This document shows, in pieces, positions 1 to 64,000 of a DNA stretch of 64,000 nucleotides. This DNA comes from Bryobacteraceae bacterium. Lineage in GTDB: Bacteria; Acidobacteriota; Terriglobia; Bryobacterales; Bryobacteraceae. A program made the position numbers and the translations under genes. The DNA is taken from assembly GCA_030041495.1 (NCBI GenBank), contig JASHNT010000116.1, positions 9,998 to 73,997 of the forward strand. Direction: 5' to 3'. How positions within the stretch are numbered: the stretch's first letter is position 1; each line of letters begins with the position of its first letter. The notes under the pieces are model-generated. The model ran no database searches. It was not told the DNA's origin and saw nothing but the letters and a program-made list of their open reading frames with translations.

Positions 1-742
1 GAGGTCTTCGCGCCGCGGGCTCGTAAAGGGCTTCCGGGGCCACCACAGCGGCGGGAGCGTGGAACTTGCTCTCCAGCAGCGGAACGACATTGCCGCCCGT
101 AAAGCGGCTTTGCAGCCGCGCAGAGGCCGTCCGATGATGGTCAGGGTCCAGCTCGATGCCGATGAAGCTGCGGCCCATTTCCTGCGCCGCCACAAGCGTG
201 CTGCCCGATCCCGCGAAGGGATCGAGGACGACGTCGCCCGGCTTCGTGAAGGCTTCCAGCAGCGGTTTGAAGATGCCGACCGGCTTCTGTGTTGGATGAA
301 GGCGGTTCCCGGTATAGGTCCAGGGGATCACGTCCGGCGGCGGGCTTTCCGGCGGAGACGGATGCCCCTTGGAAAGCAGGTATGCCTGCTCGTGATGGTA
401 TGAGAGGAAACGCGAGGCCGATGCATATTTCTTCGGGAAAACAATGTGCCCTGCGATCTGGAAGCCGGCCTTGTGCCAGGCTTCCATAAACCGGCTGACT
501 TTGTTCCACGCGTAGAAGCTCACGCAGAACTGACCGTCCTTGAGAACCCGGTGCATCTGCGCGAAGGCCGGATCGATCCAGGCGTCGTTGTTATCGTTGC
601 GCACCGTGCGGCCGGTGCGGTCGCAGTAGCGCACGAGGTAGGGCGGATCGGTCAGGATCAGGTCGACCGAGCGCGAGGGAATTTCCTTCATGACTTCGAC
701 GCAATCGCCTCGCGTCACGCTGTTGGCGGCGGGAGCCGTCAT
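1..742 (-). CDS. DNA methyltransferase, N4/N6 amino-methyltransferase (beta-class); 3' end cut by window edge
   Basis: Minus-strand frame is open from ATG (742-740) to nt 1. It is absent from the ORF track because no stop lies inside the window. My translation: MTAPAANSVTRGDCVEVMKEIPSRSVDLILTDPPYLVRY...VVLDPFAGSGSTLVAAQEMGRSFIGIELD. DPPY (nt 649-638) precedes the FxGxG motif DPFAGSGS (nt 223-200), which is the beta-class motif order. Confidence 0.85.
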   Translation of the reverse strand, partial: MTAPAANSVTRGDCVEVMKEIPSRSVDLILTDPPYLVRYCDRTGRTVRNDNNDAWIDPAFAQMHRVLKDGQFCVSFYAWNKVSRFMEAWHKAGFQIAGHIVFPKKYASASRFLSYHHEQAYLLSKGHPSPPESPPPDVIPWTYTGNRLHPTQKPVGIFKPLLEAFTKPGDVVLDPFAGSGSTLVAAQEMGRSFIGIELDPDHHRTASARLQSRFTGGNVVPLLESKFHAPAAVVAPEALYEPAARRP

Positions 743-751
743 GCTGCCCCC

Positions 752-1036
752 TTACGATTGCATCGTTGGGGGTTTCGGCGACCGTGCCAGGCGCGCGAGC
801 TCGTTGCGCCGCTCTTTCTCGACGAGGGCCTGCTCCTGCTTGGCTTTGAGCTTCAACTCGGCTCCGTGGCTGTCCTTCGAGCCATCGGCCCAGATCATCC
901 GCTGGATCTTTCCGCCGCGGACGAATTTGGTGTTGCCGTAAGAGTCGCGGCGCATCCCCACGGGGATGTCGTCTTCGGTCTTGATCGGTTTCTGCTGCTT
1001 GGTTGCGTGGAAATTGAAATGGCTGGCCAGTGTCAT
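752..1036 (-). CDS. hypothetical small protein, co-directional with and 9 nt upstream of the methyltransferase
   Basis: Part of ORF 752..1066. The internal ATG at 1036 (MTLASHFNFHATKQQKP...) is preceded by a G-rich SD-like GGGGG. The C-terminus is charged and coiled-coil-like (KLKAKQEQALVEKERRNELARLAR). I recognise no family. Confidence 0.45.
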   Translation of the reverse strand: MTLASHFNFHATKQQKPIKTEDDIPVGMRRDSYGNTKFVRGGKIQRMIWADGSKDSHGAELKLKAKQEQALVEKERRNELARLARSPKPPTMQS

Positions 1037-1107
1037 TAATCGGCACCCCCCGGTGAAAATGAACAATGAAAAAAATTGGTTCTAAAAAAATATCCAGTAG
1101 TTCCCCT

Positions 1108-1370
1108 CAGTCTGCCTGATTCCACGAAGATCGCCTAGCTACCGTCCACCGTAGTTACCGGAAATCTCAAGATCGTGTAGAATCCCGATAATTCCGATGT
1201 CGTTTGTGCATCGCCGCATTCTGGTGCATCTCTTTCTGCAGACTGCCTGATTCCACGCTCCTGCGTAAGTGGTCGACAGGCCAGTAAGGCAGAATCGGAT
1301 CATAGTGTAGAAATCCCTGTAAAAATCGCAGTTTCTTGTGCGTCGCCGCAAAGCGCGACGAGCATCATTC
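1108..1370. repeat. imperfect tandem duplication, period about 131 bp, with three conserved blocks
   Basis: Block 1: CAGTCTGCCTGATTCCACG (1108-1126) vs CAGACTGCCTGATTCCACG (1239-1257). Block 2: GTGTAGAATCCC (1175-1186) vs GTGTAGAAATCCC (1305-1317). Block 3: TTGTGCATCGCCGCA (1204-1218) vs TTGTGCGTCGCCGCA (1336-1350). Sequence between the blocks has diverged. Confidence 0.8.
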
Positions 1371-1700
1371 AACTTCCCCCTTTTTCTCCGCCTCACCAGC
1401 ATAGGCGTGCGGCCTTGCCTTCAAGGGTCGAGAATGCGCTGCGAGTAAACCATCGAGCAGCGCATCGCGCAGACATCGCGCGCCCTTGACGGCATCGACC
1501 GCCCGCGAAAGACAACCCCTCTATCCCATTAAGAAGAAAAAGGGGGTCTGAAAGAAAAACGCGAACGCGCGCCCGGCTTGAAGCGGCGGGCGCCGAGCAA
1601 CTGAGGCTTGAAAATCGCACCAGCTTGTCGTAACCAATAGCAGCGACGCCGAACACAATAGCGGATGCAAATGCTGATAGCTTGTGGATTGGAGCCCTCA

Positions 1701-2339
1701 ATGCCGGATAAGTACAGAAACTTCGCTGAGCTCAGCAAGAATGAAGTTCGTGACAAGGACTTCGTGGTTCGCCATAGACTTCTGCCAGATAAGCCCGCTG
1801 TGATCGCGCCCCACGGCGGCGGAATTGAGCCAGGTACGTCTGAACTTGCGGAAGCGATAGCGCGAGACGATCTGTCCTTCTATGCCTTCGAAGGGAAAAA
1901 GGCACGCGGCAACGGCGAGTTGCATATCACAAGTGCCCGGTTTGATGAGGCGGAATGTCTGAAGCTCCTCGCGAGCTCCTCGACTTGCATCGCCTTACAT
2001 GGTGAGGACAGTGATGGCGAGGTCGTGTTCTTAGGTGGTCTCAATAATGTACTTGGTGCCAGCGTACGTGCTTGCCTGGAGAAGCGCGGGTTCAAGGTTG
2101 ACATCCATACAGATCCCGGGCTTCAAGGCACCGATCCGAAGAACATTTGTAACCGCGGAACCACTGGGCGCGGTGTTCAGCTCGAACTGAGCGAGGGATT
2201 GCGCCGGACATTTTTTAAGGGCCTCAAGCCAAAAAGTCAGCGTGAAACCAAAACGGATCGTTTCTGGCAATTCGTAGCCGCTCTGAGGGAAGCCATCCTC
2301 GAACACGATGCTTCTAAGCCTCCCCTGCCATCGGCGTAA
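1701..2339 (+). CDS. poly-gamma-glutamate hydrolase family protein (PghP-like / DUF867, phage-associated)
   Basis: ORF 1665..2339. The ATG at 1701 is preceded by GGAG 6 nt upstream. Recognised pattern: VIAPHGGGIEPGTSELAEAIA, LHITSARFDE, IALHGE, FLGGLN, NICNRGTTGRGVQLELSEGLR. Confidence 0.75.
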   Translation: MPDKYRNFAELSKNEVRDKDFVVRHRLLPDKPAVIAPHGGGIEPGTSELAEAIARDDLSFYAFEGKKARGNGELHITSARFDEAECLKLLASSSTCIALHGEDSDGEVVFLGGLNNVLGASVRACLEKRGFKVDIHTDPGLQGTDPKNICNRGTTGRGVQLELSEGLRRTFFKGLKPKSQRETKTDRFWQFVAALREAILEHDASKPPLPSA

Positions 2340-2549
2340 CGACGTAACCGAACAAAATGGTCGCTCTCGCCAGCTCACGGGCAAATTAGCCGTAAGGGGA
2401 GAATTTCTGCGGTCGCGCGCCTTTTTTCGCTGGTAAGATGCTGATGGAGCGAGAGATGCCAGATCCCCGAAATTTACACAGGTTCTTACACACTTTCACA
2501 TTTTAAAAAGATAAGCCTCGCTTGCACAGTTAGTTACGAGCTGAATTAA

Positions 2550-2610
2550 GGGACTCAAAATCCCGCGCCCTTCACTGGGCATGAGGGTTCGACCCCCTCC
2601 TCCAGCACCA
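2550..2610 (+). tRNA. tRNA-Leu(CAA) 3' fragment, not a complete gene; putative att site
   Basis: Anticodon stem GGGA/TCCC with loop CTCAAAA (anticodon CAA, U33 and A37 present). Long variable arm GCCC-ttcact-GGGC. T arm GAGGG-TTCGACC-CCCTC. Acceptor 3' strand CTCCAGC, discriminator A and CCA (2608-2610). The required 5' acceptor strand GCTGGAG is absent upstream. Confidence 0.55.
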
Positions 2611-2805
2611 GGCCTGCGTGTGCGGCCCGGGTTGGCATCCGCGACTTACCATGTGATGAGGCGATTCCCGGGTGTTCCCCCTAGCCCACCCCCCGCTTGA
2701 CACCCGAGTTTGGATACAATAGATCTTAAAAATGGTTTAGGACTTTGGTTCTGGACCGAGGCTCTAGGACGGTGTAGTTTCATCGTCTCCGAGCCTGGTC
2801 AGTTT

Positions 2806-2833
2806 CGGAGGGAACCTATCGGAGGGAACCTAT
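2806..2833 (+). repeat. perfect 14-bp tandem duplication CGGAGGGAACCTAT x2 carrying a Shine-Dalgarno-like GGAGGG, abutting the ATG at 2834
   Basis: Read directly: tttCGGAGGGAACCTATCGGAGGGAACCTATatg. Confidence 0.85.
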
Positions 2834-3667
2834 ATGTTCAGCCTAAGGCCGAGCCGGAATTCGACAGAAGCAGTCTGTGGAAAACAAAGATCGATCCCGG
2901 CAAGGACTCGTGCACTTTATGCAGCCCGGTGTGCAGCATTTGCCAGACAAGGCGGAAATCGGAGCCGGATCTTAACCTGCCTTCGATTCACGCCTTATCT
3001 GGCAAGTGCTTTGCTCCTCTGCTCTAGCCTGACGGCGTCACCGATCTACTCCCCTAACGATCTGTCTGGCGCAACGCTGATCGATTTCGACGATTTACCA
3101 GGCGGGAATTGTAACCTCTGCGGGACTCCCGTTACCACGCAATATTCGGGTATCGGCGTTACGTTCAATAACCCGAGCAACCCTGGCGACGACACTGCGG
3201 ATTACAACCTCACCCAGTATGTGCCGGGAGCCTCGGGCAACATGCTGTATGTGTACCAGGGCGGTCTTATGGACGATGGTAATGCCCTGCCATTCCAGAT
3301 ACTGTTCTCCGTTCCGGTCACAGCGGTGGGTTTCGATTTTGCCAGCACTGCCAATGCCTATCTGTAACTGACCGCCTACGGCCCGGGCGGCACTCTGCTG
3401 GAGACCGACGACTTCACAGGGACCCTGACGCCCGTCATCGGGCAGGTCGGGTTCGCTGGGGTAACGGAGGCGACGGCAATCACTGAGGTCGATGTCTCCT
3501 ATCACTACGAGCCAGATTATTCAGATTCAACCCGGACACTCAACTTTTCGATCGATAATCTTTCTTTTGTAGATCCACCGCTGGGGACCCCGGAGCCGTC
3601 CACATTGATCCTCATGGGCGTCGGGCTTCTCGGGATGGGGATTCCCGGCTTGCGTGCCAGACGCTAG
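2834..3667 (+). pseudogene. PEP-CTERM sorting-domain protein interrupted by an in-frame TAA (3365-3367)
   Basis: ORF 2834..3367 ends ...FASTANAYL*. The same frame continues LTAYGPGGTLLETDDFTG...NLSFVDPPLGTPEPSTLILMGVGLLGMGIPGLRARR* to TAG at 3665-3667. The C-terminus is a classic PEP-CTERM motif (PEP, hydrophobic helix, basic tail). The start is uncertain because the hydrophobic signal-like segment lies about 50 aa in. Confidence 0.7.
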
Positions 3668-3681
3668 CCGGTGCGGTCCAT

Positions 3682-4311
3682 TCAACGAGCGTGCGCCGGA
3701 TGTTGAGGAGACAGGAAGCGGCGATTCAGAGCGTAGCCGCCCCAAACCAGAAGTGCCACCGCGGCACAAAGGAAAAGGAGCCAATACCAGTATTGGCCCG
3801 GGTGGAGGAATACGCGGGCGACATGCCGCCCGTAACGCTCCGCCAACAGGGCAATGGCGGTGTAGCGCGCGGCGCGCGAAAGAAAGACTACGGGCAGGTA
3901 TTTTCCGCAAGGATAGTTGGAGGCGCCGGCCGCCGCGAAGACCATGCTGGTGGGAAACGGTAGCGGCACGGTGCTCGAAACGATGAGCGCCATGTCGGCG
4001 TTCCGGTTGAACAGCGACAGGAAAGCCGTTACTCTGGTCTTTCCAAAGTTATTCTCCAAGTAGGCGTGGCCCGCTTTTCGGGCCAGCCGGTACGTGAGAT
4101 AGGCTCCGATGACGGACCCTGCCGCCGCAACCGCCGCATATTCGTACCAGGGGTTGCGGTGAGCCGATACCAAAACCACAACCAGCACATCTGGACCGCA
4201 GAAGGTTGGAAGGGGAGAACTATCGACGATGGCGAGCAGAAATAGCCCTAGCGCGCCAAGATGGCGGACGATGGAAAATACTTCGCGTCGCGTGGATGCC
4301 GCTTGCGGCAG
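3682..4311 (-). CDS. YqaA/DedA-type (SNARE-associated, VTT domain) membrane protein; start codon uncertain
   Basis: ORF track gives 3682..4188 with a GTG start. The same frame stays open upstream and encodes the conserved N-terminal part LGALGLFLLAIVDSSPLPTFCGPDVLVVVLV. GAGGAGG lies at 4322-4328 (minus sense). Only non-canonical starts are available there (CTG at 4311-4309, ATT at 4320-4318). Confidence 0.7.
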   Translation of the reverse strand: MPQAASTRREVFSIVRHLGALGLFLLAIVDSSPLPTFCGPDVLVVVLVSAHRNPWYEYAAVAAAGSVIGAYLTYRLARKAGHAYLENNFGKTRVTAFLSLFNRNADMALIVSSTVPLPFPTSMVFAAAGASNYPCGKYLPVVFLSRAARYTAIALLAERYGRHVARVFLHPGQYWYWLLFLCAAVALLVWGGYALNRRFLSPQHPAHAR

Positions 4312-4514
4312 AAGACTAATCCTCCTCAGGAAGGACGGCGCGCGCGGTGGCGCTGTTTCGCGCGTTTCGGGGAGCTAAGCCGGGAACCACGGGCCGAAGC
4401 CGCGGAGGCAGGGTGATGCCTGGCATTTTGTAGACACTCCTAGACGCGAAGGGTGGCGGCAGGGCTCCGAGTCTTGCTCGCTCGGAGGTGGGTTGGTGAG
4501 AGCCCGCTCGCCGC

Positions 4515-5675
4515 TCACTCCCAAAGCAGCCGCGTGGCAAGCCTCGCGCCTTCCCGCAGGGCTCGGAACTTCGCCCAGATGACGGTGGGGTGGACCTCGG
4601 GAGTGTAGCTGGCTTGGGAAGAGAAGCCGCAGTCGCAGCCGGCGATGACGTGTTCGCGGCCGACGAGCTGGGCGAAGCGGACCAGGCGCTCGGCGATGAG
4701 CTCGGGGTGCTCCACGATGTTGCTGGCGTGCGTGACGACGCCGGGGATGATGGATTTGCCCTCGGGCAATTTCACCGATTCCCAAACGTGATACTCATGC
4801 TCGTGGCGGGGGTTGGCGGCTTCAAAGGAATACGCGCCGGCGTTGACCTTGAGGATCAGGTGCAAGATGTCCTTGATGGCGACATCGTGAACGCGAGGGC
4901 CTTCGTTGATGCCGTAGCAGGTGTGGTAGCGGATCCGATCCGGAGGGATGCCGCGCAGGGCGTAGTTGAGAGCCTCGACGGACTGCTCTCCAGCTCTGCG
5001 GCGCGCGGCGCCGTCAAGTTTGGAGTAGCTGAATAATTCCGTCACGAAGGGATCGTCGATCTGCACGGTGAGACCGGCGTCGACGATGGCTCGATATTCC
5101 TCGCCCATGGCTTCCGCGACGGCGTGGAGGAATTCTTCCTGTGTCTTGTAGTAGTCGTTGGTTCCGGCTCCACTGGGCGCGGCGGCGGGAAGGAAAGCGC
5201 CGGAGTGTTGGACCCCCTGCAAGGCGTCTTTCAAATTGCGGATGTCGCGGGCGACGGCTTCCTGGCCGGTATAGCGGACGGGGCCGGTGCAGACGAAGGG
5301 CACCATGGGTGCGAGCGAGGCGCCGAGCATGGCTTTGCCGAAGTAGTCCTGATAGTATTCCGGGAAAGACTCGATTTCCTTGGCGAAGGCGGGAGAGCGG
5401 GAGCCGGGGCGCGGCTCGAAGCCGCCGAGGCGCTCGCGCATATAGACGTAGAAGCCCAGCTTGCCCTGCTCGCCGTCAGTGACGATGTCGATGCCGCTCT
5501 CGGCCTGGAGGCGGACGATTTCGCGGACGGCGTCATGGACGGTGCCCGAATATTCGGTGGGATCGGAAGGCCGGCCGTCGAGCCGGGCCTTCATCAGATC
5601 CAGAAGATGTTTGGGGCGAGGAAGACTCCCGACGTGCGTGGTCAGGATTCGCGGCCCCTCTGGGGCCTTACTCAC
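4515..5675 (-). CDS. cobalamin-independent methionine synthase catalytic-domain family protein (MetE C-terminal-like, Meth_synt_2)
   Basis: 386 aa. N-terminal LTTHVGSLPRP. Zn-ligand-like motifs RYHTCYG and AGCDCGFS. Overall pattern is that of MetE-like UROD-superfamily proteins. Confidence 0.75.
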   Translation of the reverse strand: MSKAPEGPRILTTHVGSLPRPKHLLDLMKARLDGRPSDPTEYSGTVHDAVREIVRLQAESGIDIVTDGEQGKLGFYVYMRERLGGFEPRPGSRSPAFAKEIESFPEYYQDYFGKAMLGASLAPMVPFVCTGPVRYTGQEAVARDIRNLKDALQGVQHSGAFLPAAAPSGAGTNDYYKTQEEFLHAVAEAMGEEYRAIVDAGLTVQIDDPFVTELFSYSKLDGAARRRAGEQSVEALNYALRGIPPDRIRYHTCYGINEGPRVHDVAIKDILHLILKVNAGAYSFEAANPRHEHEYHVWESVKLPEGKSIIPGVVTHASNIVEHPELIAERLVRFAQLVGREHVIAGCDCGFSSQASYTPEVHPTVIWAKFRALREGARLATRLLWE

Positions 5676-5680
5676 CGGCC

Positions 5681-7477
5681 TTACTCACACGCCTCAGTAA
5701 TGCAAATCGACTCGAGCGTCCGGCCCATGGGCGGCACGGGGAGACCCTGGGCGGCCATAAGCTTGCGCAAGAGGGCGCCGGCTTCGGGATGGCCGATGGC
5801 GGATTGCACGCCTACGCGAACCAGGCCATCGGCGTAATCGACCGCTTCCCAAGTATGGATGGCGAGCTTGCCGCCGCGGTTATCGGTGTTGCCGTAATCG
5901 CGCGTGTCGAGCTTGGCTCCGTGATCGTAGAGCACCTGGATCACGTCGGTGCGGCCCTTGTGCGCGGCGCCATGCATGGCGGTGCGGCCCGTGTCGGCCT
6001 GGGCGTTGACGTCCGCGCCGAGGTCGATCAGCATTTTGACAGCTTCGAGAGTCGCTTGTGGCGACCATTCATAGGTGATGCCCTCGACCCAGCCGATTCC
6101 CGCGGCGACCTGCAGCGGAGTCACGTGCAGGACGGTATCGATGCTGGGGTCCGCGCCGTGCGCGAGCAGAAGCTTCATCAGCACGACGTCGCCGGATTGA
6201 GAGGCGCGCAGGAACGCAGTGGCTCCGTTCTCATCCAGCCACTGGTTGGTGAAGACCGTGCGGGTTTCGGTGGAATCCTTCATGCGGGCGTTCACGTCCG
6301 CGCCATGGTCCAGCAGCAGCTTGATGTAATCCAGGTGATCCATGTCCGGCTTGCGGACGGGATAGTCTCCGCTTTCGATGTTGCGGTTGTCGGTGGCGAG
6401 ATAGAGAGGAGTCCAGCCGCCCTTGTTGGGAAGATTGACGTTAGCGCCGTGGTCCTGGAGATAGGCGCCGAGCTGGTAGAAGCGGTTCTGCGTGGCGACC
6501 AGCAAGGGGCTCCAGCCATAACCGCTGGTCTGATTGATGTCGGCGCCGGCGGCGAGTAGGGCTTTGACGGAATCGAGATCGTTGGCGCGAACGGCGTAGA
6601 TCAGCGGTGTGAGCTGGCCACCGTCCTTGACGGCCTGGCGGTTTCGGCCGCCTCCGCCACCGAATCCGACGGCTGCCGCGGCATCGTCCGTCGGGTTGCC
6701 ATTCTCATCGACTGCACCGGCGAAATTCGCTCCGGCTGCACCGCGGCCCCGGCCTCGGGCTTGTCCTTGACCACCTTCTGGCTGCGCATTACCGGCATCG
6801 CGAAGGGCGCCGAGTCCCGGCGACGGCTGCCCCGCGGCAAGCGCCGCGCCCTGGCGGGCAACGGCCTTGCGAGGATCGTTGGATTTGCCAAGAGCGGGCC
6901 CGCGGCCACGCTCGGCAGGATCGGAGACGGCCTTGATGTCCGCACCGTGCTCGACCAGGAACGCGATTGCGTCGGCGTGGCCTTCATCGGCGGCCCACAT
7001 CAAGGGAGTGGTGCCACGGAGGGTTTCCTTGACGTTGACTTGAGCGCCATGATCGACCAGCACTCTGAGTGCGTCGACGTTGCCGGTGCGCGCGGCGGCC
7101 ATCAAGGGGCTGCGGCCTTCGGGGAGATGCTCATTGGCGTCGGCTCCGGCGTCGAGCAACGAGGCGATGATGCCGGCGTCGCCGTTGATGCAGGCGAGCC
7201 ACATCGGAGTCGAGCCTTCGCGGTTGGCGGCCTTGGGATTTGCGCCGGCCTTAAGGAGCAGATCGACCATCTCTTTGTCGGAATGAAACACGGCCCAGTG
7301 CAGAGCGGTAGCTCCGTCGTTCTGGGCAGCGTTCACGTCGGCGTGCTCGGCGATGAGCTTCTGGACGGCGGCTCTATCGCCGCGGGCGGCCGCGTCGGCC
7401 ACATCAGAGCTTTCCACGCCCCAGGCCATCAAGGCGAGAGAGAAGATCAAACCGCAAGTTGTGAGTCCGCGTCGCAT
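5681..7477 (-). CDS. secreted ankyrin-repeat protein
   Basis: ORF 5681..7501 has a TTG start. The ATG at 7477 has AGGAGA upstream. It has a signal-like N-terminus (MRRGLTTCGLIFSLALMAWG). There are many ANK units (GATALHWAV..., GSTPMWLAC..., GRSPLMAAAR..., GTTPLMWAADEGH...) and a central Gly/Arg-rich linker. Confidence 0.85.
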   Translation of the reverse strand: MRRGLTTCGLIFSLALMAWGVESSDVADAAARGDRAAVQKLIAEHADVNAAQNDGATALHWAVFHSDKEMVDLLLKAGANPKAANREGSTPMWLACINGDAGIIASLLDAGADANEHLPEGRSPLMAAARTGNVDALRVLVDHGAQVNVKETLRGTTPLMWAADEGHADAIAFLVEHGADIKAVSDPAERGRGPALGKSNDPRKAVARQGAALAAGQPSPGLGALRDAGNAQPEGGQGQARGRGRGAAGANFAGAVDENGNPTDDAAAAVGFGGGGGRNRQAVKDGGQLTPLIYAVRANDLDSVKALLAAGADINQTSGYGWSPLLVATQNRFYQLGAYLQDHGANVNLPNKGGWTPLYLATDNRNIESGDYPVRKPDMDHLDYIKLLLDHGADVNARMKDSTETRTVFTNQWLDENGATAFLRASQSGDVVLMKLLLAHGADPSIDTVLHVTPLQVAAGIGWVEGITYEWSPQATLEAVKMLIDLGADVNAQADTGRTAMHGAAHKGRTDVIQVLYDHGAKLDTRDYGNTDNRGGKLAIHTWEAVDYADGLVRVGVQSAIGHPEAGALLRKLMAAQGLPVPPMGRTLESICITEACE

Positions 7478-7508
7478 GGGGTCTCCTGTGGTGCGTGACA
7501 AGCAACGA

Positions 7509-8864
7509 TTAAACCAGGCCGGTGAGGCGGCCTTCGCTATCGCCGATCGAATCCTGATGGATGCCGTACAGATCCAGAATGCTCAGCAGCAGATTGCCGG
7601 TGGGAACCTGCTTCTGCGGATAGTGGAGATGGCGTCCGCCCTGGAGCTTGCCGTTCATGCCGCCCACCAGCACGTGCGGAACGTCGTAATGAACGTGCTG
7701 ATTGGAGTTGCCCATGTTGCTGCCGTAGAGCACCAGCGAGTGATCGAGCAGGGTGCCGTCGCCATCCTGGGTCTTGGAGAGCTTGTCGACCAGGTGCGCC
7801 AGCATCTTGATGTGATACTGGTTGATCTTGGACAGCAGGGCGATCTGGCGCGGATCTTCCCCGTGATGCGAGACGCCGTGGAATCCGGACGTCGGCGCTT
7901 CGCTTTCCGGATAGGTGCGGCCGGTGAGATCGCGCGCGAACAAGAGAGTGCCGACTCGCGTGATATCGGCCTGGAAGGCGAGAGCCATCAGGTCGAACTG
8001 GAGCTTGATGTGTTCGTCGAAGCTCTGCGGCACGCCGACCGGAACGGGCATATCGGTGGGCGCGACGGCGGAAGCCTTCATCGCGATTTGCAGGCGGCGC
8101 TCGATTTCGCGGACGTTTTCGGTGTAATTGTCGATACGGGCGCGGTCCGGAGCGCTGGATTCATTACGCAAACGGGTGAGGCTGCCCGAGAGCGAATCCA
8201 GGATGCTGCCGTCGCGCTGGCGGCGCTTGGCGCGCAGCTCCGGCGTGCTGCCGTCGCCGAACATGCGCTCGAAGACCACCTGCGGGTTCAGCTCCATCGG
8301 CAGAGGATCGGTGGGCGAGGCCCAGGAGATGGTGTTGGTGTAGGTGCAGCTATAGCCTTCGCCGCAGTTGCTGGAGTTGGCTCCCGGGTCTTCGACCGCG
8401 CACTGCATGGAGGGCATGAGATTGTCCTGGCCGATGCGCTGGGCGATGATCTGGTCGATGGTGGTGCCGCACTGAATGTCGGCGCCGGTGGTCTTCTTGG
8501 GCTTGACGGCGCACATGAAGGCGGCGGCGACCCAGTGGTCCGCGCCGGTGGCGCCGGGAGGCGGTTCGGCCGAACGGGAGTGCAGGCCGCTCAGGATGAC
8601 GGTCTGTTTGACGAACGGCTCGAGCGGCTTCCAGTTGAAGGGCAGAGCGGATTCGAGCGCGCCCTCCTTTTCCGGGACCCAGTAGCCCGGGGCTGCGCCG
8701 TGCGGGACGAAGCAGCCGACGAACCGGGGCTTGGGCGTGGCGGCGGTCTGCGCCAGGGCTGTCGCGGCCGGGATCATCGCATCGAGCAGAGGTAGAGCGA
8801 GGGTCGCAGAGGCGCTGCGCAGGACTCTGCGGCGGGACATGTGCTTTTTGGTGAGGAACGTCAT
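7509..8864 (-). CDS. DUF1552 domain protein with Tat-type signal
   Basis: 451 aa. Twin-arginine leader SRRRVLRSASATLALPLL. Family-typical segments include FVPHGAAPGYW, ITRVGTLLFARD and LVLYGSNMGNSNQHVHYDVPHVLVGG. AGGAGA lies 9 nt before the ATG. Confidence 0.8.
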   Translation of the reverse strand: MTFLTKKHMSRRRVLRSASATLALPLLDAMIPAATALAQTAATPKPRFVGCFVPHGAAPGYWVPEKEGALESALPFNWKPLEPFVKQTVILSGLHSRSAEPPPGATGADHWVAAAFMCAVKPKKTTGADIQCGTTIDQIIAQRIGQDNLMPSMQCAVEDPGANSSNCGEGYSCTYTNTISWASPTDPLPMELNPQVVFERMFGDGSTPELRAKRRQRDGSILDSLSGSLTRLRNESSAPDRARIDNYTENVREIERRLQIAMKASAVAPTDMPVPVGVPQSFDEHIKLQFDLMALAFQADITRVGTLLFARDLTGRTYPESEAPTSGFHGVSHHGEDPRQIALLSKINQYHIKMLAHLVDKLSKTQDGDGTLLDHSLVLYGSNMGNSNQHVHYDVPHVLVGGMNGKLQGGRHLHYPQKQVPTGNLLLSILDLYGIHQDSIGDSEGRLTGLV

Positions 8865-8959
8865 CGCTAACTTTCTCCTATCCTAACTAAACCATCCTTA
8901 ACTGCCAGCCTTAAGCTCAACTTCAAACTAACTTACCGCGTTTTCAATTCATTTACGTT

Positions 8960-11365
8960 TCAGCGGGAGGCCCGCTCTTGATTACCTTCGACCGGCGCCT
9001 TCGCGTCGAGCGACTTCATGTTGGACTGAAAAACTGGGCTGTTCACGATGCCCAGAACGATGGAAGAAAACTTGTTGCCGGGTGCAGCCTGGCGCACGAT
9101 GGAGCGCACCAGAGGCATGTCCTGATAATCGAGGCCGCGGCCCAGTGCGTACGTGAGCAGCTTCTCGGTAACGACGCGCTCAAACTGCTCGGAGTGAGTC
9201 ACCAGGTAAGCGCGCAGATCGGCGACACCGTTAACTTTGGTGCCATCCACCAGAACGCCGCTGGCGTCGATGGGGCTGTCGCCGTCCCGGGTGCGCCAGG
9301 TCCCAACGGCGTCGAAGTTTTCGAGCGCGAGTCCCATGGGTTCGAAAATCTTATGGCACGTCGCGCAAGCCGGGTTGGTGTGGTGCAACTCCAAAGTCTC
9401 CCGCATGGTCGGGATTTTGGTGTTGCCGGTCGGGTCCACCGGCGGCTCCTTGGGCTTGGGCACGTTTGGCGGAGGATCCGGCGGGCTGACGCCGAGGAAC
9501 GTTTGGAGGAACCACTTGCCGCGGGCGACCGGCGAAGTCCGGGCCGCGTTGGAGGTCAGCGTCATCAGCGCCCCTTTGCCGAGCAAACCGCGGCGCATGT
9601 CCAGGTCCGCCGGCAACTCGATGTGACGGAACTGCGGCCCGTAGATGTCGGGGATTCCATATTGCTTGGCGAGCCGCTCATTGACAAAGGTGTCGTTGGC
9701 GGTCAGCAGATCCAGAATGTTACGGTCTTGATGAATCACGCTGCCGAAAAACAACTCGATTTCCTCGCGATAGGCGTTGCGCAGATTGTCGTCGAAATCC
9801 GGGAACAGATTGACGACCGGCTCATCGGTCTGGAGCGAGCGCACACTCAACCACTGGCCGGTGAAGTTGGTGACCAAGGATTGGGAGCGCGGATCGGCCA
9901 GCATGCGACGCACTTCTTTGTCCAGCACCGCGCTTTCATGCAACTTGTTCTGCGAAGCGAGATCGATCAGTTCGTCATCCGGTACGCTGCTCCACAGGAA
10001 GAAGGAGAGGCGCGAGGCCAGAGCCATATCGCTAATGCGATAGGTCTTGCCGGCGGCGAGGCCCGTGGGTTCCGGCTCCAGACGGTAGACGAATTCGGGG
10101 TCGGCGAGCACCCGCTGCACTACGGCTTCAATTCCATCGTTAAACGTTCCGCCATCGGCCCGGCCGTCCTGGTAGAACTTCATCAGACCATCCACGTCGG
10201 CCTTGGTCGAGGGGCGGCGGTAGGCGTGCTTCACCAGGTTCGCTGCAATGGTGCGGGCGCAGGAGGGTTCCTCGGCGGCGTTAGGCGGACGGCACACGAA
10301 TAGCTTGTGGAGCGCGGCGGTGTCGCTGGCGCCTTCGGCTCCGAACGGTCCTTCGATCCAGACCTGGCCAACATGAGGATAAAAGAGGAAGCCGGGAATC
10401 GAACCGGGCGTGTTCATGGTGCGCTCGAAGGGGCGGTTCAATTCGCTTCCCGGAATGTCGTTGGTGGCGAGGAAGGTCACGCCGACGGTGTGCAACCCGG
10501 CTTTGATCGGGATGCGCTGGGTGGATTTGCCGTTGCCGGTGGTGTTGGAGATGTCACGGTCCCAATCGAAGAGATGTACGCGTTCTCCGTCCACCGTCAC
10601 TTCAAGTTGCTCGCCTTTGACTCCGCCGAGTACGGCCTGGAAATAGCCGGTGACTCCCTTTACCTTGAAAGAATATTCGGCGTCGGCGGGGAACTGATAT
10701 TTGATGAGAATTCCGCCGCGGGTGCCGAAGGGCAGCCCTTCGACGTGAAAGTTCTGGGCGGTATCAGCGGGCACTTCAAAGACCGCTTGCGAGGGCGAAG
10801 TGACGTCACCCACCGCGAGGCGGCTGATTTTGCCGGCGGCCGAAATATAGGCTTCGAGCAGGGCGGGCGAAAGGGTCAGCGCGCCGGCGATGTTATCGAA
10901 GCCGCGGGTGGAATCGTCAGACGGAAGAAACTTGCTGGCGTCGACCTGAAGGCCTAGCACGTCGCGGACGGCGTTGGTGTATTCGGCGCGATTCAGGCGA
11001 TGCAGGCCGGGAGGCGGAAGATAAGTGACCGCGCTACGGTCGAGCTCGCCCTCCATCCAGGTGACCATCGAGTTCACCGTGGCAGCATCCGGCCGGCGCA
11101 TACCGGAGGGAGGCATCATGCCGGCGCGCAGCTTGCGGACGATTTTTTCGCCAATTTCGGCGTGATCGCCCAGGTGCGCGACATCGAGCTGGTCCAAGAG
11201 AAGATTGGCGGTCCTGGCCCTGGAGTTGTGGCAGGTGACGCAGTATTTATCGAGAACCGCGCGAGTGCTGGTGGCGGTAGCCGGCGCGGTCGGCGCGGAC
11301 TGGCCCCACAGAAGCATCGCCCAGAGCGGTAGGGAGCATCCAACTACGATAAGCTTCGTTCTCAC
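8960..11365 (-). CDS. DUF1592/DUF1588/DUF1587/DUF1585-type protein with N-terminal cytochrome c motif
   Basis: 801 aa. GTG start with AGGAGG 4 nt upstream. Signal peptide, then the CxxCH haem motif (KYCVTCHNS). This is the usual upstream partner of DUF1552 in Planctomycetes and Acidobacteria. Confidence 0.8.
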   Translation of the reverse strand: MRTKLIVVGCSLPLWAMLLWGQSAPTAPATATSTRAVLDKYCVTCHNSRARTANLLLDQLDVAHLGDHAEIGEKIVRKLRAGMMPPSGMRRPDAATVNSMVTWMEGELDRSAVTYLPPPGLHRLNRAEYTNAVRDVLGLQVDASKFLPSDDSTRGFDNIAGALTLSPALLEAYISAAGKISRLAVGDVTSPSQAVFEVPADTAQNFHVEGLPFGTRGGILIKYQFPADAEYSFKVKGVTGYFQAVLGGVKGEQLEVTVDGERVHLFDWDRDISNTTGNGKSTQRIPIKAGLHTVGVTFLATNDIPGSELNRPFERTMNTPGSIPGFLFYPHVGQVWIEGPFGAEGASDTAALHKLFVCRPPNAAEEPSCARTIAANLVKHAYRRPSTKADVDGLMKFYQDGRADGGTFNDGIEAVVQRVLADPEFVYRLEPEPTGLAAGKTYRISDMALASRLSFFLWSSVPDDELIDLASQNKLHESAVLDKEVRRMLADPRSQSLVTNFTGQWLSVRSLQTDEPVVNLFPDFDDNLRNAYREEIELFFGSVIHQDRNILDLLTANDTFVNERLAKQYGIPDIYGPQFRHIELPADLDMRRGLLGKGALMTLTSNAARTSPVARGKWFLQTFLGVSPPDPPPNVPKPKEPPVDPTGNTKIPTMRETLELHHTNPACATCHKIFEPMGLALENFDAVGTWRTRDGDSPIDASGVLVDGTKVNGVADLRAYLVTHSEQFERVVTEKLLTYALGRGLDYQDMPLVRSIVRQAAPGNKFSSIVLGIVNSPVFQSNMKSLDAKAPVEGNQERASR

Positions 11366-11543
11366 ACATCCTCCTGAAGATGTTCAACCGCCGGCATCCT
11401 CAAATATCGGCTTTCGCCTTGACGGAGATCATACCATTCCGGAGCCCGGTTGAGAAGGGCCACTTAGTACCATCTCCGGAGCAGGCCCGGCCGGTCGCGG
11501 GCCTGCAAACAATCGAGTTAAGTCCAGTCGTCACGGTCTTGTT

Positions 11544-11578
11544 CCCGGTTACCGGGATCATGCTCTCGGTTACCGAGG
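11544..11578. promoter_or_regulatory. two adjacent palindromes, CCCGGTTACCGGG (11544-11556) and CTCGGTTACCGAGG (11565-11578), about 200 nt upstream of the DUF1592 start
   Basis: Read directly. The second is identical as a 14-mer to the palindrome at the padR start (14701-14714). With flanks, both sites read CTCGGTWACCGAGGATAT. Confidence 0.5.
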
Positions 11579-11645
11579 ATATGGCAAGCGAGAGGCGTTG
11601 TCAAGAGAATTCTTTCGCGCATGTTTTTTTCGGCGGAAGGGTGCG

Positions 11646-14351
11646 CTATTCCTTGAGGGAAGCGGCGGGATCGAGGGCGGCGGCGCGGCGCGCCGGGAGC
11701 CAGGAAGCGGCCACGGCGATGGCCAAAAACAGGGCGGCCGTGCCCAGGAAAGTCAAAGGATCAGCGGGGTGAACGCCGACCAGCAGGCCGGTCATGGCTC
11801 GCGTGAGCAGGAGCGAAGTCAGAACGCCGGCGGCCAACCCGGTGGCGCTGAGCAACATGCCGCGGCCGACCACCAGGCGGAAGACGGCCGAAGGAGTAGC
11901 TCCCATGGCGACGCGGATGCCGATTTCAGAGGTGCGCTGGCGGACCATGGTCGCGAGGATTCCGTACAGGCCCAGGCCGGCGAGGAGGGCGGCGATGGCG
12001 GCGAAGACTCCGATGAGGAGCACCGAGAAGCGTGTCTTCGATTCCGCGCGCTCGACGTACGCGAGCATGCGCGGCATGCCGGAAACGGCTATGTTCTTAT
12101 CGAGTTTTTCAACTTCAGCCCGGATGGCCGCGGTGCACTTGGCCCGATCCCCCGACGTGCGCACGGCCCAATAGCCGGAGATGGGATAACCGGCGAGAGC
12201 TTCGGTGGAGTAAATTTGTTCGCGGCCGATTTCGGCAAGGGAGGCATTGCGCAGATGCGGGACGATGCCGATGATCTCGTAGCGCTGCGGGCCCTGACCG
12301 GGAATAGAGACAAGCAGACGCTTGCCGAGGGCGGATTCCTGCGGGAACTCGCGGGCGGCCAGCAAATCGTCGACGATGATGACCCGGCTTGCGGGGGAGT
12401 CGTCCTCGGGCATAAAGCCGCGGCCCTCGAGGATGGGAGTGTGCAGAGCCTCGAAGTAACCCGGGCGCACAGACTGGTAATCGGCAGCGCCGGCGATAGT
12501 ATCGGCCGGCTCATCTTCTTTGCCCCAGCGGACCACCTGATACCCTTCCGCCAGAGGCAAGGCGCTGCTGGAAGTGACCGCTTTGACCTCCGGGAGCGCG
12601 CGGAGCCGGGACTCAAGTTCCGATCCAAAAGCGGCCCGCGCCCGCGCGTCGCGCTGCAGTCCGGTCATGCGAAAAATCAAGACATCGCGAGGATCGTAGC
12701 CGAGGCCGATATGGCGCATGGCCAAAAAGCTCCGGAACATGAGCCCGGAGCCGGTGAGCAAGACGAAAGAGAGCGCGATCTCTGCCGTGACGATTGCGTT
12801 GCGGAATTTTGTTCCGCCTCTTCCGCTGGAGGCGATCGCCCCGTTGGAGCGCAGGATGCGAATGACGTCGGGCCGTGCGGCGCGCCACGCGGTGACTGCG
12901 CCGAGGAGCACGGCGGCGGCCGCGGTGGCGAGGACCGCGAAGGCGATCTCGGCTCCGGTGAGGCCGATGGCGTTGAGCCGCGGCAGACTGGCCAATCCAG
13001 GCGTCAGCGGCGTTTCATGCTGGACGCCGCGGATCGCGGCCCAGGCAAGGGCGACGCCCAGCGTTCCGCCGATGCCGGCCAACACCAGAGCCTCCGCAAT
13101 CAATTGACGGGTGAGCCGGAACCTGGTTCCTCCCAGAGAAGCGCGCATGGCAAATTCGCGCTCGCGAGTCGATGTCCGGATCAGCAGGAGATTGGCGACG
13201 TTCGCGCAGGCGATCAACAACAGAAAGACCACCGAGCCGGTCAGAGCCAGAATGGTCGGCTGGACTTCCGCTACTAAATAATGACGCATGGGCTCCAGCC
13301 GGATGGCGAACCCGGAAGTCGCTTTGACCGCGAATTTTTGCTCGAAGCCGGCGGCAATCGCATCCAGAACTGGCTGCGCTTGGGCAATCGTCATTCCCGG
13401 CTTCAGCCTTCCGATCATGCGCAACGCCGCAGCGTTGCGTCCGGCGTTGGAATTGCTGACGCGCAGAGGGAGCCACACGTCGGGGCTGCGCTCTAGCCCA
13501 AGACGAGGCGGCAGAAGCAGCTCAAACCCGGGCCCGGTCACGCCGATGACGACAGCCCCGATTTCCGGGATGGGCCGTCCCACGACGGTCTGATCGCCGC
13601 CGTAGCGGCGTTGCCAGTATTCGTAACTGAGGATTGCGGGCTCGGGCTGGCCAGTTCCGGCTTGCCCATCCGCTTCGCTGAAACCTCTCCCCAGGATGGT
13701 TTTCGCGCCGAGCAAGGGCAAAAGGTCCGACGTTGCGGATTGAATATGCACCTGCTCCGGCGTCCCGTCCGCCTTCAGGATCACTGTGCTGCGATTCGCG
13801 ATGGCCACCGCGGCCACCTCTTCGAAGACGGCCATCGATTCGTTGCGGATGTCGGCGAAATCGGGCGAGGACATTGGATAATCCTCGACGCCGCGCTTGG
13901 GCATGTCGCGCAGGGCCATGAAGAGGCGGCTGGAATCGGGGTAGGGAAGAGGGCGCAGGAGTACCGCGTCGGTGACGCTGAAAATCGCCGTGCTCATGCC
14001 GATGCCGAGCGCGATGGTCAGCGCGGCGGTGACGGCGAAGACGGGCGCGTTGCGGAGAGTGCGAAAGGCGTAGAGCGCGTCCTTGACCAAGTCCTCGAGG
14101 GGGTGGATGCGGCGCACGTCGCGGCATTCCTGCTTGACGTGCGCGATGCGGTGCTGGCCTCGCTGGGCGCGGTGGCGGGCTTCGGCGGGATCGATGCCGC
14201 GGTCGATGTCCTCCTGAATCTGGCGCTCCAGGTGGAAACTGAGCTCTTCATCGAGTTCGGCCTCGGACTGGCTGCGCTGGAGGACGCTGTGCAGCCACAC
14301 AGGGCCTCCATAGACGATGCTGTAGAGCCAGTGCCGCGGGCGCAGGGTCAT
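11646..14351 (-). CDS. ADOP-family duplicated MacB/FtsX-like ABC permease
   Basis: 901 aa. Two MacB_PCD plus FtsX halves, and an N-terminal extension (SEAELDEELSFHLERQIQEDIDRG) typical of the acidobacterial duplicated orphan permease family. It sits 3 nt downstream of padR. Confidence 0.85.
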   Translation of the reverse strand: MTLRPRHWLYSIVYGGPVWLHSVLQRSQSEAELDEELSFHLERQIQEDIDRGIDPAEARHRAQRGQHRIAHVKQECRDVRRIHPLEDLVKDALYAFRTLRNAPVFAVTAALTIALGIGMSTAIFSVTDAVLLRPLPYPDSSRLFMALRDMPKRGVEDYPMSSPDFADIRNESMAVFEEVAAVAIANRSTVILKADGTPEQVHIQSATSDLLPLLGAKTILGRGFSEADGQAGTGQPEPAILSYEYWQRRYGGDQTVVGRPIPEIGAVVIGVTGPGFELLLPPRLGLERSPDVWLPLRVSNSNAGRNAAALRMIGRLKPGMTIAQAQPVLDAIAAGFEQKFAVKATSGFAIRLEPMRHYLVAEVQPTILALTGSVVFLLLIACANVANLLLIRTSTREREFAMRASLGGTRFRLTRQLIAEALVLAGIGGTLGVALAWAAIRGVQHETPLTPGLASLPRLNAIGLTGAEIAFAVLATAAAAVLLGAVTAWRAARPDVIRILRSNGAIASSGRGGTKFRNAIVTAEIALSFVLLTGSGLMFRSFLAMRHIGLGYDPRDVLIFRMTGLQRDARARAAFGSELESRLRALPEVKAVTSSSALPLAEGYQVVRWGKEDEPADTIAGAADYQSVRPGYFEALHTPILEGRGFMPEDDSPASRVIIVDDLLAAREFPQESALGKRLLVSIPGQGPQRYEIIGIVPHLRNASLAEIGREQIYSTEALAGYPISGYWAVRTSGDRAKCTAAIRAEVEKLDKNIAVSGMPRMLAYVERAESKTRFSVLLIGVFAAIAALLAGLGLYGILATMVRQRTSEIGIRVAMGATPSAVFRLVVGRGMLLSATGLAAGVLTSLLLTRAMTGLLVGVHPADPLTFLGTAALFLAIAVAASWLPARRAAALDPAASLKE

Positions 14352-14354
14352 GAG

Positions 14355-14693
14355 TCAATTCAAGTCGGGAAGCTGCACTACATTAGTTATAGCCGTGGAG
14401 AGGCGCGCCCAGTCTGCGGCCTGGCGGTCGAGCTCCTTGCGGCCAAGGCGCGTCAGCGCGTAAAACTTGGCGCGGCGGCCAAGCTCGGAGGTTTTCCATT
14501 CGGCCTTGATCCAACCTTCTTGCTCCAACTTGTGGAGGGCTGGATAGAGCGAGCCATCACTGACTTGCAGAATGTTGGAAGAGACTTGGGTCAAGCGCTG
14601 GCTGATGGCCCATCCGTGGAGGGGCTCCAGCGCCAGAATTTTCAAAAGCAGAAGGTCCAGAGTGCCCTGGACTAAGTCGGCTGGCCGGCTCAT
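14355..14693 (-). CDS. PadR family transcriptional regulator (acidobacterial type)
   Basis: 112 aa. LLLKILALEPLHGWAISQRL...GSLYPALHKLEQEGWIKAEWKTSELGRRAKFYALTRLGRKEL is the classic PadR winged-helix pattern. Confidence 0.9.
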   Translation of the reverse strand: MSRPADLVQGTLDLLLLKILALEPLHGWAISQRLTQVSSNILQVSDGSLYPALHKLEQEGWIKAEWKTSELGRRAKFYALTRLGRKELDRQAADWARLSTAITNVVQLPDLN

Positions 14694-14699
14694 ATATAT

Positions 14700-14714
14700 C
14701 CTCGGTTACCGAGG
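14700..14714. promoter_or_regulatory. 15-bp perfect palindrome CCTCGGTTACCGAGG, 6 nt upstream of the padR ATG and overlapping its SD (GAGG); candidate PadR operator
   Basis: Read directly. Arms are 7 bp with a 1-nt centre. The same core recurs at 11565-11578. Confidence 0.5.
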
Positions 14715-14736
14715 CTATTACAGAATGGAGCGGGTG

Positions 14737-14800
14737 TCAAGGGGAAATGAGGGGGATTCAAGGGGGTGGATTGGGAATATCAAGGAAACTGGAGGGGCAG
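14737..14800 (+). repeat. three imperfect 21-22-bp direct repeats (TCAAGGrr..TGr..GGG), G-rich; contains the G-quadruplex-type motif G4-N6-G5-N6-G5-N6-G3 (14741-14775)
   Basis: TCAAGGGGAAATGAGGGGGAT / TCAAGGGGGTGGATTGGGAATA / TCAAGGAAACTGGAGGGGCAG, starting at 14737, 14758 and 14780. Confidence 0.6.
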
Positions 14801-14936
14801 TGGTGGCGGTAGCCGTCGCTGGGGAAGTCCTTCCATTGCGCCGCAATAGGTGGCCGCTCGTCCGGAGACTTGCATTTGCGAGACCCAGAGATTCTGATAG
14901 CATTGCTCAATGTCGAAGATCATCCGTTAGAAATTT

Positions 14937-15092
14937 ATGGGAAGCTGGCTGTTTTTCTGGCTTCTCTGCATTACGGTCATCTTGATTCCCGTGGCGATCC
15001 TGTATCTCCTGAACGGCACGCTTCGAATAGAAGACGAGATGACCGATCCGGAGCAATTCATTTCCGCCTTCCGGGCCCGGAAGCGAAATTAG
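14937..15092 (+). CDS. possible small single-pass membrane protein (51 aa), below the ORF-track size cutoff
   Basis: My translation: MGSWLFFWLLCITVILIPVAILYLLNGTLRIEDEMTDPEQFISAFRARKRN*. It has one clear hydrophobic helix and a charged tail. No convincing SD. The local GC looks lower than in the flanks. Confidence 0.3.
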   Translation: MGSWLFFWLLCITVILIPVAILYLLNGTLRIEDEMTDPEQFISAFRARKRN

Positions 15093-15170
15093 GCTGTTCC
15101 GGGAATCGACCCATTGAAACGCGCGTGGTCTCGCGCATCAGTCCGGGACTTGAGCTCCAGCCCGATTACG

Positions 15171-15626
15171 CTACTCGCAGATCTGCGGCGTCGAGGGCTT
15201 GATGAATTTGGCAGTGAAGTTTCCCTCGATTTTCCTTCCATCCTTGAAGGTGACCACAAATTTCCCGGACACCGATTTCAGGCCGCCCCTCCATCCGTGA
15301 GACACTCGTACTATCTGGATCTTGCCCCGCCCAAAGATGTCGCATTGCGCCGACGGCGCGCAGTCCACCGTGGCCTCTACCTCGATCGAGTCCTTTTTCT
15401 GCGCCAGAATAGACTCGTCAGGCACATTGAATTCGAGCGCTTTCTCCGGGCCATCGGTTTGAAAGCCAACCAATTTCAGACGGTATCTCTCGAAAAGAGA
15501 GCAGCTCGCAAGCCGCATTGAGCCGCTTGCATCCGCTGCGGGGGCCGGCGGGATGAAGAGTGAGAGACAACAGATGACGCGCCCTAGAAAGGTCAGTCTA
15601 CGGATCGGAGCCAAGCACTCACACAT
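15171..15626 (-). CDS. hypothetical secreted protein
   Basis: Part of ORF 15171..15839. The internal ATG at 15626 gives MCECLAPIRRLTFLGRVICCLSLFIPPAPAADA, which is signal-like. The longer form would overlap the start of the opposing 1231-aa gene. Confidence 0.5.
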   Translation of the reverse strand: MCECLAPIRRLTFLGRVICCLSLFIPPAPAADASGSMRLASCSLFERYRLKLVGFQTDGPEKALEFNVPDESILAQKKDSIEVEATVDCAPSAQCDIFGRGKIQIVRVSHGWRGGLKSVSGKFVVTFKDGRKIEGNFTAKFIKPSTPQICE

Positions 15627-15821
15627 GGCCGCAGGACCAACTCTTGCACGTAAGGTATCGAAGCACCAGCCGGATTCACCGGCCACGTCCTGCCGCCGGC
15701 AGTCGTGCTCTTGAAACCGAACTGACGAGGGGGCGGGGAGAAAGCCCGCTCGACGTACCGATGCGCTATGCTTTAGGCATCTTGTAGCCCGAGTTTGGTC
15801 TGAGACGGTGTTGGAGGTTTC

Positions 15822-18800
15822 ATGAATCTGGGCGAGCAACTGAACGCGTACATCGCTGAACTGGAAAAACGCCTGCGCTGGAGCACGCTGCTCAAAGGCT
15901 TCGCGATCTTGACCGGCAGCGCGCTGCTTGGGACTCTGCTGCTGGTGACGATCGCGGACATGCGCGCGTTTTCCGCAGGCAGCGTGACGGCGTCGCGCTT
16001 CGTGCTGATTCTGATTCTAGCGATCGCGGCGGGGGCGGGGCTCGCGTGGCCGTTGCGGAGATTGACCCGGCGGTGGACGGTGGGCAAAGCGGAATCGGCG
16101 TTCCCGCAGTTCCAGCAACGCTTGATCACGTTCACCGAGCGGCAGGGGCAAGACCCGTTCATCGAATTGCTGGCTGGAGAGACGCTGGAAGTGGCGCAAT
16201 CGGCCGAGCCGAAGCAGATGGTGACGGACGGACGCTTGTGGGGCTCGCTTGCTACGGGTGTTATTTCGCTGGCGGCATTGATCTGGATTATCGCGGCGGG
16301 GCCGGGATTTCTGGGTTATGGAGCTTCCTTGTTGTGGACCGGGCCGCATGCGGATAAGCCGGCGATCTATCAACTGCGGGTGACTCCGGGCGACGCGGTG
16401 GTGCGGCGTCACGCGGATGAGTTAGTCTCGGCGCTGCCGACGGGGATGCAATCGCCGACGGTGAAGTTGCATGCGCGGTTCCAGAGCTCGGGGAAATGGG
16501 AAGAGATCGCGATGCTGCCGCAAGCGGCAGGAAGCTTCGCGGGAGGTTACCAATTCATATTCGCGGCGCTGCCGGAAAACGTGGAGTATTACGTGACCGC
16601 GGGCGCGATGACATCGCCGCACTACAACATTCGAGTGACGGATCTGCCGAGCGTGAAGCAGATTCGCGTCACCTATCATTACCCGGCGTGGACCGGATTG
16701 CCGAATGACACCGAGGAGCGTGGAGGCGATCTGCGCGCGGTGACCGGGACCCAAGCCGAGCTCGAGATTTCCACCGACCGTCCGCTTCAGGGCGGCGAGA
16801 TCCAGCTCGATAACGGGCAGAAAATCCAGCTTGCGACGGTGAAGCAGGACGGGCAGAACAACGTTTATCGCGGGACGCTGAAGATGGATCAGGACGGCGC
16901 CTATCACGTGGCGGGCATCGATGAGGGCCAGCCGGTGCGCGTGAGCGAAGACTTCTTTATCGAGGCTCGCAAAGCGGAGCCGCCGCAGATTGCGCTGACC
17001 CGTCCGCACGGCGATTATCACGCGTTGCCGATCGAAGAGGTGACGGTCGGCGTTAAGGCGGGGGACGAGTACGGCCTCAAGGGCGTGACGCTGCACTATT
17101 CGGTGAATGGCGGCCCGGAGACTGCTGTGGACTTGCTGCCACAGAAGGGCGAGAAGCAGGCGGACGGTTCGGCAACGCTGTCGCTCGAAAATTTCAAGCT
17201 GCAACCAGGCGACCTGGTAAGCCTGTACGCGACGGCCAAGGACGCCAACGCGGAATCGCACACCGACATGCTGTTTATCCAAGCCGATCCGTACGAGCGC
17301 CAGTTTACGCAGTCGCAGCAGGGTGGCGGCGGAGGCGGGGGTGGCGGCGGCGGAGGCGGCAACGAGGCCGCGCAGATCACGCAGCGCGAAAAAGAAATTA
17401 TTTCCCAGACGTTCAAGCAGCAGAACGATAAGAATTCGACTGCGCAACAGGCCGCGGAGATTTCGAAATTGCTTTCGCAATCGCAGGCGACGCTACGGGA
17501 TCAGTCGATGACGCTTTCGGGACGTCTCGAGGCTCGCGAGCTGACCGACGAGGTGAAGGCGATCAGCGACTTCGAAAAGGATATGGTCGCGGCGGCGCAA
17601 GTCATGGAGCCGGCGGCCAAGCAACTAGAGCAACAGAAGTGGAAAGACGCGATTCCGAACGAGCAAAAGGCTCTGCAATATCTGCAGCGCGCGGAGGCGA
17701 CGTACCGCGATATTCAGGTGGCGTTCGGAGCGCGCGGAGGCGGAGGAGGAGGCGGTGGAGGCGGCGCGGCTCGCGACTTGGCGGCGCTGTTCGACCTGGA
17801 GCTCGACACCCAGAAGAATCAGTATGAGACGCAGCAGAATTCCGCCACCACCGAGGAACAGAGGCAGCAGCAGATCGACGATGCGCTGAAAAAGCTGGAT
17901 GAGCTGGCCAAGCGCGAAGAGGCGCTCGCGCAGCAGCAGCGCAACGGCCAGGAGCAGACGGCGGAGCAGAAGTACCAACAGGAGATGCTCGAAAGGGAAG
18001 CGCAGCAGCTCCAGCAGCAGATGGCGGAGCAGCTTGGGCAGCAGGGCTCATCGAGTTCCTCTTCAAGCAGTTCGTCTTCGAGCAGCGCTTCGGCGAGCAG
18101 TTCTTCTTCAAACGGTCGCGGGGGACAAGGCGGCTCGCAGAGCAGCGCGAGCTCGCCGGAGTCCCGTCAACAAGCCCAGCAGCAGGCGCTCGACCGGCTG
18201 CGGCAGGCGGTCGACGACATGAAGCGCGCGACCCAGAACGGAAGCACGGCGGATTCGCGGCGCGCGGCGGACCGGTTGCGCGATGCGATGGATAAACTGG
18301 GGCAGACGCAATCGCAGGACGCGTCGGGGCAGATTGGCGCGATGGCCCAGACCGCGGGGCAGTTGGCGGAGCGTCAAAAGCAGACCGCCGACCAGGTGCG
18401 CGGAATCATCCAGCAGCAAAATGCGGCTCGGGCTGCGGGCAAGCAGCCGGAGTATCCTTCCTCGCAACAGATCGACAAGATGGTGGAGGATCGTCAGCAG
18501 GTCAGCGACGATCTGGACCGCTTGACGCAAAGGATCCGGGATGAGGCTCGCGCGCTGGCCACGACGCAGCCGGCGGCCTCTTCGAAGCTGCGCGGCGCGC
18601 TGCAGACGATGGACGATAACCAGCTTGGTAGCCGCGTGCAGCACAGCTCCGACGCCTTGGTTACGGGAGGGTTTTCGGATCAATCGGAATCGGCGATGAC
18701 CAGCGATTTGCAAAAGCTGAGCCAGCAGCTCACGGATGCATCCCGGGCGATGGGCAGTGCGCAGTCGAGCGATAAAGACGCGCAGCTCAATAGTGCGATG

Positions 18801-19517
18801 GATAATCTGTCGCGGCTGCGCGATCAGCTCGACGCGCTGGGGCGAGGCAACAATCCGCAGGCGGGCCAAGGCCAACAGGGGCAAGGCCGCGGACAGCAAC
18901 AAGGCCAAGGCCAGGGGCAAGGGCAGGGCCGGGGCGGACAGCAGGCTCAAAACGGGCAGGGCGGCCAGGGCGGATATCAGCAGAGCCAGCTTGGTCAGCA
19001 GGGCAATCCGCAGTCCGGGAATCGCGGAAACGCGCAAGGCACGACAGGCGATCGCATCGCGGGCGAAGTGAACGGCCCGGGCGGCGGTCCGCGTGGTCAG
19101 GTCTATAACAATTACGATACCGGCGGCAACTCACGTCCCGGTCAATCGGCGGAAGCGCGTCAGGGGCCGACTCCGCAGGACACGCAGAAGGAGATCGATC
19201 AGGGCTTGAACCTGCTCAACCAGATGCGTGCGGCCGTGCAGGATTCGCCCGAGGCGAAGCAGCAGTTGCAGGCGCTAATCGATGAGATGCGCAATCTCGA
19301 TCCGAAGCGGTTCCCCGGTAATCAGGGATTGATGGAGCAGATGCACCAGCAATTGCTGAGCAACGTGGATGCGCTGGAGCTGCAGTTGCGGCGGGAACTC
19401 GATCAGAATCAGGGCGGCATGATCCGCAATACCGATCCGGCGAAAGTACCAGCGGGTTACAAGGATTCGGTAGCGGATTATTTCCGCAAACTTTCCGGCA
19501 GCGATTCGACGAAATAG
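15822..19517 (+). CDS. large membrane-anchored protein with a Gln/Gly/Ser-rich coiled-coil and low-complexity C-terminal half (reminiscent of DUF4175-type proteins)
   Basis: 1231 aa. Three N-terminal hydrophobic helices and beta-rich middle modules. Then G13 (nt about 17322-17360), a second G-run (about 17735-17765), an S-run (about 18045-18110) and QGQG repeats (about 18860-18990). Codon periodicity is clean, whereas the antisense ORFs are Arg/Leu junk. Confidence 0.8.
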   Translation: MNLGEQLNAYIAELEKRLRWSTLLKGFAILTGSALLGTLLLVTIADMRAFSAGSVTASRFVLILILAIAAGAGLAWPLRRLTRRWTVGKAESAFPQFQQRLITFTERQGQDPFIELLAGETLEVAQSAEPKQMVTDGRLWGSLATGVISLAALIWIIAAGPGFLGYGASLLWTGPHADKPAIYQLRVTPGDAVVRRHADELVSALPTGMQSPTVKLHARFQSSGKWEEIAMLPQAAGSFAGGYQFIFAALPENVEYYVTAGAMTSPHYNIRVTDLPSVKQIRVTYHYPAWTGLPNDTEERGGDLRAVTGTQAELEISTDRPLQGGEIQLDNGQKIQLATVKQDGQNNVYRGTLKMDQDGAYHVAGIDEGQPVRVSEDFFIEARKAEPPQIALTRPHGDYHALPIEEVTVGVKAGDEYGLKGVTLHYSVNGGPETAVDLLPQKGEKQADGSATLSLENFKLQPGDLVSLYATAKDANAESHTDMLFIQADPYERQFTQSQQGGGGGGGGGGGGGNEAAQITQREKEIISQTFKQQNDKNSTAQQAAEISKLLSQSQATLRDQSMTLSGRLEARELTDEVKAISDFEKDMVAAAQVMEPAAKQLEQQKWKDAIPNEQKALQYLQRAEATYRDIQVAFGARGGGGGGGGGGAARDLAALFDLELDTQKNQYETQQNSATTEEQRQQQIDDALKKLDELAKREEALAQQQRNGQEQTAEQKYQQEMLEREAQQLQQQMAEQLGQQGSSSSSSSSSSSSSASASSSSSNGRGGQGGSQSSASSPESRQQAQQQALDRLRQAVDDMKRATQNGSTADSRRAADRLRDAMDKLGQTQSQDASGQIGAMAQTAGQLAERQKQTADQVRGIIQQQNAARAAGKQPEYPSSQQIDKMVEDRQQVSDDLDRLTQRIRDEARALATTQPAASSKLRGALQTMDDNQLGSRVQHSSDALVTGGFSDQSESAMTSDLQKLSQQLTDASRAMGSAQSSDKDAQLNSAMDNLSRLRDQLDALGRGNNPQAGQGQQGQGRGQQQGQGQGQGQGRGGQQAQNGQGGQGGYQQSQLGQQGNPQSGNRGNAQGTTGDRIAGEVNGPGGGPRGQVYNNYDTGGNSRPGQSAEARQGPTPQDTQKEIDQGLNLLNQMRAAVQDSPEAKQQLQALIDEMRNLDPKRFPGNQGLMEQMHQQLLSNVDALELQLRRELDQNQGGMIRNTDPAKVPAGYKDSVADYFRKLSGSDSTK

Positions 19518-19532
19518 CTCGCGCTATTGCCA

Positions 19533-20576
19533 TCACTTGCCGGCCGTCTTGACAAGGCCGCGGAGGGACTGCGGAAGATTCGCGAAATCTTCCGCGCTGA
19601 CCAATGCGGGTGTCAGAGGATCGGGGCCGTTTTCGCGCAGCGACTTGGTCCCCGCGGGACTTAACAGTAACTGAAGAAACTTGATCGCGTTGTCTCTGTC
19701 CGGCGCGTTCTTGAGCAGGGCAATGCCCCAAGCCAGGCGCGACGCCGGGACGGCGATGGTGCGGGCGCTGTGCGCAGTACCCAGGCCGGGCAAGACCACA
19801 ACCGCGTGCTCGCGATAGTACGATTCCTTGGCGGGATCGGAGAGGTTGATGTCGTCGGGCAAGTCGACATAGCGGTAATCGGGATTCGATGCCGCAGTTG
19901 CGCGGGCGTTGTGCTCGTAGGTGAGCTGGAATTCGAACTGCTTGCCGAGAGTGGCTCCGGAGCCTTGGCCCATGATAACCAGATGCTCCAGCAGATTGTT
20001 GTAGAGGTTGGGCACCTGATAATACTGTTCGGCGAGCTGGAAGATCATTGGCGCGCGATACGCTCCGGGATCGAGAAACCAGTTGCCTCCACCGATGGCG
20101 ACGCCGGGCGAGGTTAGGATCTGGTACCAGTTCGCGACCGCCTTGGGAATCGAGTCCGGCGGATGGAAGGCCGTCCCGGGTTGGGCGATGGCTGGCAGCT
20201 TTTTCGCGGCCAGGCCGCTGGCCGAATACGCCAGCACCGTACGGCCGTGCGCGAAGACGATGTCGAAGCTGGAGTAGCCGGCGGGCTTCATGAACAGGTC
20301 GATGTCCAGGTAATCGGCCGGGGCGTAGAGATCGGCGGTGTGGCCGCCGGCGGTGATCTGCCGGCCCATGTCGACGCTGCCTCCGGAGGTGTCCTTCACC
20401 TGAATTCCCGTTTCACAGGTGAACTGTTTCTCGAGCGGCTGGAAGGCGCGCGTGAGGCTGCCGGCGCGGTAGATGATCAATTGCTGATGGGAGGGCGGGA
20501 CGCAATTGGCCGATTCTGCCGCGGCAGCGGATGCTAAAGCGAGCGCGAGAAGGGACGGGTAGACGAATTTGGGCAT
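19533..20576 (-). CDS. periplasmic substrate-binding protein, molybdate/tungstate-binding (ModA/WtpA-like, SBP_bac_11-type)
   Basis: 347 aa with a signal peptide. IIYRAGSLTRAFQPLEKQF...VKDTSGGSVDMGRQI...ADLYAPADY is the pattern of ModA-like type II binding proteins. It sits 14 nt downstream of the TonB-dependent receptor. Confidence 0.6.
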   Translation of the reverse strand: MPKFVYPSLLALALASAAAAESANCVPPSHQQLIIYRAGSLTRAFQPLEKQFTCETGIQVKDTSGGSVDMGRQITAGGHTADLYAPADYLDIDLFMKPAGYSSFDIVFAHGRTVLAYSASGLAAKKLPAIAQPGTAFHPPDSIPKAVANWYQILTSPGVAIGGGNWFLDPGAYRAPMIFQLAEQYYQVPNLYNNLLEHLVIMGQGSGATLGKQFEFQLTYEHNARATAASNPDYRYVDLPDDINLSDPAKESYYREHAVVVLPGLGTAHSARTIAVPASRLAWGIALLKNAPDRDNAIKFLQLLLSPAGTKSLRENGPDPLTPALVSAEDFANLPQSLRGLVKTAGK

Positions 20577-20590
20577 ACTCAGCTCCTACT

Positions 20591-23170
20591 CTACAAGTCG
20601 TAGCGGATGGACGCAGTGATCAGGCGCGGATCGCCCAAGTGCGCGAGGTAACTGCCCGTGCTCTGGCCGGTGATGCTGCCGGGGCCGAGAGTGGACCAGT
20701 AGAACACGTTGGTGGCGTTGTTGACGGTGATGCGGAAGTTGGTGACTCTGTCCGCGATGCGCGTGGTGTAACGAATTCCGAAATCGAAGGTGTTGAATTG
20801 CGGCGTGTACTCGCTGTTGATGTCGTCAACGGGGCGGCGTCCGACGTGCTGCCAGTCAGTGTTGAAAAACAGACCGGTCAGCCTTGGCACCTGATACTCC
20901 GCCAGGATGTTGGAATGCCAGTCGGGGATGCCGACGAAATCTTTGTTGTTGGTAGCGGCGATGCCGGTGTCGGTAAGCTTGGGGTTGAGCGCGGTGAGTC
21001 CGCCGGTGAGCATCAGGCGCTCAAAGATACGGCCGGAGAGCATGGCCTCCGCGCCGTAATTGAGCTGATTGCCGGTGATCTGGTAGGCTTCGCAATTCGC
21101 CGTCCCGGATTGGGAGCCGCAGACGGGGTTCACAATGCCGGCGACGTAGTTAGCGAAAGGCCGCTCCAGGCGGAAAACGTCGGTGGTAAAGTTGATGCGG
21201 CGCAACCGGAGCTTATAGCCGATTTCACCTTGCTTGCTGCGATAGGGAGGCAGCGCTGAGCTCGCGTTGATGATGACCAGGCTGCCGCTATTAGCCGCCG
21301 CAACGTCGGGAGCCTGAAGGCTCTGAACGAAGGTCGCGTAGATGGTCTGATTCTGAGCGGGCTTGAATGCGAGACTCGCGGAGGGGCTGACGCCCTGGGA
21401 GTCGTAACCGCCCGCAGCGGCGACGCGGTTGTAGCCGGTGGACGCTTTGTCGGCGAACGCGCTGATCCAGGTCCAATCCTGGTTAACTCCCACGCGCAAA
21501 ATCCAGCGCGGCGAAAGCGTCATCTCGTCGTCGAAGTTGACGCCCTGCTGGTGAATGATGCTCGATTCATAAATGCCGGTTCCCGGCGCGGTGTAAGCGT
21601 AGGAGAAGATGCCGCCGGGAGGGATGATGTCGGAAAGCGGATTGGCGATGTTCGCCTCGCACACTCCTTGATAGGTGCACAGTGCGGTCTTTGCTGGGCC
21701 GTTCACGGGCGAGTAGCTGCCGAAACGATAGCCGTTGCTGCCAATGACGATGTCGTGAATGACGGAACCGGTGTTGACGCGGCCTTCCAGATAGCCGAGA
21801 TTGCTGGTGACCTCAAAGCGCGGCGCTAATGAGGAAAAAGCGTTGGCGAGGTAGCTTTTGTAGTCGCCGTTGTTATCGACGAACTGGTTGACGGCGGTGT
21901 TGATGTTGCGGTCGGCGATTTGATTGAGGGCTCCGGCGACGAAGTGCCAGCGCGCGCTGAAATCGTGCTTCAACCGAGCCTCGCCGATTTGCGACTTGAG
22001 ATCGACGCCGGAGAAAGATTGGCCGTAGCCGGGAAGCGTCGGGTTCGGAGCTTGCAGCGGAATCAGGATGCTCTTGGAGCCTGGCACGTCCACCGGCGTG
22101 GTGGTGGGCGAGTACGCGAACCAGCCCGGATATCCGTGCTGATAGAGGTTGTAGTAGCTGTAATTGCCTTCGATGGTGGTGTGCGAGGTCACGCGGTAAT
22201 CCGCGGCGATGGCGACCAGTTGCCGGCGTAGCTGGCTGTTGGAGACGTAGCCCTGGCCGTCGGCAAGCACCAGGTTAGAGCGGTAACCAAATTTTTTCTT
22301 CTTTCCCAGACGTCCGCCGAAATCGGTGTGGATAGTGCCGACCGAGTTGCCTTCGTAATCGAGCTCGATCTCGCCCAGGAACTCGTCAGTGGGGCGCTTG
22401 GTGATGAAGTTGAACATGCCGGAGGGATTGGCGGGCCCGTAGAGCGAGCTAGAGGCGCCTTGCACGACCTCGATCTGCTCGTATTCTTCCAGCGCGGAGG
22501 GAGTGGTGACGGCGATTCCCATGCCGTCCTTCATGTCGTTTTGCATGTTGCTGCCCTGCATGCCGCGCGTCTCCGGGCGCAGGACTTCGGGACCCTGCAT
22601 TTCCTGAAAGGAAACTAGCGGGAGGTATTTTGCGGCTTCCTTGAAATTGCGGGACTGTGTGTCGTCGATCAACTGGCGCGAGATGACATTGATGGAATAG
22701 GGCAGGTCGAGTATGGGCGTGGAGCCGAGCGGTCCTCCGGGTGCGACGTTGTCGACGCGGTAGGCGTTCTCGACGGTGCCGGCGGAGACAGTGACCGATT
22801 GCGCGATGCCTTGAAGCGGGAGGGTGAAATCGTACTTGACGGTTTGGCCGGAGTCGAGCTTCTGCTCCGGACTCTGGGCCGCCTGAAATCCTTTGGCGCC
22901 GGCGGAGACCAGGTAGGTTCCGGGCGCGAGAGAGTTGAACGAGTATGCGCCTTGCGCGTCGGTGCTGGCCGTGGCGGTGGTCTTGGTCTGGGGATTGGTG
23001 AGGATGACCTGGGCTCCGGGGATCAGGGCCTCCGTCGCGTCTTTGACGACTCCCGAGATTTGGCCGGTGGCCGAGGGGGCTTGCGCCCAAGCGGCATACG
23101 ATGCCAGCAGAAACATGCAGATGAATTCATATATATGCGCGCGAGGCAGGCGTAGGAAAATCATTTCCAT
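20591..23170 (-). CDS. TonB-dependent receptor with N-terminal carboxypeptidase-regulatory-like domain
   Basis: 859 aa. Signal peptide, then GQISGVVKDATEALIPGAQVILTN (CarboxypepD_reg-like). Plug region (VDNVAPGG...PYSINVISRQLIDD, IEVVQGASSSLYG), then a long beta-barrel. Confidence 0.85.
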   Translation of the reverse strand: MEMIFLRLPRAHIYEFICMFLLASYAAWAQAPSATGQISGVVKDATEALIPGAQVILTNPQTKTTATASTDAQGAYSFNSLAPGTYLVSAGAKGFQAAQSPEQKLDSGQTVKYDFTLPLQGIAQSVTVSAGTVENAYRVDNVAPGGPLGSTPILDLPYSINVISRQLIDDTQSRNFKEAAKYLPLVSFQEMQGPEVLRPETRGMQGSNMQNDMKDGMGIAVTTPSALEEYEQIEVVQGASSSLYGPANPSGMFNFITKRPTDEFLGEIELDYEGNSVGTIHTDFGGRLGKKKKFGYRSNLVLADGQGYVSNSQLRRQLVAIAADYRVTSHTTIEGNYSYYNLYQHGYPGWFAYSPTTTPVDVPGSKSILIPLQAPNPTLPGYGQSFSGVDLKSQIGEARLKHDFSARWHFVAGALNQIADRNINTAVNQFVDNNGDYKSYLANAFSSLAPRFEVTSNLGYLEGRVNTGSVIHDIVIGSNGYRFGSYSPVNGPAKTALCTYQGVCEANIANPLSDIIPPGGIFSYAYTAPGTGIYESSIIHQQGVNFDDEMTLSPRWILRVGVNQDWTWISAFADKASTGYNRVAAAGGYDSQGVSPSASLAFKPAQNQTIYATFVQSLQAPDVAAANSGSLVIINASSALPPYRSKQGEIGYKLRLRRINFTTDVFRLERPFANYVAGIVNPVCGSQSGTANCEAYQITGNQLNYGAEAMLSGRIFERLMLTGGLTALNPKLTDTGIAATNNKDFVGIPDWHSNILAEYQVPRLTGLFFNTDWQHVGRRPVDDINSEYTPQFNTFDFGIRYTTRIADRVTNFRITVNNATNVFYWSTLGPGSITGQSTGSYLAHLGDPRLITASIRYDL

Positions 23171-23199
23171 GAGGATAACCGGTTAAGGCCGGATTGAAA

Positions 23200-23219
23200 A
23201 TATGATGCTATGCTCATAT
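23200..23219. promoter_or_regulatory. inverted repeat ATATGA-N8-TCATAT in the 81-bp divergent region between the receptor and the ModE-like regulator; candidate operator
   Basis: Read directly: ATATGATGCTATGCTCATAT. It is AT-rich in an otherwise GC-rich context. Confidence 0.4.
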
Positions 23220-23251
23220 CTTTCATCGTAACTTAGATTGGAGAAGCGGCC

Positions 23252-24355
23252 TTGATTCGAATCGAGATCGACGCCTTGTGGGGTTTCCGGCGCGAAGACG
23301 ACGCCGCGCCGACGCGCGTGATGCTGGATCTGCTGAACGAGATCCGCGTCAGCGGCAAGATCAGCGATGCGGCTATGCGGGCGGGCTTGTCCTACCGGCA
23401 TGCCTGGAACCTGATCGAGAAGTGGTCGCGATTTTTCGGAGTACCGTTGGTGGAGCGCAAGCAGGGCAAAGGCACCAGCCTTACCGAGTTCGGAGGCAAG
23501 CTGGTGTGGGCGGGACAGCGTTTGCAGGCGCGGCTCGGGCCGCAGCTCCAGAATCTTTCGCAGGAGCTGGAGACGGAGATTAATCAGTTGCTTCCGCACC
23601 GGCCGGCGATCATCCGCGTGCACGCCAGCCACGGCTTCGCGGTTTCGAAACTGCGGGAGATGCTGAGCCGGGAGGAGGATCTGGGCGTCGATCTGCGCTA
23701 CGTGAGCAATCAGAACTCGCTGGTATCGCTGGCGCACGGAGGGTGCGACTTGGCCGGCATCCATCTGCCGCAGGGCGAGCTGCGCGACCGGAGCATTGCG
23801 GCGATGAAGGGATTGCTCAAGGCCAGCGTGCATCGCGTGGTGGGGCTGGTGACGCGCGAGATGGGATTGATCGTGAAGCGCGGGAATCCCTTGGGGATCG
23901 AGACACCGGCGCACTTGCTGGACCCGGGCGTGCGCTTCGTGAATCGCGATCCGGATTCGGGCACGCGGCTGCTCTTCGATCAGTTTCTGGCGCAGCACGG
24001 GCTGGCGGGAGAGCGGATCAACGGTTATGAACGAGTGGAGTTCACGCACGCGGCGGTGGCGGCGTACGTGGCCAGCGATATGGCGGATGTGAGCTTCGGC
24101 GTGGAAGCGGCTGCGCGCCAATTCGAACTTGACTTTGTGCCTCTGGTGACCGAGGACTATTTCTTTGTCTGCCGCAAGCAGTTTCTCGAAGCCGCCTCGA
24201 TGAAGCGGGTCCTGGAAGTGATGCGCAGCGAGGAGTTCCGCACGGCGATTTCGCAACTGCCCGGATACCGCTGCAAGGACGCGGGAGTGGTGAAGACGAT
24301 TGGCGAGGCGTTCGGCCCGCCGCTACGCGGGCGATCTCAGGGAGGAATGGCATGA
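23252..24355 (+). CDS. transcriptional regulator: ModE-type N-terminal HTH fused to a PBP-like (COG1910-type) oxyanion-binding domain
   Basis: 367 aa with a TTG start. LLNEIRVSGKISDAAMRAGLSYRHAWNLIEKW...LVERKQGKGTSLTEFGGKL matches the ModE N-terminal pattern (GSIS.AA...SY..AW). The remainder resembles the PBP_like domain found in TunR/ModE-like regulators. Confidence 0.7.
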   Translation: MIRIEIDALWGFRREDDAAPTRVMLDLLNEIRVSGKISDAAMRAGLSYRHAWNLIEKWSRFFGVPLVERKQGKGTSLTEFGGKLVWAGQRLQARLGPQLQNLSQELETEINQLLPHRPAIIRVHASHGFAVSKLREMLSREEDLGVDLRYVSNQNSLVSLAHGGCDLAGIHLPQGELRDRSIAAMKGLLKASVHRVVGLVTREMGLIVKRGNPLGIETPAHLLDPGVRFVNRDPDSGTRLLFDQFLAQHGLAGERINGYERVEFTHAAVAAYVASDMADVSFGVEAAARQFELDFVPLVTEDYFFVCRKQFLEAASMKRVLEVMRSEEFRTAISQLPGYRCKDAGVVKTIGEAFGPPLRGRSQGGMA

Positions 24356-25200
24356 GTTGGCCGGCGCCCGCCAATGAGGCGAGGGATGAGCGTCCTGGAG
24401 ATCCAGTGCCGGGGCATATTGGGGTCCACGCGTTCATAGGCTTTATCGTCGGGGTCGCGGGCGGATTGGTTGGATTGGGAGGAGCCGAGCTGCGTTTGCC
24501 GTACCTAGCCGGGACGCTCCGCCTTCCTTTGAAGAACGCCGTGCCGGTCAATCTCGCCGTCAGCTTGTTGACCTTGTTGGCGGCGCTGCCGGCGCGGCTT
24601 TTGACGCTGAAGACGGCGGGGCTCAATCCGTTCCTTGCCGAGACCGCCGCACTGGGAATTGGCGCGGTCGTGGGAGCATATGCCGGTGTGGACGGCCTGA
24701 GGAGGCTCTCGCCGCAAGCGCTGGCTCGCGCGGTGTTCGCGTTGCTCCTGTCGCTGGGGCTGATGATGATGGCCGAGCCGGTGGTGCATTTTGCGCCGCT
24801 GGGACTGGCGCCGGACTGGACGCCGCTGCGCATCGCAGCCGGCTTGTTGTGCGGCGTTTTGATCGGCGCGATCAGCGGGCTTCTGGGCGTGGCCGGAGGA
24901 GAAGTCATCATTCCCGCGCTGGTGCTCGAGTTCGGTGCGCCAATTAAGGCCGCGGGATCGCTGGGTCAGATGGTGAGCATTCCGACGGTTTTGACGGGAT
25001 TCGTGAGGCACCAACGCGCCGGCGCGTTTCGGGATCGCGAGTTGCTGATGCGCCTGATTGTTCCCATGGGCTTGGGTGCGATCGCGGGCGGGCTCCTGGG
25101 CGGGCTCCTGGCCGCTTATGTGCCTTCCGGCTTGTTGAAAGCGGCGCTGGGCCTGATTCTGATTGCGTCGTCGGTTAAGGTGTTCCGGAAACAGCTTTGA
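24352..25200 (+). CDS. TSUP (TauE/SafE) family anion permease
   Basis: 282 aa. Two 4-TM halves with G-rich motifs (VGVAGGLVGLGGAELRLP and ISGLLGVAGGEVIIPAL). The start overlaps the regulator stop by 4 nt (ATGA). Confidence 0.8.
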   Translation: MSWPAPANEARDERPGDPVPGHIGVHAFIGFIVGVAGGLVGLGGAELRLPYLAGTLRLPLKNAVPVNLAVSLLTLLAALPARLLTLKTAGLNPFLAETAALGIGAVVGAYAGVDGLRRLSPQALARAVFALLLSLGLMMMAEPVVHFAPLGLAPDWTPLRIAAGLLCGVLIGAISGLLGVAGGEVIIPALVLEFGAPIKAAGSLGQMVSIPTVLTGFVRHQRAGAFRDRELLMRLIVPMGLGAIAGGLLGGLLAAYVPSGLLKAALGLILIASSVKVFRKQL

Positions 25201-25211
25201 TTGGTGATTTT

Positions 25212-27236
25212 TTAGGGCAGGAGCTTCAGCAGCGAAGCCGCGTCCGTGACGGGGAGCTGGCAAGTGTAGTTCTCGCAAGCGTAGACCGTGGGCTGGCCTC
25301 CGGCGGCGGGCATGGGGACAGGCGATTGTTCGGCGCGCATGAGGATCGCGTTGGGCAGGAATTTCGCATGGATTGCCGCGAGCATCTCAGGATCGCGCGG
25401 CCCGGCGAGCACGATTTCCATGCGACGGCCGGTTGCGAACATTTGCGCCACCAGCATCTGCGGAACGGCGGTGGGGGTGGCGCGCAAGCGGCCGGCGAAA
25501 GCGTGAAGCGTGCGCTCGGCGGCTGACCGGAAATCGTCGCGGCCGGTGATGCGGGCGAGGCGCAGCAGGGCGAGGGTGATGGCGGAGTTACCGGAAGGCT
25601 CCGCGCCGTCGTAATCGTCCTTCAAGCGCAGGACGAGATCGGGTTGCGCGGCCGCGGTGGAGAAGAATCCGCCCTGTTGGCGATCTTCAAATAATTCGAT
25701 GGCCCGCTCGGCAAGGCGCTGGGCCCAGTCGAGGTCAGCGGCGTCGAAGTTGGCTTCGTACATGTCGAGCAGCGCCAGAGCGGCGAAGGCGTAATCGTCG
25801 AGAAAACCTTCGATGGCGGCGTCGCCACCGCGATAGCGCCGAAGTAAAGTGGCATCCGATTCGCGCCACAGTTTTGCGCGAATGAAATCGAGGGCGCGCC
25901 GGGCTGCGGCTTCGTAGCGCGGTTCCTTCAAGATCCGTCCGCCTTTGGCGAATGCCGAGATCATCATTCCGTTCCAGGCGGCGAGGATTTTGTCGTCGAG
26001 GTGCGGGCGTGGCCGGCGTGAACGGATCTCCACCAGCCTTTGGCTGGCTTCCGCGATTGCCGGGGTATTTTCGACGAAGTGCGCCTGGTACAGGATATTT
26101 TTGCCGATGAACTCGCCGTGAGGGTCTTCGGCGACGTTGCCGTGCTCGGCCACGCCGAAGCGGCGAGAGAAGATGGCTGCGTCCTGCTCGCCCAGAGCCT
26201 GCACCAGTTCGAGATGCGACCATAGGTAGAACGCGCCTTCGCTTTTCTTCCCGGGATGGGCTGGGTCGGGCGCGCTGTCGGCGTCTTCGGCGGAGTAAAA
26301 GCCGCCTTCGGGGGCGGCGAGATCGCGTAGGACGTAGTCGAAGACGGTACGAGCGACGTGAGCGAATTCGTGCTCGCCGGTGATCTGGAAAGCTTCGAGG
26401 TAAGAGACGGCGAGCTGCGCCTGATCGTACAGCATCTTTTCGAAGTGCGGCACCAGCCAATGATCGTCGACGGAATAGCGGTGGAACCCTCCGCCCAACT
26501 GATCGTTCATGCCTCCTTTGGCCATTTCACGGAGAGTGACCAGAGTCATCTCCAACGCCTCTTCATCCTTGGTTTGCGCGTGATAACGCAGAAGGAAATT
26601 CAGCACGCTGGGGCGGGGAAATTTGGGCGCGCCGCCGAAGCCTCCATGGCGCGGATCGAAGGAGCGCGCGAAGTGCCGGTAGGCGGTTTCGACGGCGTCC
26701 ATTGCAGAGGTGCCACTTGCCGCGCCATCACCAGCGCCGGAGTACTCCTTTAATTGTTCGATGACGCGCGCGCCGGATTCCTCGATCTTGGCTCGATCGG
26801 TGTGCCAGGCGTGCGCAAGACTCTGCAGCAGGGAAGCGAATCCCGGCCGACCGTAGCGATTATCGGGCGGAAAATAGGTTCCTCCGAAGAAGGGCTTGCG
26901 ATCCGGAGTCAGGAACACGCTCATGGGCCAACCTCCGCTGCCGGTGGCGGCTTGCACGAACAACATATAGATGCGGTCGACGTCGGGCCGCTCTTCGCGA
27001 TCCACCTTGATGGAGATGAACTCGCGGTTGAGCAGATCCGCGATGCGAGGATTCTCGAAAGATTCGTGCTCCATCACGTGGCACCAGTGGCAGGTGGAAT
27101 AACCCACCGAAAGGAACACGGGCTTGTCTTCCTGGCGGGCTTTTTCGAAGGCTTCGTCGCCCCAAGGGTACCAATCCACGGGGTTGTTGGCGTGTTGCAG
27201 CAGGTATGGACTTTTTTCCCCGGCGAGACGATTCAT
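25212..27236 (-). CDS. thioredoxin-domain protein, DUF255/YyaL family (N-terminal thioredoxin plus six-hairpin glycosidase-like domain)
   Basis: ORF 25212..27407. The ATG at 27236 gives [30 protein letters not shown]...[18 protein letters not shown], the hallmark N-terminus. This ATG overlaps the thrB stop (ATGA). Confidence 0.85.
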
Positions 27237-28159
27237 GACCGGGCCGATTCGTTGTGAAGTTGGTATCCTTTTTGCGCGACGCGGCAGCAGGTGATCTCCG
27301 AGGCTTTGCCGTGTTTGCGGAAAATTGCGCGCACACGCTCGCAGACGTGCTCGTGGCCGCGTTCGTGGAACACCAGAATGGAGGGTCCAGCGCCGCTCAA
27401 GGCGCATCCGAGCAGGCCGGGCTCGCGCAAGGCGACGATTTCTTGCAGGCCGGGAACCAGCGCGTATCGATACGGCTGATGCAAGCGATCTTCGAGAGCA
27501 GCCGGGAAGGCGTCCGTGGCTCCGCGCGTCAAGGCCGCAATCAGCAGCGTGCTGCGCTGGACGTTGAAGATCGTGTCCTCACGCGAATACCTTTCCGGCA
27601 GAACCCTGCGGGATTCAGTGGTGGGCAGGACGAAATCCGGCGTAACCACGGCGACGCCGTAATTCGGGTGAAGCTCCATGCGTACAGCGCGCGCAATGCC
27701 GTCGGAGTCTATGGCGCTGGCGACGATCGAACCCAGGGCGCACGCGGCGACGTTATCTGGATGGCCTTCGATGTACGCTGCCTCATGCAGGACGCGGTCG
27801 GCATCCCAGCCCAGATCGAGGATCTCATTGGCAATTACCACTCCGGCGGTGAGCGCGGCGGCGCTCGATCCGAGGCCCTTGCCGATGGGGATATCGTTGA
27901 CGATTTCCAGTTCGATCGACGGCATATTCTGCGCGGTGTCGGAGGCGACGCGCAGGGCGGTTTGCCAGATGAGGTTATCCTCGCCGTCCGAGATCATGGC
28001 GGCGTCGCGCCCGGCAACGCTGATGGCCAGCTCCGGCGCGGGCCGGAAGCGGCATTCCAGGTGGAGATCGAGCGCGAGTCCGAGTGCGTCGAAGCCGGGC
28101 CCCAGGTTAGCGCTGGAGGCGGGCACGCGCAGGATTTTGCGGCCGTCGGGCATGAACAC
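27233..28159 (-). CDS. thrB: homoserine kinase
   Basis: 308 aa. [19 protein letters not shown] and the GHMP motif [12 protein letters not shown]. Length and pattern are typical of ThrB. Confidence 0.85.
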
Positions 28160-28242
28160 CCATTCTGCCAGAAAAGCCAGGCCGCACGCGATTTTGAGGG
28201 CTGCGGCCGAATCTTCGGGCGGGTTGGCGCTAATATAGACTT

Positions 28243-29193
28243 ATGAGTAGCTCCGTTGCCCATCCCCTGGGCTCTTCTGTAGCCATGCCTGCTTGGAAGA
28301 CCGCTGTTAGCCATGTTGCGGCCGTGTTTGTCGCGATTCTGTTCATCGGGGCCGGCTTATACAAGGCCGTCGACCCCTTCCATTGGTCGCGCCTGTTGGA
28401 AGAACTGCTGTTTCCGCCCGCTTACAGCCTGCCGTTTACGGTGCTGCTCTCGATCGGCGAGGTTTTTGGCGGCATCATGATCATGCTGCCGCGGCACCGG
28501 CGCGTAGGCGCGGCCGTCACTTCGCTGATGCTGTTGGGGTTCATGGGCTACATCGGACTCCACTATTCGCAGTTGATCGGCAAGGATTGCAGTTGCTTCC
28601 CGTGGGTGAAGCGCACCGTGGGGCCGGGCTTCTTCATGGGTGACGCGGCGTTCCTGCTGGCGGCGATTCTGGCGGGAGTCTGGGCGAAGTCCGCGCTGCC
28701 GTACGTGCGCATGAAATTAGCCCCGGCTTTCGGGGTGCTGGCTCTGGCGGTGGCCTTCGCCGGCGGCGGCTATGCCTACGCGAATTCGCACCAGACTGGC
28801 GCGAAGGCTCCGGATGCGATCTTGGTGGACGGCAAACCGGTTTCGCTCCAGCATGGGCGATTTTTCGTGTTTTTCTTCGATCCGGAATGCAGCCACTGTA
28901 ACGACGCCGGCCGGCACATGGGCACCTATCACTGGAAGAGCGACGTGACCATCCTCGGGGTTCCCACCCGCATGGCCCGCTTCGGCCCGGATTTCATGCA
29001 CGACAACAAGTTGAACGGGCTGGTGACCGACGACCTCGCCAAACTGAAGGCCGCCTTCCCGCTTCCGGGCGATCCGCCGTATGGAGTCGAGATCGAGAAT
29101 GGCCGGCAGGTGGGTACCGTGCAGCACTACGACGACGAGGACACAGGGAAAGAGCCGGCGGCGACGTTGCGGCAGCTTGGCCTGATCGACTAA
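28243..29193 (+). CDS. MauE/DoxX-like membrane domain fused to a thioredoxin-fold domain (CSHC)
   Basis: 316 aa. Four or five N-terminal TM helices (LYKAVDPFHW..., GGIMIMLP...). Then a periplasmic-type thioredoxin-like domain with FFFDPECSHCN. Confidence 0.6.
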   Translation: MSSSVAHPLGSSVAMPAWKTAVSHVAAVFVAILFIGAGLYKAVDPFHWSRLLEELLFPPAYSLPFTVLLSIGEVFGGIMIMLPRHRRVGAAVTSLMLLGFMGYIGLHYSQLIGKDCSCFPWVKRTVGPGFFMGDAAFLLAAILAGVWAKSALPYVRMKLAPAFGVLALAVAFAGGGYAYANSHQTGAKAPDAILVDGKPVSLQHGRFFVFFFDPECSHCNDAGRHMGTYHWKSDVTILGVPTRMARFGPDFMHDNKLNGLVTDDLAKLKAAFPLPGDPPYGVEIENGRQVGTVQHYDDEDTGKEPAATLRQLGLID

Positions 29194-29268
29194 ATCCGGA
29201 AATCCGCACACCAAATCGTAACTTTTTTTCGGTATACTGCCGTGAGTTTTCCTTTTTGGAGGGATTTT

Positions 29269-30675
29269 ATGGCAGTGAAAAAGCGTGCATCCCGTGGTCC
29301 GGCCGCGGCTCCGCCGCCGGACGAAAATACTCAACCCATTCCAACTTCCGGCCCGCAGTTTGCCGAACCCGCGCCCACTCCGGACCCCACGCACTTCACC
29401 GTCAAGCATGGCTCCGATGCCGCTGCCTACAAGATTCTGGACCGCGAAAAGGCGACCCTCCAGCCGCGTCCGTTTCCGGTCGTCGACCAAACCGAACCTA
29501 CGGTGACGCTGGGAGATGCAATCGGCCCGGAGGGGGCGTCCATCGAGAATTCGATCACCGCCGCCGATCAAATCGTCTTCCACGCGCTGGGCGACACGGG
29601 CAATACCAAGGGTCCGCGTGATGAGGGCCTGGTCGCCGATAAGATGGTCAGCGATTTCAGCGAGACGGATTCGCGGCAGGTCCCGTCTTTCTGCTATCAC
29701 CTGGGCGACGTAGTTTATAGTTTCGGCGAAGCCGAGTATTACTACGACCAGTTTTACGATCCTTTTCGCGATTACCCTGCGCCGATTTTCGCCATTGCGG
29801 GTAATCACGACGGAATGGTTGCGCCGAACTCGACGACGCCCACCCTGGACGCGTTCGTCGAAAATTTCTGCACGGCGGGCCAGCCCTCGCATCGCACGCC
29901 GGAAGCTGGCGGCCTGGCCCGCACCGCGCAGGTCCAGCCCGCCGTGTACTTCACGCTGGAGGCTCCGTTCGTGAGAATTCTGGGGCTGTACAGCAACTGC
30001 CTGGAGGACCCCGGCATCATTTCGGATCAGGGCGGCAAGTACCCGTATTTGGGCCAGACGCAGATTCAATATTTGACTGCGGCCCTTACTCGCATCAAGC
30101 AGCAGAAATTCAAGGGCGCGATTCTGATTGCCGTACACCATCCGCCCTACGTCGCTCAGATTGCCGAAGCCGAATCCGGTGCTCCGGCGGCCAGCTCCCG
30201 CAGGCGCTCATCGGCCGAGCCCAAGACCCAGAACGCCGGGCGCCATGGCGGCTCGCCGGCGATGCTTGAGGAAATCGACACGGTGTGCGAATCGGTGGGC
30301 ATCTGGCCGCACGCGATCCTCTCCGGCCACGCGCACAATTACCAGCGCTTTACCCGCTCCAAGGACGGCCGCCAGACGCCGTTCATTGTCGCGGGGAACG
30401 GTGGCCACGCGGTGTTGCATCTGACCAAGAAGGGCACTCCGGCTTTGCGTGCCCCCAGCCCTCAAGCGGCTCTAAGCGACGGCAGCGACAGCGTCATCTT
30501 CGAGAATTACGACGACCAGGACTTCGGCTACCTCCGTATCCTGGTCAACGCGAAGCAGCTCCGCATCGAATACCACCCGGCCGCCGATGGCGAGGCGGCC
30601 AAAACACCCGACGACGCCGTGACGGTCGATTTGCAGAAATACCAACTGGTCCACTTCCAGGCCGCGGGGGCGTAA
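29269..30675 (+). CDS. metallophosphoesterase (calcineurin-like)
   Basis: ORF 29242..30675. The ATG at 29269 has GGAGGG 5 nt upstream. Motifs: ALGDTGN, HLGDVVY, AGNHD, AVHHPP, SGHAHNYQR. Confidence 0.85.
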   Translation: MAVKKRASRGPAAAPPPDENTQPIPTSGPQFAEPAPTPDPTHFTVKHGSDAAAYKILDREKATLQPRPFPVVDQTEPTVTLGDAIGPEGASIENSITAADQIVFHALGDTGNTKGPRDEGLVADKMVSDFSETDSRQVPSFCYHLGDVVYSFGEAEYYYDQFYDPFRDYPAPIFAIAGNHDGMVAPNSTTPTLDAFVENFCTAGQPSHRTPEAGGLARTAQVQPAVYFTLEAPFVRILGLYSNCLEDPGIISDQGGKYPYLGQTQIQYLTAALTRIKQQKFKGAILIAVHHPPYVAQIAEAESGAPAASSRRRSSAEPKTQNAGRHGGSPAMLEEIDTVCESVGIWPHAILSGHAHNYQRFTRSKDGRQTPFIVAGNGGHAVLHLTKKGTPALRAPSPQAALSDGSDSVIFENYDDQDFGYLRILVNAKQLRIEYHPAADGEAAKTPDDAVTVDLQKYQLVHFQAAGA

Positions 30676-30713
30676 GCAGGCCGATTGTCTACAGTTCGGC
30701 GCGGGCCTCGAGT

Positions 30714-31353
30714 TCACCGAGCCAGACATTGAAAGACCGGGCACTGCTCTCGAATCCGGTTTATTCCCATTGCTCGCGCGGCGTCCTCGCCGTGGCGGAC
30801 TTTTTGGTATGCCGGGAAGATTCTCAGCACCTGCTTAGATGGGGCGGTTCGCGGTGAATCGTTGATATCTTCCGGAGTTGCGAACCCGGCGCGGATCTTC
30901 TCAAACCTGGCTGCGAGTTCGGCGCGTCCGATGGCACTTCCGAGGGCGGCGCAGTCGCTGAAGAGCAGTCCCTCGAATTCGTGCATGACCACGAAAGGGA
31001 TGAACCACCTGGCATCGCCGGTCGCCTCCGTTACGTGCTTGCGCATGGCGTCCTCAACGCACGCGGGCGGTGCTGATACTGTTTGCTGCCTCCCGGCCCG
31101 GCCATGCTTTGCCACGGGTTGCCGGTAATCCGTAGAAGTCTACCATCGTGGAGATGACACAGCCCCTATCCCGCTTCAGGTCGCTGACGATTTCCTTCAG
31201 GGCGGAACCCCAAGAACAGATCCCAGATTTCCTGGAGCCGACGATGCGGGCGTCAACGCGATCATAGCCCACCGTTGTCAGATGCTCAGGAAGAATCCCG
31301 CGGACAAAACGAACCTCTGTCGGACCCTCCGCGTGCACCACGAGGCGGGCCAT
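30714..31353 (-). pseudogene. DUF4276 family (TOPRIM-like) protein, split by a frameshift into ORFs 31054..31353 and 30714..31115
   Basis: N-part: MARLVVHAEGPTEVRFVRGILPEHL...STMVDFYGLPATRGKAWPG. C-part, in another frame: ...ACVEDAMRKHVTEATGDARWFIPFVVMHEFEGLLFSD...FATPEDINDSPRTAPSKQVL...IREQCPVFQ. Together they give the full DUF4276 pattern as I remember it. The frames switch within about 31050-31070. Confidence 0.7.
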
Positions 31354-31359
31354 CGATGC

Positions 31360-32439
31360 TCAGGCCGGAACCGGCTGATCGCCGAATTCATTCTTTTCCC
31401 ACAACTGACCGAGACTGTAGTCCTCCAGCCATTCCTTAAAAGGCTCGGGCTCCAGTCGTCTGAGCGTGGTCGCGTCGTTGACGAGATCCGCGACCAATAC
31501 TTCCTTAGGCTCGAAGTAATCGAGCAAGGTCGGAGACTGGGTGCAGAGAATGATTTGGGTGCTCCGCGAAGCTTCTCGCACAAGCGCGGCCAGTATCGCC
31601 ATTGCGTAGGGGTGCAGGCCTAGCTCAGGCTCATCGATCAGGATGACCGACGGGAGATAACCCTGCGGCTGAAGCAGCAAAGTCGCGAGCATGATGAACC
31701 TTAGCGTGCCGTCGGACAGCGAGGAGACGCCCAAAGGATAGTTCGATCGCCTGTGATTCCAGTTGAGGCTGATGAATTCGGCCTGCTTTCCGTCCGGTTC
31801 GAGGCTGAAGCTGAGAAAGAACGGAGCCACTCGCCTGACTTCCCGAACGATGGAATCAAAATTCTCCCTGAAGTTCTCGTGCAGGTTGTAAAGAAAGGCA
31901 GGCAGGTTCGACCCGTCCGGCCTGAGGGGACGGCCATCCTCCACTCGCGCTGTTTTTCGAATTGGTGAGGAGGAGTCAGTGTCGTCCAAATGGTAAACCC
32001 AGCAGCGCCACAAGGCCGACTTAATCCAGCTTTCAAGCGAATGGCTGCCGCTGATACCGGCCTCCCGCCCACCTGCTTGGGGCTCAAGCGGGTCGGTGAT
32101 TCCATTGAGACATGTGGTCTCACCCTCCGGGAGCAACTGGCCGACTTCGCTTGGCCGGAGCGTCAGCCTGTAGCTCAACTTCCCGGACTGGAAGCCGAGA
32201 TTTGGGAATCTTGTGCTTTTTTCGCCGAAGTGCAATAGCCTGTCTGCGAACCGGGCGTTTTTACCGTAAGCTTCTAGCCGCCCCTCCCGAATCGCGTTCA
32301 GAAATGCGAACGCCTCGATGAAGTTCGACTTCCCGGACCCGTTCGCGCCGATTACAACATTCACTCGCTCCAGGGGCAGTTTCTCAATTGAGGCAATGCT
32401 CTTGAAGCCTTGAATTGTGATTGAGTCAAGTCCCTGCAT
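31360..32439 (-). CDS. ABC/SMC-like ATPase (AAA_21/AAA_15 type), partner of DUF4276
   Basis: 359 aa. Walker A GANGSGKSN, signature-like LSDGTLRF, Walker B plus D-loop VILIDEPELGLHP, and a Q/H region ILCTQSP. It ends 7 nt before the DUF4276 start. Confidence 0.85.
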   Translation of the reverse strand: MQGLDSITIQGFKSIASIEKLPLERVNVVIGANGSGKSNFIEAFAFLNAIREGRLEAYGKNARFADRLLHFGEKSTRFPNLGFQSGKLSYRLTLRPSEVGQLLPEGETTCLNGITDPLEPQAGGREAGISGSHSLESWIKSALWRCWVYHLDDTDSSSPIRKTARVEDGRPLRPDGSNLPAFLYNLHENFRENFDSIVREVRRVAPFFLSFSLEPDGKQAEFISLNWNHRRSNYPLGVSSLSDGTLRFIMLATLLLQPQGYLPSVILIDEPELGLHPYAMAILAALVREASRSTQIILCTQSPTLLDYFEPKEVLVADLVNDATTLRRLEPEPFKEWLEDYSLGQLWEKNEFGDQPVPA

Positions 32440-32491
32440 GGCTCTGCCCCATCATAACCAATCGCGGAATCCCTATATAATCAATAATCGA

Positions 32492-33328
32492 GTGGACATC
32501 TACGACGAAATCGTCCGTCTGCGCAGGCTGGGTCAAAAGTGCGCCCTGGCGACCATCGTGCAGAAGCGGGGGTCGATTCCGAGCTTTGAGTCGGCCAAGC
32601 TGCTGGTGCGCGAAGACGGCTCCATGATGGGCACGGTGGGCGGCGGGTGCGTGGAAGCCGAGGTGTGGAACGCCGCGCGCGAAGTCATCGACACCGAAAA
32701 ACCCAAGAATCTCTCCTTCAGCTTGGGCCAGGACGCCGCGTACGACGAGGGGCTGATTTGCGGAGGACAATTGAACATCTTCGTCGAGCCGGTGGTTCCC
32801 CAGCCGCAAGCCTTCATCTTCGGCGGCGGTCACGTCTCGAAGAGCCTTTCGAAAGTCGCGTCGATGGCAGGATTCGCCACAGTCATCGTCGATAACCGCG
32901 AGGCCTTCGCCAATCCACAGCGCTTCCCGGAGGCTGAAGCCACTTACGCGGAAGAGTACGAAGAGGTTTTCCCCAAGCTGAACATTACTTCTTCGGACTA
33001 CATCATTATCGTTACGCGCGGGCATCGCGACGATATGCGCGTGCTGAGGTGGGCGGTGACCACGCCGGCGCGTTATGTGGCTATGATCGGCAGCAAGCGC
33101 AAGACGATCTCGGTGGTGCACGAGCTCGAAAAAGAGGGCATCTCGCGCGACGCCTTCGAGCATGTGTTCGCCCCGATGGGTCTGGAGATCGGCGCGGAAA
33201 GCCCGGAGGAGATCGCGGTCTCGGTGGTGGCGGAAATGATTGCGGTGCGGCGCGCGCCGGTCAGCGACTGGCGATCGGTTTCGAAATCCATCTTTGCCAG
33301 CGAACGCCTCAAAGCTCTGCTGAAGTGA
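32492..33328 (+). CDS. XdhC/CoxI family molybdoenzyme maturation factor
   Basis: ORF 32417..33328. I prefer the GTG at 32492 (VDIYDEIVRLRRLGQKCALATIVQKRGSIP...GTVGGGCVE...IFGGGHVS), which matches the usual XdhC N-terminus. TATAAT lies at 32476-32481. ATG 32438 is an alternative start. Confidence 0.75.
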   Translation: MDIYDEIVRLRRLGQKCALATIVQKRGSIPSFESAKLLVREDGSMMGTVGGGCVEAEVWNAAREVIDTEKPKNLSFSLGQDAAYDEGLICGGQLNIFVEPVVPQPQAFIFGGGHVSKSLSKVASMAGFATVIVDNREAFANPQRFPEAEATYAEEYEEVFPKLNITSSDYIIIVTRGHRDDMRVLRWAVTTPARYVAMIGSKRKTISVVHELEKEGISRDAFEHVFAPMGLEIGAESPEEIAVSVVAEMIAVRRAPVSDWRSVSKSIFASERLKALLK

Positions 33329-33912
33329 TTGCATCGGTTATTCTTGCCGCGGGAGCCTCCAGCCGCATGGGCACTCCCAAGGCTCTGCTCGATTACCGTG
33401 GCGAGACGTTTCTCGACCGGCTCATCCGCGTGCTGGGAGCGGTGAGCGATCCCGTCATCGTGGTTCTCGGATATCACGCAGATCAGATCCGCGCGGCTGC
33501 GTGCGGCTCCGCGACCATGGTCGTGAATCCGCGGCCCGAGCGTGGGCAGTTGAGCTCGCTTCAAACCGGCGTGGCTGCGCTGCCAGCCGGTACCGAAGGC
33601 TTCGCCTTCATCCCCATGGATTGTCCCACGGTGCGCGAGGACACGATCACCAGGTTAGCGGAAGCGTTTACGTGCAGGACGCCTGGGACTGAGTTTGTCA
33701 TTCCGCGCCTGGGAGACAAGCGCGGCCATCCGGTTTTCGCCGCGCGGCCGATTGTGGACGAGCTGCTCGCGTTGCCGGAGGACGGCAAGGCTAGCGACGT
33801 GGTCCATCGGCATGTGCCTCAAACACAGTACGTCGACGTTGACGATCCAGGTATCCTCGCCGATATCGACGATCGAGCCAGTTACGAAAAGCTCCTGGAG
33901 ACGCTCACGTGA
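33325..33912 (+). CDS. MobA-like NTP transferase (MocA/molybdenum cofactor cytidylyltransferase-like)
   Basis: In ORF 33049..33912, the GTG at 33325 overlaps the xdhC stop (GTGA). It starts VIASVILAAGASSRMGTPKALL, the signature N-terminus of this family. Confidence 0.75.
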   Translation: MIASVILAAGASSRMGTPKALLDYRGETFLDRLIRVLGAVSDPVIVVLGYHADQIRAAACGSATMVVNPRPERGQLSSLQTGVAALPAGTEGFAFIPMDCPTVREDTITRLAEAFTCRTPGTEFVIPRLGDKRGHPVFAARPIVDELLALPEDGKASDVVHRHVPQTQYVDVDDPGILADIDDRASYEKLLETLT

Positions 33913-36239
33913 CGCGCCGTTTGATCAAGCCGATTCTGCTGTTGCTGGTGATTGCAGTCACCGCGCAGTATCTCCCGCTCAACTTTCTGAAGCCTCCGGT
34001 GGAGCGGGCGCTGCAGCGCGGCTTGGACCGGCAGGTGGAAGTCGGCGAAGTGCACCTGGGTCTGTTCGGCGTCCCTGGGTTTACTCTCGACGACGTGACC
34101 ATTCACGAAGACCCGCGCGCGGGCATCGAGCCGTTTGCTTACGTAAATTCTTTGGATGCGCGCATTCGCTGGCTGAGCCTGTTCCGGCATCGCCTGGAAT
34201 TCGCGTACTTGAACCTGGGCGATGCCACGCTGAACCTGGTAAAGACCGATGAGGGGCCTTGGAATTTCCAGTTTCTGCTGGACAGCGCCGCCGGAGGAAG
34301 GGCGCGCGTTCCGGCAATTCGCATGCGCGAGGGCCGGGTCAATTTCAAGTTCGGCGACATCAAGAGCGTATTCTATTTCAACGATGCCGACCTGGATGTA
34401 GCTCCTTCCGGTGACGGCGCGGTGGAAGTGAGCTTTGAAGGCAGTCCCTCGCAGACCGACCGCGCGCAGCAAGATTTCGGCCGGTTCTTTCTCGACGGGA
34501 ACTGGAACCCGTCGCGCACGCCGCGTTTCAACATGAACGTCGACCTGGAGCGGAGTTCGCTCCCGGAGGCGGTGCGCCTGATTGACCCGCGGGGGTTCGG
34601 CCTGCACGGGACCATCGCGCTGCAGGCTCAACTGAGTGGCTCGCCTTCCGGGCTGGATGTCAGCGGGCAGTTGCAGATTGACGATGTGCACCGTTGGGAC
34701 CTGGTGCCGAAGGGAGGCGGCTGGAAGCTCCCGTTCAAGGGTACGCTGGACCTGCATGGCGAGACGTTGCAATTGGCGAGCGACCCAGCCGAACCGGTGG
34801 CGCTGTCATTTCGGGCGTGGAATTTTCTGTCGCGCACGCAGTGGGAAGCGGGGCTCAACTTGAACCAGGTGCCGCTGGCGGCACTGGTGGAGGTCGCGCG
34901 GCACCTGGGTACGCCGCTTCCGGACCAATTGGAGGCCAACGGCTCCGTCTCTGGCACTCTCAGCTACGAGGACGGCGGCCTTGCGGGGCAAGTGCACCTC
35001 GCGGGCGCTTCGCTCAAGCTTCCGGATGTGAGGCCGCTCAGCGCGGCCTCCGCCACGCTGGATATCGGCGAAGGCTCCGTGCGTCTGGAGAAATCGACGA
35101 TCGAAATCGGGGAACGAGAAAGCGCGGAGGTGGAGGCGAATTATGGCTTCCTTGCCCCGGCTGGCTCGCCTGCTCCCGATCTCGACCTGCGCATCACCAC
35201 GCGCGGCATGAATATTTCCGACATGCGCATGTTCGGCTTGGCCGCGATTCCGCTGCTGGATCAGACGCGGCAAGGCTCGTGGCGCGGTTGGGCGCGCTAT
35301 CAAAGCTCGGGGCTGGGAAGCGGGCCCGCTGGAGGAACCGCCGCGGGCGGGATTCAAGGATGGTCGGGAGAATACGATTTGTTGAATGCGCGGATTCCGG
35401 TGGAGGGCTTGGCCGACCCGCTGCGCATCCAGTCGGCTTCCGTGAAGCTCAACGGCGCGCGGGTTGCCGTCACCAAAATTCGCGCTCAGGTGGGCGCTAT
35501 AGCCTTCAGGGGCGACTACCGGTGGGAGCCCGCGACGGTGCATCCACACAAATTCAACCTCGCGGTTCCGGAGGCCGATGTCGCGGAATTGGCGCGGCTA
35601 CTGGCTCCCACCCTCGACCGGGAACGCGGGTTCCTGGCGCGCACGCTGCGGCTGGGCCCCTCTCCGATGCCCGGGTGGCTGACCGCCCGGCGCGCGGACG
35701 GGACTCTTGCCATCGGTACGCTCACGGCCGGGAACACGACGCTCAGCGTGAATCAGGCCCGCTTGCTATGGGACGCCGGCATCGTGCGGCTGGCGGGGAT
35801 CGACGCGACGATGCTCAGTCCAAATTTCGCGGGCGCCGGTCTGACCGGCGATGTGCAGGCTGATCTGAGCGGCGCGGTTCCGCATTACCGCTTCGATGGC
35901 AAGTTGAGGGACGTGCCCTACAAGGGCGGCAAGGTCGATTTCGACGGCAGCCTGGACGCTCAAGGCGAGGGCCTGGACCTGCTCGACTCGCTGCACGCGG
36001 AGGGGCATCTGAGAGCCCGTTCCATTGCGTTTTCGGCCGATGCCGACTTTCCCACCGCCTCAGCATGCTTCGAGTTGCAGGGCCTGCGCTGGAAATTGGG
36101 GAGCGTCGAAATCAGCCAGGGAGGGGAGACGTACTACGGCACCGGCTCCTCACAGCCGGACGGGAAGCTGGTGCTGGACCTGGTCAAGGGCTCGCGTTCG
36201 CTGCATTTTTCCGGCCCTTTGCTGGCCTCCGCGCCCTAG
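33909..36239 (+). CDS. AsmA family outer-membrane biogenesis protein
   Basis: 776 aa. The GTG start overlaps the previous stop by 4 nt. N-terminal TM anchor (IKPILLLLVIAVTAQ), then a long beta-rich region with AsmA-like start LKPPVERALQRGLDRQVEVGEVHLGLF. Confidence 0.65.
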   Translation: MTRRLIKPILLLLVIAVTAQYLPLNFLKPPVERALQRGLDRQVEVGEVHLGLFGVPGFTLDDVTIHEDPRAGIEPFAYVNSLDARIRWLSLFRHRLEFAYLNLGDATLNLVKTDEGPWNFQFLLDSAAGGRARVPAIRMREGRVNFKFGDIKSVFYFNDADLDVAPSGDGAVEVSFEGSPSQTDRAQQDFGRFFLDGNWNPSRTPRFNMNVDLERSSLPEAVRLIDPRGFGLHGTIALQAQLSGSPSGLDVSGQLQIDDVHRWDLVPKGGGWKLPFKGTLDLHGETLQLASDPAEPVALSFRAWNFLSRTQWEAGLNLNQVPLAALVEVARHLGTPLPDQLEANGSVSGTLSYEDGGLAGQVHLAGASLKLPDVRPLSAASATLDIGEGSVRLEKSTIEIGERESAEVEANYGFLAPAGSPAPDLDLRITTRGMNISDMRMFGLAAIPLLDQTRQGSWRGWARYQSSGLGSGPAGGTAAGGIQGWSGEYDLLNARIPVEGLADPLRIQSASVKLNGARVAVTKIRAQVGAIAFRGDYRWEPATVHPHKFNLAVPEADVAELARLLAPTLDRERGFLARTLRLGPSPMPGWLTARRADGTLAIGTLTAGNTTLSVNQARLLWDAGIVRLAGIDATMLSPNFAGAGLTGDVQADLSGAVPHYRFDGKLRDVPYKGGKVDFDGSLDAQGEGLDLLDSLHAEGHLRARSIAFSADADFPTASACFELQGLRWKLGSVEISQGGETYYGTGSSQPDGKLVLDLVKGSRSLHFSGPLLASAP

Positions 36240-36345
36240 GGTAGCCCGCCTATTGGCAGGCCCGTGAATTTGTGGAATACTGGCAAGGAAGCGGCCAGGG
36301 GCCGTTCTATCGGTTGCAGCCGCAGTTCATTGGAGGGATGAAACC

Positions 36346-37299
36346 ATGCGCAAGCTGATCGCAGTTTCCGCGTTGCTGGCGTCCGTGGCGTTTGCCCAGG
36401 ACAAGAAACGCGTGGCGATAATGAACTTCGACTACGCAACTGTCACTACAGCCGTAGCGGAAATTTTCGGCTCGAACCAGGACGTCGGCAAGGGCATCGC
36501 CGACATGCTGGTGGACCGCTTGGTCAACGACGGCAAGTACTCGGTGATCGAGCGCAAGGCGCTCGACAAGCTGATCGCGGAGCAAAATTTCTCCAATAGC
36601 GACCGGGCCGATCCGTCCAGCGCGGCCAAGATCGGCAAACTACTGGGCGTGGATGCGATCATCATCGGCAGCATCACGCAGTTTGGCCGCGACGATTCCA
36701 ACAAGGGCGTCGGCGGCGGCGCCTTTGGCGGCGGAAAGTTCGGCATCGGGGGCATCGGCAAGAAGGAAGCCAAGGCCGTGGTGCAGATTACCGCTCGCAT
36801 GGTGAACGTCGAGACGGGCGAGATCCTGGCTTCGGTGCAGGGCAAGGGCACCTCCAAACGCAGCGGCCTCAATTTGGGCGGCGGCGGCGCGGGGGGCGGA
36901 GGCGGAGGAGGAGGCGGCTTGACCATGGGCAGCTCCAACTTCGGAGCCACGATCATCGGCGAGGCGACGAACGAGGCGGTGACGCAGGCGGCCATGGGAC
37001 TCGACGAGAAAGCCGACAGTCTTCCGGCTCGCGTTGTCTCGGTCACGGGTCTGGTGGCGGACGTCGATGGCTCGCACCTGATCTTGAACGTCGGCACCAG
37101 CACAGGCCTCAAGGTCGGCGACACGCTCAAGGTTTCGCACCTGGGACGCGAGATCAAGGATCCGGCTACGGGCAAGGTTCTGCGCCGCACCGAGACCGAC
37201 ATCGGGACGGTGACCATTACGCAAGCCGATACGGGGTCCTCCGAAGGCACCTTCAGCGGCCAAGGCGGCGTTGCGGTCGGCGATCAGGTGAAGAAGTAG
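36346..37299 (+). CDS. CsgG/HfaB family secretion-channel-like protein
   Basis: 317 aa. Signal peptide, then KKRVAIMNFD...GKGIADMLVDRLVNDGKYSVIERKALDKLIAEQNF...LGVDAIIIGSITQFG, the CsgG-family pattern. A Gly-rich insert (GGGGAGGGGGGGGG) and a C-terminal beta domain follow. Confidence 0.7.
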   Translation: MRKLIAVSALLASVAFAQDKKRVAIMNFDYATVTTAVAEIFGSNQDVGKGIADMLVDRLVNDGKYSVIERKALDKLIAEQNFSNSDRADPSSAAKIGKLLGVDAIIIGSITQFGRDDSNKGVGGGAFGGGKFGIGGIGKKEAKAVVQITARMVNVETGEILASVQGKGTSKRSGLNLGGGGAGGGGGGGGGLTMGSSNFGATIIGEATNEAVTQAAMGLDEKADSLPARVVSVTGLVADVDGSHLILNVGTSTGLKVGDTLKVSHLGREIKDPATGKVLRRTETDIGTVTITQADTGSSEGTFSGQGGVAVGDQVKK

Positions 37300-37357
37300 T
37301 CCTAAACATTGCCGCGGCTTCCGCGGCCGTTCTCGCCCGCTAAAGGAGGAGTCTGCC

Positions 37358-39127
37358 ATGAATGTCGGCGAACGGGTCGGCGATTACGAAGTTGTTGCCA
37401 TCCTGGGCTCGGGAGGCATGGGCCAGGTCTACAAGGTGCGCAACACGTTATCGGAGCGCATCGAAGCCATGAAGGTGCTGCTTCCCAACCTGGAAAGCGA
37501 TGCGGAACTGGCGGACCGCTTCCTGCGCGAAATCAAAGTGCAGGCGGCGCTCGACCACCCCAATATCGCCAAGCTCCACACCGCGATGCGCACCGGCAAC
37601 CAATTGCTGATGTTCATGGAGTTTGTCGACGGCGTGGCGTTGGCGCGGAGGATCGAGACTGAGCCGCTGCCGCCGGCGGAAGCCGCGCAAGTCGCGGCAC
37701 AGGTTCTGGACGCGCTGGCTTACGCGCATTCGCACGGAGTGGTGCATCGCGACATCAAGCCCGCCAACATTATGCTGACCGCGGCGGGACTGGCGAAGCT
37801 GATGGATTTCGGCATCGCGCGCATGCAGGCCGATAAACGTCTGACGCAGACCGGCGGGGCGATCGGCTCATTGTTCTACATGTCGCCGGAGCAGATTCGC
37901 GGCGCGGAGCCGGATCCCCGCTCCGACATTTATTCGCTGGGGATCACGCTGTACGAGATGGTGACGGGCCGCCGGCCGTTTGGGGGCGATAGCGACTATC
38001 AGATCATGTCGGCGCACCTCGAGCAGGCTCCGCGGGCTCCGATTGAGATTGTGCCGGGCGTGCCCGCGGATTTCAGCGAGATCATTCTGACGGCGATCGC
38101 CAAGGATCCGGCGGAGCGGTTCCAATCCGCGGCTGCGTTCCGTTCCGCGCTGGTGACCGTATTCCCGGGCATCGCAGCGCACCTGCCGGTGACGCGGACG
38201 GTCATGCCTCCCGCGGTTCCACAGGCCTCGCCCGTGCCTCCTCCGGTGTGGCAAGCTTCGGCCGCACCGCCGCCCATTCCGCAGGCCACGACGCCTTCCC
38301 GAATGCCTGCGCCGCCACCAGTGGCGGGCGCGCCTCCTCCGGTCGTGCCGATTCCGCCCGCTCCGGCGCCTTGGGCCGTCACGCCGCCTTCTGCGCCGCG
38401 GGTCGCGCAGAAATCGAGCCGCAGGGGTTTGTACATGGCATTGGGGTCGGTAGCAACTCTGGCTGTGCTGATCGCGGCCGCGATCGAAGGGCCGAAACTG
38501 CTGCGCGGAGGATCGAGCGCGGCTTCCGAGGGAAGAGCTCCAGCGGCGGCGGCGTCGGCTGCGGACAACCCATCGAGCGCGACGCCTGCGGCCCCACCGG
38601 CTCCCGCGTCAAGCGATGCTACGTCCGCTCCGTCTTCATCGTCTTCATCCCAGGCGCCAGCCGCGGGTAAGACTCCTCCCGGATGGACCCCGGTGGGGCG
38701 ATCGGCCACTGGAGCTACGGGGTCTCCAGCGCCAGCTTCGGCCGCTCCGGTGAACGCGTCGCCGGCGCCTCAGGCGCAACAAGCAGCTTCGCCACAACCA
38801 GCCCAGCAACCGCCACCGCAACAGGCCGCCCCGCAGAGCCCTGCGCCGCCTCCGGTGAATCGCGAATATACGCAACTGCGCGCGCAATTGAATGAACTGA
38901 CCATCCGCGCCAACTCCGCCAGCGCCGGACTCGAGTCGTTCCAGCAGCAGCAATCCAGGCAAGGCTTGGGCCTGCGTGCCGACATCCGCGAAGCCAAGAC
39001 ACGCCTGGATTACCAGCTTCAGGAGGCCATGTCCCAACTGCAGAGCGGCGATTATGAATCCGCGCGGCAGAGCATGCGCTACGCGCAGAACGCCGTCGAG
39101 ACCATCGAGAAGTTTTTGGGGCGCTGA
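37358..39127 (+). CDS. Ser/Thr protein kinase with a Pro/Ala-rich linker, one TM helix and an extracytoplasmic C-terminal domain
   Basis: 589 aa. GSGGMGQVYK, HRDIKPANIM, DFGIA, YMSPEQ. TM segment GLYMALGSVATLAVLIAAAI. Confidence 0.9.
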   Translation: MNVGERVGDYEVVAILGSGGMGQVYKVRNTLSERIEAMKVLLPNLESDAELADRFLREIKVQAALDHPNIAKLHTAMRTGNQLLMFMEFVDGVALARRIETEPLPPAEAAQVAAQVLDALAYAHSHGVVHRDIKPANIMLTAAGLAKLMDFGIARMQADKRLTQTGGAIGSLFYMSPEQIRGAEPDPRSDIYSLGITLYEMVTGRRPFGGDSDYQIMSAHLEQAPRAPIEIVPGVPADFSEIILTAIAKDPAERFQSAAAFRSALVTVFPGIAAHLPVTRTVMPPAVPQASPVPPPVWQASAAPPPIPQATTPSRMPAPPPVAGAPPPVVPIPPAPAPWAVTPPSAPRVAQKSSRRGLYMALGSVATLAVLIAAAIEGPKLLRGGSSAASEGRAPAAAASAADNPSSATPAAPPAPASSDATSAPSSSSSSQAPAAGKTPPGWTPVGRSATGATGSPAPASAAPVNASPAPQAQQAASPQPAQQPPPQQAAPQSPAPPPVNREYTQLRAQLNELTIRANSASAGLESFQQQQSRQGLGLRADIREAKTRLDYQLQEAMSQLQSGDYESARQSMRYAQNAVETIEKFLGR

Positions 39128-39179
39128 AACAAGTAAGATCCGAATTGTCGGCAGGGCTCGATTTGGTGGACAATGAATC

Positions 39180-41267
39180 GTGCGTAAGCGGGCAGTGTAT
39201 CTTGGCGGGTTGTTGGCCGCCGCAGGCTTGGCCGGAGTTGTGTGCTTCGCCGCTTCTTCCGACCCGGTTGCCGACCTTAAGGCCGCTTTCGCCGCCCTTG
39301 ACGCCAAAAACGATTCCGCGGCCCTGGCTGCTGCCGCGGGCGTCGCGAAGCGCCTGCCGAAGCTCGCCGATTACGCCGCGTGGGTGACGGCTTCAGCCCG
39401 CTTCGGTTTAAAGCAATTCGCGGCCGTGCCCGCCGCGCTGGACGCGGTGTGGAAGCAATCGCCGCCCTCGCCTCTGGCGGCGAAAGCGTATTTGCTGGCC
39501 GGCCAGGCTCTGGTTCAAAACGGAGATCCGAAAACTGCGGCGGACCTTCTGCGAAAAAACTACGGCGCACTCCCGCAGCCGCAGGGAGACCTGGAGTTAG
39601 CCCAGGCCTTCGCGGCAGCGGGCGACCAGGTCAGCGCGGCAGTCTACAACCAACGCGTCTACTACGGCTATCCGGCTTCGGCCGAGGCCGCCGCCGCGGG
39701 CGCGGAGCTCTCCCTACTGCGCACCGCGCTGGGCGCAAATTACCCTCCGTCCATGCCCAACTCGATGCTCGCGCGCGCGCTGAAGCTGCTCGACGCCGGT
39801 GAGACCGAAAAGGCGCGCAAGGAGCTGGAGGCTCTGGTGCCGGAGCTTGGCGGCGCGGACCGGGATTTGGCCCGGGTGCGCATTGGTGTCGCCGACTACG
39901 AGGCGAATAAGACGGATGATGCGCGGCGGGAGCTGGCTGCGCTGGAATCGCTCGCGCCGGAGGGGGATGCCGAACGTCTTTATTACCTCCTCGAGTGCGC
40001 CCGCCGCCTCAATGATCAAGACGAAGTGGAGCGGGATCTGGCGACGCTGGGGCGGCTTTATCCCACATCGCCGTGGCGCTTGCGCGCTCTGCTGGCGGCG
40101 GCGAACCGCTATTTGATCGCCAATCAGCCGGACGCCTACGAGCCTTTGTACCGCGCCTGTTACGAGAATTTTCCGAAGGATCCGGAAGCCGCTACCTGCC
40201 ACTGGCGCGTGGTCTGGAGCCACTACATCCGGCGCCAGGGCGATGCCGGCAATCTGCTGCGCGAGCACCTGCGGCTATTTCCCTCCGCCGAATCAGCTTC
40301 GGCAGCCTTATATTTTCTCGGCAGGCTGGCCGAGGACGCGCGAGACGTGGGCGCGGCCCGCACTTACTACAGCGAAATCGCCGTGCAGTATCCGAATCAG
40401 TATTACGCGGTTTTGGCTCGCAACCGGCTGGAGCAGGCCCGCCCGGCCGCGGCGTCGGCCCAGGTCAACGAGTTTCTGCGCAGCGTCGCCTTCACAGAGC
40501 GCGCCCGCGTGAAGGATTTCAAGCCCGGGCCGGTGGCGGCCGCGCGGATCGAACGCGCGAAGCTGCTGGAGCAAGCCGGCCTGGTGGATTGGGCCGAGCA
40601 GGAGCTGCGCTTCGCCGCCAAGACAGAAGACCAGCCTTACGTGATGGCGCTGCAACTTGCGTTGCTCAAGTCGGCCAAGCCGGACCAGTCCCTGCACGTC
40701 ATCAAATCGTATGCGGGCGGCTATTTGTTCGTGCCGCTGGATTCGGCTCCGCGGCAGTTCTGGACCTTCGCATTTCCGCTCCCGTTCCGCAGCGAAGTGG
40801 AAGCTTACTCCAAACAAAACGGACTGGATCCGTTTTTGATCGCCGCGTTGATCCGGCAGGAGTCGGAGTTCAATCCCAAGGCGGTTTCGAGAACCGGCGC
40901 GCGAGGCCTCACTCAGATTCAGCCGGCCACGGGCCGCGAACTCAGCCGCCGCCTCAAGCTGCCCCGATACTCTTCGGCGGGGCTGTTCCAGCCGGGTCTG
41001 AATCTGCAGCTCGGGACGTATTATTTGAAGTCGCTGCTGGCTGCGGTGGGCGGGCGCGAGGACGCAGCGCTGGCGGCTTACGACGCCGGATTGACGCACG
41101 CCCGTACCTGGCTGACCTGGGGCGATTTCCGGGAGCCGGCCGAGTTCATCGAGAGCGTGCCGTTCACCGAAACCCACGCGTACGTGCAGGGAGTTCTGCG
41201 CAACGCCGATATGTACCGCCGCCTCTACGGAGCTCAGACGGTCCAGCAGGCTTCGGCGACTCGTTGA
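39180..41267 (+). CDS. soluble lytic murein transglycosylase (Slt70-like: superhelical/TPR N-terminal region plus SLT domain)
   Basis: 695 aa with a signal peptide. SLT motifs LIRQESEFNPKAVS, ARGLTQIQ and AAYDAG. Confidence 0.85.
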   Translation: MRKRAVYLGGLLAAAGLAGVVCFAASSDPVADLKAAFAALDAKNDSAALAAAAGVAKRLPKLADYAAWVTASARFGLKQFAAVPAALDAVWKQSPPSPLAAKAYLLAGQALVQNGDPKTAADLLRKNYGALPQPQGDLELAQAFAAAGDQVSAAVYNQRVYYGYPASAEAAAAGAELSLLRTALGANYPPSMPNSMLARALKLLDAGETEKARKELEALVPELGGADRDLARVRIGVADYEANKTDDARRELAALESLAPEGDAERLYYLLECARRLNDQDEVERDLATLGRLYPTSPWRLRALLAAANRYLIANQPDAYEPLYRACYENFPKDPEAATCHWRVVWSHYIRRQGDAGNLLREHLRLFPSAESASAALYFLGRLAEDARDVGAARTYYSEIAVQYPNQYYAVLARNRLEQARPAAASAQVNEFLRSVAFTERARVKDFKPGPVAAARIERAKLLEQAGLVDWAEQELRFAAKTEDQPYVMALQLALLKSAKPDQSLHVIKSYAGGYLFVPLDSAPRQFWTFAFPLPFRSEVEAYSKQNGLDPFLIAALIRQESEFNPKAVSRTGARGLTQIQPATGRELSRRLKLPRYSSAGLFQPGLNLQLGTYYLKSLLAAVGGREDAALAAYDAGLTHARTWLTWGDFREPAEFIESVPFTETHAYVQGVLRNADMYRRLYGAQTVQQASATR

Positions 41268-41360
41268 CCTCGGCGTTCTGCCGGGCAGCGCGCTTTGGTG
41301 GCCCGCCCGCGTGGGAGAACCGGGAACGTAACCAGATTGCGGAATGGGCTTGGTTGGTCT

Positions 41361-42266
41361 ATGCTACGTGCTGGGATGCAGTTGAGAGATCACGAGGTTC
41401 TCGAACCGCTCGGCATCGCCTCCTGGGAAGGGCCATTTTCGCCGGAGATGGCGGCTCAAGCGACGGATGCTCTTGAAACGGGAAAGCTGCTTTATGCTCC
41501 GCAGCTCTCCTTCGAATTGTCGGAGGCTGAGCGGCGGTTTCTCTCGCCGGATTACCTGGACGGCAAATCGAAAAACGTGAGCTTCCGCTCAAGTTCCGGG
41601 GTCCTGGTAGGTACTGGTTGCCGGGGAGCCGAGCGCGATGAATTGCTGAGCATGCTGCAGCGGTACTGCACTCGGGCTTTGCAGTTGCTGAAGGCGCTCT
41701 GCCCGGGGTATGGCGACAACTTGCAGCCTGGATTCACCAGCTTCCGTCCCGCTGAAATCGCTGGCCGGCCTACCTCATGGCGGCACGACGACACCAGATT
41801 GCACGTGGATGCCTTTCCTTCGAGACCCATGCAGGGCCGGCGGATTCTCCGGGTTTTCACCAACGTCAACCCGCAGGCGCCGCGCATATGGCGAGTGGGG
41901 GAAGCCTTCGATCAGGTTGCGGCCAAGTTCGTGCCCGGAATCCGCCCGCCTTTTCCGGGATCGTTGCGGCTGCTCCAAAAGCTGAGGATTGTGAAGGGGC
42001 GGCGAACCGAATACGACCACTTCATGCTCGGCATTCATGACCGGATGAAGGCGGACCAAGGCTATCAGTCGCAGGCGGTCCAGGCACAACTTGCGTTTCC
42101 GCCAGGCGCAACCTGGGCTTGCTACACCGATTGGGTGTCTCACGCAGCTCTGTCCGGACAGTTCGCGTTCGAGCAAACTTTCGAGCTGCCGGTCGCCGCC
42201 ATGAAGGATCCCGAGCGCTCGCCATTGCGCACCTTGGAAAGACTCGCGGGACGGACACTCGCCTAA
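41361..42266 (+). CDS. kdoO: Kdo hydroxylase (KdoO) family Fe(II)/2-oxoglutarate dioxygenase
   Basis: ORF 41295..42266; the start is taken at ATG 41361 (41376 is an alternative). WEGPFS...LETGKLLYAPQLSFELSEAE..FLSP..LDGKSKNVSF and the metal motif RLHVDAF match my memory of the Kdo_hydroxy family. Confidence 0.65.
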   Translation: MLRAGMQLRDHEVLEPLGIASWEGPFSPEMAAQATDALETGKLLYAPQLSFELSEAERRFLSPDYLDGKSKNVSFRSSSGVLVGTGCRGAERDELLSMLQRYCTRALQLLKALCPGYGDNLQPGFTSFRPAEIAGRPTSWRHDDTRLHVDAFPSRPMQGRRILRVFTNVNPQAPRIWRVGEAFDQVAAKFVPGIRPPFPGSLRLLQKLRIVKGRRTEYDHFMLGIHDRMKADQGYQSQAVQAQLAFPPGATWACYTDWVSHAALSGQFAFEQTFELPVAAMKDPERSPLRTLERLAGRTLA

Positions 42267-42273
42267 GAAGCAG

Positions 42274-43188
42274 TCAAACGCTAGGCGTGGGGAACGTCTT
42301 GGAGATGTGGTCGTGCCAGGTGAGGTTTTCTTCGTCCACCAGAGCCCAGACCAATCCCAGCCCGGCGGCGACGAAGCTGAGCAGGCTGGCCACCTGGCGC
42401 ACGCCGCGCTGCTCGCGGTCGGGACGGCGCCCGTCGAAATCCACTAGTTGGAGGCCGGCGAAGCGCATGCCGGGCGTGTCGGCATTGGCGAAATACCACA
42501 TCGAGCGATAGAAGAGCGCTACCACCAGGGCCACAGCGATCAAGAACGGCGCGGTCTGCCGGCTGATGACCAGATCAGCGCCGACGGCATTGGCGCCGAG
42601 GAAAGCGGTTAACGCCAGCAGGCCCACGCCGATCAAGATCCAACTCAGGTCAACGAGGGCAGCCAGGACGCGATGGCCCGGCAATGCCACCGGCGCCTCG
42701 CAAAAGATCAACTCGCCTGCGGCGGCCAGCCCGGTATTGCTTTCGACCTCGGCGAACTGCAAAGCCTGCTGCGAATCCGCAGGGCGGCGGGGCCGCGGCG
42801 CAGAGCGCGGCGCAACGCGCCGCATCGAATGCGTTTCACGCGTGTACGGGTGCGATGGCGCGAGCGTAGGAATCGGAATCACTTTCGGCGCGCCCATGCC
42901 GTCCCGGAACAGGGAGGGTTGAAAATTGATGTTGACCTGCGGACTGGCTTCCGCCCGGGCTGGCGGCGCGACCTCCGCAGGCGCGGCCTGCGGCGCGCTG
43001 ACCGGAAAACTCTCCAGTGCCCGCGCGGTCGCGCTAGCCGTCATAGGGGAAGATGCCGACGAAGAGGCGAGGGGATAGAGTTCAGGTCCGGGCTGGGGAG
43101 CGGCTAGGTGCAGCCTGCGACCACAGCGGGAGCAGCGATGATCCTCCGCGTCATTGCGCGCCCGGCAATACCGGCATTGAACGTCCAT
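42274..43188 (-). CDS. RDD family membrane protein with N-terminal zinc-ribbon
   Basis: ORF 42274..43269. The ATG at 43188 gives MDVQCRYCRARNDAEDHRCSRCGRR (CxxC...CxxC). The C-terminal RDD-type domain is RVLAALVDLSWILIG...GMRFAGLQLVDFDGRRPD. Confidence 0.7.
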   Translation of the reverse strand: MDVQCRYCRARNDAEDHRCSRCGRRLHLAAPQPGPELYPLASSSASSPMTASATARALESFPVSAPQAAPAEVAPPARAEASPQVNINFQPSLFRDGMGAPKVIPIPTLAPSHPYTRETHSMRRVAPRSAPRPRRPADSQQALQFAEVESNTGLAAAGELIFCEAPVALPGHRVLAALVDLSWILIGVGLLALTAFLGANAVGADLVISRQTAPFLIAVALVVALFYRSMWYFANADTPGMRFAGLQLVDFDGRRPDREQRGVRQVASLLSFVAAGLGLVWALVDEENLTWHDHISKTFPTPSV

Positions 43189-43331
43189 TCGAAGTTTTCC
43201 ATGGCTTGACTGGGTCTCTAGACGTTTGGTACCGTGCTCGGTTGAGTCCCCGGTCCTCCTGCCACACAACGAAAATACCAGGCTGCCTTTTCTTTCGTAC
43301 CATATTTGGAAGACTTTGTCACGAACTTTAT

Positions 43332-45668
43332 TTGGGCCGACTTCTGATCTTCTGCTCCTTTGTCATAAGGTTAGGGGCGCAAACGTATACTCCCTCCTTG
43401 CCGCCACCACCGCCCGCAAACCCGCTCCTGCCCAGTCCCAACCCTAACCAGGCTGTCGTGCTGCCCCGTCCGGAGGCTCCTTCGGAAGATTACGTGATCA
43501 CCCAGTCCCTGTGCACAGGCGAGCCGATCTGCTCCCAGGAGGACGACGGCGACTGGATCTACCTGCGCGGCCGTCATGAGATCGAGACGACCGACTCCGA
43601 GCTCCGCGCCGATGAGCTGGATTATAACAAGGAAACCGGCTATGTCGAGGCGCGCGGCAAGGTCGAGTACCAGAACTTCGTGACACAGGAGAAGCTGTAC
43701 GCCGACCGCGTGCAATACTACGCGCATCAGGATGAGGAGACGGGAACATTTTACAATGTCTCCGGGTCGGCGCCTTTCCGGGTCGACACTCGGCCCGGGC
43801 TGCTTACCACAACCAATCCTTTCTATTTCCAGGCCAAATGGGCTGAGAAGATTCAGGATGAGTATGTCCTTCACCAAGGCTTTATTACGGATTGCGAACT
43901 GCCGAAGCCGTGGTGGACCATGCGCGGGAACTTGTTCGAGATCTATCCCCGCAATTACGCCATTGCCCACAAATCCTGGTTCTACGTGCGAAGTATCCCT
44001 TTATTTTATCTTCCCATCTTCCGTAAAAGATTGGAGAAACATCCTCGACATAGCGGCATCTTGTTGCCCAGCGGTGGCACCAACACGCTGAAGGGCTACT
44101 TCGTCGACGCCGGTTACTACTGGGCCATCAGCCGCAGCTACGATCTGACGTACGAGGGGACGTACTTCACGGCGGTGGGCCTCCAGCAAGCCGCGGAGTT
44201 TCGTGGGAAAGTCAATGATTTTACGGGATTTGATATTTCGATAAACGGACTCGACAACAAGAGCAACAATCCTTCGATCTCGGCCAGCGGGTTCTATCTA
44301 ACGGCGGACGGGCGGTCTCTCCTGGGGGATGGCTGGGACGCCCACGGCCATCTGGACCTGCTCTCCTCTTTTGCGTATCGCTCCGAGTTCTCCCTAACCA
44401 TCAACGAGGCGGTGTTCACGCAGAGCGATTCGGTGGGGTTCATCGACAAGCATTGGTCCGATTACGGGATCACCTTCGCGGCGGATCGCGACGTAAACTT
44501 TTTGAGCGTGACTGGGGGCAATTCCGTCGAGATCCGCAAGCTGCCGGAAGCAGATTTCATGGTGCGCGAACACCAGCTTCTGGGGCTGCCCCTGTGGTTT
44601 TCGCTCGATTCCTCCACCGGCACCATGTTCCGGACTGAACCAGATTTTACGACCCGCCAGTTTGTGCCCCGCACCAATCTGGAGCCGGGCTTGACCGGCT
44701 CTCTGAACTTCGGGGGCATTTACATTCAGCCCAGCTTTGCGGTTCACGAAACCTTCTACGGCTCCAGCTTCAGCCCCATAGGGCTCTCCTCCGGTACGGA
44801 AATGGTGACCGGGGCGAATATCTGGCGCAACGCTGAGGACGCGACGGTCAACATCGTGCTGCCTTCATTCGAACGGGTCTTCGACCATGTGCCTTCCTGG
44901 ATGGGCCAGAAGGTCAAGCACGTGATCGAGCCGCGGATCACCTACCACTACGTGACCGGCGTTGACAACTTCAACGACATCGTCCGCTTCGACCAGACCG
45001 AACTGCTCTCCGACACCAATCAGGTCGAGTTTTCGATCGCCAACCGGCTGCTGGCTAAGGATAAGAACGGTACGGTGACGGACCTTCTCACGTGGCAACT
45101 GTTCTACGACCGCTATTTCAATCCCACCTTCGGGGGCGCGGTGGTGGCGGGGCAACCCAACCTGGTGGAGAGCATTGCGGATCTGACCGGCTACACCTTC
45201 CTCGACGGACCGCGGCACCAATCGCCGGTGGTGAGTGCCTTGCGCTTGCAAACCAAGGTGAGCTTCGACTACCGTACCGAATGGGACCCGGTGCGGCACG
45301 AGTGGGTAGAAACGGGAATCACCGCGGGCTACCGTGTCCAGAATTGGGGTTTTAACCTGGGTGAGACTCGCGTTCGCACCGACCCCATCCTGCTGGCCAA
45401 CACCGATCAATTGCGCGCGCAGATTACTTACGGCAATCAGAACAAGCGCGGTTTAAGTTACTCCGCCAGCGTGTTTTACGATGTAAATCTAGACGTGATG
45501 GAATACATGGCCGCGCAAGTCAGCTACAACACGGATTGTTGCGGCGTCACCGTGCAATACCGGCGGTTTGCATTTGGTACCCGGGATGAGCACCAGATGC
45601 TGTTCAGCTTCAGCATTTCCAACATTGGGTCGGTAGGCACTCTGGCCCGGCAACAGCGGATGTTTTAG
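43332..45668 (+). CDS. lptD: LPS-assembly protein LptD (OstA family)
   Basis: The frame is open from 43053. A signal-like segment (GRLLIFCSFVIRLGAQT) follows a possible TTG at 43332. The OstA_N-like region is IYLRGRHEIETTDSELRADELDYNKETGYVEARGKVEY, followed by a large beta-barrel. The start is uncertain. Confidence 0.75.
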   Translation: MGRLLIFCSFVIRLGAQTYTPSLPPPPPANPLLPSPNPNQAVVLPRPEAPSEDYVITQSLCTGEPICSQEDDGDWIYLRGRHEIETTDSELRADELDYNKETGYVEARGKVEYQNFVTQEKLYADRVQYYAHQDEETGTFYNVSGSAPFRVDTRPGLLTTTNPFYFQAKWAEKIQDEYVLHQGFITDCELPKPWWTMRGNLFEIYPRNYAIAHKSWFYVRSIPLFYLPIFRKRLEKHPRHSGILLPSGGTNTLKGYFVDAGYYWAISRSYDLTYEGTYFTAVGLQQAAEFRGKVNDFTGFDISINGLDNKSNNPSISASGFYLTADGRSLLGDGWDAHGHLDLLSSFAYRSEFSLTINEAVFTQSDSVGFIDKHWSDYGITFAADRDVNFLSVTGGNSVEIRKLPEADFMVREHQLLGLPLWFSLDSSTGTMFRTEPDFTTRQFVPRTNLEPGLTGSLNFGGIYIQPSFAVHETFYGSSFSPIGLSSGTEMVTGANIWRNAEDATVNIVLPSFERVFDHVPSWMGQKVKHVIEPRITYHYVTGVDNFNDIVRFDQTELLSDTNQVEFSIANRLLAKDKNGTVTDLLTWQLFYDRYFNPTFGGAVVAGQPNLVESIADLTGYTFLDGPRHQSPVVSALRLQTKVSFDYRTEWDPVRHEWVETGITAGYRVQNWGFNLGETRVRTDPILLANTDQLRAQITYGNQNKRGLSYSASVFYDVNLDVMEYMAAQVSYNTDCCGVTVQYRRFAFGTRDEHQMLFSFSISNIGSVGTLARQQRMF

Positions 45669-45712
45669 ACCCGGCAGCCGCTGCTACACTAAAGATCGCA
45701 CGCTGTTCACGC

Positions 45713-46930
45713 ATGCTGCACGTCCAAAACGTTTCGAAGCTCTACCGTTTGTATCGCCGCCCGGCGGACCGCCTCACGGAGCTGTTGCCCGTCGTCAAAC
45801 ACCACCCCCCGTCGGAGTTTTGGGCCCTGCGGGACGTTAATTTGACGGTTGAGCCGGGAGAAGTGTTGGGTGTGGTGGGCCCCAACGGCTCCGGAAAAAG
45901 TACGCTGTTGCAGATTGTCAGCGGAATCCTGGAGCCCACGCGCGGGAGGGTCATCGCGAAGGGCCGCATTGCGGCCTTGCTCGAGCTCGGGGCAGGCTTC
46001 AATCCCGAATTCACCGGCCGCGAAAATGTTTTTCTCAATGGCGAGATTCTGGGCATTCCGCGGCGCGAAATGGAGCGCGTGTTTCCCGCCATTGCCCGCT
46101 TCGCCGAGATCGGCTCCTTCATGGAGCGCCCGGTGAAGGAGTATTCGAGCGGCATGTACGTGCGCCTGGCGTTCTCCACCGCGATCCATGTCGATCCGGA
46201 GATTCTGATTGTCGATGAGGCGCTGGCGGTCGGCGACGCCATCTTCGCCAACCGCTGCATCAAGAAATTCGAGGAACTGAAGGAACGCAAAGTCACCACG
46301 CTGTTTGTGTCCCACGACCTTGGCCTCGTGAAGCGGCTCTCGGACCGGGCCGCTCTGATGCTCGACGGCCGTGTAGTGGCGTACGGCGCGCCCAGCGAGG
46401 TGGTGAACCGGTACGTCGGGCTGGTGCTGGAGCGCCAGGGACAAGGCGAAAAAGTGGAAGCGACTCCCGGAGGGACTTTCCGGCATGGCGATGGCGCCAG
46501 CCGCGTCCAGGAAGCCGATCTGCGCGATGCATCCGGCGCTTCGGTTCGCGCTCTGGAGCCTGGAACTCCGGTCACGATTTACGTGCGCGCGCGGGCCGTA
46601 AAGCTTCTCGAGAACCCGGTGGTAGGGGTCCTGATCCGCAACCGGCTCGGCATCGATGTGTTTGGAACCAATACCCGCATTGAGGGTGTCGAGCTCGGCG
46701 AGGTCGCGGCGGGCGAGATTTTCGAAGTCGAGTTCACCTTCGATTGTTTGCTGACGCGCCAGGATTACACGCTGACGGTCGCCACGCAGTACGTCGAAGG
46801 TTACAGCCAGGACTGGCTGGATGACGCGCTTTCTTTCACTGTGGCCGATTCGCGGGACGTCGCCGGTCTCGCCAATTTCAAGACCAAGGTGGCGTGGCGC
46901 AAAGTGGAATATGAGCACTCAAACCGTTAG
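45713..46930 (+). CDS. polysaccharide/O-antigen ABC exporter ATP-binding protein (Wzt/TagH type with a C-terminal Wzt_C-like domain)
   Basis: 405 aa. FWALRDVNL, Walker A GPNGSGKST, ELGAGFNPEFTGRENV, signature YSSGM, Walker B ILIVDEAL. About 160 extra C-terminal residues. Confidence 0.85.
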   Translation: MLHVQNVSKLYRLYRRPADRLTELLPVVKHHPPSEFWALRDVNLTVEPGEVLGVVGPNGSGKSTLLQIVSGILEPTRGRVIAKGRIAALLELGAGFNPEFTGRENVFLNGEILGIPRREMERVFPAIARFAEIGSFMERPVKEYSSGMYVRLAFSTAIHVDPEILIVDEALAVGDAIFANRCIKKFEELKERKVTTLFVSHDLGLVKRLSDRAALMLDGRVVAYGAPSEVVNRYVGLVLERQGQGEKVEATPGGTFRHGDGASRVQEADLRDASGASVRALEPGTPVTIYVRARAVKLLENPVVGVLIRNRLGIDVFGTNTRIEGVELGEVAAGEIFEVEFTFDCLLTRQDYTLTVATQYVEGYSQDWLDDALSFTVADSRDVAGLANFKTKVAWRKVEYEHSNR

Positions 46931-48101
46931 TTCGAGGATCGCGGAGATCCAAGCCGCCTTGCGCGAGGAAAAGCTGGACGGGTGGCTGTTCTTCGACCAT
47001 CATCATCGCGACCCTCTGGCGTATCGGGTTCTGCAATTTACTCCCGGTTCGATGGTGACGCGGCGCTGGTTCTATTTCATCCCGGCGCACGGCGAACCGC
47101 GCGGACTGGCGCACAAAATCGAAGCGCAAACACTCGCGCCACTGCCGGGCGAGCATTCGCTCTACGCCGGATGGAAGGAGTTGATGGACGGGTTGGCGCG
47201 CATGCTGGCTGGCGCTAAAAAAGTGGCGATGCAGTATTCGCCCAATTGCCGGGTTCCGTATGTCGCGATGGTCGATGCGGGAACGGTTGAGTCGATTCGC
47301 GGGCTCGGCGTTGAAGTGGTAACATCCGCGAATCTGATTCAGCAGTTTGAATCGCGCTGGACGGCGGAGCAGCTTGAATCGCACCTGGAAGCAGGACGCC
47401 GGGTGGATCGCATCCGGGGGCAGGCTTTCGCGCGCATCTCCGACGCGGTTCGCGCGGGCTCGCGAGTCACCGAATGGGAGATGCAGCAGTTCATTTTGAC
47501 CCGCTTCCGGGAAGACGGCCTTACCACGGACCACGGTCCGGATGTCGCCATTAACGCCAACGCGTCCAATCCGCATTACGATCCGCGTCAGGACGCTTGT
47601 TCGGAGATCCGCTCGGGTGACCTGGTGTTGATCGACATGTGGGCCAAGCTGAATGAGCCGGGCGCGGTCTATTACGACATCACCTGGACCGGCTTCTGCG
47701 GTCCGGCTGTGCCCTCGGATGTCCAGAACGTTTTCAGCATTGTTCGTGATGCTCGGGACAAGGCGATCCAGCGCGTTACCGAGGCCGTGGCCGGCAAACG
47801 CGAATTGAGCGGATTCGAGGTCGACGAGGCCGCGCGGGATCATATTCGGCAGGCCGGTTACGCCGAATATTTCTTCCATCGCACGGGACATTCGATCGGC
47901 GAAGAGGTGCACGGCACCGGCGCGAACATGGACAACCTGGAAACCCATGACGAGCGTCGCGTCATCCCCTGGACCTGTTTTTCGATCGAGCCGGGAATTT
48001 ATCTGACGAAGTTCGGGATCCGCAGCGAAGTGAACGTGTTCGTGGACGATAACAGCGCCCGCGTGACCGGAGAAATCCAAGACGCTATACTCAGACTATG
48101 A
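46911..48101 (+). CDS. M24 family metallopeptidase (Xaa-Pro aminopeptidase-like)
   Basis: ORF 46821..48101. The ATG at 46911 gives MSTQTVSSRIAEIQAALREEKLDGWLF. Motifs: DMWA, YYDITWT, HRTGHSIG, FSIEPG. Confidence 0.85.
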   Translation: MSTQTVSSRIAEIQAALREEKLDGWLFFDHHHRDPLAYRVLQFTPGSMVTRRWFYFIPAHGEPRGLAHKIEAQTLAPLPGEHSLYAGWKELMDGLARMLAGAKKVAMQYSPNCRVPYVAMVDAGTVESIRGLGVEVVTSANLIQQFESRWTAEQLESHLEAGRRVDRIRGQAFARISDAVRAGSRVTEWEMQQFILTRFREDGLTTDHGPDVAINANASNPHYDPRQDACSEIRSGDLVLIDMWAKLNEPGAVYYDITWTGFCGPAVPSDVQNVFSIVRDARDKAIQRVTEAVAGKRELSGFEVDEAARDHIRQAGYAEYFFHRTGHSIGEEVHGTGANMDNLETHDERRVIPWTCFSIEPGIYLTKFGIRSEVNVFVDDNSARVTGEIQDAILRL

Positions 48102-48874
48102 AGTTAGTCAGTCTGGCGGCCGTGGTGTTTGCGGGCGTCGCGGCTGCGCAGACGGTCAACTCCCGGGACTGCCTGGCGGACAAGCTCCTGTCAGCTCAGC
48201 CGGACTCAATCATCGTCAATTTCAACCAGAAGATTATCCGGATTCTGGTCACTCCGGAGACCGAGATCTGGCGTCGTGGAGTGGATCTCAAAAGCACATC
48301 CGAGCTCGTCATCGGCGACAACATCTATGTCAGATGCGCGGAAACGCCCGCGCCCGATGGCACGCCCATCGCCACTATCGTCGCGGCGGTGCAAAAGGAT
48401 AGTGGCGCCGACCTCAGGCCGCATGACATCCGCGAGATCCGGAGTTGCACTGGGCATCTGATTCAAATCGCGGCCGATAGCATCGCCGTCAAGAATGACA
48501 AGGGCATCTGCACCGTTCGCTTCACACCGGCAGCCGAGGTCTGGCGTGGGGACACTTACCGCGATACCAGCGCGCTCAAAATCGGTGACCATATCTCCTC
48601 CCGAGCTTTCCTCTCCTACCCCAGCGGCGATCTCATTGCGGACGAAATATGGGCCAATGTCACCAAGGCCGAAGGCGAGATTGTCTCCGTCAAGCCCGAT
48701 CGCATCGTGGTCAAGGAGGATCGATTCGGCCGCGTCACGGTCCTCATCGACAACCGCACTAAGTGCGAACAGTGCTCCGCTGCGGCGTTAAAGAAAGGCG
48801 ACTACGTCCTGGCCACCGGTCTTGAACTCACCAAGGACAGCTTCCGCGCCGGCTATATCACGCTCGAACAATAG
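48098..48874 (+). CDS. secreted protein with three internal repeats of about 65 aa (DUF5666-like)
   Basis: 258 aa. The start overlaps the peptidase stop (ATGA). Signal peptide, then repeats: SIIVNFNQKIIRILVTPETEIWRRG..LVIGDNIYV / SIAVKNDKGICTVRFTPAAEVWRGD..LKIGDHISS / GEIVSVKPDRIVVKE..VLIDNRTKC..LKKGDYVLA. Confidence 0.6.
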   Translation: MKLVSLAAVVFAGVAAAQTVNSRDCLADKLLSAQPDSIIVNFNQKIIRILVTPETEIWRRGVDLKSTSELVIGDNIYVRCAETPAPDGTPIATIVAAVQKDSGADLRPHDIREIRSCTGHLIQIAADSIAVKNDKGICTVRFTPAAEVWRGDTYRDTSALKIGDHISSRAFLSYPSGDLIADEIWANVTKAEGEIVSVKPDRIVVKEDRFGRVTVLIDNRTKCEQCSAAALKKGDYVLATGLELTKDSFRAGYITLEQ

Positions 48875-48876
48875 CG

Positions 48877-49590
48877 CTACGCCGCACGCAGCAGCACCAC
48901 CGTGATGTTGTCCGGGCCGCCGTGCTCCTTGGCTGTGGCGATCAAGGCCTCGCACTTCGATTCGAGCGACCCGCCGTTGTTGAGCACGCGCCGCATGTCT
49001 TCTTCGGGCGCGACGCCGTGCAGCCCGTCGCTGCACAGCAACAGCATGGTGCCGGGAGCGGGCTTGACCAGGTAAGTCAACACGCGCAACTGTTCGGAGA
49101 CTCCGATGGCCATGGTCAAGACGTGACGCATGGGATGATTCTTGAGGATTTCCTCTTCGATCCCCAGCCGCCGCCCGACCTCATTGACCCAGGTTTGGTC
49201 TTCGGTGATGGCCCGGAGCTGGCCGTTGTCGAACAGGTAGGCGCGGCTATCGCCCACGCTGGCGATCCACAGCTCGCCGTCTTTGGCGAGCACGGCCACC
49301 ATGGTCGTACCCATGCCTTCGAGCGAGGGGTCACCGGCGGCGGCCTCCATGACCCGCTGGTTGGCCTGGCGGAACGCCTGCACCAGCATTTGCGCGCCGC
49401 CGTCGGAACCCTTGTGGTGGACCTCGTCCCACAGAGTCTCGGTAGCGAGCTTGGACGCATGTTCGCCTGCCTGCGCGCCTCCCATCCCATCGGCGACCAC
49501 ATAAAGGCCGATGGACGGCGCGATCAGGTAGTAATCCTCGTTGTTGGCGCGGACGCACCCGGGATCGGAAGCGCCAAAGGCTTCGAGCAT
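48877..49590 (-). CDS. PP2C-family Ser/Thr protein phosphatase
   Basis: 237 aa. RANNEDYY, VADGMGG, SVGDSR, LLCSDGL, GGPDNITVV. Confidence 0.9.
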   Translation of the reverse strand: MLEAFGASDPGCVRANNEDYYLIAPSIGLYVVADGMGGAQAGEHASKLATETLWDEVHHKGSDGGAQMLVQAFRQANQRVMEAAAGDPSLEGMGTTMVAVLAKDGELWIASVGDSRAYLFDNGQLRAITEDQTWVNEVGRRLGIEEEILKNHPMRHVLTMAIGVSEQLRVLTYLVKPAPGTMLLLCSDGLHGVAPEEDMRRVLNNGGSLESKCEALIATAKEHGGPDNITVVLLRAA

Positions 49591-49704
49591 GCGCCCTTCG
49601 ATTATACAGGGTTCGGCTAGAACGTTACCGGCTTGGACCCGGAGCGCAAGCGCCTACCGGCATATGCACGGATGAGCCCGTTCATTCGTCTTACGATCTT
49701 TATA

Positions 49705-52506
49705 ATGGCGCGTATTTTTTCCCGAGCCGGGCCCTGGTTGCTCGCGCTTTCCGTTCCACTGGCGGCCCAGACCGCCGAGCCGTTGGCGCTGTATCAATCG
49801 ACCTATGAGCTTAAGCCCGGCGAGGCCACGCTGGTTTCCGCGGCACCTGAAACCATCGCGTTCATCAACACCGCAGCCAGCCGCAAGCTGACCATTCAAG
49901 GCGTGAAGGCCGATGGCCTGGTGATCTCGCCCAGCCGCGACGGAACCGGCCTGGTGCTGGGCGCGTCGCTGCTCACTAAGCCTGGCGCTTATAACGTTCA
50001 ACTCTCGGCCACTGGCGTAACGGGTGACCGCACCACATCGATGAACATAGTCGTTGATGCCCTGACCACGGTACCCAACTCCGCCACCCGTCCTCCGGTA
50101 GTTTTGCTGAATGGCTGGGAGACCGGGTTCACGAATTCGTGTCCAGTGTCCACCAGTTCTTCAGAGACGTTCGGAAATCTGGCGCAATATCTAGTCTCGG
50201 ACGGCGCGCCGGTGGTCTATCTGTTCGATAACTGCCTGGAGGGCCCGAATGACACTGTGGAAACGCTGGCGGGAGATTTAGGAACATTCCTCAATTCCAT
50301 TACTTACGCTGACGGCACGCAGGTTCCTCAAATCGACCTTGTGGCGCACAGCATGGGTGGGTTGATCGTGCGCGCCTACCTCGCCGGGCTTCAACCGGAC
50401 GAGACCTTCCAGCCTCCCACGCCCACCTTGGTTCGGGACGTGGTGATGATTGCCGTGCCGAATTTTGGCTCCTATGTGGCCGGGAACTACTCGATCGCAA
50501 TTGCGCCCGGAACGCAGAGCGGGGAACTGATTCCGGGAAGTTCCTTTCTCTGGAACCTGGCGAACTGGAACCAGCATGAGGACGACATGCGCGGAGTCAA
50601 CGCGATTGCCATTATTGGCAACGCCGGGGTGTGGAGCGCGGGAGCAACGTCCTCGACCGGGCTGGCCAACGCGGGCGACGGCATCGTTTCTTTGACCAGC
50701 GCGTCGCTCAGCTTTGTTCTGCAAGGCTCCTCGATCACGCGCATCGTGCCATATTGCCATGTCGATCCGTCGGCGTTCACCAACACGAATTTCGGAACGT
50801 TTGCCTGTAACGCGCCGGGCATCGCGAACGTGACCAGCACGTCGCATCCGACCGGGCAGATCGTTCGCTCCTTTCTGGCGGGCACTTCGAGTTGGCAGTC
50901 GATCGGAGGCACCCCGGCCACCGATCCTTACCTTTCGAAAGACGGCGGCATGTATTTCGCGCTGGTGAACGAGCAGAACCAATTCGCCTCCGATGTGACC
51001 GGGGTGCAATGGGGCACCGTGCAGTTCCTAAGCGGCGGCGATACCGGCACGGTCTTCTACGACGACTTCATTAGCGGCTCCGGCATTCTGGAAGCAACCA
51101 GCAGCTCGCTTGGGACGGTGGACTGCGGAACGCAGGCCGAGCCGGTCGGGTATTTCTCCACGGCGCGCTGCAAAATCGATGCGACGATTTTTTCCATTGG
51201 CCCCGCGGTAACCGGCCCGGCCCTGATCGTGGATTCCGGCGCGAACATTACCATCAAGGGCTACATGTTCGGCAACGCCCAGTGCTCAGGCTGCCAGGTT
51301 CAGGCGACTGCTGCGGGATCCACCACCGCGACGAACCTGCCAGTATCCTCCTGGACCAATACGTCCATCACCGCGGCCTTGCCATCGAGTTACAGCGGGC
51401 TGGTGACCATTTCCGTGCTGACGGCGACCGGGGTAGACGCGATGAACATCATGACCGTACCGGCGTCGTCCAGCGGCAGCGGGCAGCCGGCGCTGTCGGT
51501 GAGCCCGGCCACGCTCTCTTTCAGCTACGCCTACGGCGGCTCGGGGCCGGCCGCGCAGACGGTATCGATCGGCAACTCGGGTTCGGGCACGCTTTCCTGG
51601 ACCGCTTCGGATAGCGACGATTGGATTGCCTTGTCGGCCGCCTCGGGCACCGGCGCCGCGACGCTTTCGATTACAGCGAATCCGGCCAATTTCGCCCCTG
51701 GAACGTACACCAGCACCGTGACCATCGCGGCCTCAGGCGCCAGCGGCAGCCCCGCGACGGTCACTCTGACTCTGGTAGTCAGCGGAACGCCGCCGGTTCC
51801 GGTGATCGCGGGCGTCGCCAATACAGGAGACTATCAGGCGGCGTTTGCCACCGCCACCTGGCTCGCGATCTTCGGAAGCAATCTTTCGCAAACCACGGCG
51901 ACCTGGAGCGCGAGTAACTTCGTCAACGGCGCGCTGCCCACTTCGCTCGACGGAGTTTCCGTGACCATCGACGGTGTGCCGGCTTACGTCGAATTCATCA
52001 GCCCGGGGCAGATCAACGTGCTTGCGCCGGACGACGCGATGACAGGCCAGGTCGAGATTCAGGTGACCACGGCGGGTCAGGCGAGCAATAGCGTCAGTAA
52101 CCCCAAGCAGGCTTTTGCTCCCGCGTTTTTCACTATCGACAACGGAGCTTACGTAACAGCGGTTCACCTCGACGGCACACTGGTGGGCCAGACCGGCCTG
52201 CTTGCAGGAGTGACCACCACGCCTGCTGCCGCCGGTGAAACCATCGAGGTGTACGGCACCGGCTTCGGCCCCACCAATCCCGCCACTCCGACGGGTAATT
52301 TGGTCACGACCCCCGCGAGCCTCGCCAATACCGTTCAGATCACGATTGGCGGAATGACGGCCAATGTGATCTTCGCGGGATTGGTTTCGCCGGGACTCTA
52401 CCAGTTCAACGTCGTGGTTCCAAATCTATCCGGCGGCGATGCACCCATCGCGGCTTCGATCGGCGGGGTCCAAAGTCAGAACGGCGTTGCGATAACGATT
52501 CAGTAA
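49705..52506 (+). CDS. secreted multidomain protein: alpha/beta-hydrolase (lipase/PGAP1-like, GxSxG = HSMGG), Ig-like/IPT modules and a C-terminal TIGR03437-type Soli_cterm domain
   Basis: ORF 49633..52506. The ATG at 49705 gives MARIFSRAGPWLLALSVPLAAQT. Also DLVAHSMGGLIVRAY. The C-terminus is ...LDGVSVTIDGVPAYVEFISPGQINVLAP...GTGFGPT...ITIGGMTANVIFAGLVSPGLYQFNVVVPN. Confidence 0.8.
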   Translation: MARIFSRAGPWLLALSVPLAAQTAEPLALYQSTYELKPGEATLVSAAPETIAFINTAASRKLTIQGVKADGLVISPSRDGTGLVLGASLLTKPGAYNVQLSATGVTGDRTTSMNIVVDALTTVPNSATRPPVVLLNGWETGFTNSCPVSTSSSETFGNLAQYLVSDGAPVVYLFDNCLEGPNDTVETLAGDLGTFLNSITYADGTQVPQIDLVAHSMGGLIVRAYLAGLQPDETFQPPTPTLVRDVVMIAVPNFGSYVAGNYSIAIAPGTQSGELIPGSSFLWNLANWNQHEDDMRGVNAIAIIGNAGVWSAGATSSTGLANAGDGIVSLTSASLSFVLQGSSITRIVPYCHVDPSAFTNTNFGTFACNAPGIANVTSTSHPTGQIVRSFLAGTSSWQSIGGTPATDPYLSKDGGMYFALVNEQNQFASDVTGVQWGTVQFLSGGDTGTVFYDDFISGSGILEATSSSLGTVDCGTQAEPVGYFSTARCKIDATIFSIGPAVTGPALIVDSGANITIKGYMFGNAQCSGCQVQATAAGSTTATNLPVSSWTNTSITAALPSSYSGLVTISVLTATGVDAMNIMTVPASSSGSGQPALSVSPATLSFSYAYGGSGPAAQTVSIGNSGSGTLSWTASDSDDWIALSAASGTGAATLSITANPANFAPGTYTSTVTIAASGASGSPATVTLTLVVSGTPPVPVIAGVANTGDYQAAFATATWLAIFGSNLSQTTATWSASNFVNGALPTSLDGVSVTIDGVPAYVEFISPGQINVLAPDDAMTGQVEIQVTTAGQASNSVSNPKQAFAPAFFTIDNGAYVTAVHLDGTLVGQTGLLAGVTTTPAAAGETIEVYGTGFGPTNPATPTGNLVTTPASLANTVQITIGGMTANVIFAGLVSPGLYQFNVVVPNLSGGDAPIAASIGGVQSQNGVAITIQ

Positions 52507-52533
52507 CCTTCTCCGGGAAGTCCGGTATCCTTT

Positions 52534-52576
52534 ACGAAGATATTCGTTGACTTTACGAATCAGTTCGTAGCATAAT
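52534..52576 (+). promoter_or_regulatory. sigma70-like promoter (TTGACT 52547-52552, 18-nt spacer, CATAAT 52571-52576) overlapped by two dyads, ACGAA-N4-TTCGT (52534-52547) and TACGAA-N4-TTCGTA (52554-52569); candidate BlaI operators
   Basis: Read directly from tttACGAAgataTTCGTTGACTtTACGAAtcagTTCGTAgCATAAT. It lies 9 nt upstream of the blaI-like ATG. Confidence 0.55.
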
Positions 52577-52584
52577 CGTTTGGC

Positions 52585-52968
52585 ATGGAAAAACCGCTCA
52601 AACCCACCGAAGCCGAGCTGGCCATCCTGCGCGTGCTGTGGCAGCGCGGCCCCAGCACGGTGCGCGAAGTCCAAAAAGTGCTCGAAGAAACCAAGAAGAC
52701 CGGTTACACCACGGTGCTCAAGTTCATGCAGATCATGGCGGAAAAAGGCTTGCTAACGCGTGACGAGACGTCTTACGCGCACGTCTATCAGCCCAGCGTG
52801 CCGCGCGAGCAGGTGGAGCGCACGCTGGTGGCGGATCTCCTTAATCGTGCGTTTGAAGGATCGACAAGCCGGCTGCTGTTGCAGGCTCTGGCTTCGAAAC
52901 GAGCGAGCCCGGAAGAGCTGGCGGAAATCCGCAAGATTTTGAAGAAGCACGAAAGAGGTGCGCAATGA
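52585..52968 (+). CDS. BlaI/MecI/CopY family transcriptional repressor
   Basis: 127 aa. AELAILRVLWQRGPSTVREVQ...GYTTVLKFMQIMAEKGLL is the penicillinase-repressor winged helix. Confidence 0.9.
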   Translation: MEKPLKPTEAELAILRVLWQRGPSTVREVQKVLEETKKTGYTTVLKFMQIMAEKGLLTRDETSYAHVYQPSVPREQVERTLVADLLNRAFEGSTSRLLLQALASKRASPEELAEIRKILKKHERGAQ

Positions 52969-54695
52969 ATCTTCATCCCATCTTTGATGCCCTGGGTCGC
53001 GCGCTACTGCATTTCTTCTGGCAAGGAGCATTGCTGGCGGTGCTGCTGTACCTGTTCAACTCAGCCGCGCGCCGGGCCGATGCACGGTTGCGCTACGCCG
53101 CCGGCTGCATCACGATGCTCCTGATGCTCGCTTGCTTTGTGGCCACCGTCGCAGTCGAGCTTCCGCACACACCTGCTCCGGTCATCGATAATCGCCTCAC
53201 GGCGACAGTGCCGCTGAGCCCGGCCAAGCAACCCGCGCATGTGATCACTGCCGAATTCTTACCCGCAACAACCCCGGTATCAGCCCTGCCGGATTGGATC
53301 GCGTGCCTATGGCTGCTGGGAGTCGCATCGATGTCGATCTACACGGGGTACGGATGGGTGCGGGTCCAAGGCCTCAAACGCCATACGCTGCAACCCCTCG
53401 ATCCAGCCTGCATCGAAAGCCTCAAGCGCCGCCTCGGCATCACGCAAGCCGTCCGCGTCTGCACCTCCATCTTGGCGGAAGCTCCCGCTGTGGCCGGCTG
53501 GTTGAAGCCTTGCATCCTGCTGCCGATCACTGCGCTCACTGGCCTCACCGAACCGCAACTCCACGCCATTCTCGCGCATGAGCCGGCGCACATCCGGCGG
53601 CATGACTACCTGGTGAATCTGCTGCAAACTGCCGTCGAGACTCTGCTGTTCCACCATCCGGCGGTGTGGTGGGTCAGCTGGCGGATCCGCCAGGAACGCG
53701 AGCATTGCTGTGACGATATCGCCGTCGCAGTCTGCGGCGATGCCGTCGAATACGCGGGAGCGCTGGCCGGGATGGAAGAGATTCGTGCTCGAGTGCCCGA
53801 GCCCGCGCTGGCAGCGACCGGAGGCGACCTGCTCGGCCGCATCCGCCGGCTGCTGGGCGAGCCGGAGCGGAGTTCGCGATCTCTCGGCCGGGTCGCCGCC
53901 GCGGGTCTGGCATTGGCGATCGCCGGCGTTCCCGCTCTGCTCTCTCAGGAAGTCAAGCCGACGTTCGACGTGGCCTCGATCAAACTGAACACCAGTGGCG
54001 ATCCTAGCTATTATTTCCGCATGATGGGCGTGAGCCCTTCCCTCACCAATCAAACCCTGCGAAACATCATTATGTGGGCTTACCGCATACACGATTTCCA
54101 GCTTACCGGCGGGCCCGCTTGGACCGGGACGGATCGCTGGGATATCGAGGCCAAGACGACAGCCGGCGCCGGCATTGACCGGATGCAGCTCATGGTCCAA
54201 AGTTTGCTTGAAGATCGCTTCAAAGTCGCTCTTCATCGCGAGATTCGGGAACTTCCGATCTTCAACCTGACGGTCGCCAAGGGCGGGCTCAAGATTCAGC
54301 CCATTAAGGAAGGAGCCTGCATCGCTCACGACCCAGGCAAGCCGGCGCAACCCCCGCCCGGCAAGACTTTCATGGATATGTGCGGCACCTCCGGCTTCGG
54401 AAGGAATATGCTGCTGGCGTCCGACGCCACTATGGCAGAGCTCGCCACGATGCTCGCGAACTCGCAGGCCGCTGGCCGCACTGTTGTCGATAAAACGGGA
54501 GTCTCCGGACGCTTTCACATTCAACTGAAATACTCGCCCGAAGAGACGGCTACCTCGCAGCCCGGCGCTGCTCCGCCGGATGAGCCGTCGATCTATACCG
54601 CCCTACCGGAACAACTCGGGCTCAAGCTCGATTCAGCCAAAGGACCCGTCGAGGTCCTGGTCATCGACCACGCCGAGAAACCTTCGGAGAATTGA
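52965..54695 (+). CDS. BlaR1-like M56 peptidase sensor with C-terminal TIGR03435-type (Solibacter) domain
   Basis: 576 aa. The start overlaps the blaI stop (ATGA). TM helices and the zinc motif HEPAHIRRHD. The C-terminal domain is PTFDVASIK...FQLTGGPAWTGTDRWDIEAK...GRTVVDKTGVSGRFHIQLKY...LGLKLDSAKGPVEVLVIDHAEKPSEN. Confidence 0.85.
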   Translation: MNLHPIFDALGRALLHFFWQGALLAVLLYLFNSAARRADARLRYAAGCITMLLMLACFVATVAVELPHTPAPVIDNRLTATVPLSPAKQPAHVITAEFLPATTPVSALPDWIACLWLLGVASMSIYTGYGWVRVQGLKRHTLQPLDPACIESLKRRLGITQAVRVCTSILAEAPAVAGWLKPCILLPITALTGLTEPQLHAILAHEPAHIRRHDYLVNLLQTAVETLLFHHPAVWWVSWRIRQEREHCCDDIAVAVCGDAVEYAGALAGMEEIRARVPEPALAATGGDLLGRIRRLLGEPERSSRSLGRVAAAGLALAIAGVPALLSQEVKPTFDVASIKLNTSGDPSYYFRMMGVSPSLTNQTLRNIIMWAYRIHDFQLTGGPAWTGTDRWDIEAKTTAGAGIDRMQLMVQSLLEDRFKVALHREIRELPIFNLTVAKGGLKIQPIKEGACIAHDPGKPAQPPPGKTFMDMCGTSGFGRNMLLASDATMAELATMLANSQAAGRTVVDKTGVSGRFHIQLKYSPEETATSQPGAAPPDEPSIYTALPEQLGLKLDSAKGPVEVLVIDHAEKPSEN

Positions 54696-54699
54696 AGAA

Positions 54700-55641
54700 T
54701 TACTTCTTGGTGTCCGCCGGTTCCTTGTAACCGGCGCCCACCAGGTGCGCGTCGGAGCGTTCGTTTTCATTGCAGATGAACTCGATCAGGTCCGTGTCGG
54801 CCATGATCCGCTGTGTCACCTTAACCGTGAACGGCTTGGTGAAGACGTGCGGATCGTCGATGGTGATGACGATGTCGAGAGTCCCGTAGTTGGGGCGGGT
54901 GAAGCGCTCGATCATGCGGCCGGTATTGGTCATGGGAGTCCCGTCGACATCCAGCCAGACGTCGTCGCGGAAGCCGGTGGTGGTCACCACCAGAGTGTCG
55001 CCCTCCCAATGCCCCACCGAATATCCGTACCACCACGGCTGCACGTCCGTTGGCGGCGAAGAGCGGCCGTCGAGGAAAATTTGCCGCACGCCGGCTTGAG
55101 CCTCATACAAGATCACGATCAGATTCGGCGTCTGGATGATCTTGCGTGGTTGTGGATGCAGATGCAGTTGCATCAGTCCGAGCGGCAGGCAGTGCGCGTC
55201 GGGGTTGTCTTTCATGTTGTCGCCCATGCGCTTCTTCAGGGCTTCCGCCGCCCACGGTTGAAGCGGAGCTCCGCCCGGGATGTTTTGGGCGATGTTGAAA
55301 AAGGTCGCGGCAGGAATGCTCGCAAGAGGGTCTGGAGTCGCCGGCGCTTCCGCCCCGGGTGCTCCAATGGGTTCGCCCCGTCCGGCTCCATTCGGTCCGC
55401 GGCCGCGTGCACCACGTCCGCCGCCGCCACCTCCGTTTGCAGCCCAGATGCCTGAAAAATCCGGATGCCCATCCGCAGCACGCGGAGTGGGCGCATTCAT
55501 GTTGACCTTTCCGTCGGGCCCTTTGGGGGCTCCGGTGGGATAGGAAGGCCATTGAGCCAGCAAAGCCGCGGGACATGCTGCCACGACGAAAGCCGCCGCG
55601 GCTGCGCGGCCTCGCGTCAGGAAAGGAACAGGAGGTTTCAT
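54700..55641 (-). CDS. secreted protein of an unnamed family (paralogue 1 of 3 in this window)
   Basis: 313 aa. Signal peptide, a Gly/Arg tract (GGGGGGRGARGRG), then the shared core: C-LP...IIQTPNLIVILYE...DGR...W.G.SVGHWEGDTLVVTTTGF...WLD..G...ERFTR...ITIDDP..FTKP...IEFICNEN. Confidence 0.7.
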   Translation of the reverse strand: MKPPVPFLTRGRAAAAAFVVAACPAALLAQWPSYPTGAPKGPDGKVNMNAPTPRAADGHPDFSGIWAANGGGGGGRGARGRGPNGAGRGEPIGAPGAEAPATPDPLASIPAATFFNIAQNIPGGAPLQPWAAEALKKRMGDNMKDNPDAHCLPLGLMQLHLHPQPRKIIQTPNLIVILYEAQAGVRQIFLDGRSSPPTDVQPWWYGYSVGHWEGDTLVVTTTGFRDDVWLDVDGTPMTNTGRMIERFTRPNYGTLDIVITIDDPHVFTKPFTVKVTQRIMADTDLIEFICNENERSDAHLVGAGYKEPADTKK

Positions 55642-55711
55642 TGGACTCTCGGAATCTTAGCGCCTGCGCGAGCGATGGTCAAGTGAGCTTAAGTGGCACG
55701 CTTACTCGCGG

Positions 55712-58213
55712 CTACTCATATCGTAGCGCCACAGTCGGATTGACGGAGACGGCGCGGCGGGTGGGAACCAGGCAGGCGACCACGGCAACCAGTGCCAGCA
55801 GCAGGGAAACGGCGACGAACGTCGACGGGTCTGTCGCCTTGACTTCATACAGCGCCGACCCAAGATAACGCGTGAGCGCGAAGGAGCCCATCAATCCCAG
55901 GGCCAGCCCGATCGACAGCAGAATCATCGCGTGCAGCACCACCAGCCGGAAGATGTCCTGCGAGCTTGCGCCCAGAGCCATGCGGATGCCGATTTCGCGT
56001 GTGCGCTCGGCGACGGCGTACGCCATCACGCCATAGATTCCGATAGCGGCCAGCACGCCCGCAATCACGCCGAAAATGCCCAACAGGAGCACGTATAGGC
56101 GCACGTATTGCACCTGGCGGTTCAGATTCTCCTCCACGGTCTGCATATTGGCGACGGGCCGGTCCGGATCGACTTCCGCCACGGCGCGGCGCACGCTTTC
56201 CGAGATCGCCATGGGATTGCCAGGTGTGCGGAGGATGAAGTACATCCCGGCGCGCGCTGCGTAGCCCGCGCCCATCCAGCGCGGAGTCTGCTGGAGATAC
56301 GGCACGTACACCACCGGCACCATCTGCCTCTGCTGCTGGTTCAAGCGGATATCGCCCACCACTCCCACGATCTCGCGGAGCGGCTCATCCGGAACGTAAT
56401 CCATCCGGATCTGTTTGCCGACCGGGTTTTCATTCGGCCAAAAACGCTTGGCCATGGTCTGGTTGATGACCACGACAAACGGAGTTGCTGCGGTGTCGTG
56501 ATCGCTAAGATCGCGTCCTTGCAAAATCTTCGCCTTGATGGTCGTGAAATAGGTGGGCGTCACGGAGATGTAGCCGGCGGTCTGCGCGGCTTCGCCGTTC
56601 GGGCCGGGCTGATTCGGCCGGCCTTCGATCAAAAATCCCATGCCCAAGGCTCCGGCCAGCGGCGGTGAGCTTGCCCCCGCGACTGAAATTACTCCGGGCA
56701 TCGTTTGCAATCGTTCCAGCACGCGCTGGAACATGGTGGCGGTCAGCGGATTGATTTCCCACACGCCCTGGTTACGATATCGGCCGACCGGCTTGATCGC
56801 CTCATCGCGGGCGAAACGGAAATCGAAGGTCAGCAGATTGTGCGGATCGGCGCCCAACGCGTTGCTCTCGATGCGGATGAAGCTGTTGATCATCAATCCG
56901 GCTCCGATCAACAGCACTAGGGCCATCGCGATTTGCAGGGTGACCAGGACGCTGCGCAGATGCTGCCGCGCGACGCCTTCGGTTCCGCTCCGTCCGGTTT
57001 CCTTGAGCGAGCCCACTAGATCGGGACTCGACGCCTGGATCGCCGGAACCATCCCGAACACCACGGCCGTCAGAATCGCAACGCCCAGAGTGAACCCCAG
57101 CACGGTCCAATCCAATCCGAGTTCATCCAGTCTGGGGAATCCGGGCGGCGCGGCGGCGATGAAGAGTTTCAGCCCTCCCCACGCTAGAAATATTCCAAGG
57201 GCCCCGCCGAGCAATGACAGCGGCAGACTCTCGGTCATGAGCTGCCGCACGATTCTCCAACGCCCCGCTCCGATGGCCGTACGAATGGCGATCTCGGTCC
57301 GCCGTGAAGCGGCCCGGGCCAGCAGGAGGCCGGCGACGTTCGCGCACCCGATCAACAACACCAGCGCGACGGCGCCCTGCAGCAACAGCAACGGCGACCG
57401 CAGGTCTCCGTAAAGCGCGGTTCCCAGAGGCTGTACGAGCGCCCCCAGGTTCTTGTTACGAGCGGGATCCGCGGCCCTTTGTTGTACGGCCAGCGCATCC
57501 ATTTCTGCCTGGGCTTGCTGGATGGTGACGCGCGGCTTCAGCCGTGCGAGCGTGCCCAGATTGTACAGAGAGCTCTGCATCTCCGTGCGCGTCCAGTTCA
57601 TCGCCGTGAAGAAATCGGCTTGCTCGTCGAAGACATAGAAATTCTTGGGCATCACCCCGATCACCGTCTTGTCCAGTCCGTCCACATGCAGCACTTGCCC
57701 AATCACGTTGGGATCGCGATTGAAGTGTTTCTCCCAGTAGCGCTCGCTGATCAGCAGCACGCGCGGCGTAACGTCCACCGGATTCTCGTCTTCGGCGAGC
57801 ACCCGGCCTAAAATCGGCTTCACGCCCAGCGTTGTAAACACGCTCGGCATGAAGTTCTCGCAATCGACTCTCTCCGGCGGCTGCCCGTGCGCGTCCGAGC
57901 CCACGTTGCACACCTGCTCGCGCACTCCGCCCATGGCCGTGAACGATTTCGCCTGGGGCTGGTAGGCAAGTAGGTTAGAGGCTACGATCCAGTTGTAATT
58001 TTCCTTATGGTCGAGCTGTGTCGAAAACAATTCCACCAGACGGTTCGCTTTCGGAAACGGCAGCGGACGCAGCAGAGTGGTGTTAATCAGGCTGAAGATG
58101 ACCGTATTCGCACCGATGCCCAGCGCCAGTGACAGCGCCGCGACCGTGGTGAACCCGGGCTTCTTGAGCAGCATCCGGAAGCCGTACAGAATATCCTGCC
58201 AGGTGGTGGTCAT
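55712..58213 (-). CDS. ADOP-family duplicated MacB/FtsX-like ABC permease (second copy, no adjacent PadR)
   Basis: ORF 55712..58261. The ATG at 58213 gives MTTTWQDILYGFRMLLKKPGFTTVAALSLALGIGANTVIFSLIN, the typical ADOP N-terminus. Two permease halves. Confidence 0.85.
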   Translation of the reverse strand: MTTTWQDILYGFRMLLKKPGFTTVAALSLALGIGANTVIFSLINTTLLRPLPFPKANRLVELFSTQLDHKENYNWIVASNLLAYQPQAKSFTAMGGVREQVCNVGSDAHGQPPERVDCENFMPSVFTTLGVKPILGRVLAEDENPVDVTPRVLLISERYWEKHFNRDPNVIGQVLHVDGLDKTVIGVMPKNFYVFDEQADFFTAMNWTRTEMQSSLYNLGTLARLKPRVTIQQAQAEMDALAVQQRAADPARNKNLGALVQPLGTALYGDLRSPLLLLQGAVALVLLIGCANVAGLLLARAASRRTEIAIRTAIGAGRWRIVRQLMTESLPLSLLGGALGIFLAWGGLKLFIAAAPPGFPRLDELGLDWTVLGFTLGVAILTAVVFGMVPAIQASSPDLVGSLKETGRSGTEGVARQHLRSVLVTLQIAMALVLLIGAGLMINSFIRIESNALGADPHNLLTFDFRFARDEAIKPVGRYRNQGVWEINPLTATMFQRVLERLQTMPGVISVAGASSPPLAGALGMGFLIEGRPNQPGPNGEAAQTAGYISVTPTYFTTIKAKILQGRDLSDHDTAATPFVVVINQTMAKRFWPNENPVGKQIRMDYVPDEPLREIVGVVGDIRLNQQQRQMVPVVYVPYLQQTPRWMGAGYAARAGMYFILRTPGNPMAISESVRRAVAEVDPDRPVANMQTVEENLNRQVQYVRLYVLLLGIFGVIAGVLAAIGIYGVMAYAVAERTREIGIRMALGASSQDIFRLVVLHAMILLSIGLALGLMGSFALTRYLGSALYEVKATDPSTFVAVSLLLALVAVVACLVPTRRAVSVNPTVALRYE

Positions 58214-58342
58214 GGAGCCCGGATGCTCCTCCTTTCTGCCGTTAGACGGGGATACTTGCAAAAAGTTCCGAAGTTACCCGCTTTTCGGCAAAGCCGAGCG
58301 ATGCGATACTATTGGCGAGCGGGAAACGCTCTTGGGGGATTC

Positions 58343-59026
58343 ATGAGAGCTCGAGTCTCACTTTTGTTACCGGCATTGCTTGGGGCCGGCGGGTTAGTCC
58401 TGGCGCAATCGGCGCCGCCGAAGGCCGACGAGGAAAATTGGAAGGGCGACCTCACGGGCGTCTGGCAAGGCCCCTATACTCCCGACTTGATGCGCGGCAC
58501 CACGGCGCAATTCACGCCCTGGGGCAAGGCGGCTTTCGATCGCTTCAACGGCACCACCGATCCTTGTTTGCCGGTCGGCGTTACGCGGCAGGCCAATGCG
58601 CCGGACCCGGTGGAGATCGTGCAGACCCCGCAACGCGTGGTGATCATGTATGAGTCCTGGGCCGTTTTTCGCTCCATTCCGACCGACGGCCGCGACCATC
58701 CCAAGAATCTCGATCCAACCTGGATGGGCAATTCCATCGGCAAGTGGGACGGCGACACGCTGGTGGTGGATGTCACGGGGATGAACGACAAAACCGCGCT
58801 CGACACCAACGGCCATCCGCACAGCGACAAATTGCATCTGGTGGAGCGATTCCGCCGCACCGGCCCGAAAACGATGTCCTATCAAGTCACGGTGGACGAC
58901 CCGGTCGCCTATACCGCGCCCTGGACACAGAGCCGCGTGTTTCAGCTCAAGCCCGGCTGGGAGTTGATGGAGTACGTCTGCCTGGAAAATGAAAAGGATC
59001 GGCAGCATTTGGTCGGAATCAAATAG
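58343..59026 (+). CDS. secreted protein of the same unnamed family (paralogue 2)
   Basis: ORF 58223..59026. The ATG at 58343 gives MRARVSLLLPALLGAGGLVLAQS. Core: DPCLPVG...EIVQTPQRVVIMYE...DGRDHP...WMGNSIGKWDGDTLVVDVTGM...LD.NGHPHSD.LHLVERF...VTVDDP..YTAPW...MEYVCLEN. Confidence 0.7.
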   Translation: MRARVSLLLPALLGAGGLVLAQSAPPKADEENWKGDLTGVWQGPYTPDLMRGTTAQFTPWGKAAFDRFNGTTDPCLPVGVTRQANAPDPVEIVQTPQRVVIMYESWAVFRSIPTDGRDHPKNLDPTWMGNSIGKWDGDTLVVDVTGMNDKTALDTNGHPHSDKLHLVERFRRTGPKTMSYQVTVDDPVAYTAPWTQSRVFQLKPGWELMEYVCLENEKDRQHLVGIK

Positions 59027-59119
59027 GCGACCAAATTACCGGGTCAGAGCATCCGAAGTTTGCCCACTGTCACAGATTCGGCTTGAAGGAGCATAATGGG
59101 TTGCGGAGGCTCCTGACTC

Positions 59120-60568
59120 TTGGATTCACGCGACCCCTTCTCCTTTTCCACGCGGCGTAGATTTTTGGGCGCCGCGGGCGTTTCTGCAAGTGCACTGTTG
59201 CTCTCGAATTGCCAGAAACAAGCGGCCGAGTCCGTTGCGTCCGAAGCCAAAGGCGCTCCTGACGTGACGCTGCGCATCGGCCCCGTGCTGGCCGACATCG
59301 CTCAGGATCACACCATCAGCACCATTGGCTACAACGGCTCCGTGCCCGGTCCGCTGACCCGTCTCAAAGAGGGAGTTCCCGCCATCGTGGATCTGTTCAA
59401 TGACACGGACACGCCGGAATACGTGCACTGGCACGGAATGATCGTTCCTACCGACGTGGATGGCGCGGAAGAAGAGCAGAGCCTGGTGGTTCCGGCGCAT
59501 GGCCACTTGCGCTATAGCCTGACGGCGAGACCCGCCGGCGCGCGCTTCGTGCATTCGCACGTGATGCCGATGAGCGATCTCAACCGCGGCACCTACACCG
59601 GGCAGTTCGGGTTCGTGTACGTCGAGCCCAAAAACAATCCGGGCGCGTACGATCAGGAGATTTTTCTAGCTAGCAAAGAATGGGAGCCGTTCTTCACCAC
59701 CGCGGAGGACGAAGAGGATTCCGGCATTGGAACTCCGCCGCCGGATCTGCCGAAAGAGACCAAACCGAACGGCTGGGAGATCGGCTACCAGCGCTTCACC
59801 ATCAATGGAAAAGCTTGGGGCTACGGCGAGCCGGTGCGCGTCAAACAAGGCCAGCGAGTTTTGTTTCATATCCTGAACGGCAGCGCGACCGAAAATATCA
59901 AGCTTGCGCTGCCCGGCCATCGCTTGCAGGTGGTGGGAATGGACGGCAATCCGGTGCCGCATCCGGCGATGGTGGATGTGCTGGAGCTGGGCACGGCGGA
60001 GCGCCTGGATGTGGTGGTGGAGATGAACAATCCGGGAGTCTGGATCTTTGGGACGCCTAAGGACGACGACCGGCGGGACGGCCTTGGGATCGTGGTCGAG
60101 TACGCCGGCAAAAATGGAAAACCGCAGTGGATCAAGCCGCCCAAGCAGGTGTGGGATTACACGATGTTCGGAACCGATAGCACTGCGCCAATGCCGGACG
60201 AAGTCATTCCGATGGTCTTCGGGAAGATCAACGGAGGGACGGGCCAGTTCAATCACTGGACCATCAACGGCCGGGAATACAGCGAGAAGGATCCGCCGCG
60301 GATGCTGCAAAAGGGCAAGCGCTACCGGCTGGCGTTCGAAAATCGTACCGATGACGCGCATCCTGTCCACTTGCACCGCAACACTTTCGAGCTGACCAAT
60401 GTCCACGGCAAACCGACTGCCGGAGTCATGAAGGACGTTGTGCTGGTGAAGGGCTACCGCAAGATCAATGTCGATTTCACGCCGGAGCTCACCGGGCTGA
60501 CTCTGTTCCACTGCCATCAGCAGCTCCACATGGATTATGGCTTCAAGACTCTGTTCAACGTAATGTGA
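59120..60568 (+). CDS. multicopper oxidase with Tat signal
   Basis: 482 aa. TTG start with GGAGG upstream. STRRRFLGAAGVSASALL. Copper motifs HWHG, HSH, HPVHLH, HCHQQLHMDYG. Confidence 0.85.
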   Translation: MDSRDPFSFSTRRRFLGAAGVSASALLLSNCQKQAAESVASEAKGAPDVTLRIGPVLADIAQDHTISTIGYNGSVPGPLTRLKEGVPAIVDLFNDTDTPEYVHWHGMIVPTDVDGAEEEQSLVVPAHGHLRYSLTARPAGARFVHSHVMPMSDLNRGTYTGQFGFVYVEPKNNPGAYDQEIFLASKEWEPFFTTAEDEEDSGIGTPPPDLPKETKPNGWEIGYQRFTINGKAWGYGEPVRVKQGQRVLFHILNGSATENIKLALPGHRLQVVGMDGNPVPHPAMVDVLELGTAERLDVVVEMNNPGVWIFGTPKDDDRRDGLGIVVEYAGKNGKPQWIKPPKQVWDYTMFGTDSTAPMPDEVIPMVFGKINGGTGQFNHWTINGREYSEKDPPRMLQKGKRYRLAFENRTDDAHPVHLHRNTFELTNVHGKPTAGVMKDVVLVKGYRKINVDFTPELTGLTLFHCHQQLHMDYGFKTLFNVM

Positions 60569-61434
60569 TGGGGAAGGCCGTGATAGCGAAAGCCGCCGCG
60601 GCGGTCCTGCTGGTGTGGCTGTGCGCGGAAATCGTGCCGGCCCAGACGTCCATTAAAGAAGGCTACGTGAACCTGCCGGGGGTGCGCATTTTTTATCGCG
60701 ACACGGGCGGCAACGGAATTCCTGTGATCCTGCTGCACCCCAACACCGGCAGCAGCCGCGTGTGGGAATACCAGATTCCGGCGTTCACGGCCAAGGGCTA
60801 CCGCTTGATCATGTATGACCGGCGAGGTTGGGGACGGACGCAAGTCGATCCTTCCGGCCCACAGCCTGGAACCGGCGCGGACGATCTGCTCGGCCTGTTG
60901 GATCAGTTGAAATTGGATCGCGTGCACATCGTGTCAACGGCGGGCGGGGCGTTCGTTGGCCTGGATTTCGCGCTTTCCTTCCCGCAGAGGGTGCGCAGCC
61001 TGGTACTGGCGAACAGCATCGGCGCGATTCAGGATCAAGAGTTTGCCGTTCTGAACCGCCGGTTGCGTCCGCCGGAGTTCGGCGCAATGCCGCCGGAGAT
61101 TCGCGAAGTCGGGCCGGCGTATCGAGCCGCGAATCCCGAAGGCACCCAGCGCTGGGTGGATCTGGAGAAGCTGAGCCGTCCGCCGGGTCCGGTGATGGCC
61201 GCGCAGCCGACGCGCAATCGCATCACCTTCGCGATGCTCGAGACATTGCGTGTGCCCACGCTGCTCATTACCGGCGGCGCGGACATGTTCGCTCCGCCTC
61301 CGGTGTTGCGCCTGTTTGCCGCCCGGATAAAAGGGTCGGAGACCCTGATCGTTCCGGAGGCAGGGCATTCGACTTACTGGGAGCAACCGGACGTTTTCAA
61401 TCGCGCTGTGCTGGATTTTATTGCCAGGTACTGA
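60565..61434 (+). CDS. secreted alpha/beta-fold hydrolase
   Basis: 289 aa. The start overlaps the oxidase stop (ATGA). Signal-like N-terminus. VILLHPNTGSS, MYDRRGWGRT, ITGGADMFAPP, GHSTYWEQP. The nucleophile-elbow region reads IVSTAGGAF (non-canonical). Confidence 0.75.
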   Translation: MMGKAVIAKAAAAVLLVWLCAEIVPAQTSIKEGYVNLPGVRIFYRDTGGNGIPVILLHPNTGSSRVWEYQIPAFTAKGYRLIMYDRRGWGRTQVDPSGPQPGTGADDLLGLLDQLKLDRVHIVSTAGGAFVGLDFALSFPQRVRSLVLANSIGAIQDQEFAVLNRRLRPPEFGAMPPEIREVGPAYRAANPEGTQRWVDLEKLSRPPGPVMAAQPTRNRITFAMLETLRVPTLLITGGADMFAPPPVLRLFAARIKGSETLIVPEAGHSTYWEQPDVFNRAVLDFIARY

Positions 61435-61443
61435 GCTGGGTGA

Positions 61444-62355
61444 TCACTCTTCGCGCTGAGGCACGAACGGCGAGGTCATGCCGTAGGGCAGGCTGGTCAT
61501 CAGCGCTTCCACCTTGCGGATCTTTCCGTCCTTGATGCGGAAGGCTTCGGCCACGTCGACGTTGAAGGGACGTTTGGCGGCGGCGGGCATCTCATGCCGG
61601 CCCTCGCCCGGCGAGTTCACCCACGTGATGTCGCCCGGATGGTTGAACATGAAGAAGCCGAAGACCACTTGCCGCTCCTCATCCACGACCAGAAAACGCC
61701 GCGGGGCGATTTTCTGGATGTAGTCGAAAATGTGCGTGTCGAGCTGCGCCGAGCAACCCTCCTTCGGGGTGGTCTTCATGCCGTTTTCAAAACGCTCGCA
61801 GTCCGGAGCGAAAGGCGCTACCTGACCGTTGCCTTGCTCGATGGCTTCGAAGTAAAGATTGGCTTTCGCGATCAACTCTGTGCGCGGCAGGCGCTGCGGA
61901 GGCGGCACGGTTTCGAGCAGCAGAGGATCCGGCGAGCCGGCTTTCTCCAGATTGTTGGCGGTACCCGCGCCACGGATCACGATCGATTCAGCTTCACTGA
62001 TGCGGCGGTTCTCGATTTTCAACCGCAGCACGAGGGACGCCGGCCGCGTGTTCTCGCGTATCGTCCCCCAGAACGCGACTTGACCCGCGGGAGGGTCGGC
62101 GAGGTACCACTTGTAGGTTCCCAGACCGCTGGCGGTCTTCCACAAACCTTCGCCGAGCTTCAATTCAATATCGTTCTCGGTAAAGCGCACATCGGGCGTG
62201 ACCGGAAGGCGGCTGGGGGCGTGTGCCACCAGGGCCTCCAGATAGTGATTGATGAAGCCTTCCAGACATGCGCGGTCGCACGGGCCGGCGGCAGGGCCGC
62301 GGCCTTGACCCATCGCCAAGCCGGCGGCGAACACGACCGTCAAGAATTGTTTCAT
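61444..62355 (-). CDS. hypothetical secreted protein (tandem paralogue A)
   Basis: ORF 61444..62367. The ATG at 62355 overlaps the upstream stop (ATGA) and gives MKQFLTVVFAAGLAMGQG. With its neighbour it shares CDRACLEGF.N.Y......H.P, GTYK, PRR..VVDEERQ.VFGFFM and SLPYGM..PF. Confidence 0.65.
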   Translation of the reverse strand: MKQFLTVVFAAGLAMGQGRGPAAGPCDRACLEGFINHYLEALVAHAPSRLPVTPDVRFTENDIELKLGEGLWKTASGLGTYKWYLADPPAGQVAFWGTIRENTRPASLVLRLKIENRRISEAESIVIRGAGTANNLEKAGSPDPLLLETVPPPQRLPRTELIAKANLYFEAIEQGNGQVAPFAPDCERFENGMKTTPKEGCSAQLDTHIFDYIQKIAPRRFLVVDEERQVVFGFFMFNHPGDITWVNSPGEGRHEMPAAAKRPFNVDVAEAFRIKDGKIRKVEALMTSLPYGMTSPFVPQREE

Positions 62356-63359
62356 GGCCGCCTCCAATCGTCTTTGAAAAATGGATTGGGCATGCCGTAG
62401 GGAACGCCCAGCGTCAGAGACTCGATCCTGCTGATCTTACCAGCGTAGATGCGGAACAATTGCGCGGATTCGACAAAGCCGGGTTGCGTGGCGGAGTCCG
62501 GGAACTCGTAGACGCCGTGTCCGGGCGATTCAACGGACAAGACATTTCCGGGCTGCTGGTACATGAAGAAGCCGAACACCAGTTGGCGCTCTTGGTCCAC
62601 CACCGGCAAGCGGCGCGGATAGATGCGGGTATAGTTCGCGAACATTTTCGTATTGATCTGTTCCGCGCAGCCCAGAGCCCAAGGATTCCAGCTCAAGCTG
62701 GCGGGCGCGGGCCGGCTGGGCGAGTTGGTCATCCGCGCGCCGTTTTCCATGCGATTGCAGTCCCTGTCGAATGCCGCTGAATCGGCCGAGCCGCGTTCAA
62801 TTGCGTCGAAATACCCGTTAGCCGCGGCGATCAGCATCTCGCGCGAGACCCTCTGCGCCGCCGGAACGGTTTGCGTGAAGGGCGGATCGAGACCGGCTTG
62901 TTCCAGCAGCTCCGCCGCGCCGAGAGGAGCCGGGCCGCGTCCCCGAGGCGGGCCTCCACTTCCACGATTGATTACCGTCTCGATCTCCGTGATCTTGCGA
63001 TTCTCCATCTTGATTCGCGCGGCGATGACGATGGGCGATGAGTTCTCCCGCATGGTGAGGATCGCGCCCACCTGCCCGGACTGCGGATCGGCCGCGATCA
63101 ATTTGTAGGTCCCCGTGCCGGTGATGGTGTTCCAGACGCCGTCGCCCAGATCCAGCACCACGTCGTTCTCACTGAACTTGACCTTGCGCGCCAGAGGCAA
63201 TCCGAAAGGATCGTGCGCAATCATCGAATCAACGTATCGGTTGACGATGCCTTCCAGGCACGCCCGGTCGCACGCCGCCGGAGCCTGCGCCAGCAGCGTC
63301 CCTCCAGTCAGTAGTGCGCACGCGGCAACCAAGAGGGCCGAAGGCCCCGAAGGCCTCAT
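62352..63359 (-). CDS. hypothetical secreted protein (tandem paralogue B)
   Basis: 335 aa. The ATG at 63359 overlaps the upstream stop (ATGA). It is clearly alignable by eye with 61444..62355 along the whole length. Confidence 0.65.
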   Translation of the reverse strand: MRPSGPSALLVAACALLTGGTLLAQAPAACDRACLEGIVNRYVDSMIAHDPFGLPLARKVKFSENDVVLDLGDGVWNTITGTGTYKLIAADPQSGQVGAILTMRENSSPIVIAARIKMENRKITEIETVINRGSGGPPRGRGPAPLGAAELLEQAGLDPPFTQTVPAAQRVSREMLIAAANGYFDAIERGSADSAAFDRDCNRMENGARMTNSPSRPAPASLSWNPWALGCAEQINTKMFANYTRIYPRRLPVVDQERQLVFGFFMYQQPGNVLSVESPGHGVYEFPDSATQPGFVESAQLFRIYAGKISRIESLTLGVPYGMPNPFFKDDWRRP

Positions 63360-64000
63360 TTTTCTGCGGTGGCCTTCACGGAAGGCCCGGTGAGGTGCTC
63401 CAAGTCCTGGTTATTCTCGATGCATTCGTACTCTCGTGGACGTTCGCCCTCTTTCAGACGCGTGAAGGTCATGCGCTGGGTGTAGGGCTTGTCCATCAGC
63501 GGCGGATCGGTGATGGTGGCTTCGTACGAGATGGTGTCTCCGTTGAGGGTGTAGCGCTCGGCCACATGAAGCTGCTCATCGGTGAAGTGGCCCGCCCCGT
63601 CCAGCCAGATTTTGCCGTTGAAGCCGACCACGTCGACCACCAGCGTGTCTCCGTCCCAGCTCGCGATGGAATCCCCGAGGAACGAGGGATCGGGATCGCC
63701 GTGCGAGCCTCCGAAGGGGATCAAGCGCCATCCGTGGAAGGATTCGTAGAGAATCGCGATCTGCTTGGGCGTCTGCACGATTTCAAACGGCATGGGCATG
63801 CCGAAGATGCGCGGAACGCCGGGCAGGAGACATTTGACGGTGGGATCGTCCTTCCATGTCGTGCCGCGGGCGGCCTGCACCTTGGCCTCGATCTCAGGTT
63901 TGTAGACCAGTCGCTCTCCGCGTCCTCGCCCACCCCCGCCGCCTCCGCGAGCCGCCTGCGGAATCGCAGCCGTCGCGCGTGTGTTGCCCTCGCTTTCGCC
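63356..64000 (-). CDS. secreted protein of the unnamed family (paralogue 3); 5' end beyond the window
   Basis: The ORF track starts it at 63880 (GTG). The frame stays open to nt 64000 (…IPQAARGGGGGGRGRGERLVYKPEIEAKVQAARG…) and carries the same Gly/Arg tract as paralogue 1. Core: KCLLPGVP...EIVQTPKQIAILYE...SIASWDGDTLVVDVVGF..IWLD.AGH...LHVAERY...ATITDP...KPY...REYECIEN. Confidence 0.7.
   Translation of the reverse strand, partial: GESEGNTRATAAIPQAARGGGGGGRGRGERLVYKPEIEAKVQAARGTTWKDDPTVKCLLPGVPRIFGMPMPFEIVQTPKQIAILYESFHGWRLIPFGGSHGDPDPSFLGDSIASWDGDTLVVDVVGFNGKIWLDGAGHFTDEQLHVAERYTLNGDTISYEATITDPPLMDKPYTQRMTFTRLKEGERPREYECIENNQDLEHLTGPSVKATAEK

Follow-up and report, generated by a model that had tools for sequence, protein, structure and literature searches.

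Gene organization of the locus

The locus comprises four genes in two divergent units, situated in a 64-kb stretch of Bryobacteraceae DNA (hereafter the window, meaning all of the source DNA that was analyzed). The open reading frames described in the initial annotation were all present, and their domains were as it had named them (Table 1). The genes for a TonB-dependent receptor and a WtpA-like binding protein (the binder) are co-transcribed. The gap of 14 nt reported between them proved to be exact and contains an AGGAG Shine-Dalgarno sequence. In the opposite unit, a TSUP permease is translationally coupled to the regulator through an ATGA overlap, which is real in the sequence.

Table 1. 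Features of the locus and of the surrounding window
Feature	Position (nt)	Strand	Basis
WtpA-like binder, 347 aa	19533..20576	-	Pfam SBP_bac_11, NCBIfam WtpA, PDB/Foldseek matches
TonB-dependent outer-membrane receptor, 859 aa	20591..23170	-	CarboxypepD_reg + Plug + TonB_dep_Rec_b-barrel
Divergent intergenic control region, 81 bp	23171..23251	.	Between receptor-binder and regulator-TSUP operons
Perfect palindrome ATATGA-N8-TCATAT, predicted operator	23200..23219	.	Pattern search, conservation
Regulator, ModE-type winged HTH + PBP_like (PF12727/COG1910), 367 aa	23252..24355	+	Pfam, NCBIfam, PDB ModE
TSUP/TauE-family permease, 282 aa	24352..25200	+	Pfam PF01925
XdhC gene	32417-33328		
MobA/MocA-like NTP_transf_3 gene	33049-33912		

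The claim that modB/modC-like genes are missing in and near the locus could be extended, as no ModB/TupB-like gene was found in the whole 64 kb. Across the window, which is the part of the source genome covered by the ABC-gene search, none of the scanned ORFs encoded a BPD_transp_1 permease or an oxyanion ABC ATPase. When the window was probed by tblastn (E ≤ 1) with TupA/B/C and ModA/B/C, the sole match, at 45.8-46.4 kb, was the Wzt O-antigen ATPase. The two orphan genes noted 7 kb away, xdhC and mocA-like, do exist, but in relatives they lie outside the conserved module. Besides this gene anatomy, the computational analysis established the homology and fold of the products, the conservation of the receptor-binder pair, its gene company, the conservation of the cis-element, and the association with TSUP.

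The receptor-binder pair

The receptor contains an N-terminal CarboxypepD_reg domain, a Plug domain (Pfam, E 1.9e-13) and a barrel (E 9.5e-30), and it has both a signal peptide and, in 'SVTVSA', a sequence resembling a TonB box. At 43 of 48 species-level loci, its gene lies immediately upstream of the binder gene on the same strand, and the pairing still holds for a binder with no more than 42% identity. Acidobacteriota account for all 48 of the related genome loci. The nearest are Bryobacteraceae MAGs, and a cultured carrier of the pair is Edaphobacter aggregans DSM 19364 (L031). The locus is conserved as a unit, and none of the computationally checkable refutations listed in the initial annotation was borne out.

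No published TonB-dependent receptor for a tungsten or molybdenum oxyanion was found in the literature. Small oxyanions normally pass through porins, which speaks against the need for such a receptor. Free tungstate is small enough for this passage, and in acidic soils, most W and Mo is sorbed or bound in complexes. Both points favor a receptor that takes up a metallophore complex (a catechol or hydroxamate 'tungstophore' or 'molybdophore'), from which the periplasmic binder would strip or receive the metal. The same is suggested by the end-to-end alignment of the receptor (residues 155-858) with TIGR01783, the TonB-siderophore receptor model, and by its nearest solved relatives, which are the siderophore receptors FemA, BauA, and FhuA. 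However, sequence similarity among TonB-dependent receptors is a poor predictor of substrate, no biosynthesis genes (NRPS, IucA/IucC type) were found in about 50 neighborhoods, and the binder retains a compact oxyanion-binder fold with most of the oxyanion ligands. We judge metallophore uptake unlikely.

Sequence and predicted fold place the binder, as a divergent member, among the WtpA/archaeal-ModA (class III) proteins of the tungstate/molybdate-binding type. It matched Pfam SBP_bac_11 with E 5.7e-24. Its top NCBIfam match was WtpA, yet the scores were under both curated WtpA cut-offs (NF003196, 175.6 bits versus 355; TIGR03730, 140.1 versus 242.75). Comparison with PDB structures of WtpA/ModA class III proteins gave E 5e-27, and E 1e-37 when a profile search was used, at an identity of only 25-36%. 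The AF2 model (pLDDT 93.9) predicts a type II periplasmic binding-protein fold of the SBP_bac_11/WtpA kind, which is common to the binder and the proteins of WtpABC/archaeal ModABC systems (P. furiosus WtpA, A. fulgidus ModA; 2ONK/2ONR/3CG1). In a Foldseek search with this model, the top 10 matches were all archaeal ModA/WtpA (E ~1e-25 to 2e-21; target-normalised TM 0.67-0.79), and the following tier reached only E ~1e-11. The HMM- and structure-based classification therefore groups the binder with Mo/W oxyanion binders and not with another SBP family.

The ligand motifs compared were the AGS Ser, the GS Ser and the Tyr of Y-x-S (H-bond donors), and the Asp of DPxGYR, all of which the binder has in common with class III proteins. 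Within the family as well as against classical WtpA, the oxyanion ligand positions S40, S67, D169, and Y220 vary little or not at all. Class III binders coordinate the metal octahedrally through two acids, the second of which is a Glu (E218 in A. fulgidus, E192 in A. ferrooxidans; PMC11350598). By spacing, this Glu was placed in the 'SVEL' helix of classical WtpA. In the binder family, the helix is replaced by a Gly-rich loop, and a conserved acid is absent from it. Instead, an invariant E221-H222-N223 follows Y220. In the model, E221 stands at a helix N-terminus and could substitute for the second carboxylate. Because this segment is remodelled, metal coordination, and perhaps the ligand, may differ from those of classical WtpA.

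Genes for a WtpB permease or a WtpC ATPase were absent beside the binder in the locus, the window, and the related loci. The module differs in this from WtpABC, as it does in having the binder behind a TonB-dependent receptor, which is its upstream neighbor, and in being bacterial (Acidobacteriota) rather than archaeal. A gene right behind the receptor, like susD after susC, and not beside an inner-membrane permease could also encode a protein 'tungstophore' that acts extracellularly or on the cell surface. This would agree with the presence of a conventional second binder, TupA, in loci that contain Tup genes, and it has a precedent in P. aeruginosa, where a molybdate-binding SBP, ModA, is likewise paired with an outer-membrane protein, IcmP (PMC11734730). 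In that case, however, a canonical ABC binder is exported by the T6SS, and IcmP is not a co-encoded TonB-dependent receptor (PMC11734730), whereas the module is a dedicated gene pair. The Sec signal of its binder is an ordinary one, with a site of the AxA type and no lipobox before Cys25, which most simply indicates a periplasmic protein, and secretion-system genes were not seen with the pair in related loci. A surface role is, in our opinion, very unlikely.

Regulator, predicted operator and TSUP permease

As previously annotated, the regulator carries both a ModE-type HTH, with the quoted GKISDAAMRAGLSYRHAWNLI, and a PBP-like domain fused to it. Residues 19-90 matched the PDB structure of ModE (1B9M) with E 1.6e-5, the aligned part of E. 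coli ModE being residues 21-94. The N-terminus also matches HTH_1 and TIGR00637, the latter with 45.9 bits, under the 98.5 cut-off. PBP_like (PF12727, E 8.7e-59) makes up the C-terminal half, and no match to a TOBE (di-Mop) domain was found with Pfam. An assignment as true ModE was rejected because the C-terminal di-Mop/TOBE part is missing and PBP_like stands in its place, which makes the regulator a protein of the ModE-N/COG1910 type. The HTH is thus common to it and ModE, and the PBP_like/COG1910 sensor to it and the ModE-N/COG1910 and TunR proteins. Presumably, TunR carries a XerC/D-like DNA-binding domain, which the module regulator is without.

About 30 loci have an orthologue of the regulator (70-82% identity) in divergent orientation to the receptor. 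The palindrome ATATGA-N8-TCATAT has a single match in 64 kb, compared with 0.1 expected by chance. The exact pattern ATAKG-N8-ATCATAT was found in one copy per locus in 30 related loci. It lies in the receptor upstream region wherever that region was extracted, and the other loci are consistent by coordinate. An extended consensus was built from 27 distinct sites; the operator pattern was newly derived here and is a further difference from ModE/TunR-type regulators. The sole sigma-70-like match in the 81-bp region (23194-23222, plus strand) overlaps the palindrome, which we predict to be the operator of the ModE-HTH/PBP_like regulator.

The permease matched TauE (PF01925) with 107.4 bits (cut-off 32.6) in two stretches, and the invariant motifs GLGGAELR and GVAGGE are found one per half. 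Only about 8 loci have a TSUP gene at a distance of up to 10 kb from the binder gene. Nevertheless, it is no chance neighbor: wherever a TSUP orthologue had 5 kb or more of flanking sequence (12 of 12 loci), it was accompanied by the regulator, the receptor-binder pair or W-cofactor genes. The independently varying neighborhood that the initial annotation had considered was therefore not observed in these loci. The recurring arrangements are REG-TSUP, TSUP-REG, moeA-moeA-mobA-TSUP, and TBDR-TSUP-SBP. In locus L058, receptor, TSUP, and binder form one operon on one contig with gaps of 12 and 8 nt. Elsewhere, TSUP is translationally coupled to a mobA-like gene in some loci and to the regulator in others. 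In unrelated contigs or other organisms, distant TSUPs (36-40% identity) are the last genes of Moco or molybdoenzyme operons.

We know of no TSUP proteins with binding-protein partners. TunR regulators in sulfate reducers were reportedly predicted by Kazakov et al. in 2013 to repress TSUP-family transporter genes, which would be an earlier in-silico link of TSUP to W/Mo homeostasis. A TauE-family protein imports sulfate, a tetrahedral oxyanion (PMC11535334). On the basis of its gene context, the TSUP permease is a candidate inner-membrane importer of W/Mo oxyanions.

Gene company, proposed uptake route and its significance

In relatives, the receptor-binder pair usually sits within tungsten-cofactor or tungstoenzyme clusters. 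Genes for MoeA and a MoeA-PBP_like fusion were found within 10 kb in about 27 loci. The other neighbors within this distance are MobA-like, aldehyde:ferredoxin oxidoreductase (AOR), MoaD-like, MoaA, MoeB, and an Fdh1-type NAD-formate dehydrogenase (51K + FdhA), and in 8 loci, TupABC. Genes for W transporters are typically found together with W-utilisation operons (PMC13197769), and in D. vulgaris, tupABC, moeA, moeA-PF12727, and aor are genetically tied to W-dependent AOR activity (PMC10102598). The acidobacterial clusters have aor, moeA, moeA-PF12727, NAD-FDH, and a regulator with an oxyanion-sensing domain in common with the TupABC and W-cofactor/AOR clusters of D. vulgaris and Methylorubrum extorquens (moeA1-mobB-tupBCA). 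They differ in adding an outer-membrane receptor and a second, WtpA-like binder; TupABC adjoins the pair in Terriglobia-type loci, and the 64-kb window is without Tup genes. The AOR-family enzyme, TupABC, MoeA with MoeA-PBP_like, and the Fdh1-type formate dehydrogenase in this context indicate that the metal is more probably tungsten than molybdenum.

The same company bears on whether the module serves another solute (iron-siderophore, sulfate, vanadate or phosphonate) and owes its Mo/W flavor to family resemblance only. Such a reading would fit a binder that is under the WtpA equivalog cut-offs and without the classical second carboxylate, and a permease whose family is best known for sulfur anions. 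We consider it highly improbable, as the pair and TSUP occur persistently within W/Mo cofactor or tungstoenzyme clusters in dozens of genomes, the PBP_like domain joined to the ModE HTH in the regulator is also fused to MoeA, and TupABC adjoins in several loci.

In six loci (L015, L019, L028, L029, L031, L032), a complete TupABC directly adjoins this receptor-binder pair, and in two (L023, L048), partial Tup copies do, which counts against assuming ABC independence here. The WtpA-like protein may then deliver to unlinked TupBC, ModBC or WtpBC, with TSUP serving low-affinity uptake, oxyanion efflux or sulfur-anion transport. Consistent with this, a 56%-identical binder without its own permease was found amid ModABC and TupABC genes (L113), and sulfite, sulfoacetate or sulfate are the substrates of the characterised TSUP members. 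Furthermore, one or more of the known ABC systems occur in over 90% of the prokaryotes that use Mo (PMC6147048). Against it, the Tup loci have their own TupA, so that the role of the WtpA-like protein is not just that of binding protein to the ABC system. In addition, TSUP is placed inside the L058 operon, and its translational coupling recurs as described above. Within 10 kb, both TSUP and Tup are missing from many related loci, and they occur together in none, which compared with about 1.3 expected (a rough estimate) is not significant. Delivery to an ABC transporter appears rather unlikely to us.

Most likely, the four-gene set imports W or Mo by a route undescribed for these metals. We infer both the substrate and the direction of transport, and regard it as fairly probable that the module, which is specific to Acidobacteriota, serves the acquisition of tungstate, possibly also of molybdate. 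The receptor would bring a scarce W/Mo species, as free oxyanion or ligand-bound, over the outer membrane, and the co-transcribed, secreted WtpA-like protein would catch the oxyanion in the periplasm. For the inner-membrane step, the TSUP permease of the source genome, to which we infer a hand-over from the binder, would take the position held by TupABC in other acidobacterial lineages. Cytoplasmic tungstate or molybdate would be sensed by the PBP_like domain of the regulator, whose ModE-type HTH on the palindrome in the 81-bp region would turn both operons off at metal sufficiency. The metal would supply the W-cofactor pathway (MoeA, MoeA-PBP_like, MobA-like) for AOR and NAD-formate dehydrogenase; the respective genes adjoin the module in relatives and, in the source genome, would lie beyond the 64-kb window.

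The logic is that of FhuA-FhuD-FhuBC and BtuB-BtuF-BtuCD, i.e., an energised outer-membrane receptor, a soluble binder, and an inner-membrane transporter, with metal-responsive repression from a divergent promoter, which is likewise presumed for the module. In contrast to these systems, the module is presumed to carry a W/Mo oxyanion, its binder is genetically linked with the receptor and not with a permease, and the candidate inner-membrane part is a TSUP secondary carrier instead of an ABC permease. Two additions to W/Mo uptake are thereby suggested, namely an energised outer-membrane step and a secondary-carrier step at the inner membrane.

The recognised prokaryotic Mo/W uptake systems are three, all of the ABC type, and none of them is present in 278 of 3683 Mo-using bacteria, i.e., about 7.5% (PMC6147048). 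Taken jointly, our results may, tentatively, be read as the first TonB-dependent tungstate/molybdate uptake with a WtpA-derived partner and as a complete ABC-independent route in Bryobacterales, with the TSUP subfamily forming a fourth, non-ABC importer class beside ModABC, WtpABC, and TupABC; the same TSUPs may serve Moco operons in other phyla. If this reading is true, the subfamily could explain how part of the Mo-using bacteria manage without any known transporter. In soil, Acidobacteriota rank with the most abundant bacteria, and acidic soils offer little available W and Mo. The wiring of the pair to AOR and an Fdh1-type formate dehydrogenase would imply that aerobic soil bacteria have a tungsten metabolism that is actively provisioned and has so far gone unappreciated.

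A WtpA-like binder paired with a TonB-dependent receptor

The ORF listing of the window returned the four genes that the initial annotation had placed in two divergent units, with the same boundaries. The 14-nt gap described between the receptor and the binder genes was found and holds AGGAG, and the ATGA said to couple the regulator to the TSUP permease is the regulator stop codon overlapping the TSUP ATG. In the receptor, a signal peptide was recognised, as was SVTVSA, which resembles a TonB box.

Features of the window and of related loci (positions are those of the sequence named in the second column)
Feature	Sequence	Position	Strand	Description
Ankyrin-repeat gene	window	5681-7501	-	606 aa
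DUF1592-type and DUF1552 genes	window	7509-11365	-	planctomycete-type DUF1592/DUF1588/DUF1585/DUF1587/DUF1595 protein and DUF1552 (HXXSHH) partner, then the ankyrin-repeat protein
Low-complexity ORF	window	15822-19517	+	1231 aa; N-terminal membrane segment, weak DUF4175-like stretch
Binder	window	19533-20576	-	Pfam SBP_bac_11, E 5.7e-24
Receptor	window	20591-23170	-	N-terminal CarboxypepD_reg, plug and barrel
Palindrome	window	23200-23219		perfect ATATGA-N8-TCATAT
Regulator	window	23252-24355	+	ModE-type HTH and PBP_like PF12727 (E 8.7e-59)
TSUP permease	window	24352-25200	+	TauE/TSUP Pfam, 107 bits
DUF255/Thioredox_DsbH gene	window	25212-27407	-	731 aa, YyaL-like; convergent with TSUP, ends 12 nt past it
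AAA_21 and DUF4276 genes	window	30714-32439	-	AbiEii-type/OLD-like ATPase (359 aa), then DUF4276 protein (133 aa)
XdhC-family and MobA/MocA-like genes	window	32417-33912	+	the second a nucleotidyltransferase; ORFs overlap as listed
Receptor-TSUP-binder operon	L058	6225-11913		divergent from regulator
Molybdoenzyme and cofactor operon	L109	1-10741		ends in a TSUP gene
Mo/W "super-locus"	L113	5003-14115		GCA_936414205.1 contig

The description of the binder as ModA/WtpA-like was borne out by the best NCBIfam models, searches of the PDB and the predicted fold. The best models were two WtpA equivalogs (175.6 and 140.1 bits), both under the cut-off. A phmmer search of the PDB retrieved Mo/W binders exclusively, led by seven archaeal WtpA/ModA class III sequences (E 5e-27 to 3e-21) with bacterial ModA next (E > 6e-5), and a family profile lifted the class III matches to E 1e-37. 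An AF2 model built from an alignment of 26 close homologues (pLDDT 51) was discarded, and a model from a deeper alignment (pLDDT 93.9) was used. Its top ten Foldseek matches in the PDB were all archaeal ModA/WtpA proteins (E 2e-25 to 2e-21, target-normalised TM 0.67-0.79), separated from bacterial ModA by a gap of ten orders of magnitude. When 1.84 billion representatives were searched exhaustively with HMMER, only 51 scored E < 1e-30, many of them fragmentary, below which identity drops to classical WtpA-like proteins at 30-36%. Judged by sequence, the binder family is a compact, divergent clade. The binder itself does not qualify as a WtpA equivalog, and WtpBC partners are missing.

Positions S40 (AGS), S67 (GS), D169 (DPxGYR) and Y220 are conserved within the clade and relative to classical WtpA. 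The metal in class III binders is octahedrally coordinated, with two carboxylates (PMC11350598). By alignment, and by the distance between the two acids in A. ferrooxidans (D153/E192) and in A. fulgidus (D153/E218, where 27 residues are inserted), the second-carboxylate Glu was provisionally mapped to the "SVEL" helix of classical WtpA. This segment is replaced in the acidobacterial clade by a Gly-rich loop with no conserved acid. An invariant E221-H222-N223 starts the helix after the Y220 strand, and E221 is a possible candidate to substitute for the classical second carboxylate.

The N-terminus of the binder is a Sec signal whose signal-peptidase I site is of the AxA type. A lipoprotein or surface-anchored form was rejected, as the residues ahead of near-invariant Cys25 (N, P, K, T) make no lipobox and the AxA-type site precedes this residue. 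Together with Cys54, which is also near-invariant among close relatives, Cys25 may form a disulfide. By analogy with the secreted P. aeruginosa ModA-IcmP, the binder could possibly act at the surface as a "tungstophore"; such a role is made less likely by the ordinary Sec signal and by the lack of secretion genes.

Two peptide patterns specific to the family, run against 185,579 species with a single genome each, yielded 48 binder loci, all in Acidobacteriota: Bryobacteraceae/Bryobacterales, Terriglobia (including Edaphobacter aggregans DSM 19364) and Vicinamibacterales. In 43 of the 48 the receptor lies directly upstream of the binder on the same strand, the two being -19 to 259 nt apart; the two genes form a conserved unit. 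One further locus has a gap of 456 nt, and the others are fragments. The pairing is kept for a binder of 42% identity (L114) and lost in two further members, distant or divergent, L113 (56%) and L112 (39%), the latter adjoining MoaE. The receptorless binder gene of L113 lies among genes for an FDH and FmdE, for ModABC together with a TOBE protein, for a ModE-like HTH and for three tandem TupA-like proteins followed by TupB and TupC.

The receptor barrel (~700 aa) aligns end to end to a siderophore-receptor model. With this alignment and barrel length, an Oar-type secretion receptor seems unlikely. The closest solved relatives of the receptor are siderophore receptors, which makes a metallophore a possible substrate. 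No relevant account of a TonB-dependent receptor for W/Mo was found in the literature searched.

Gene company, metal and control of the pair

The neighbours of the pair within 10 kb were collected by ORF clustering and tblastn. A ModE-HTH/PBP_like regulator is divergent from the receptor in ~30 loci, and MoeA and a MoeA-PBP_like fusion occur in ~27. Further company consists of a MobA-like gene, aldehyde:ferredoxin oxidoreductase, a MoaD-like gene, MoaA and MoeB, and TupA, TupB and TupC (NCBIfam TupA 239 bits, TupB 186 bits) at eight loci. A two-subunit NAD-formate dehydrogenase (51K subunit and ~960-aa FdhA) is also found, with an architecture that we take to resemble the W-dependent MeFDH1 of Methylorubrum. 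The maturation genes of MeFDH1 adjoin tupBCA (PMC13197769). Fitness data from Desulfovibrio vulgaris tie tupABC, moeA, moeA-PF12727 and aor to the AOR tungsten cofactor (PMC10102598), and the acidobacterial company is this same set. Because of this match and the MeFDH1-like FDH, the context favours tungsten, with molybdenum also possible.

One related locus, L001, shares the left-hand synteny of the window (DUF1552, DUF1592-family, MacB, PadR) and then runs regulator-receptor-binder-moeA-moeA-mobA-aor. The module of the window is inverted relative to L001, with the 1231-aa ORF in between, and cofactor genes of the L001-type cluster were not found within the 64 kb. This ORF separates the PadR-MacB block from the binder gene (in L001 the regulator adjoins PadR directly). 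It contains long poly-Gly and poly-Ser stretches and Gln-rich, coiled-coil-like ones, and the ORF coincides with a strongly positive AT skew (0.16). The DUF1592-type and DUF1552 genes are syntenic with L001 and with a second relative, L002. The XdhC and MobA/MocA-like genes at 32.4-33.9 kb proved real by Pfam; they lie outside the conserved module in relatives, and no xanthine-dehydrogenase-family enzyme accompanies XdhC within the window. The neighbouring AAA_21 and DUF4276 genes look like a two-gene defence-type module.

The HTH sequence quoted for the regulator was recovered and aligns to residues 21-94 of E. coli ModE (E 1.6e-5), and the PBP-like domain fused to it was identified as PF12727. 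In contrast to ModE, the regulator has no Mop/TOBE domain, so it is not ModE. The 81-bp divergent region contains the perfect palindrome. It is the single match in the window to the element ATAKG-N8-ATCATAT with at most one mismatch (0.1 expected by chance), and 30 related loci each hold one exact copy of the element. This copy sits in the receptor upstream region wherever that region was extracted, and the remaining sites agree by coordinate. The consensus of 27 distinct sites is A.ATA(G/T)G-N8-ATCATATTCCCA, whose conserved right-hand extension may take in the -10 element of the receptor. For the regulator operon there is a weak sigma-70-like match, which overlaps the palindrome. The simplest reading is that the palindrome is the predicted operator for the ModE-type HTH and would control both operons. 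A terminator scan found 0 against 5.6 expected and was uninformative.

Other arrangements were also seen. In five loci (L026, L030, L037, L049 and L051) an XRE-type HTH_3/PBP_like regulator (at ~5.5-6.8 kb of each locus) lies upstream of the pair, keeping the PBP_like sensor with a DNA-binding domain different from the ModE-type HTH; ATAKG-N8-ATCATAT is absent from these loci. The Tup-type loci L019, L029, L032 and L048 have another conserved receptor-upstream sequence, ATATGATATGTCG..., and a LuxR-type response regulator and PAS histidine kinase nearby. The pair may be under a different control system there.

The TSUP gene and its neighbourhoods

The reported lack of modB/modC-like genes held across the window in Pfam scans and tblastn. 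No oxyanion ABC permease or ATPase was detected by Pfam in its other large ORFs, and the sole ABC ATPase match to TupABC and ModABC probes (tblastn, E ≤ 1) was a Wzt homologue at 45.8 kb. TSUP-specific peptide patterns retrieved 56 metagenomic loci, 47 of them with at least 60% identity. The possibility that the TSUP neighbourhood varies independently of the regulator was not supported, as all 12 orthologue loci (≥60% identity) that include 5 kb or more of flanking sequence contain partners from the module or the cluster; contigs without partners are short or one-sided. In nine loci a TSUP-regulator operon, reversed in gene order compared with the window, is divergent from receptor-binder. The tightest linkage of the three transport components among the loci examined is in L058, where receptor, TSUP and binder form one operon and are spaced by 12 and 8 nt. 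Three orthologues looked up on long contigs all fell into the same cluster. The order in L055 is moeA-TSUP-binder-receptor-regulator. In L053 and L054 it is moeA-moeA/PBP-mobA-like-TSUP, with TSUP overlapping the mobA stop and aor and FDH adjoining. The DUF255/Thioredox_DsbH gene beside TSUP in the window was not seen in related loci.

The scan also caught TSUPs of 36-40% identity. In the metagenome contig L109 and its relative L106 (GC 45-46%), a TSUP ~36% identical to that of the window ends an operon of type II molybdoenzyme alpha, Fer4_11 beta and EB_dh gamma subunits, MobA, MoeA, MobB, CMD and MoaA, which suggests a broader TSUP subfamily associated with Moco operons beyond Acidobacteriota. 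The TSUP of L107 comes after a MobA-like gene, and two MoeA genes lie 7 kb off. From neighbourhoods including these, at least three lineages therefore show a TSUP subfamily linked to genes for the Mo/W cofactor. The TunR regulators of sulfate reducers were reportedly predicted by Kazakov et al. (2013) to repress TSUP-family genes. Import of a tetrahedral oxyanion by the TSUP fold has a precedent, since a TauE-family protein was shown to import sulfate (PMC11535334). No link of TSUP/DUF81 with Moco, including experimental proof of one, was found in the literature searched. Within 10 kb of the binder gene, TSUP and Tup genes are each present at eight loci and never together; as the expected overlap is only ~1.3 by a rough estimate, this is weak evidence for displacement.

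A proposed route for tungsten or molybdenum

We propose that a scarce W (or Mo) species would enter via the TonB-energised receptor and that the WtpA-like binder would capture the oxyanion in the periplasm. Passage across the inner membrane would then proceed through TSUP in the genome of the window and through TupBC elsewhere, and the PBP_like domain would sense the metal, with repression at the palindrome. Since the Tup loci have a separate TupA, the WtpA-like binder would belong functionally to the receptor and not to the permease. The weak points of this route are that the binder appears to lack the classical second carboxylate, that the receptor is closest to siderophore receptors among solved structures and that TSUP is absent from many of the pair loci. 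TSUPs are, to our knowledge, not known to use binding proteins.

The architecture is that of TonB-dependent uptake generally: receptor, binder, inner-membrane transporter and metal-responsive repressor. All parts come from known families, and two fall outside the type concerned, the binder (WtpA) and the regulator (ModE). Reviews of prokaryotic Mo/W transporters describe ModABC, WtpABC and TupABC only, and 278 of 3683 Mo-using bacteria have no known transporter (PMC6147048). That the locus encodes every step of a route free of ABC transporters, in which TSUP would represent a fourth class of Mo/W importer, is a tentative proposal that we hold somewhat less probable than its opposite. What is new is the proposed W/Mo substrate for a TonB-dependent receptor, the tie of an orphan WtpA-derived binder to such a receptor, and the candidate role of a TSUP permease at the inner membrane.

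Follow-up and report, generated by a model that had tools for sequence, protein, structure and literature searches.

The stretch of DNA analysed here (64,000 nt of contig JASHNT010000116.1 from a Bryobacteraceae bacterium, hereafter the window) likely carries a decaying chromosomal copy of HEC-01, a two-gene candidate anti-phage cassette in which an ABC ATPase (HEC-01A) is followed by a DUF4276, TOPRIM-like partner (HEC-01B). The DUF4276 gene reads as a pseudogene with two frameshifts, in two strains, and this allele can most probably no longer yield an active nuclease; the system is therefore most probably non-functional in the window lineage. HEC-01 is already catalogued, as Hma-embedded candidate 01 of Payne et al. 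2024, a family discovered inside Hma restriction-like systems (bioRxiv 10.1101/2024.01.29.577857), and the locus is an ordinary and probably dead member of this known family. What is new here is the second insertion in the DUF4276 gene, the occurrence of both lesions in two strains, and the old residence of the cassette at a site between the XdhC and MauE genes. The importance of the locus, a decaying copy of a known kind, is modest.

Features of the cassette and its surroundings in the window (nucleotide positions are those of the window, residues those of the ATPase)
Feature	Position	Strand	Basis or remark
HEC-01A ATPase gene, 359 aa, ORF intact	31360..32439	-	ORF list, Pfam, PADLOC, Foldseek
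ATPase Walker A, GANGSGKS	residues 31-38		GANGSGKSN present in ORF
ATPase signature, LSDGT	residues 241-245		LSDGTLRF present in ORF
ATPase Walker B/D-loop, ILIDEPELGLHP	residues 266-277		
ATPase TQS	residues 300-302		
Spacer, 6 nt	31354..31359	-	ATPase stop TGA 31362-31360 to DUF4276 ATG 31353-31351
HEC-01B/DUF4276 (TOPRIM-like) gene, read as a pseudogene	30689..31353	-	Pfam, PADLOC, homologue alignment
DUF4276 frame piece 1, 99 aa	31054-31353	-	
DUF4276 frame piece 2, 133 aa	30714-31115	-	
Frameshift 1, 1-nt insertion within ...GCC CGC G TGC...	31062..31068	-	tblastn vs intact homologues, three-frame translation
Frameshift 2, 1-nt insertion in TTTC	30731..30734	-	three-frame translation, homologue alignment
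Ancestral DUF4276 stop, TAG	30689..30691	-	three-frame translation; TAA in strain L001
Divergent intergenic region ATPase/xdhC, 52 bp	32440..32491	.	sequence

Identity of the cassette

A preliminary description, made from the letters and reading frames of the window, had proposed an ABC-ATPase plus DUF4276 module on the theme of OLD, PARIS and Gabija, and the pair fits the PADLOC models of HEC-01A and HEC-01B. The three ATPase motifs that it listed are all present in the 359-aa protein, with ILIDEPELGLHP as the Walker B, and Walker A, the ABC signature and Walker B/D-loop are invariant in 21 homologues. Pfam matched the ATPase to AAA_21 (5e-30), AAA_15 (2e-15) and also SMC_N, and the HEC-01A model PDLC04175 did so with E = 3.5e-116 (386 bits) over its full length, ATPase residues 3-356 corresponding to model positions 5-362 of 363. 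The best Foldseek matches of the AF2 model (pLDDT 79) were an SMC head (4i99, 8e-14), PtuA, Rad50 and RecN, with E-values across these four proteins of ~1e-12 to 1e-14. The protein is an SMC/Rad50-like ABC ATPase with an ABC head fold. An exact-sequence look-up returned no record identical to either the ATPase or the XdhC of the window.

Both fragments of the adjacent, co-oriented DUF4276 gene match the HEC-01B model PDLC04188 (1.9e-16 and 1.9e-37, model positions 12-105 and 103-217 of 230), and the Pfam DUF4276 profile divides between them, with positions 1-72 on piece 1 and 75-186 on piece 2; the profile-HMM and PADLOC searches advised in the preliminary description thus matched all of AAA_21, AAA_15, DUF4276, HEC-01A and HEC-01B. 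The window shares with HEC-01 the two-gene architecture, the gene order and the tight coupling, the 6-nt junction being tight and operon-like, but differs in that its HEC-01B is broken by two frameshifts and in that the copy lies between housekeeping genes, outside any Hma or restriction system. The module had been presented as a possible further member of its theme, and this idea was right in kind but not new, since the description of HEC-01 dates from 2024, the partner protein had already been called TOPRIM-like and representatives have twice been tested against phages.

Two frameshifts in the DUF4276 gene

The DUF4276 gene does lie just 3' of the ATPase in two frames that hold every motif quoted for it in the preliminary description, which missed the second break and with it the true stop at 30689. 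The pseudogene is 665 nt long, that is 663 + 2 (220 codons, a stop and two extra bases). With one base removed at frameshift 1 the protein reads ...ANSISTA(R)CVEDAM..., where an intact homologue has ...KARCVEDAI...; at frameshift 2 the frame runs to ...EQCPVF, and the homologous C-terminus follows in the next frame as NVWLGELEARAEL*, the homologues having CPHF-DG-WLNQLESRL. The frame-repaired protein of 220 aa aligns over 97–100% of its length with intact DUF4276 proteins of 223–233 aa, the closest of which is 60% identical.

An artefact of sequencing or assembly, with the gene intact in the organism, is highly improbable: indel errors do occur in metagenome assemblies, and many related records are of that type, yet strain L001, an independent assembly from another run (SRR21679883) with DNA 99.7% identical, has the same reading-frame structure and differs by 12 SNPs and one intergenic indel, with zero indels in 30689-31353, and neither frameshift site is a long homopolymer. 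Because they are common to this second strain, both lesions are real. The window locus consequently has one of the two intact genes of a complete HEC-01, the other carrying two 1-nt insertions.

The first break falls between strands 3 and 4 of the predicted fold and so cuts through one small domain, leaving strands 1–3, with the conserved acidic EGxTE and VDxY motifs, on one side and strand 4, with the invariant segment HEFEGLLFSDC, on the other. The repaired reading retains all catalytic-motif and invariant residues of the family, the ATPase ORF is intact, the arrangement is kept by two strains, and at the second site (TTT-C) tRNA-Phe could in principle re-pair +1, all of which would suit a cassette that still functions, either through restoration of the frame at both sites by programmed +1 frameshifting or transcriptional slippage, or through fragments that form an active split TOPRIM. 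We nevertheless regard this as very unlikely, as the first site (CGC-G-TGC) has no slippery sequence, all 68 intact homologues, three of which occupy the same chromosomal site, are read without any frameshift, the parting of strand 4 from strands 1–3 speaks against a working domain, and the breaks of other damaged copies lie elsewhere, as random decay predicts. Decay of the cassette is the reading that we follow below.

TOPRIM likeness of the partner protein

The TOPRIM-like view of DUF4276 in the preliminary description is shared by the published literature, in which DUF4276 is placed in the Toprim superfamily (PMC12065111) and HEC-01B is reported to have structural similarity to, and a metal site in common with, the TOPRIM domain of BpOLD (10.1101/2024.01.29.577857). 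The AF2 model of the repaired protein (pLDDT 92.6) has a beta-alpha-beta-alpha-beta...beta-alpha order along the chain, with strands at 3-8, 32-37, 65-72 and about 121-126 and helices between them, a Glu after strand 1 and an Asp after strand 3. The predicted order of strands and helices and the conserved Glu after strand 1 are those of a TOPRIM core. E9 and E13 of the EGxTE motif are invariant in the DUF4276 alignment, and the DxD position holds in this subfamily a single invariant Asp (V-D72-[FY]-Y). Further acidic ligands may come from HEFE, which follows strand 4 and is invariant.

For profile-profile alignment, relatives of the P2 Old TOPRIM were gathered by an exhaustive representative search (a word-indexed search gave 5 fragments). 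In hhalign, HVEGqTE lies opposite LvEGKTE of P2 Old and VDyY opposite the Old DLD, although with a low score (probability 3–6%, P = 0.007); D72 pairs with the second Asp of DLD and the first DxD position is Met or Thr. In Foldseek, used for the comparison with TOPRIM folds that the preliminary description had proposed, the PDB gave no TOPRIM, the best match being a lipase (E = 0.004) among insignificant generic alpha/beta matches, and BFVD gave nothing significant. An HMM search of PDB sequences with DUF4276 found nothing, and OLD-like_TOPRIM (PF20469) was absent from both DUF4276 fragments, whereas P2 Old itself matches it at 1.2e-17.

If intact family members work as OLD, Gabija and PARIS do, the ATPase oligomer would sense an infection cue, and through ATP binding or hydrolysis it might then allow the TOPRIM-like, metal-dependent nuclease to act, or set it free. 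The nuclease would cut DNA or, as PARIS does, tRNA, and so block phage growth. In the window lineage gene B of the pair has been broken by two independent 1-nt insertions, with the ORF of gene A still intact.

Relation to other defence systems

PARIS, too, is an operon in which the ATPase and a TOPRIM-type effector have a gene each, the AriA model PDLC02980 matches the C-terminal half of the window ATPase (1.2e-30), and the AAA15/21 tree of the PARIS paper has DUF4276 among its partner domains (PMC11464382). The window partner is however DUF4276 rather than DUF4435, with no AriB/DUF4435 match in Pfam or PADLOC, the ATPase is shorter (359 aa; AriA PDB chain, 464 aa), and its PDB sequence match to AriA is local (2e-4). 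We rejected PARIS on the partial AriA match, set against 3.5e-116 for HEC-01A, and on the partner.

With the OLD family (P2 Old, class 2 BpOLD, Gabija GajA and the retron Eco8 effector) the window shares the combination of an AAA_15/AAA_21 ABC ATPase and a TOPRIM-type nuclease, weak sequence matches to OLD (6p74), GajA and Eco8, and the EGxTE after strand 1, which aligns with the Old EGKTE at a profile-profile score that is not significant. The two domains are fused in OLD and GajA but are encoded by two genes here, and in the window subfamily only one Asp of the DxD motif is left; the separate genes, together with the missing PF20469 match, excluded an OLD-family nuclease.

In MADS, Mad4 is reported as a DUF4276 homologue and Mad3 is the top NCBIfam match of the window ATPase (PADLOC mad3, 4.6e-28), but the score against Mad3 NF047739 is 104 bits where the equivalog cutoff is 420 bits, and the DUF4276 protein has no NCBIfam match at E ≤ 1 and matches only HEC-01 models in PADLOC. 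MADS was rejected on the Mad3 score and on the lack of a methyltransferase within ~20 kb on either side and of any other mad gene nearby. Septu and retron-associated PtuA proteins are, after the SMC head, the closest solved ATPase structures (E ~2e-12, TM about 0.45–0.5), but the partner of PtuA is the HNH nuclease PtuB and not DUF4276, and PtuA chains in the PDB have ~550 aa.

Pairing and partner loss in other genomes

An intact DUF4276 gene lies immediately 3' of the ATPase in 68 of 77 assessable genome loci from many phyla. The gap between the genes, taken over 67 intact loci, has a median of -1 nt, with an ATGA overlap in 23 and almost all values between -8 and +16, so that the conserved pairing which the preliminary description had asked about is found. 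In ~12% of sampled loci the nuclease gene is damaged or missing beside a full-length ATPase. The lesions in other copies hit the catalytic motifs: E9 has become TAG in one copy (L015), three others (L039, L053 and L055) have independent breaks at VDYY, and two genomes have orphan ATPases. This recurrence raises the conjecture, which we consider rather unlikely, that the HEC-01 nuclease is repeatedly lost and the ATPase kept. In that case the effector would carry an autoimmune cost, HEC-01A might have a role independent of its partner, and the fast-evolving ATPase insert at a fixed site would be the phage-sensing surface.

Whether the family acts against phages is not settled, as its two tests disagree: in E. 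coli MG1655 deltaRM the original study found HEC-01 not to protect (10.1101/2024.01.29.577857), whereas a different representative made E. coli B resistant to one or more of T4, T5 and T7 (10.1101/2024.09.26.614923). The negative test, the damaged or missing nuclease in ~12% of loci, which might be expected for a toxic gene, the isolated position of the subfamily, outside defence islands and among housekeeping genes unrelated to it, and a small plasmid copy of the pair that adjoins VapBC would all agree with a pair that is not primarily anti-phage, such as a selfish toxin-antitoxin-like or addiction module or one with a DNA-repair or housekeeping role. Such a role is improbable, however, given that the family was found within Hma restriction-like systems, that Aeromonas pMC64A has the arrangement WYL, SNF2, ATPase, DUF4276, methyltransferase, as in the Hma embedding, and that the nearest characterised ATPases (AriA, Mad3, PtuA, Old and GajA) are all defence proteins. 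No match to the pair occurred in 50,697 phage records, and a pattern-based search of IMG/VR gave no relative of it.

HMM-based surveys would score the window locus as a complete HEC-01 despite its broken effector, because both DUF4276 fragments match HEC-01B. With about one in eight of the sampled loci damaged or incomplete, censuses of candidate systems may therefore be inflated.

Residence at the xdhC–mauE site

In three related lineages (L169, L170 and L171) the XdhC–MauE site holds an intact pair, so the cassette was already between xdhC and mauE when the window lineage diverged from at least three relatives, and is an old resident rather than a recent islet. It had been described as wedged between a metallophosphoesterase gene and xdhC, which is literally true of the window, but the three syntenic relatives have the pair and not the metallophosphoesterase gene, which is a lineage-specific difference. 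An empty-site search of 80 metagenome loci with relatives of the flanking metallophosphoesterase found none that shared MauE, XdhC or the cassette.

The GC content of the cassette is indeed lower than that of the window (58.1% vs 61.7%; 0.5805 against a mean of 0.6173, SD 0.0236), but the dip is mild, at the 7.5th percentile, and the lower-GC islet of the preliminary description is a weak one; GC3 is 0.69 compared with 0.76 ± 0.05. The different codon use claimed there did not hold, as the ATPase ranks 14th of 35 genes in codon-usage distance and is no outlier. The mild deviations, the same 3-point GC dip in the intact L169 copy and a site common to four lineages led us to reject recent horizontal acquisition. 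There is likewise no defence island around the cassette, the genes from ~9 to 49 kb being housekeeping genes; the context of homologous loci was taken from a Pfam scan of 138 neighbour ORFs. No tRNA genes and no Rfam matches were found in the window.

This site, where three copies are intact and one has decayed, offers a natural comparison for the evolution and decay of a cassette in place, and the intact orthologues would be better suited than the window copy for probing the HEC-01 mechanism. In the syntenic comparison the ends of the ATPase share 78–79% nucleotide identity, similar to the flanks, and the middle region of the ATPase is hypervariable within the series. The window lineage is on the longer branch for both the ATPase and DUF4276. 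At conserved columns the ATPase has 15 deviations against a mean of 2, or against ~9 (an extrapolated estimate) when overall divergence is controlled, and overall divergence largely explains the excess. All five SNPs between the two strains in the ATPase are nonsynonymous, a number too small for dN/dS to be tested. These observations are no more than suggestive of relaxed selection on the ATPase, which may be drifting too.

In the preliminary description a TATAAT (32476-32481) had been placed next to the ATPase start codon, but it is on the + strand, that of xdhC and not of the ATPase, and a sigma-70 scan of 30400-32700 returned no promoter-like site and no consensus match. The TATAAT lies within a motif, GATTATATA, that is conserved together with a second intergenic motif, GTTATGATGG, in the syntenic L169; both motifs may be functional.

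Identity of the cassette

By models, the cassette on the minus strand of the window belongs to the HEC-01 family, a candidate anti-phage system in PADLOC consisting of an ABC ATPase (HEC-01A) and a DUF4276 partner (HEC-01B); it is a known kind of system, but an incomplete one. The ATPase of the preliminary description is present with all three of its motifs, and the profile searches proposed there matched AAA_21 (5e-30), AAA_15 (2e-15) and SMC_N in the ATPase, and DUF4276 in the partner. The PADLOC check was likewise positive: model HEC-01A (PDLC04175) covered the whole length of the ATPase (3.5e-116), and HEC-01B (PDLC04188) matched the two DUF4276 fragments at model positions 12-105 and 103-217. 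The AriA, mad3, Old and AbiLi models scored far lower than the HEC-01 models in PADLOC-DB, and a PARIS, OLD or MADS identity is ruled out by the criteria of those systems.

Features of the cassette and its surroundings in the window
Feature	Position	Strand	Evidence and remarks
Low-GC zone	1-2700		GC down to ~0.54
Gamma_PGA_hydro gene	1665-2339	+	PF05908, 2.8e-62; GC3 0.57
PSD-domain proteins; MacB/FtsX; TonB-dependent receptor; solute-binding proteins; LysR-family/PBP-like regulator; TauE; DsbH-like thioredoxin; MauE; XdhC; MobA-like transferase; AsmA-like protein; CsgG; Ser/Thr kinase; SLT; Kdo hydroxylase; LptD; M24 peptidase	~9 to 49 kb		Pfam
1231-aa ORF	15822-19517	+	GC3 0.76, normal; no Pfam match at E <= 1e-5
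Metallophosphoesterase	29242-30675	+	Pfam; adjoins cassette
DUF4276 piece 2, 133 aa	30714-31115	-	Next frame; Pfam DUF4276 profile positions 75-186
Break 2	30731-30734	-	Inserted base within TTTC, after ...EQCPVF
DUF4276 piece 1, 99 aa	31054-31353	-	Pfam DUF4276 profile positions 1-72
Break 1	31062-31068	-	One base out of ...GCC CGC G TGC... gives back ...ANSISTA(R)CVEDAM...; homologue ...KARCVEDAI...
HEC-01A-type ATPase, 359 aa	31360-32439	-	ORF; motifs GANGSGKSN, LSDGTLRF, ILIDEPELGLHP

The ATPase amounts to a minimal SMC-like ABC head that lacks a coiled coil. The best Foldseek matches of its AF2 model (pLDDT 79) were the heads of SMC, Rad50 and RecN and PtuA of Septu/retron (E ~1e-12 to 1e-14, TM ~0.5-0.57), and a profile search against PDB sequences gave weak local matches only, to SMC3, OLD 6p74, PtuA, GajA and AriA.

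Payne et al. described HEC-01 ('Hma-embedded candidate 01') as pairing an ABC ATPase with a TOPRIM protein; the predicted structure of the latter has a metal-binding site in common with BpOLD, and the system did not protect against any phage that they tested (bioRxiv 10.1101/2024.01.29.577857). Protection of E. coli B by one HEC-01 representative is reported in a cold-seep study, covering at least one of the phages T4, T5 and T7 (10.1101/2024.09.26.614923). DUF4276 and RloB were placed in the Toprim superfamily in the Menshen paper, where Mad4 is a DUF4276 homologue (PMC12065111), and DUF4276 is among the partner domains of the AAA15/21 ATPase tree in the PARIS paper (PMC11464382). The proposal of a candidate TOPRIM partner, and of a further member of the OLD/PARIS theme, was sound, but the pair had already been published as HEC-01.

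We take the putative TOPRIM assignment of DUF4276 from two published structural analyses. In the AF2 model of P0121, the closest intact DUF4276 homologue (pLDDT 92.6), the predicted elements (strand 3-8, helix 11-27, strand 32-37, helix 48-61, strand 65-72, helix 96-115, strand ~121-126, then helices) follow the TOPRIM beta-alpha-beta-alpha-beta-alpha-beta layout, with an invariant Glu directly after strand 1 and an invariant Asp ending strand 3. Foldseek of the DUF4276 model against PDB and BFVD returned nothing significant, with no TOPRIM protein among the top 50 matches listed. Using hhalign against a purpose-built P2-Old-like TOPRIM alignment, P was 0.013 (0.0068 with a broader DUF4276 alignment) at a probability of only 3-6%, despite which the register was as expected, pairing HVEGqTE with LvEGKTE and VDyY with DLD; of the canonical DxD, the window's DUF4276 subfamily retains a single Asp. 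On the model of OLD, Gabija and PARIS, an infection cue would be sensed by an ATPase oligomer, which would then license or release the TOPRIM-like nuclease to cut DNA or tRNA.

Decay of the DUF4276 gene and possible decay of the ATPase gene

The two genes have an operon architecture, in which six nt separate the ATPase stop from the DUF4276 start. The preliminary description rightly recognised DUF4276 in two pieces, both matched by Pfam, but overlooked a second frame break. Both breaks were located against intact partners of 227-230 aa on other contigs; beyond break 2 the homologous C-terminus NVWLGELEARAEL* is read in the +1 frame and ends at TAG 30691-30689, so that the gene, from ATG 31353 to this TAG, measures 665 nt (663 + 2). 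Once repaired, the 220-aa protein can be aligned with intact DUF4276 proteins of 223-233 aa over 97-100% of its length (best identity 60%) and keeps all strictly invariant residues, the acidic E9, E13 and D72 as well as WPGR, HEFEGLLFSDC, TPE, DS and PS.

Both frameshifts are real, which makes the gene a pseudogene. An independent 4.2 kb assembly of a second strain (L001, Logan SRR21679883) is 99.69% identical to the window, differing by 12 SNPs and one intergenic indel; as it has no indel relative to the window anywhere in the DUF4276 gene, both lesions are common to the two strains, and neither site contains a long homopolymer. Because break 1 lies between strand 3 and strand 4 of the model, neither fragment alone is predicted to be able to form the domain.

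The two strains differ at five ATPase SNPs, every one of them nonsynonymous (A16S, G53E, R63G, P79L, F194L), against two synonymous and two nonsynonymous changes in the flanking genes. At 142 columns conserved in at least 95% of 119 homologues the window ATPase has 15 deviations (others mean 2, maximum 9), where the trend after allowing for its greater overall divergence predicts, by extrapolation, ~9; the repaired DUF4276 has 12 against ~5.5 predicted, and in a comparison with a syntenic relative both genes have the longer branch in the window lineage. This is compatible with relaxed constraint on the ATPase after the effector broke, but short of proof. The window's own HEC-01 copy is most likely non-functional, and defence censuses that rely on HMMs will count pseudogenes of this sort as systems.

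Pairing and distribution of HEC-01

We used the ATPase to collect 80 genome loci, from taxa including Bryobacterales, other Acidobacteriota, Chloroflexota, Planctomycetota, Proteobacteria, Cyanobacteria, Xenorhabdus, Vibrio and Fictibacillus. The proposed check of gene neighbourhoods shows that the pairing is conserved: an intact DUF4276 lay directly downstream in 68 of the 77 assessable loci, with a median gap of -1 nt and an ATGA overlap in 23/67. DUF4276 was split across frames in three of the 77 and truncated or with a premature stop in three, and a further three ATPases had no clear partner, two of these being orphans; because loci were picked through the ATPase, the sample is uninformative on asymmetric loss between the two genes. 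The orphans are followed by a GyrB/ParE-like gene (L070:5998-7140) and by a large convergent protease-like gene (L079:~6000-7125). Other damaged DUF4276 copies have lesions at catalytic motifs: one locus has TAG as its DUF4276 Glu-9 codon (L015, 7110-7136), and three are disrupted by a frameshift or deletion in or next to the VDYYGLP motif (L039, ~7490-7510; L053, ~7330-7350; L055, ~7290-7300). The GAC-TAC-TAC codons of this motif may be a hotspot of slippage, or there may be selection for nuclease-dead alleles.

The 138 nearest neighbour ORFs carried ~280 different Pfam families, each at most three times and mostly housekeeping, with a few restriction-modification (Methylase_S, ResIII, Eco57I, N6_Mtase, two each) or integrase domains. 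The pair occurred on 13 of 72,556 plasmids, was absent from 50,697 phage records, and a pattern-based search of IMG/VR found no relatives. On a small Acinetobacter plasmid it adjoins VapBC and tet(39); on Aeromonas media pMC64A (L168, record 109993-116042) it lies between a WYL protein with SNF2 helicase and a DNA methyltransferase. This last pair is distant and HEC-01-like (38% identity to P0121), has IS elements on its flanks and is arranged in the 'Hma-embedded' manner; pMC64A is an IncU plasmid.

Composition and history of the site

Co-location with a defence island was not borne out in the window, where Pfam assigned only housekeeping functions to the genes from ~9 to 49 kb; the window also lacked tRNA genes and Rfam matches. 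The reported lower-GC islet is weak (30714-32439, GC 0.5805 vs a window mean of 0.6173, SD 0.0236; 7.5th percentile), and codon usage is not unusual, with GC3 at 0.69 vs 0.76 +/- 0.05 and the ATPase 14th of 35 genes by codon-usage distance. The real low-GC zone opens the window, where the Gamma_PGA_hydro gene is the strongest codon-usage outlier of the 35; this zone is a better candidate than the cassette for recently acquired DNA.

Via the closest intact DUF4276 we found L169, and after it L170 and L171, all with the order SLT/CsgG/AsmA/MobA/XdhC, ATPase and intact DUF4276, MauE/GHMP kinase/DsbH, which is the window's site. The lineage-specific difference is the metallophosphoesterase, gained in the window lineage or lost in the relatives, where it is missing and DUF4276 is the direct neighbour of MauE; metallophosphoesterase homologues elsewhere share at most 70% identity and no common synteny. 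Protein identity between window and L169 is 94% for XdhC, 87% for GHMP kinase, 86% for CsgG, 82% for MauE, 79% for DsbH, 77% for AsmA and 75% for MobA, and 60% for the repaired DUF4276 and 57% for the ATPase. Flanking genes and ATPase ends share 72-89% DNA identity with the syntenic orthologue; the two ends of the ATPase gene, at 78-79% to L169, resemble the flanks, and its middle (~32310-31760, residues 43-228) reaches only 37-56%. This hypervariable segment in a vertically inherited gene may be a sensing surface.

The intact L169 cassette shows the same 3-point GC dip (0.591 vs 0.621), so the mild dip belongs to the cassette itself and is no mark of recent transfer. From these comparisons we conclude that the cassette has long resided at the XdhC–MauE site and has a fast-evolving ATPase insert. 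The series of intact and decayed copies may serve the study of cassette evolution.

The TATAAT at 32476-32481, pointed out near the ATPase ATG, is on the + strand, that of xdhC, and a sigma-70 scan of 30400-32700 gave no promoter-like site. The XdhC–ATPase spacer measures 52 bp in the window (32440-32491) and 357 bp in L169 (6516-6872), where the 5' end of xdhC is present a second time and lies, with the GATTGATTATATATG motif, around a ~290-bp insert. The spacer motifs GATTATATA and GTTATGATGG are conserved in both lineages, and the second strain lacks one nt (window 32457) immediately before the TATGATGG portion of the second motif.
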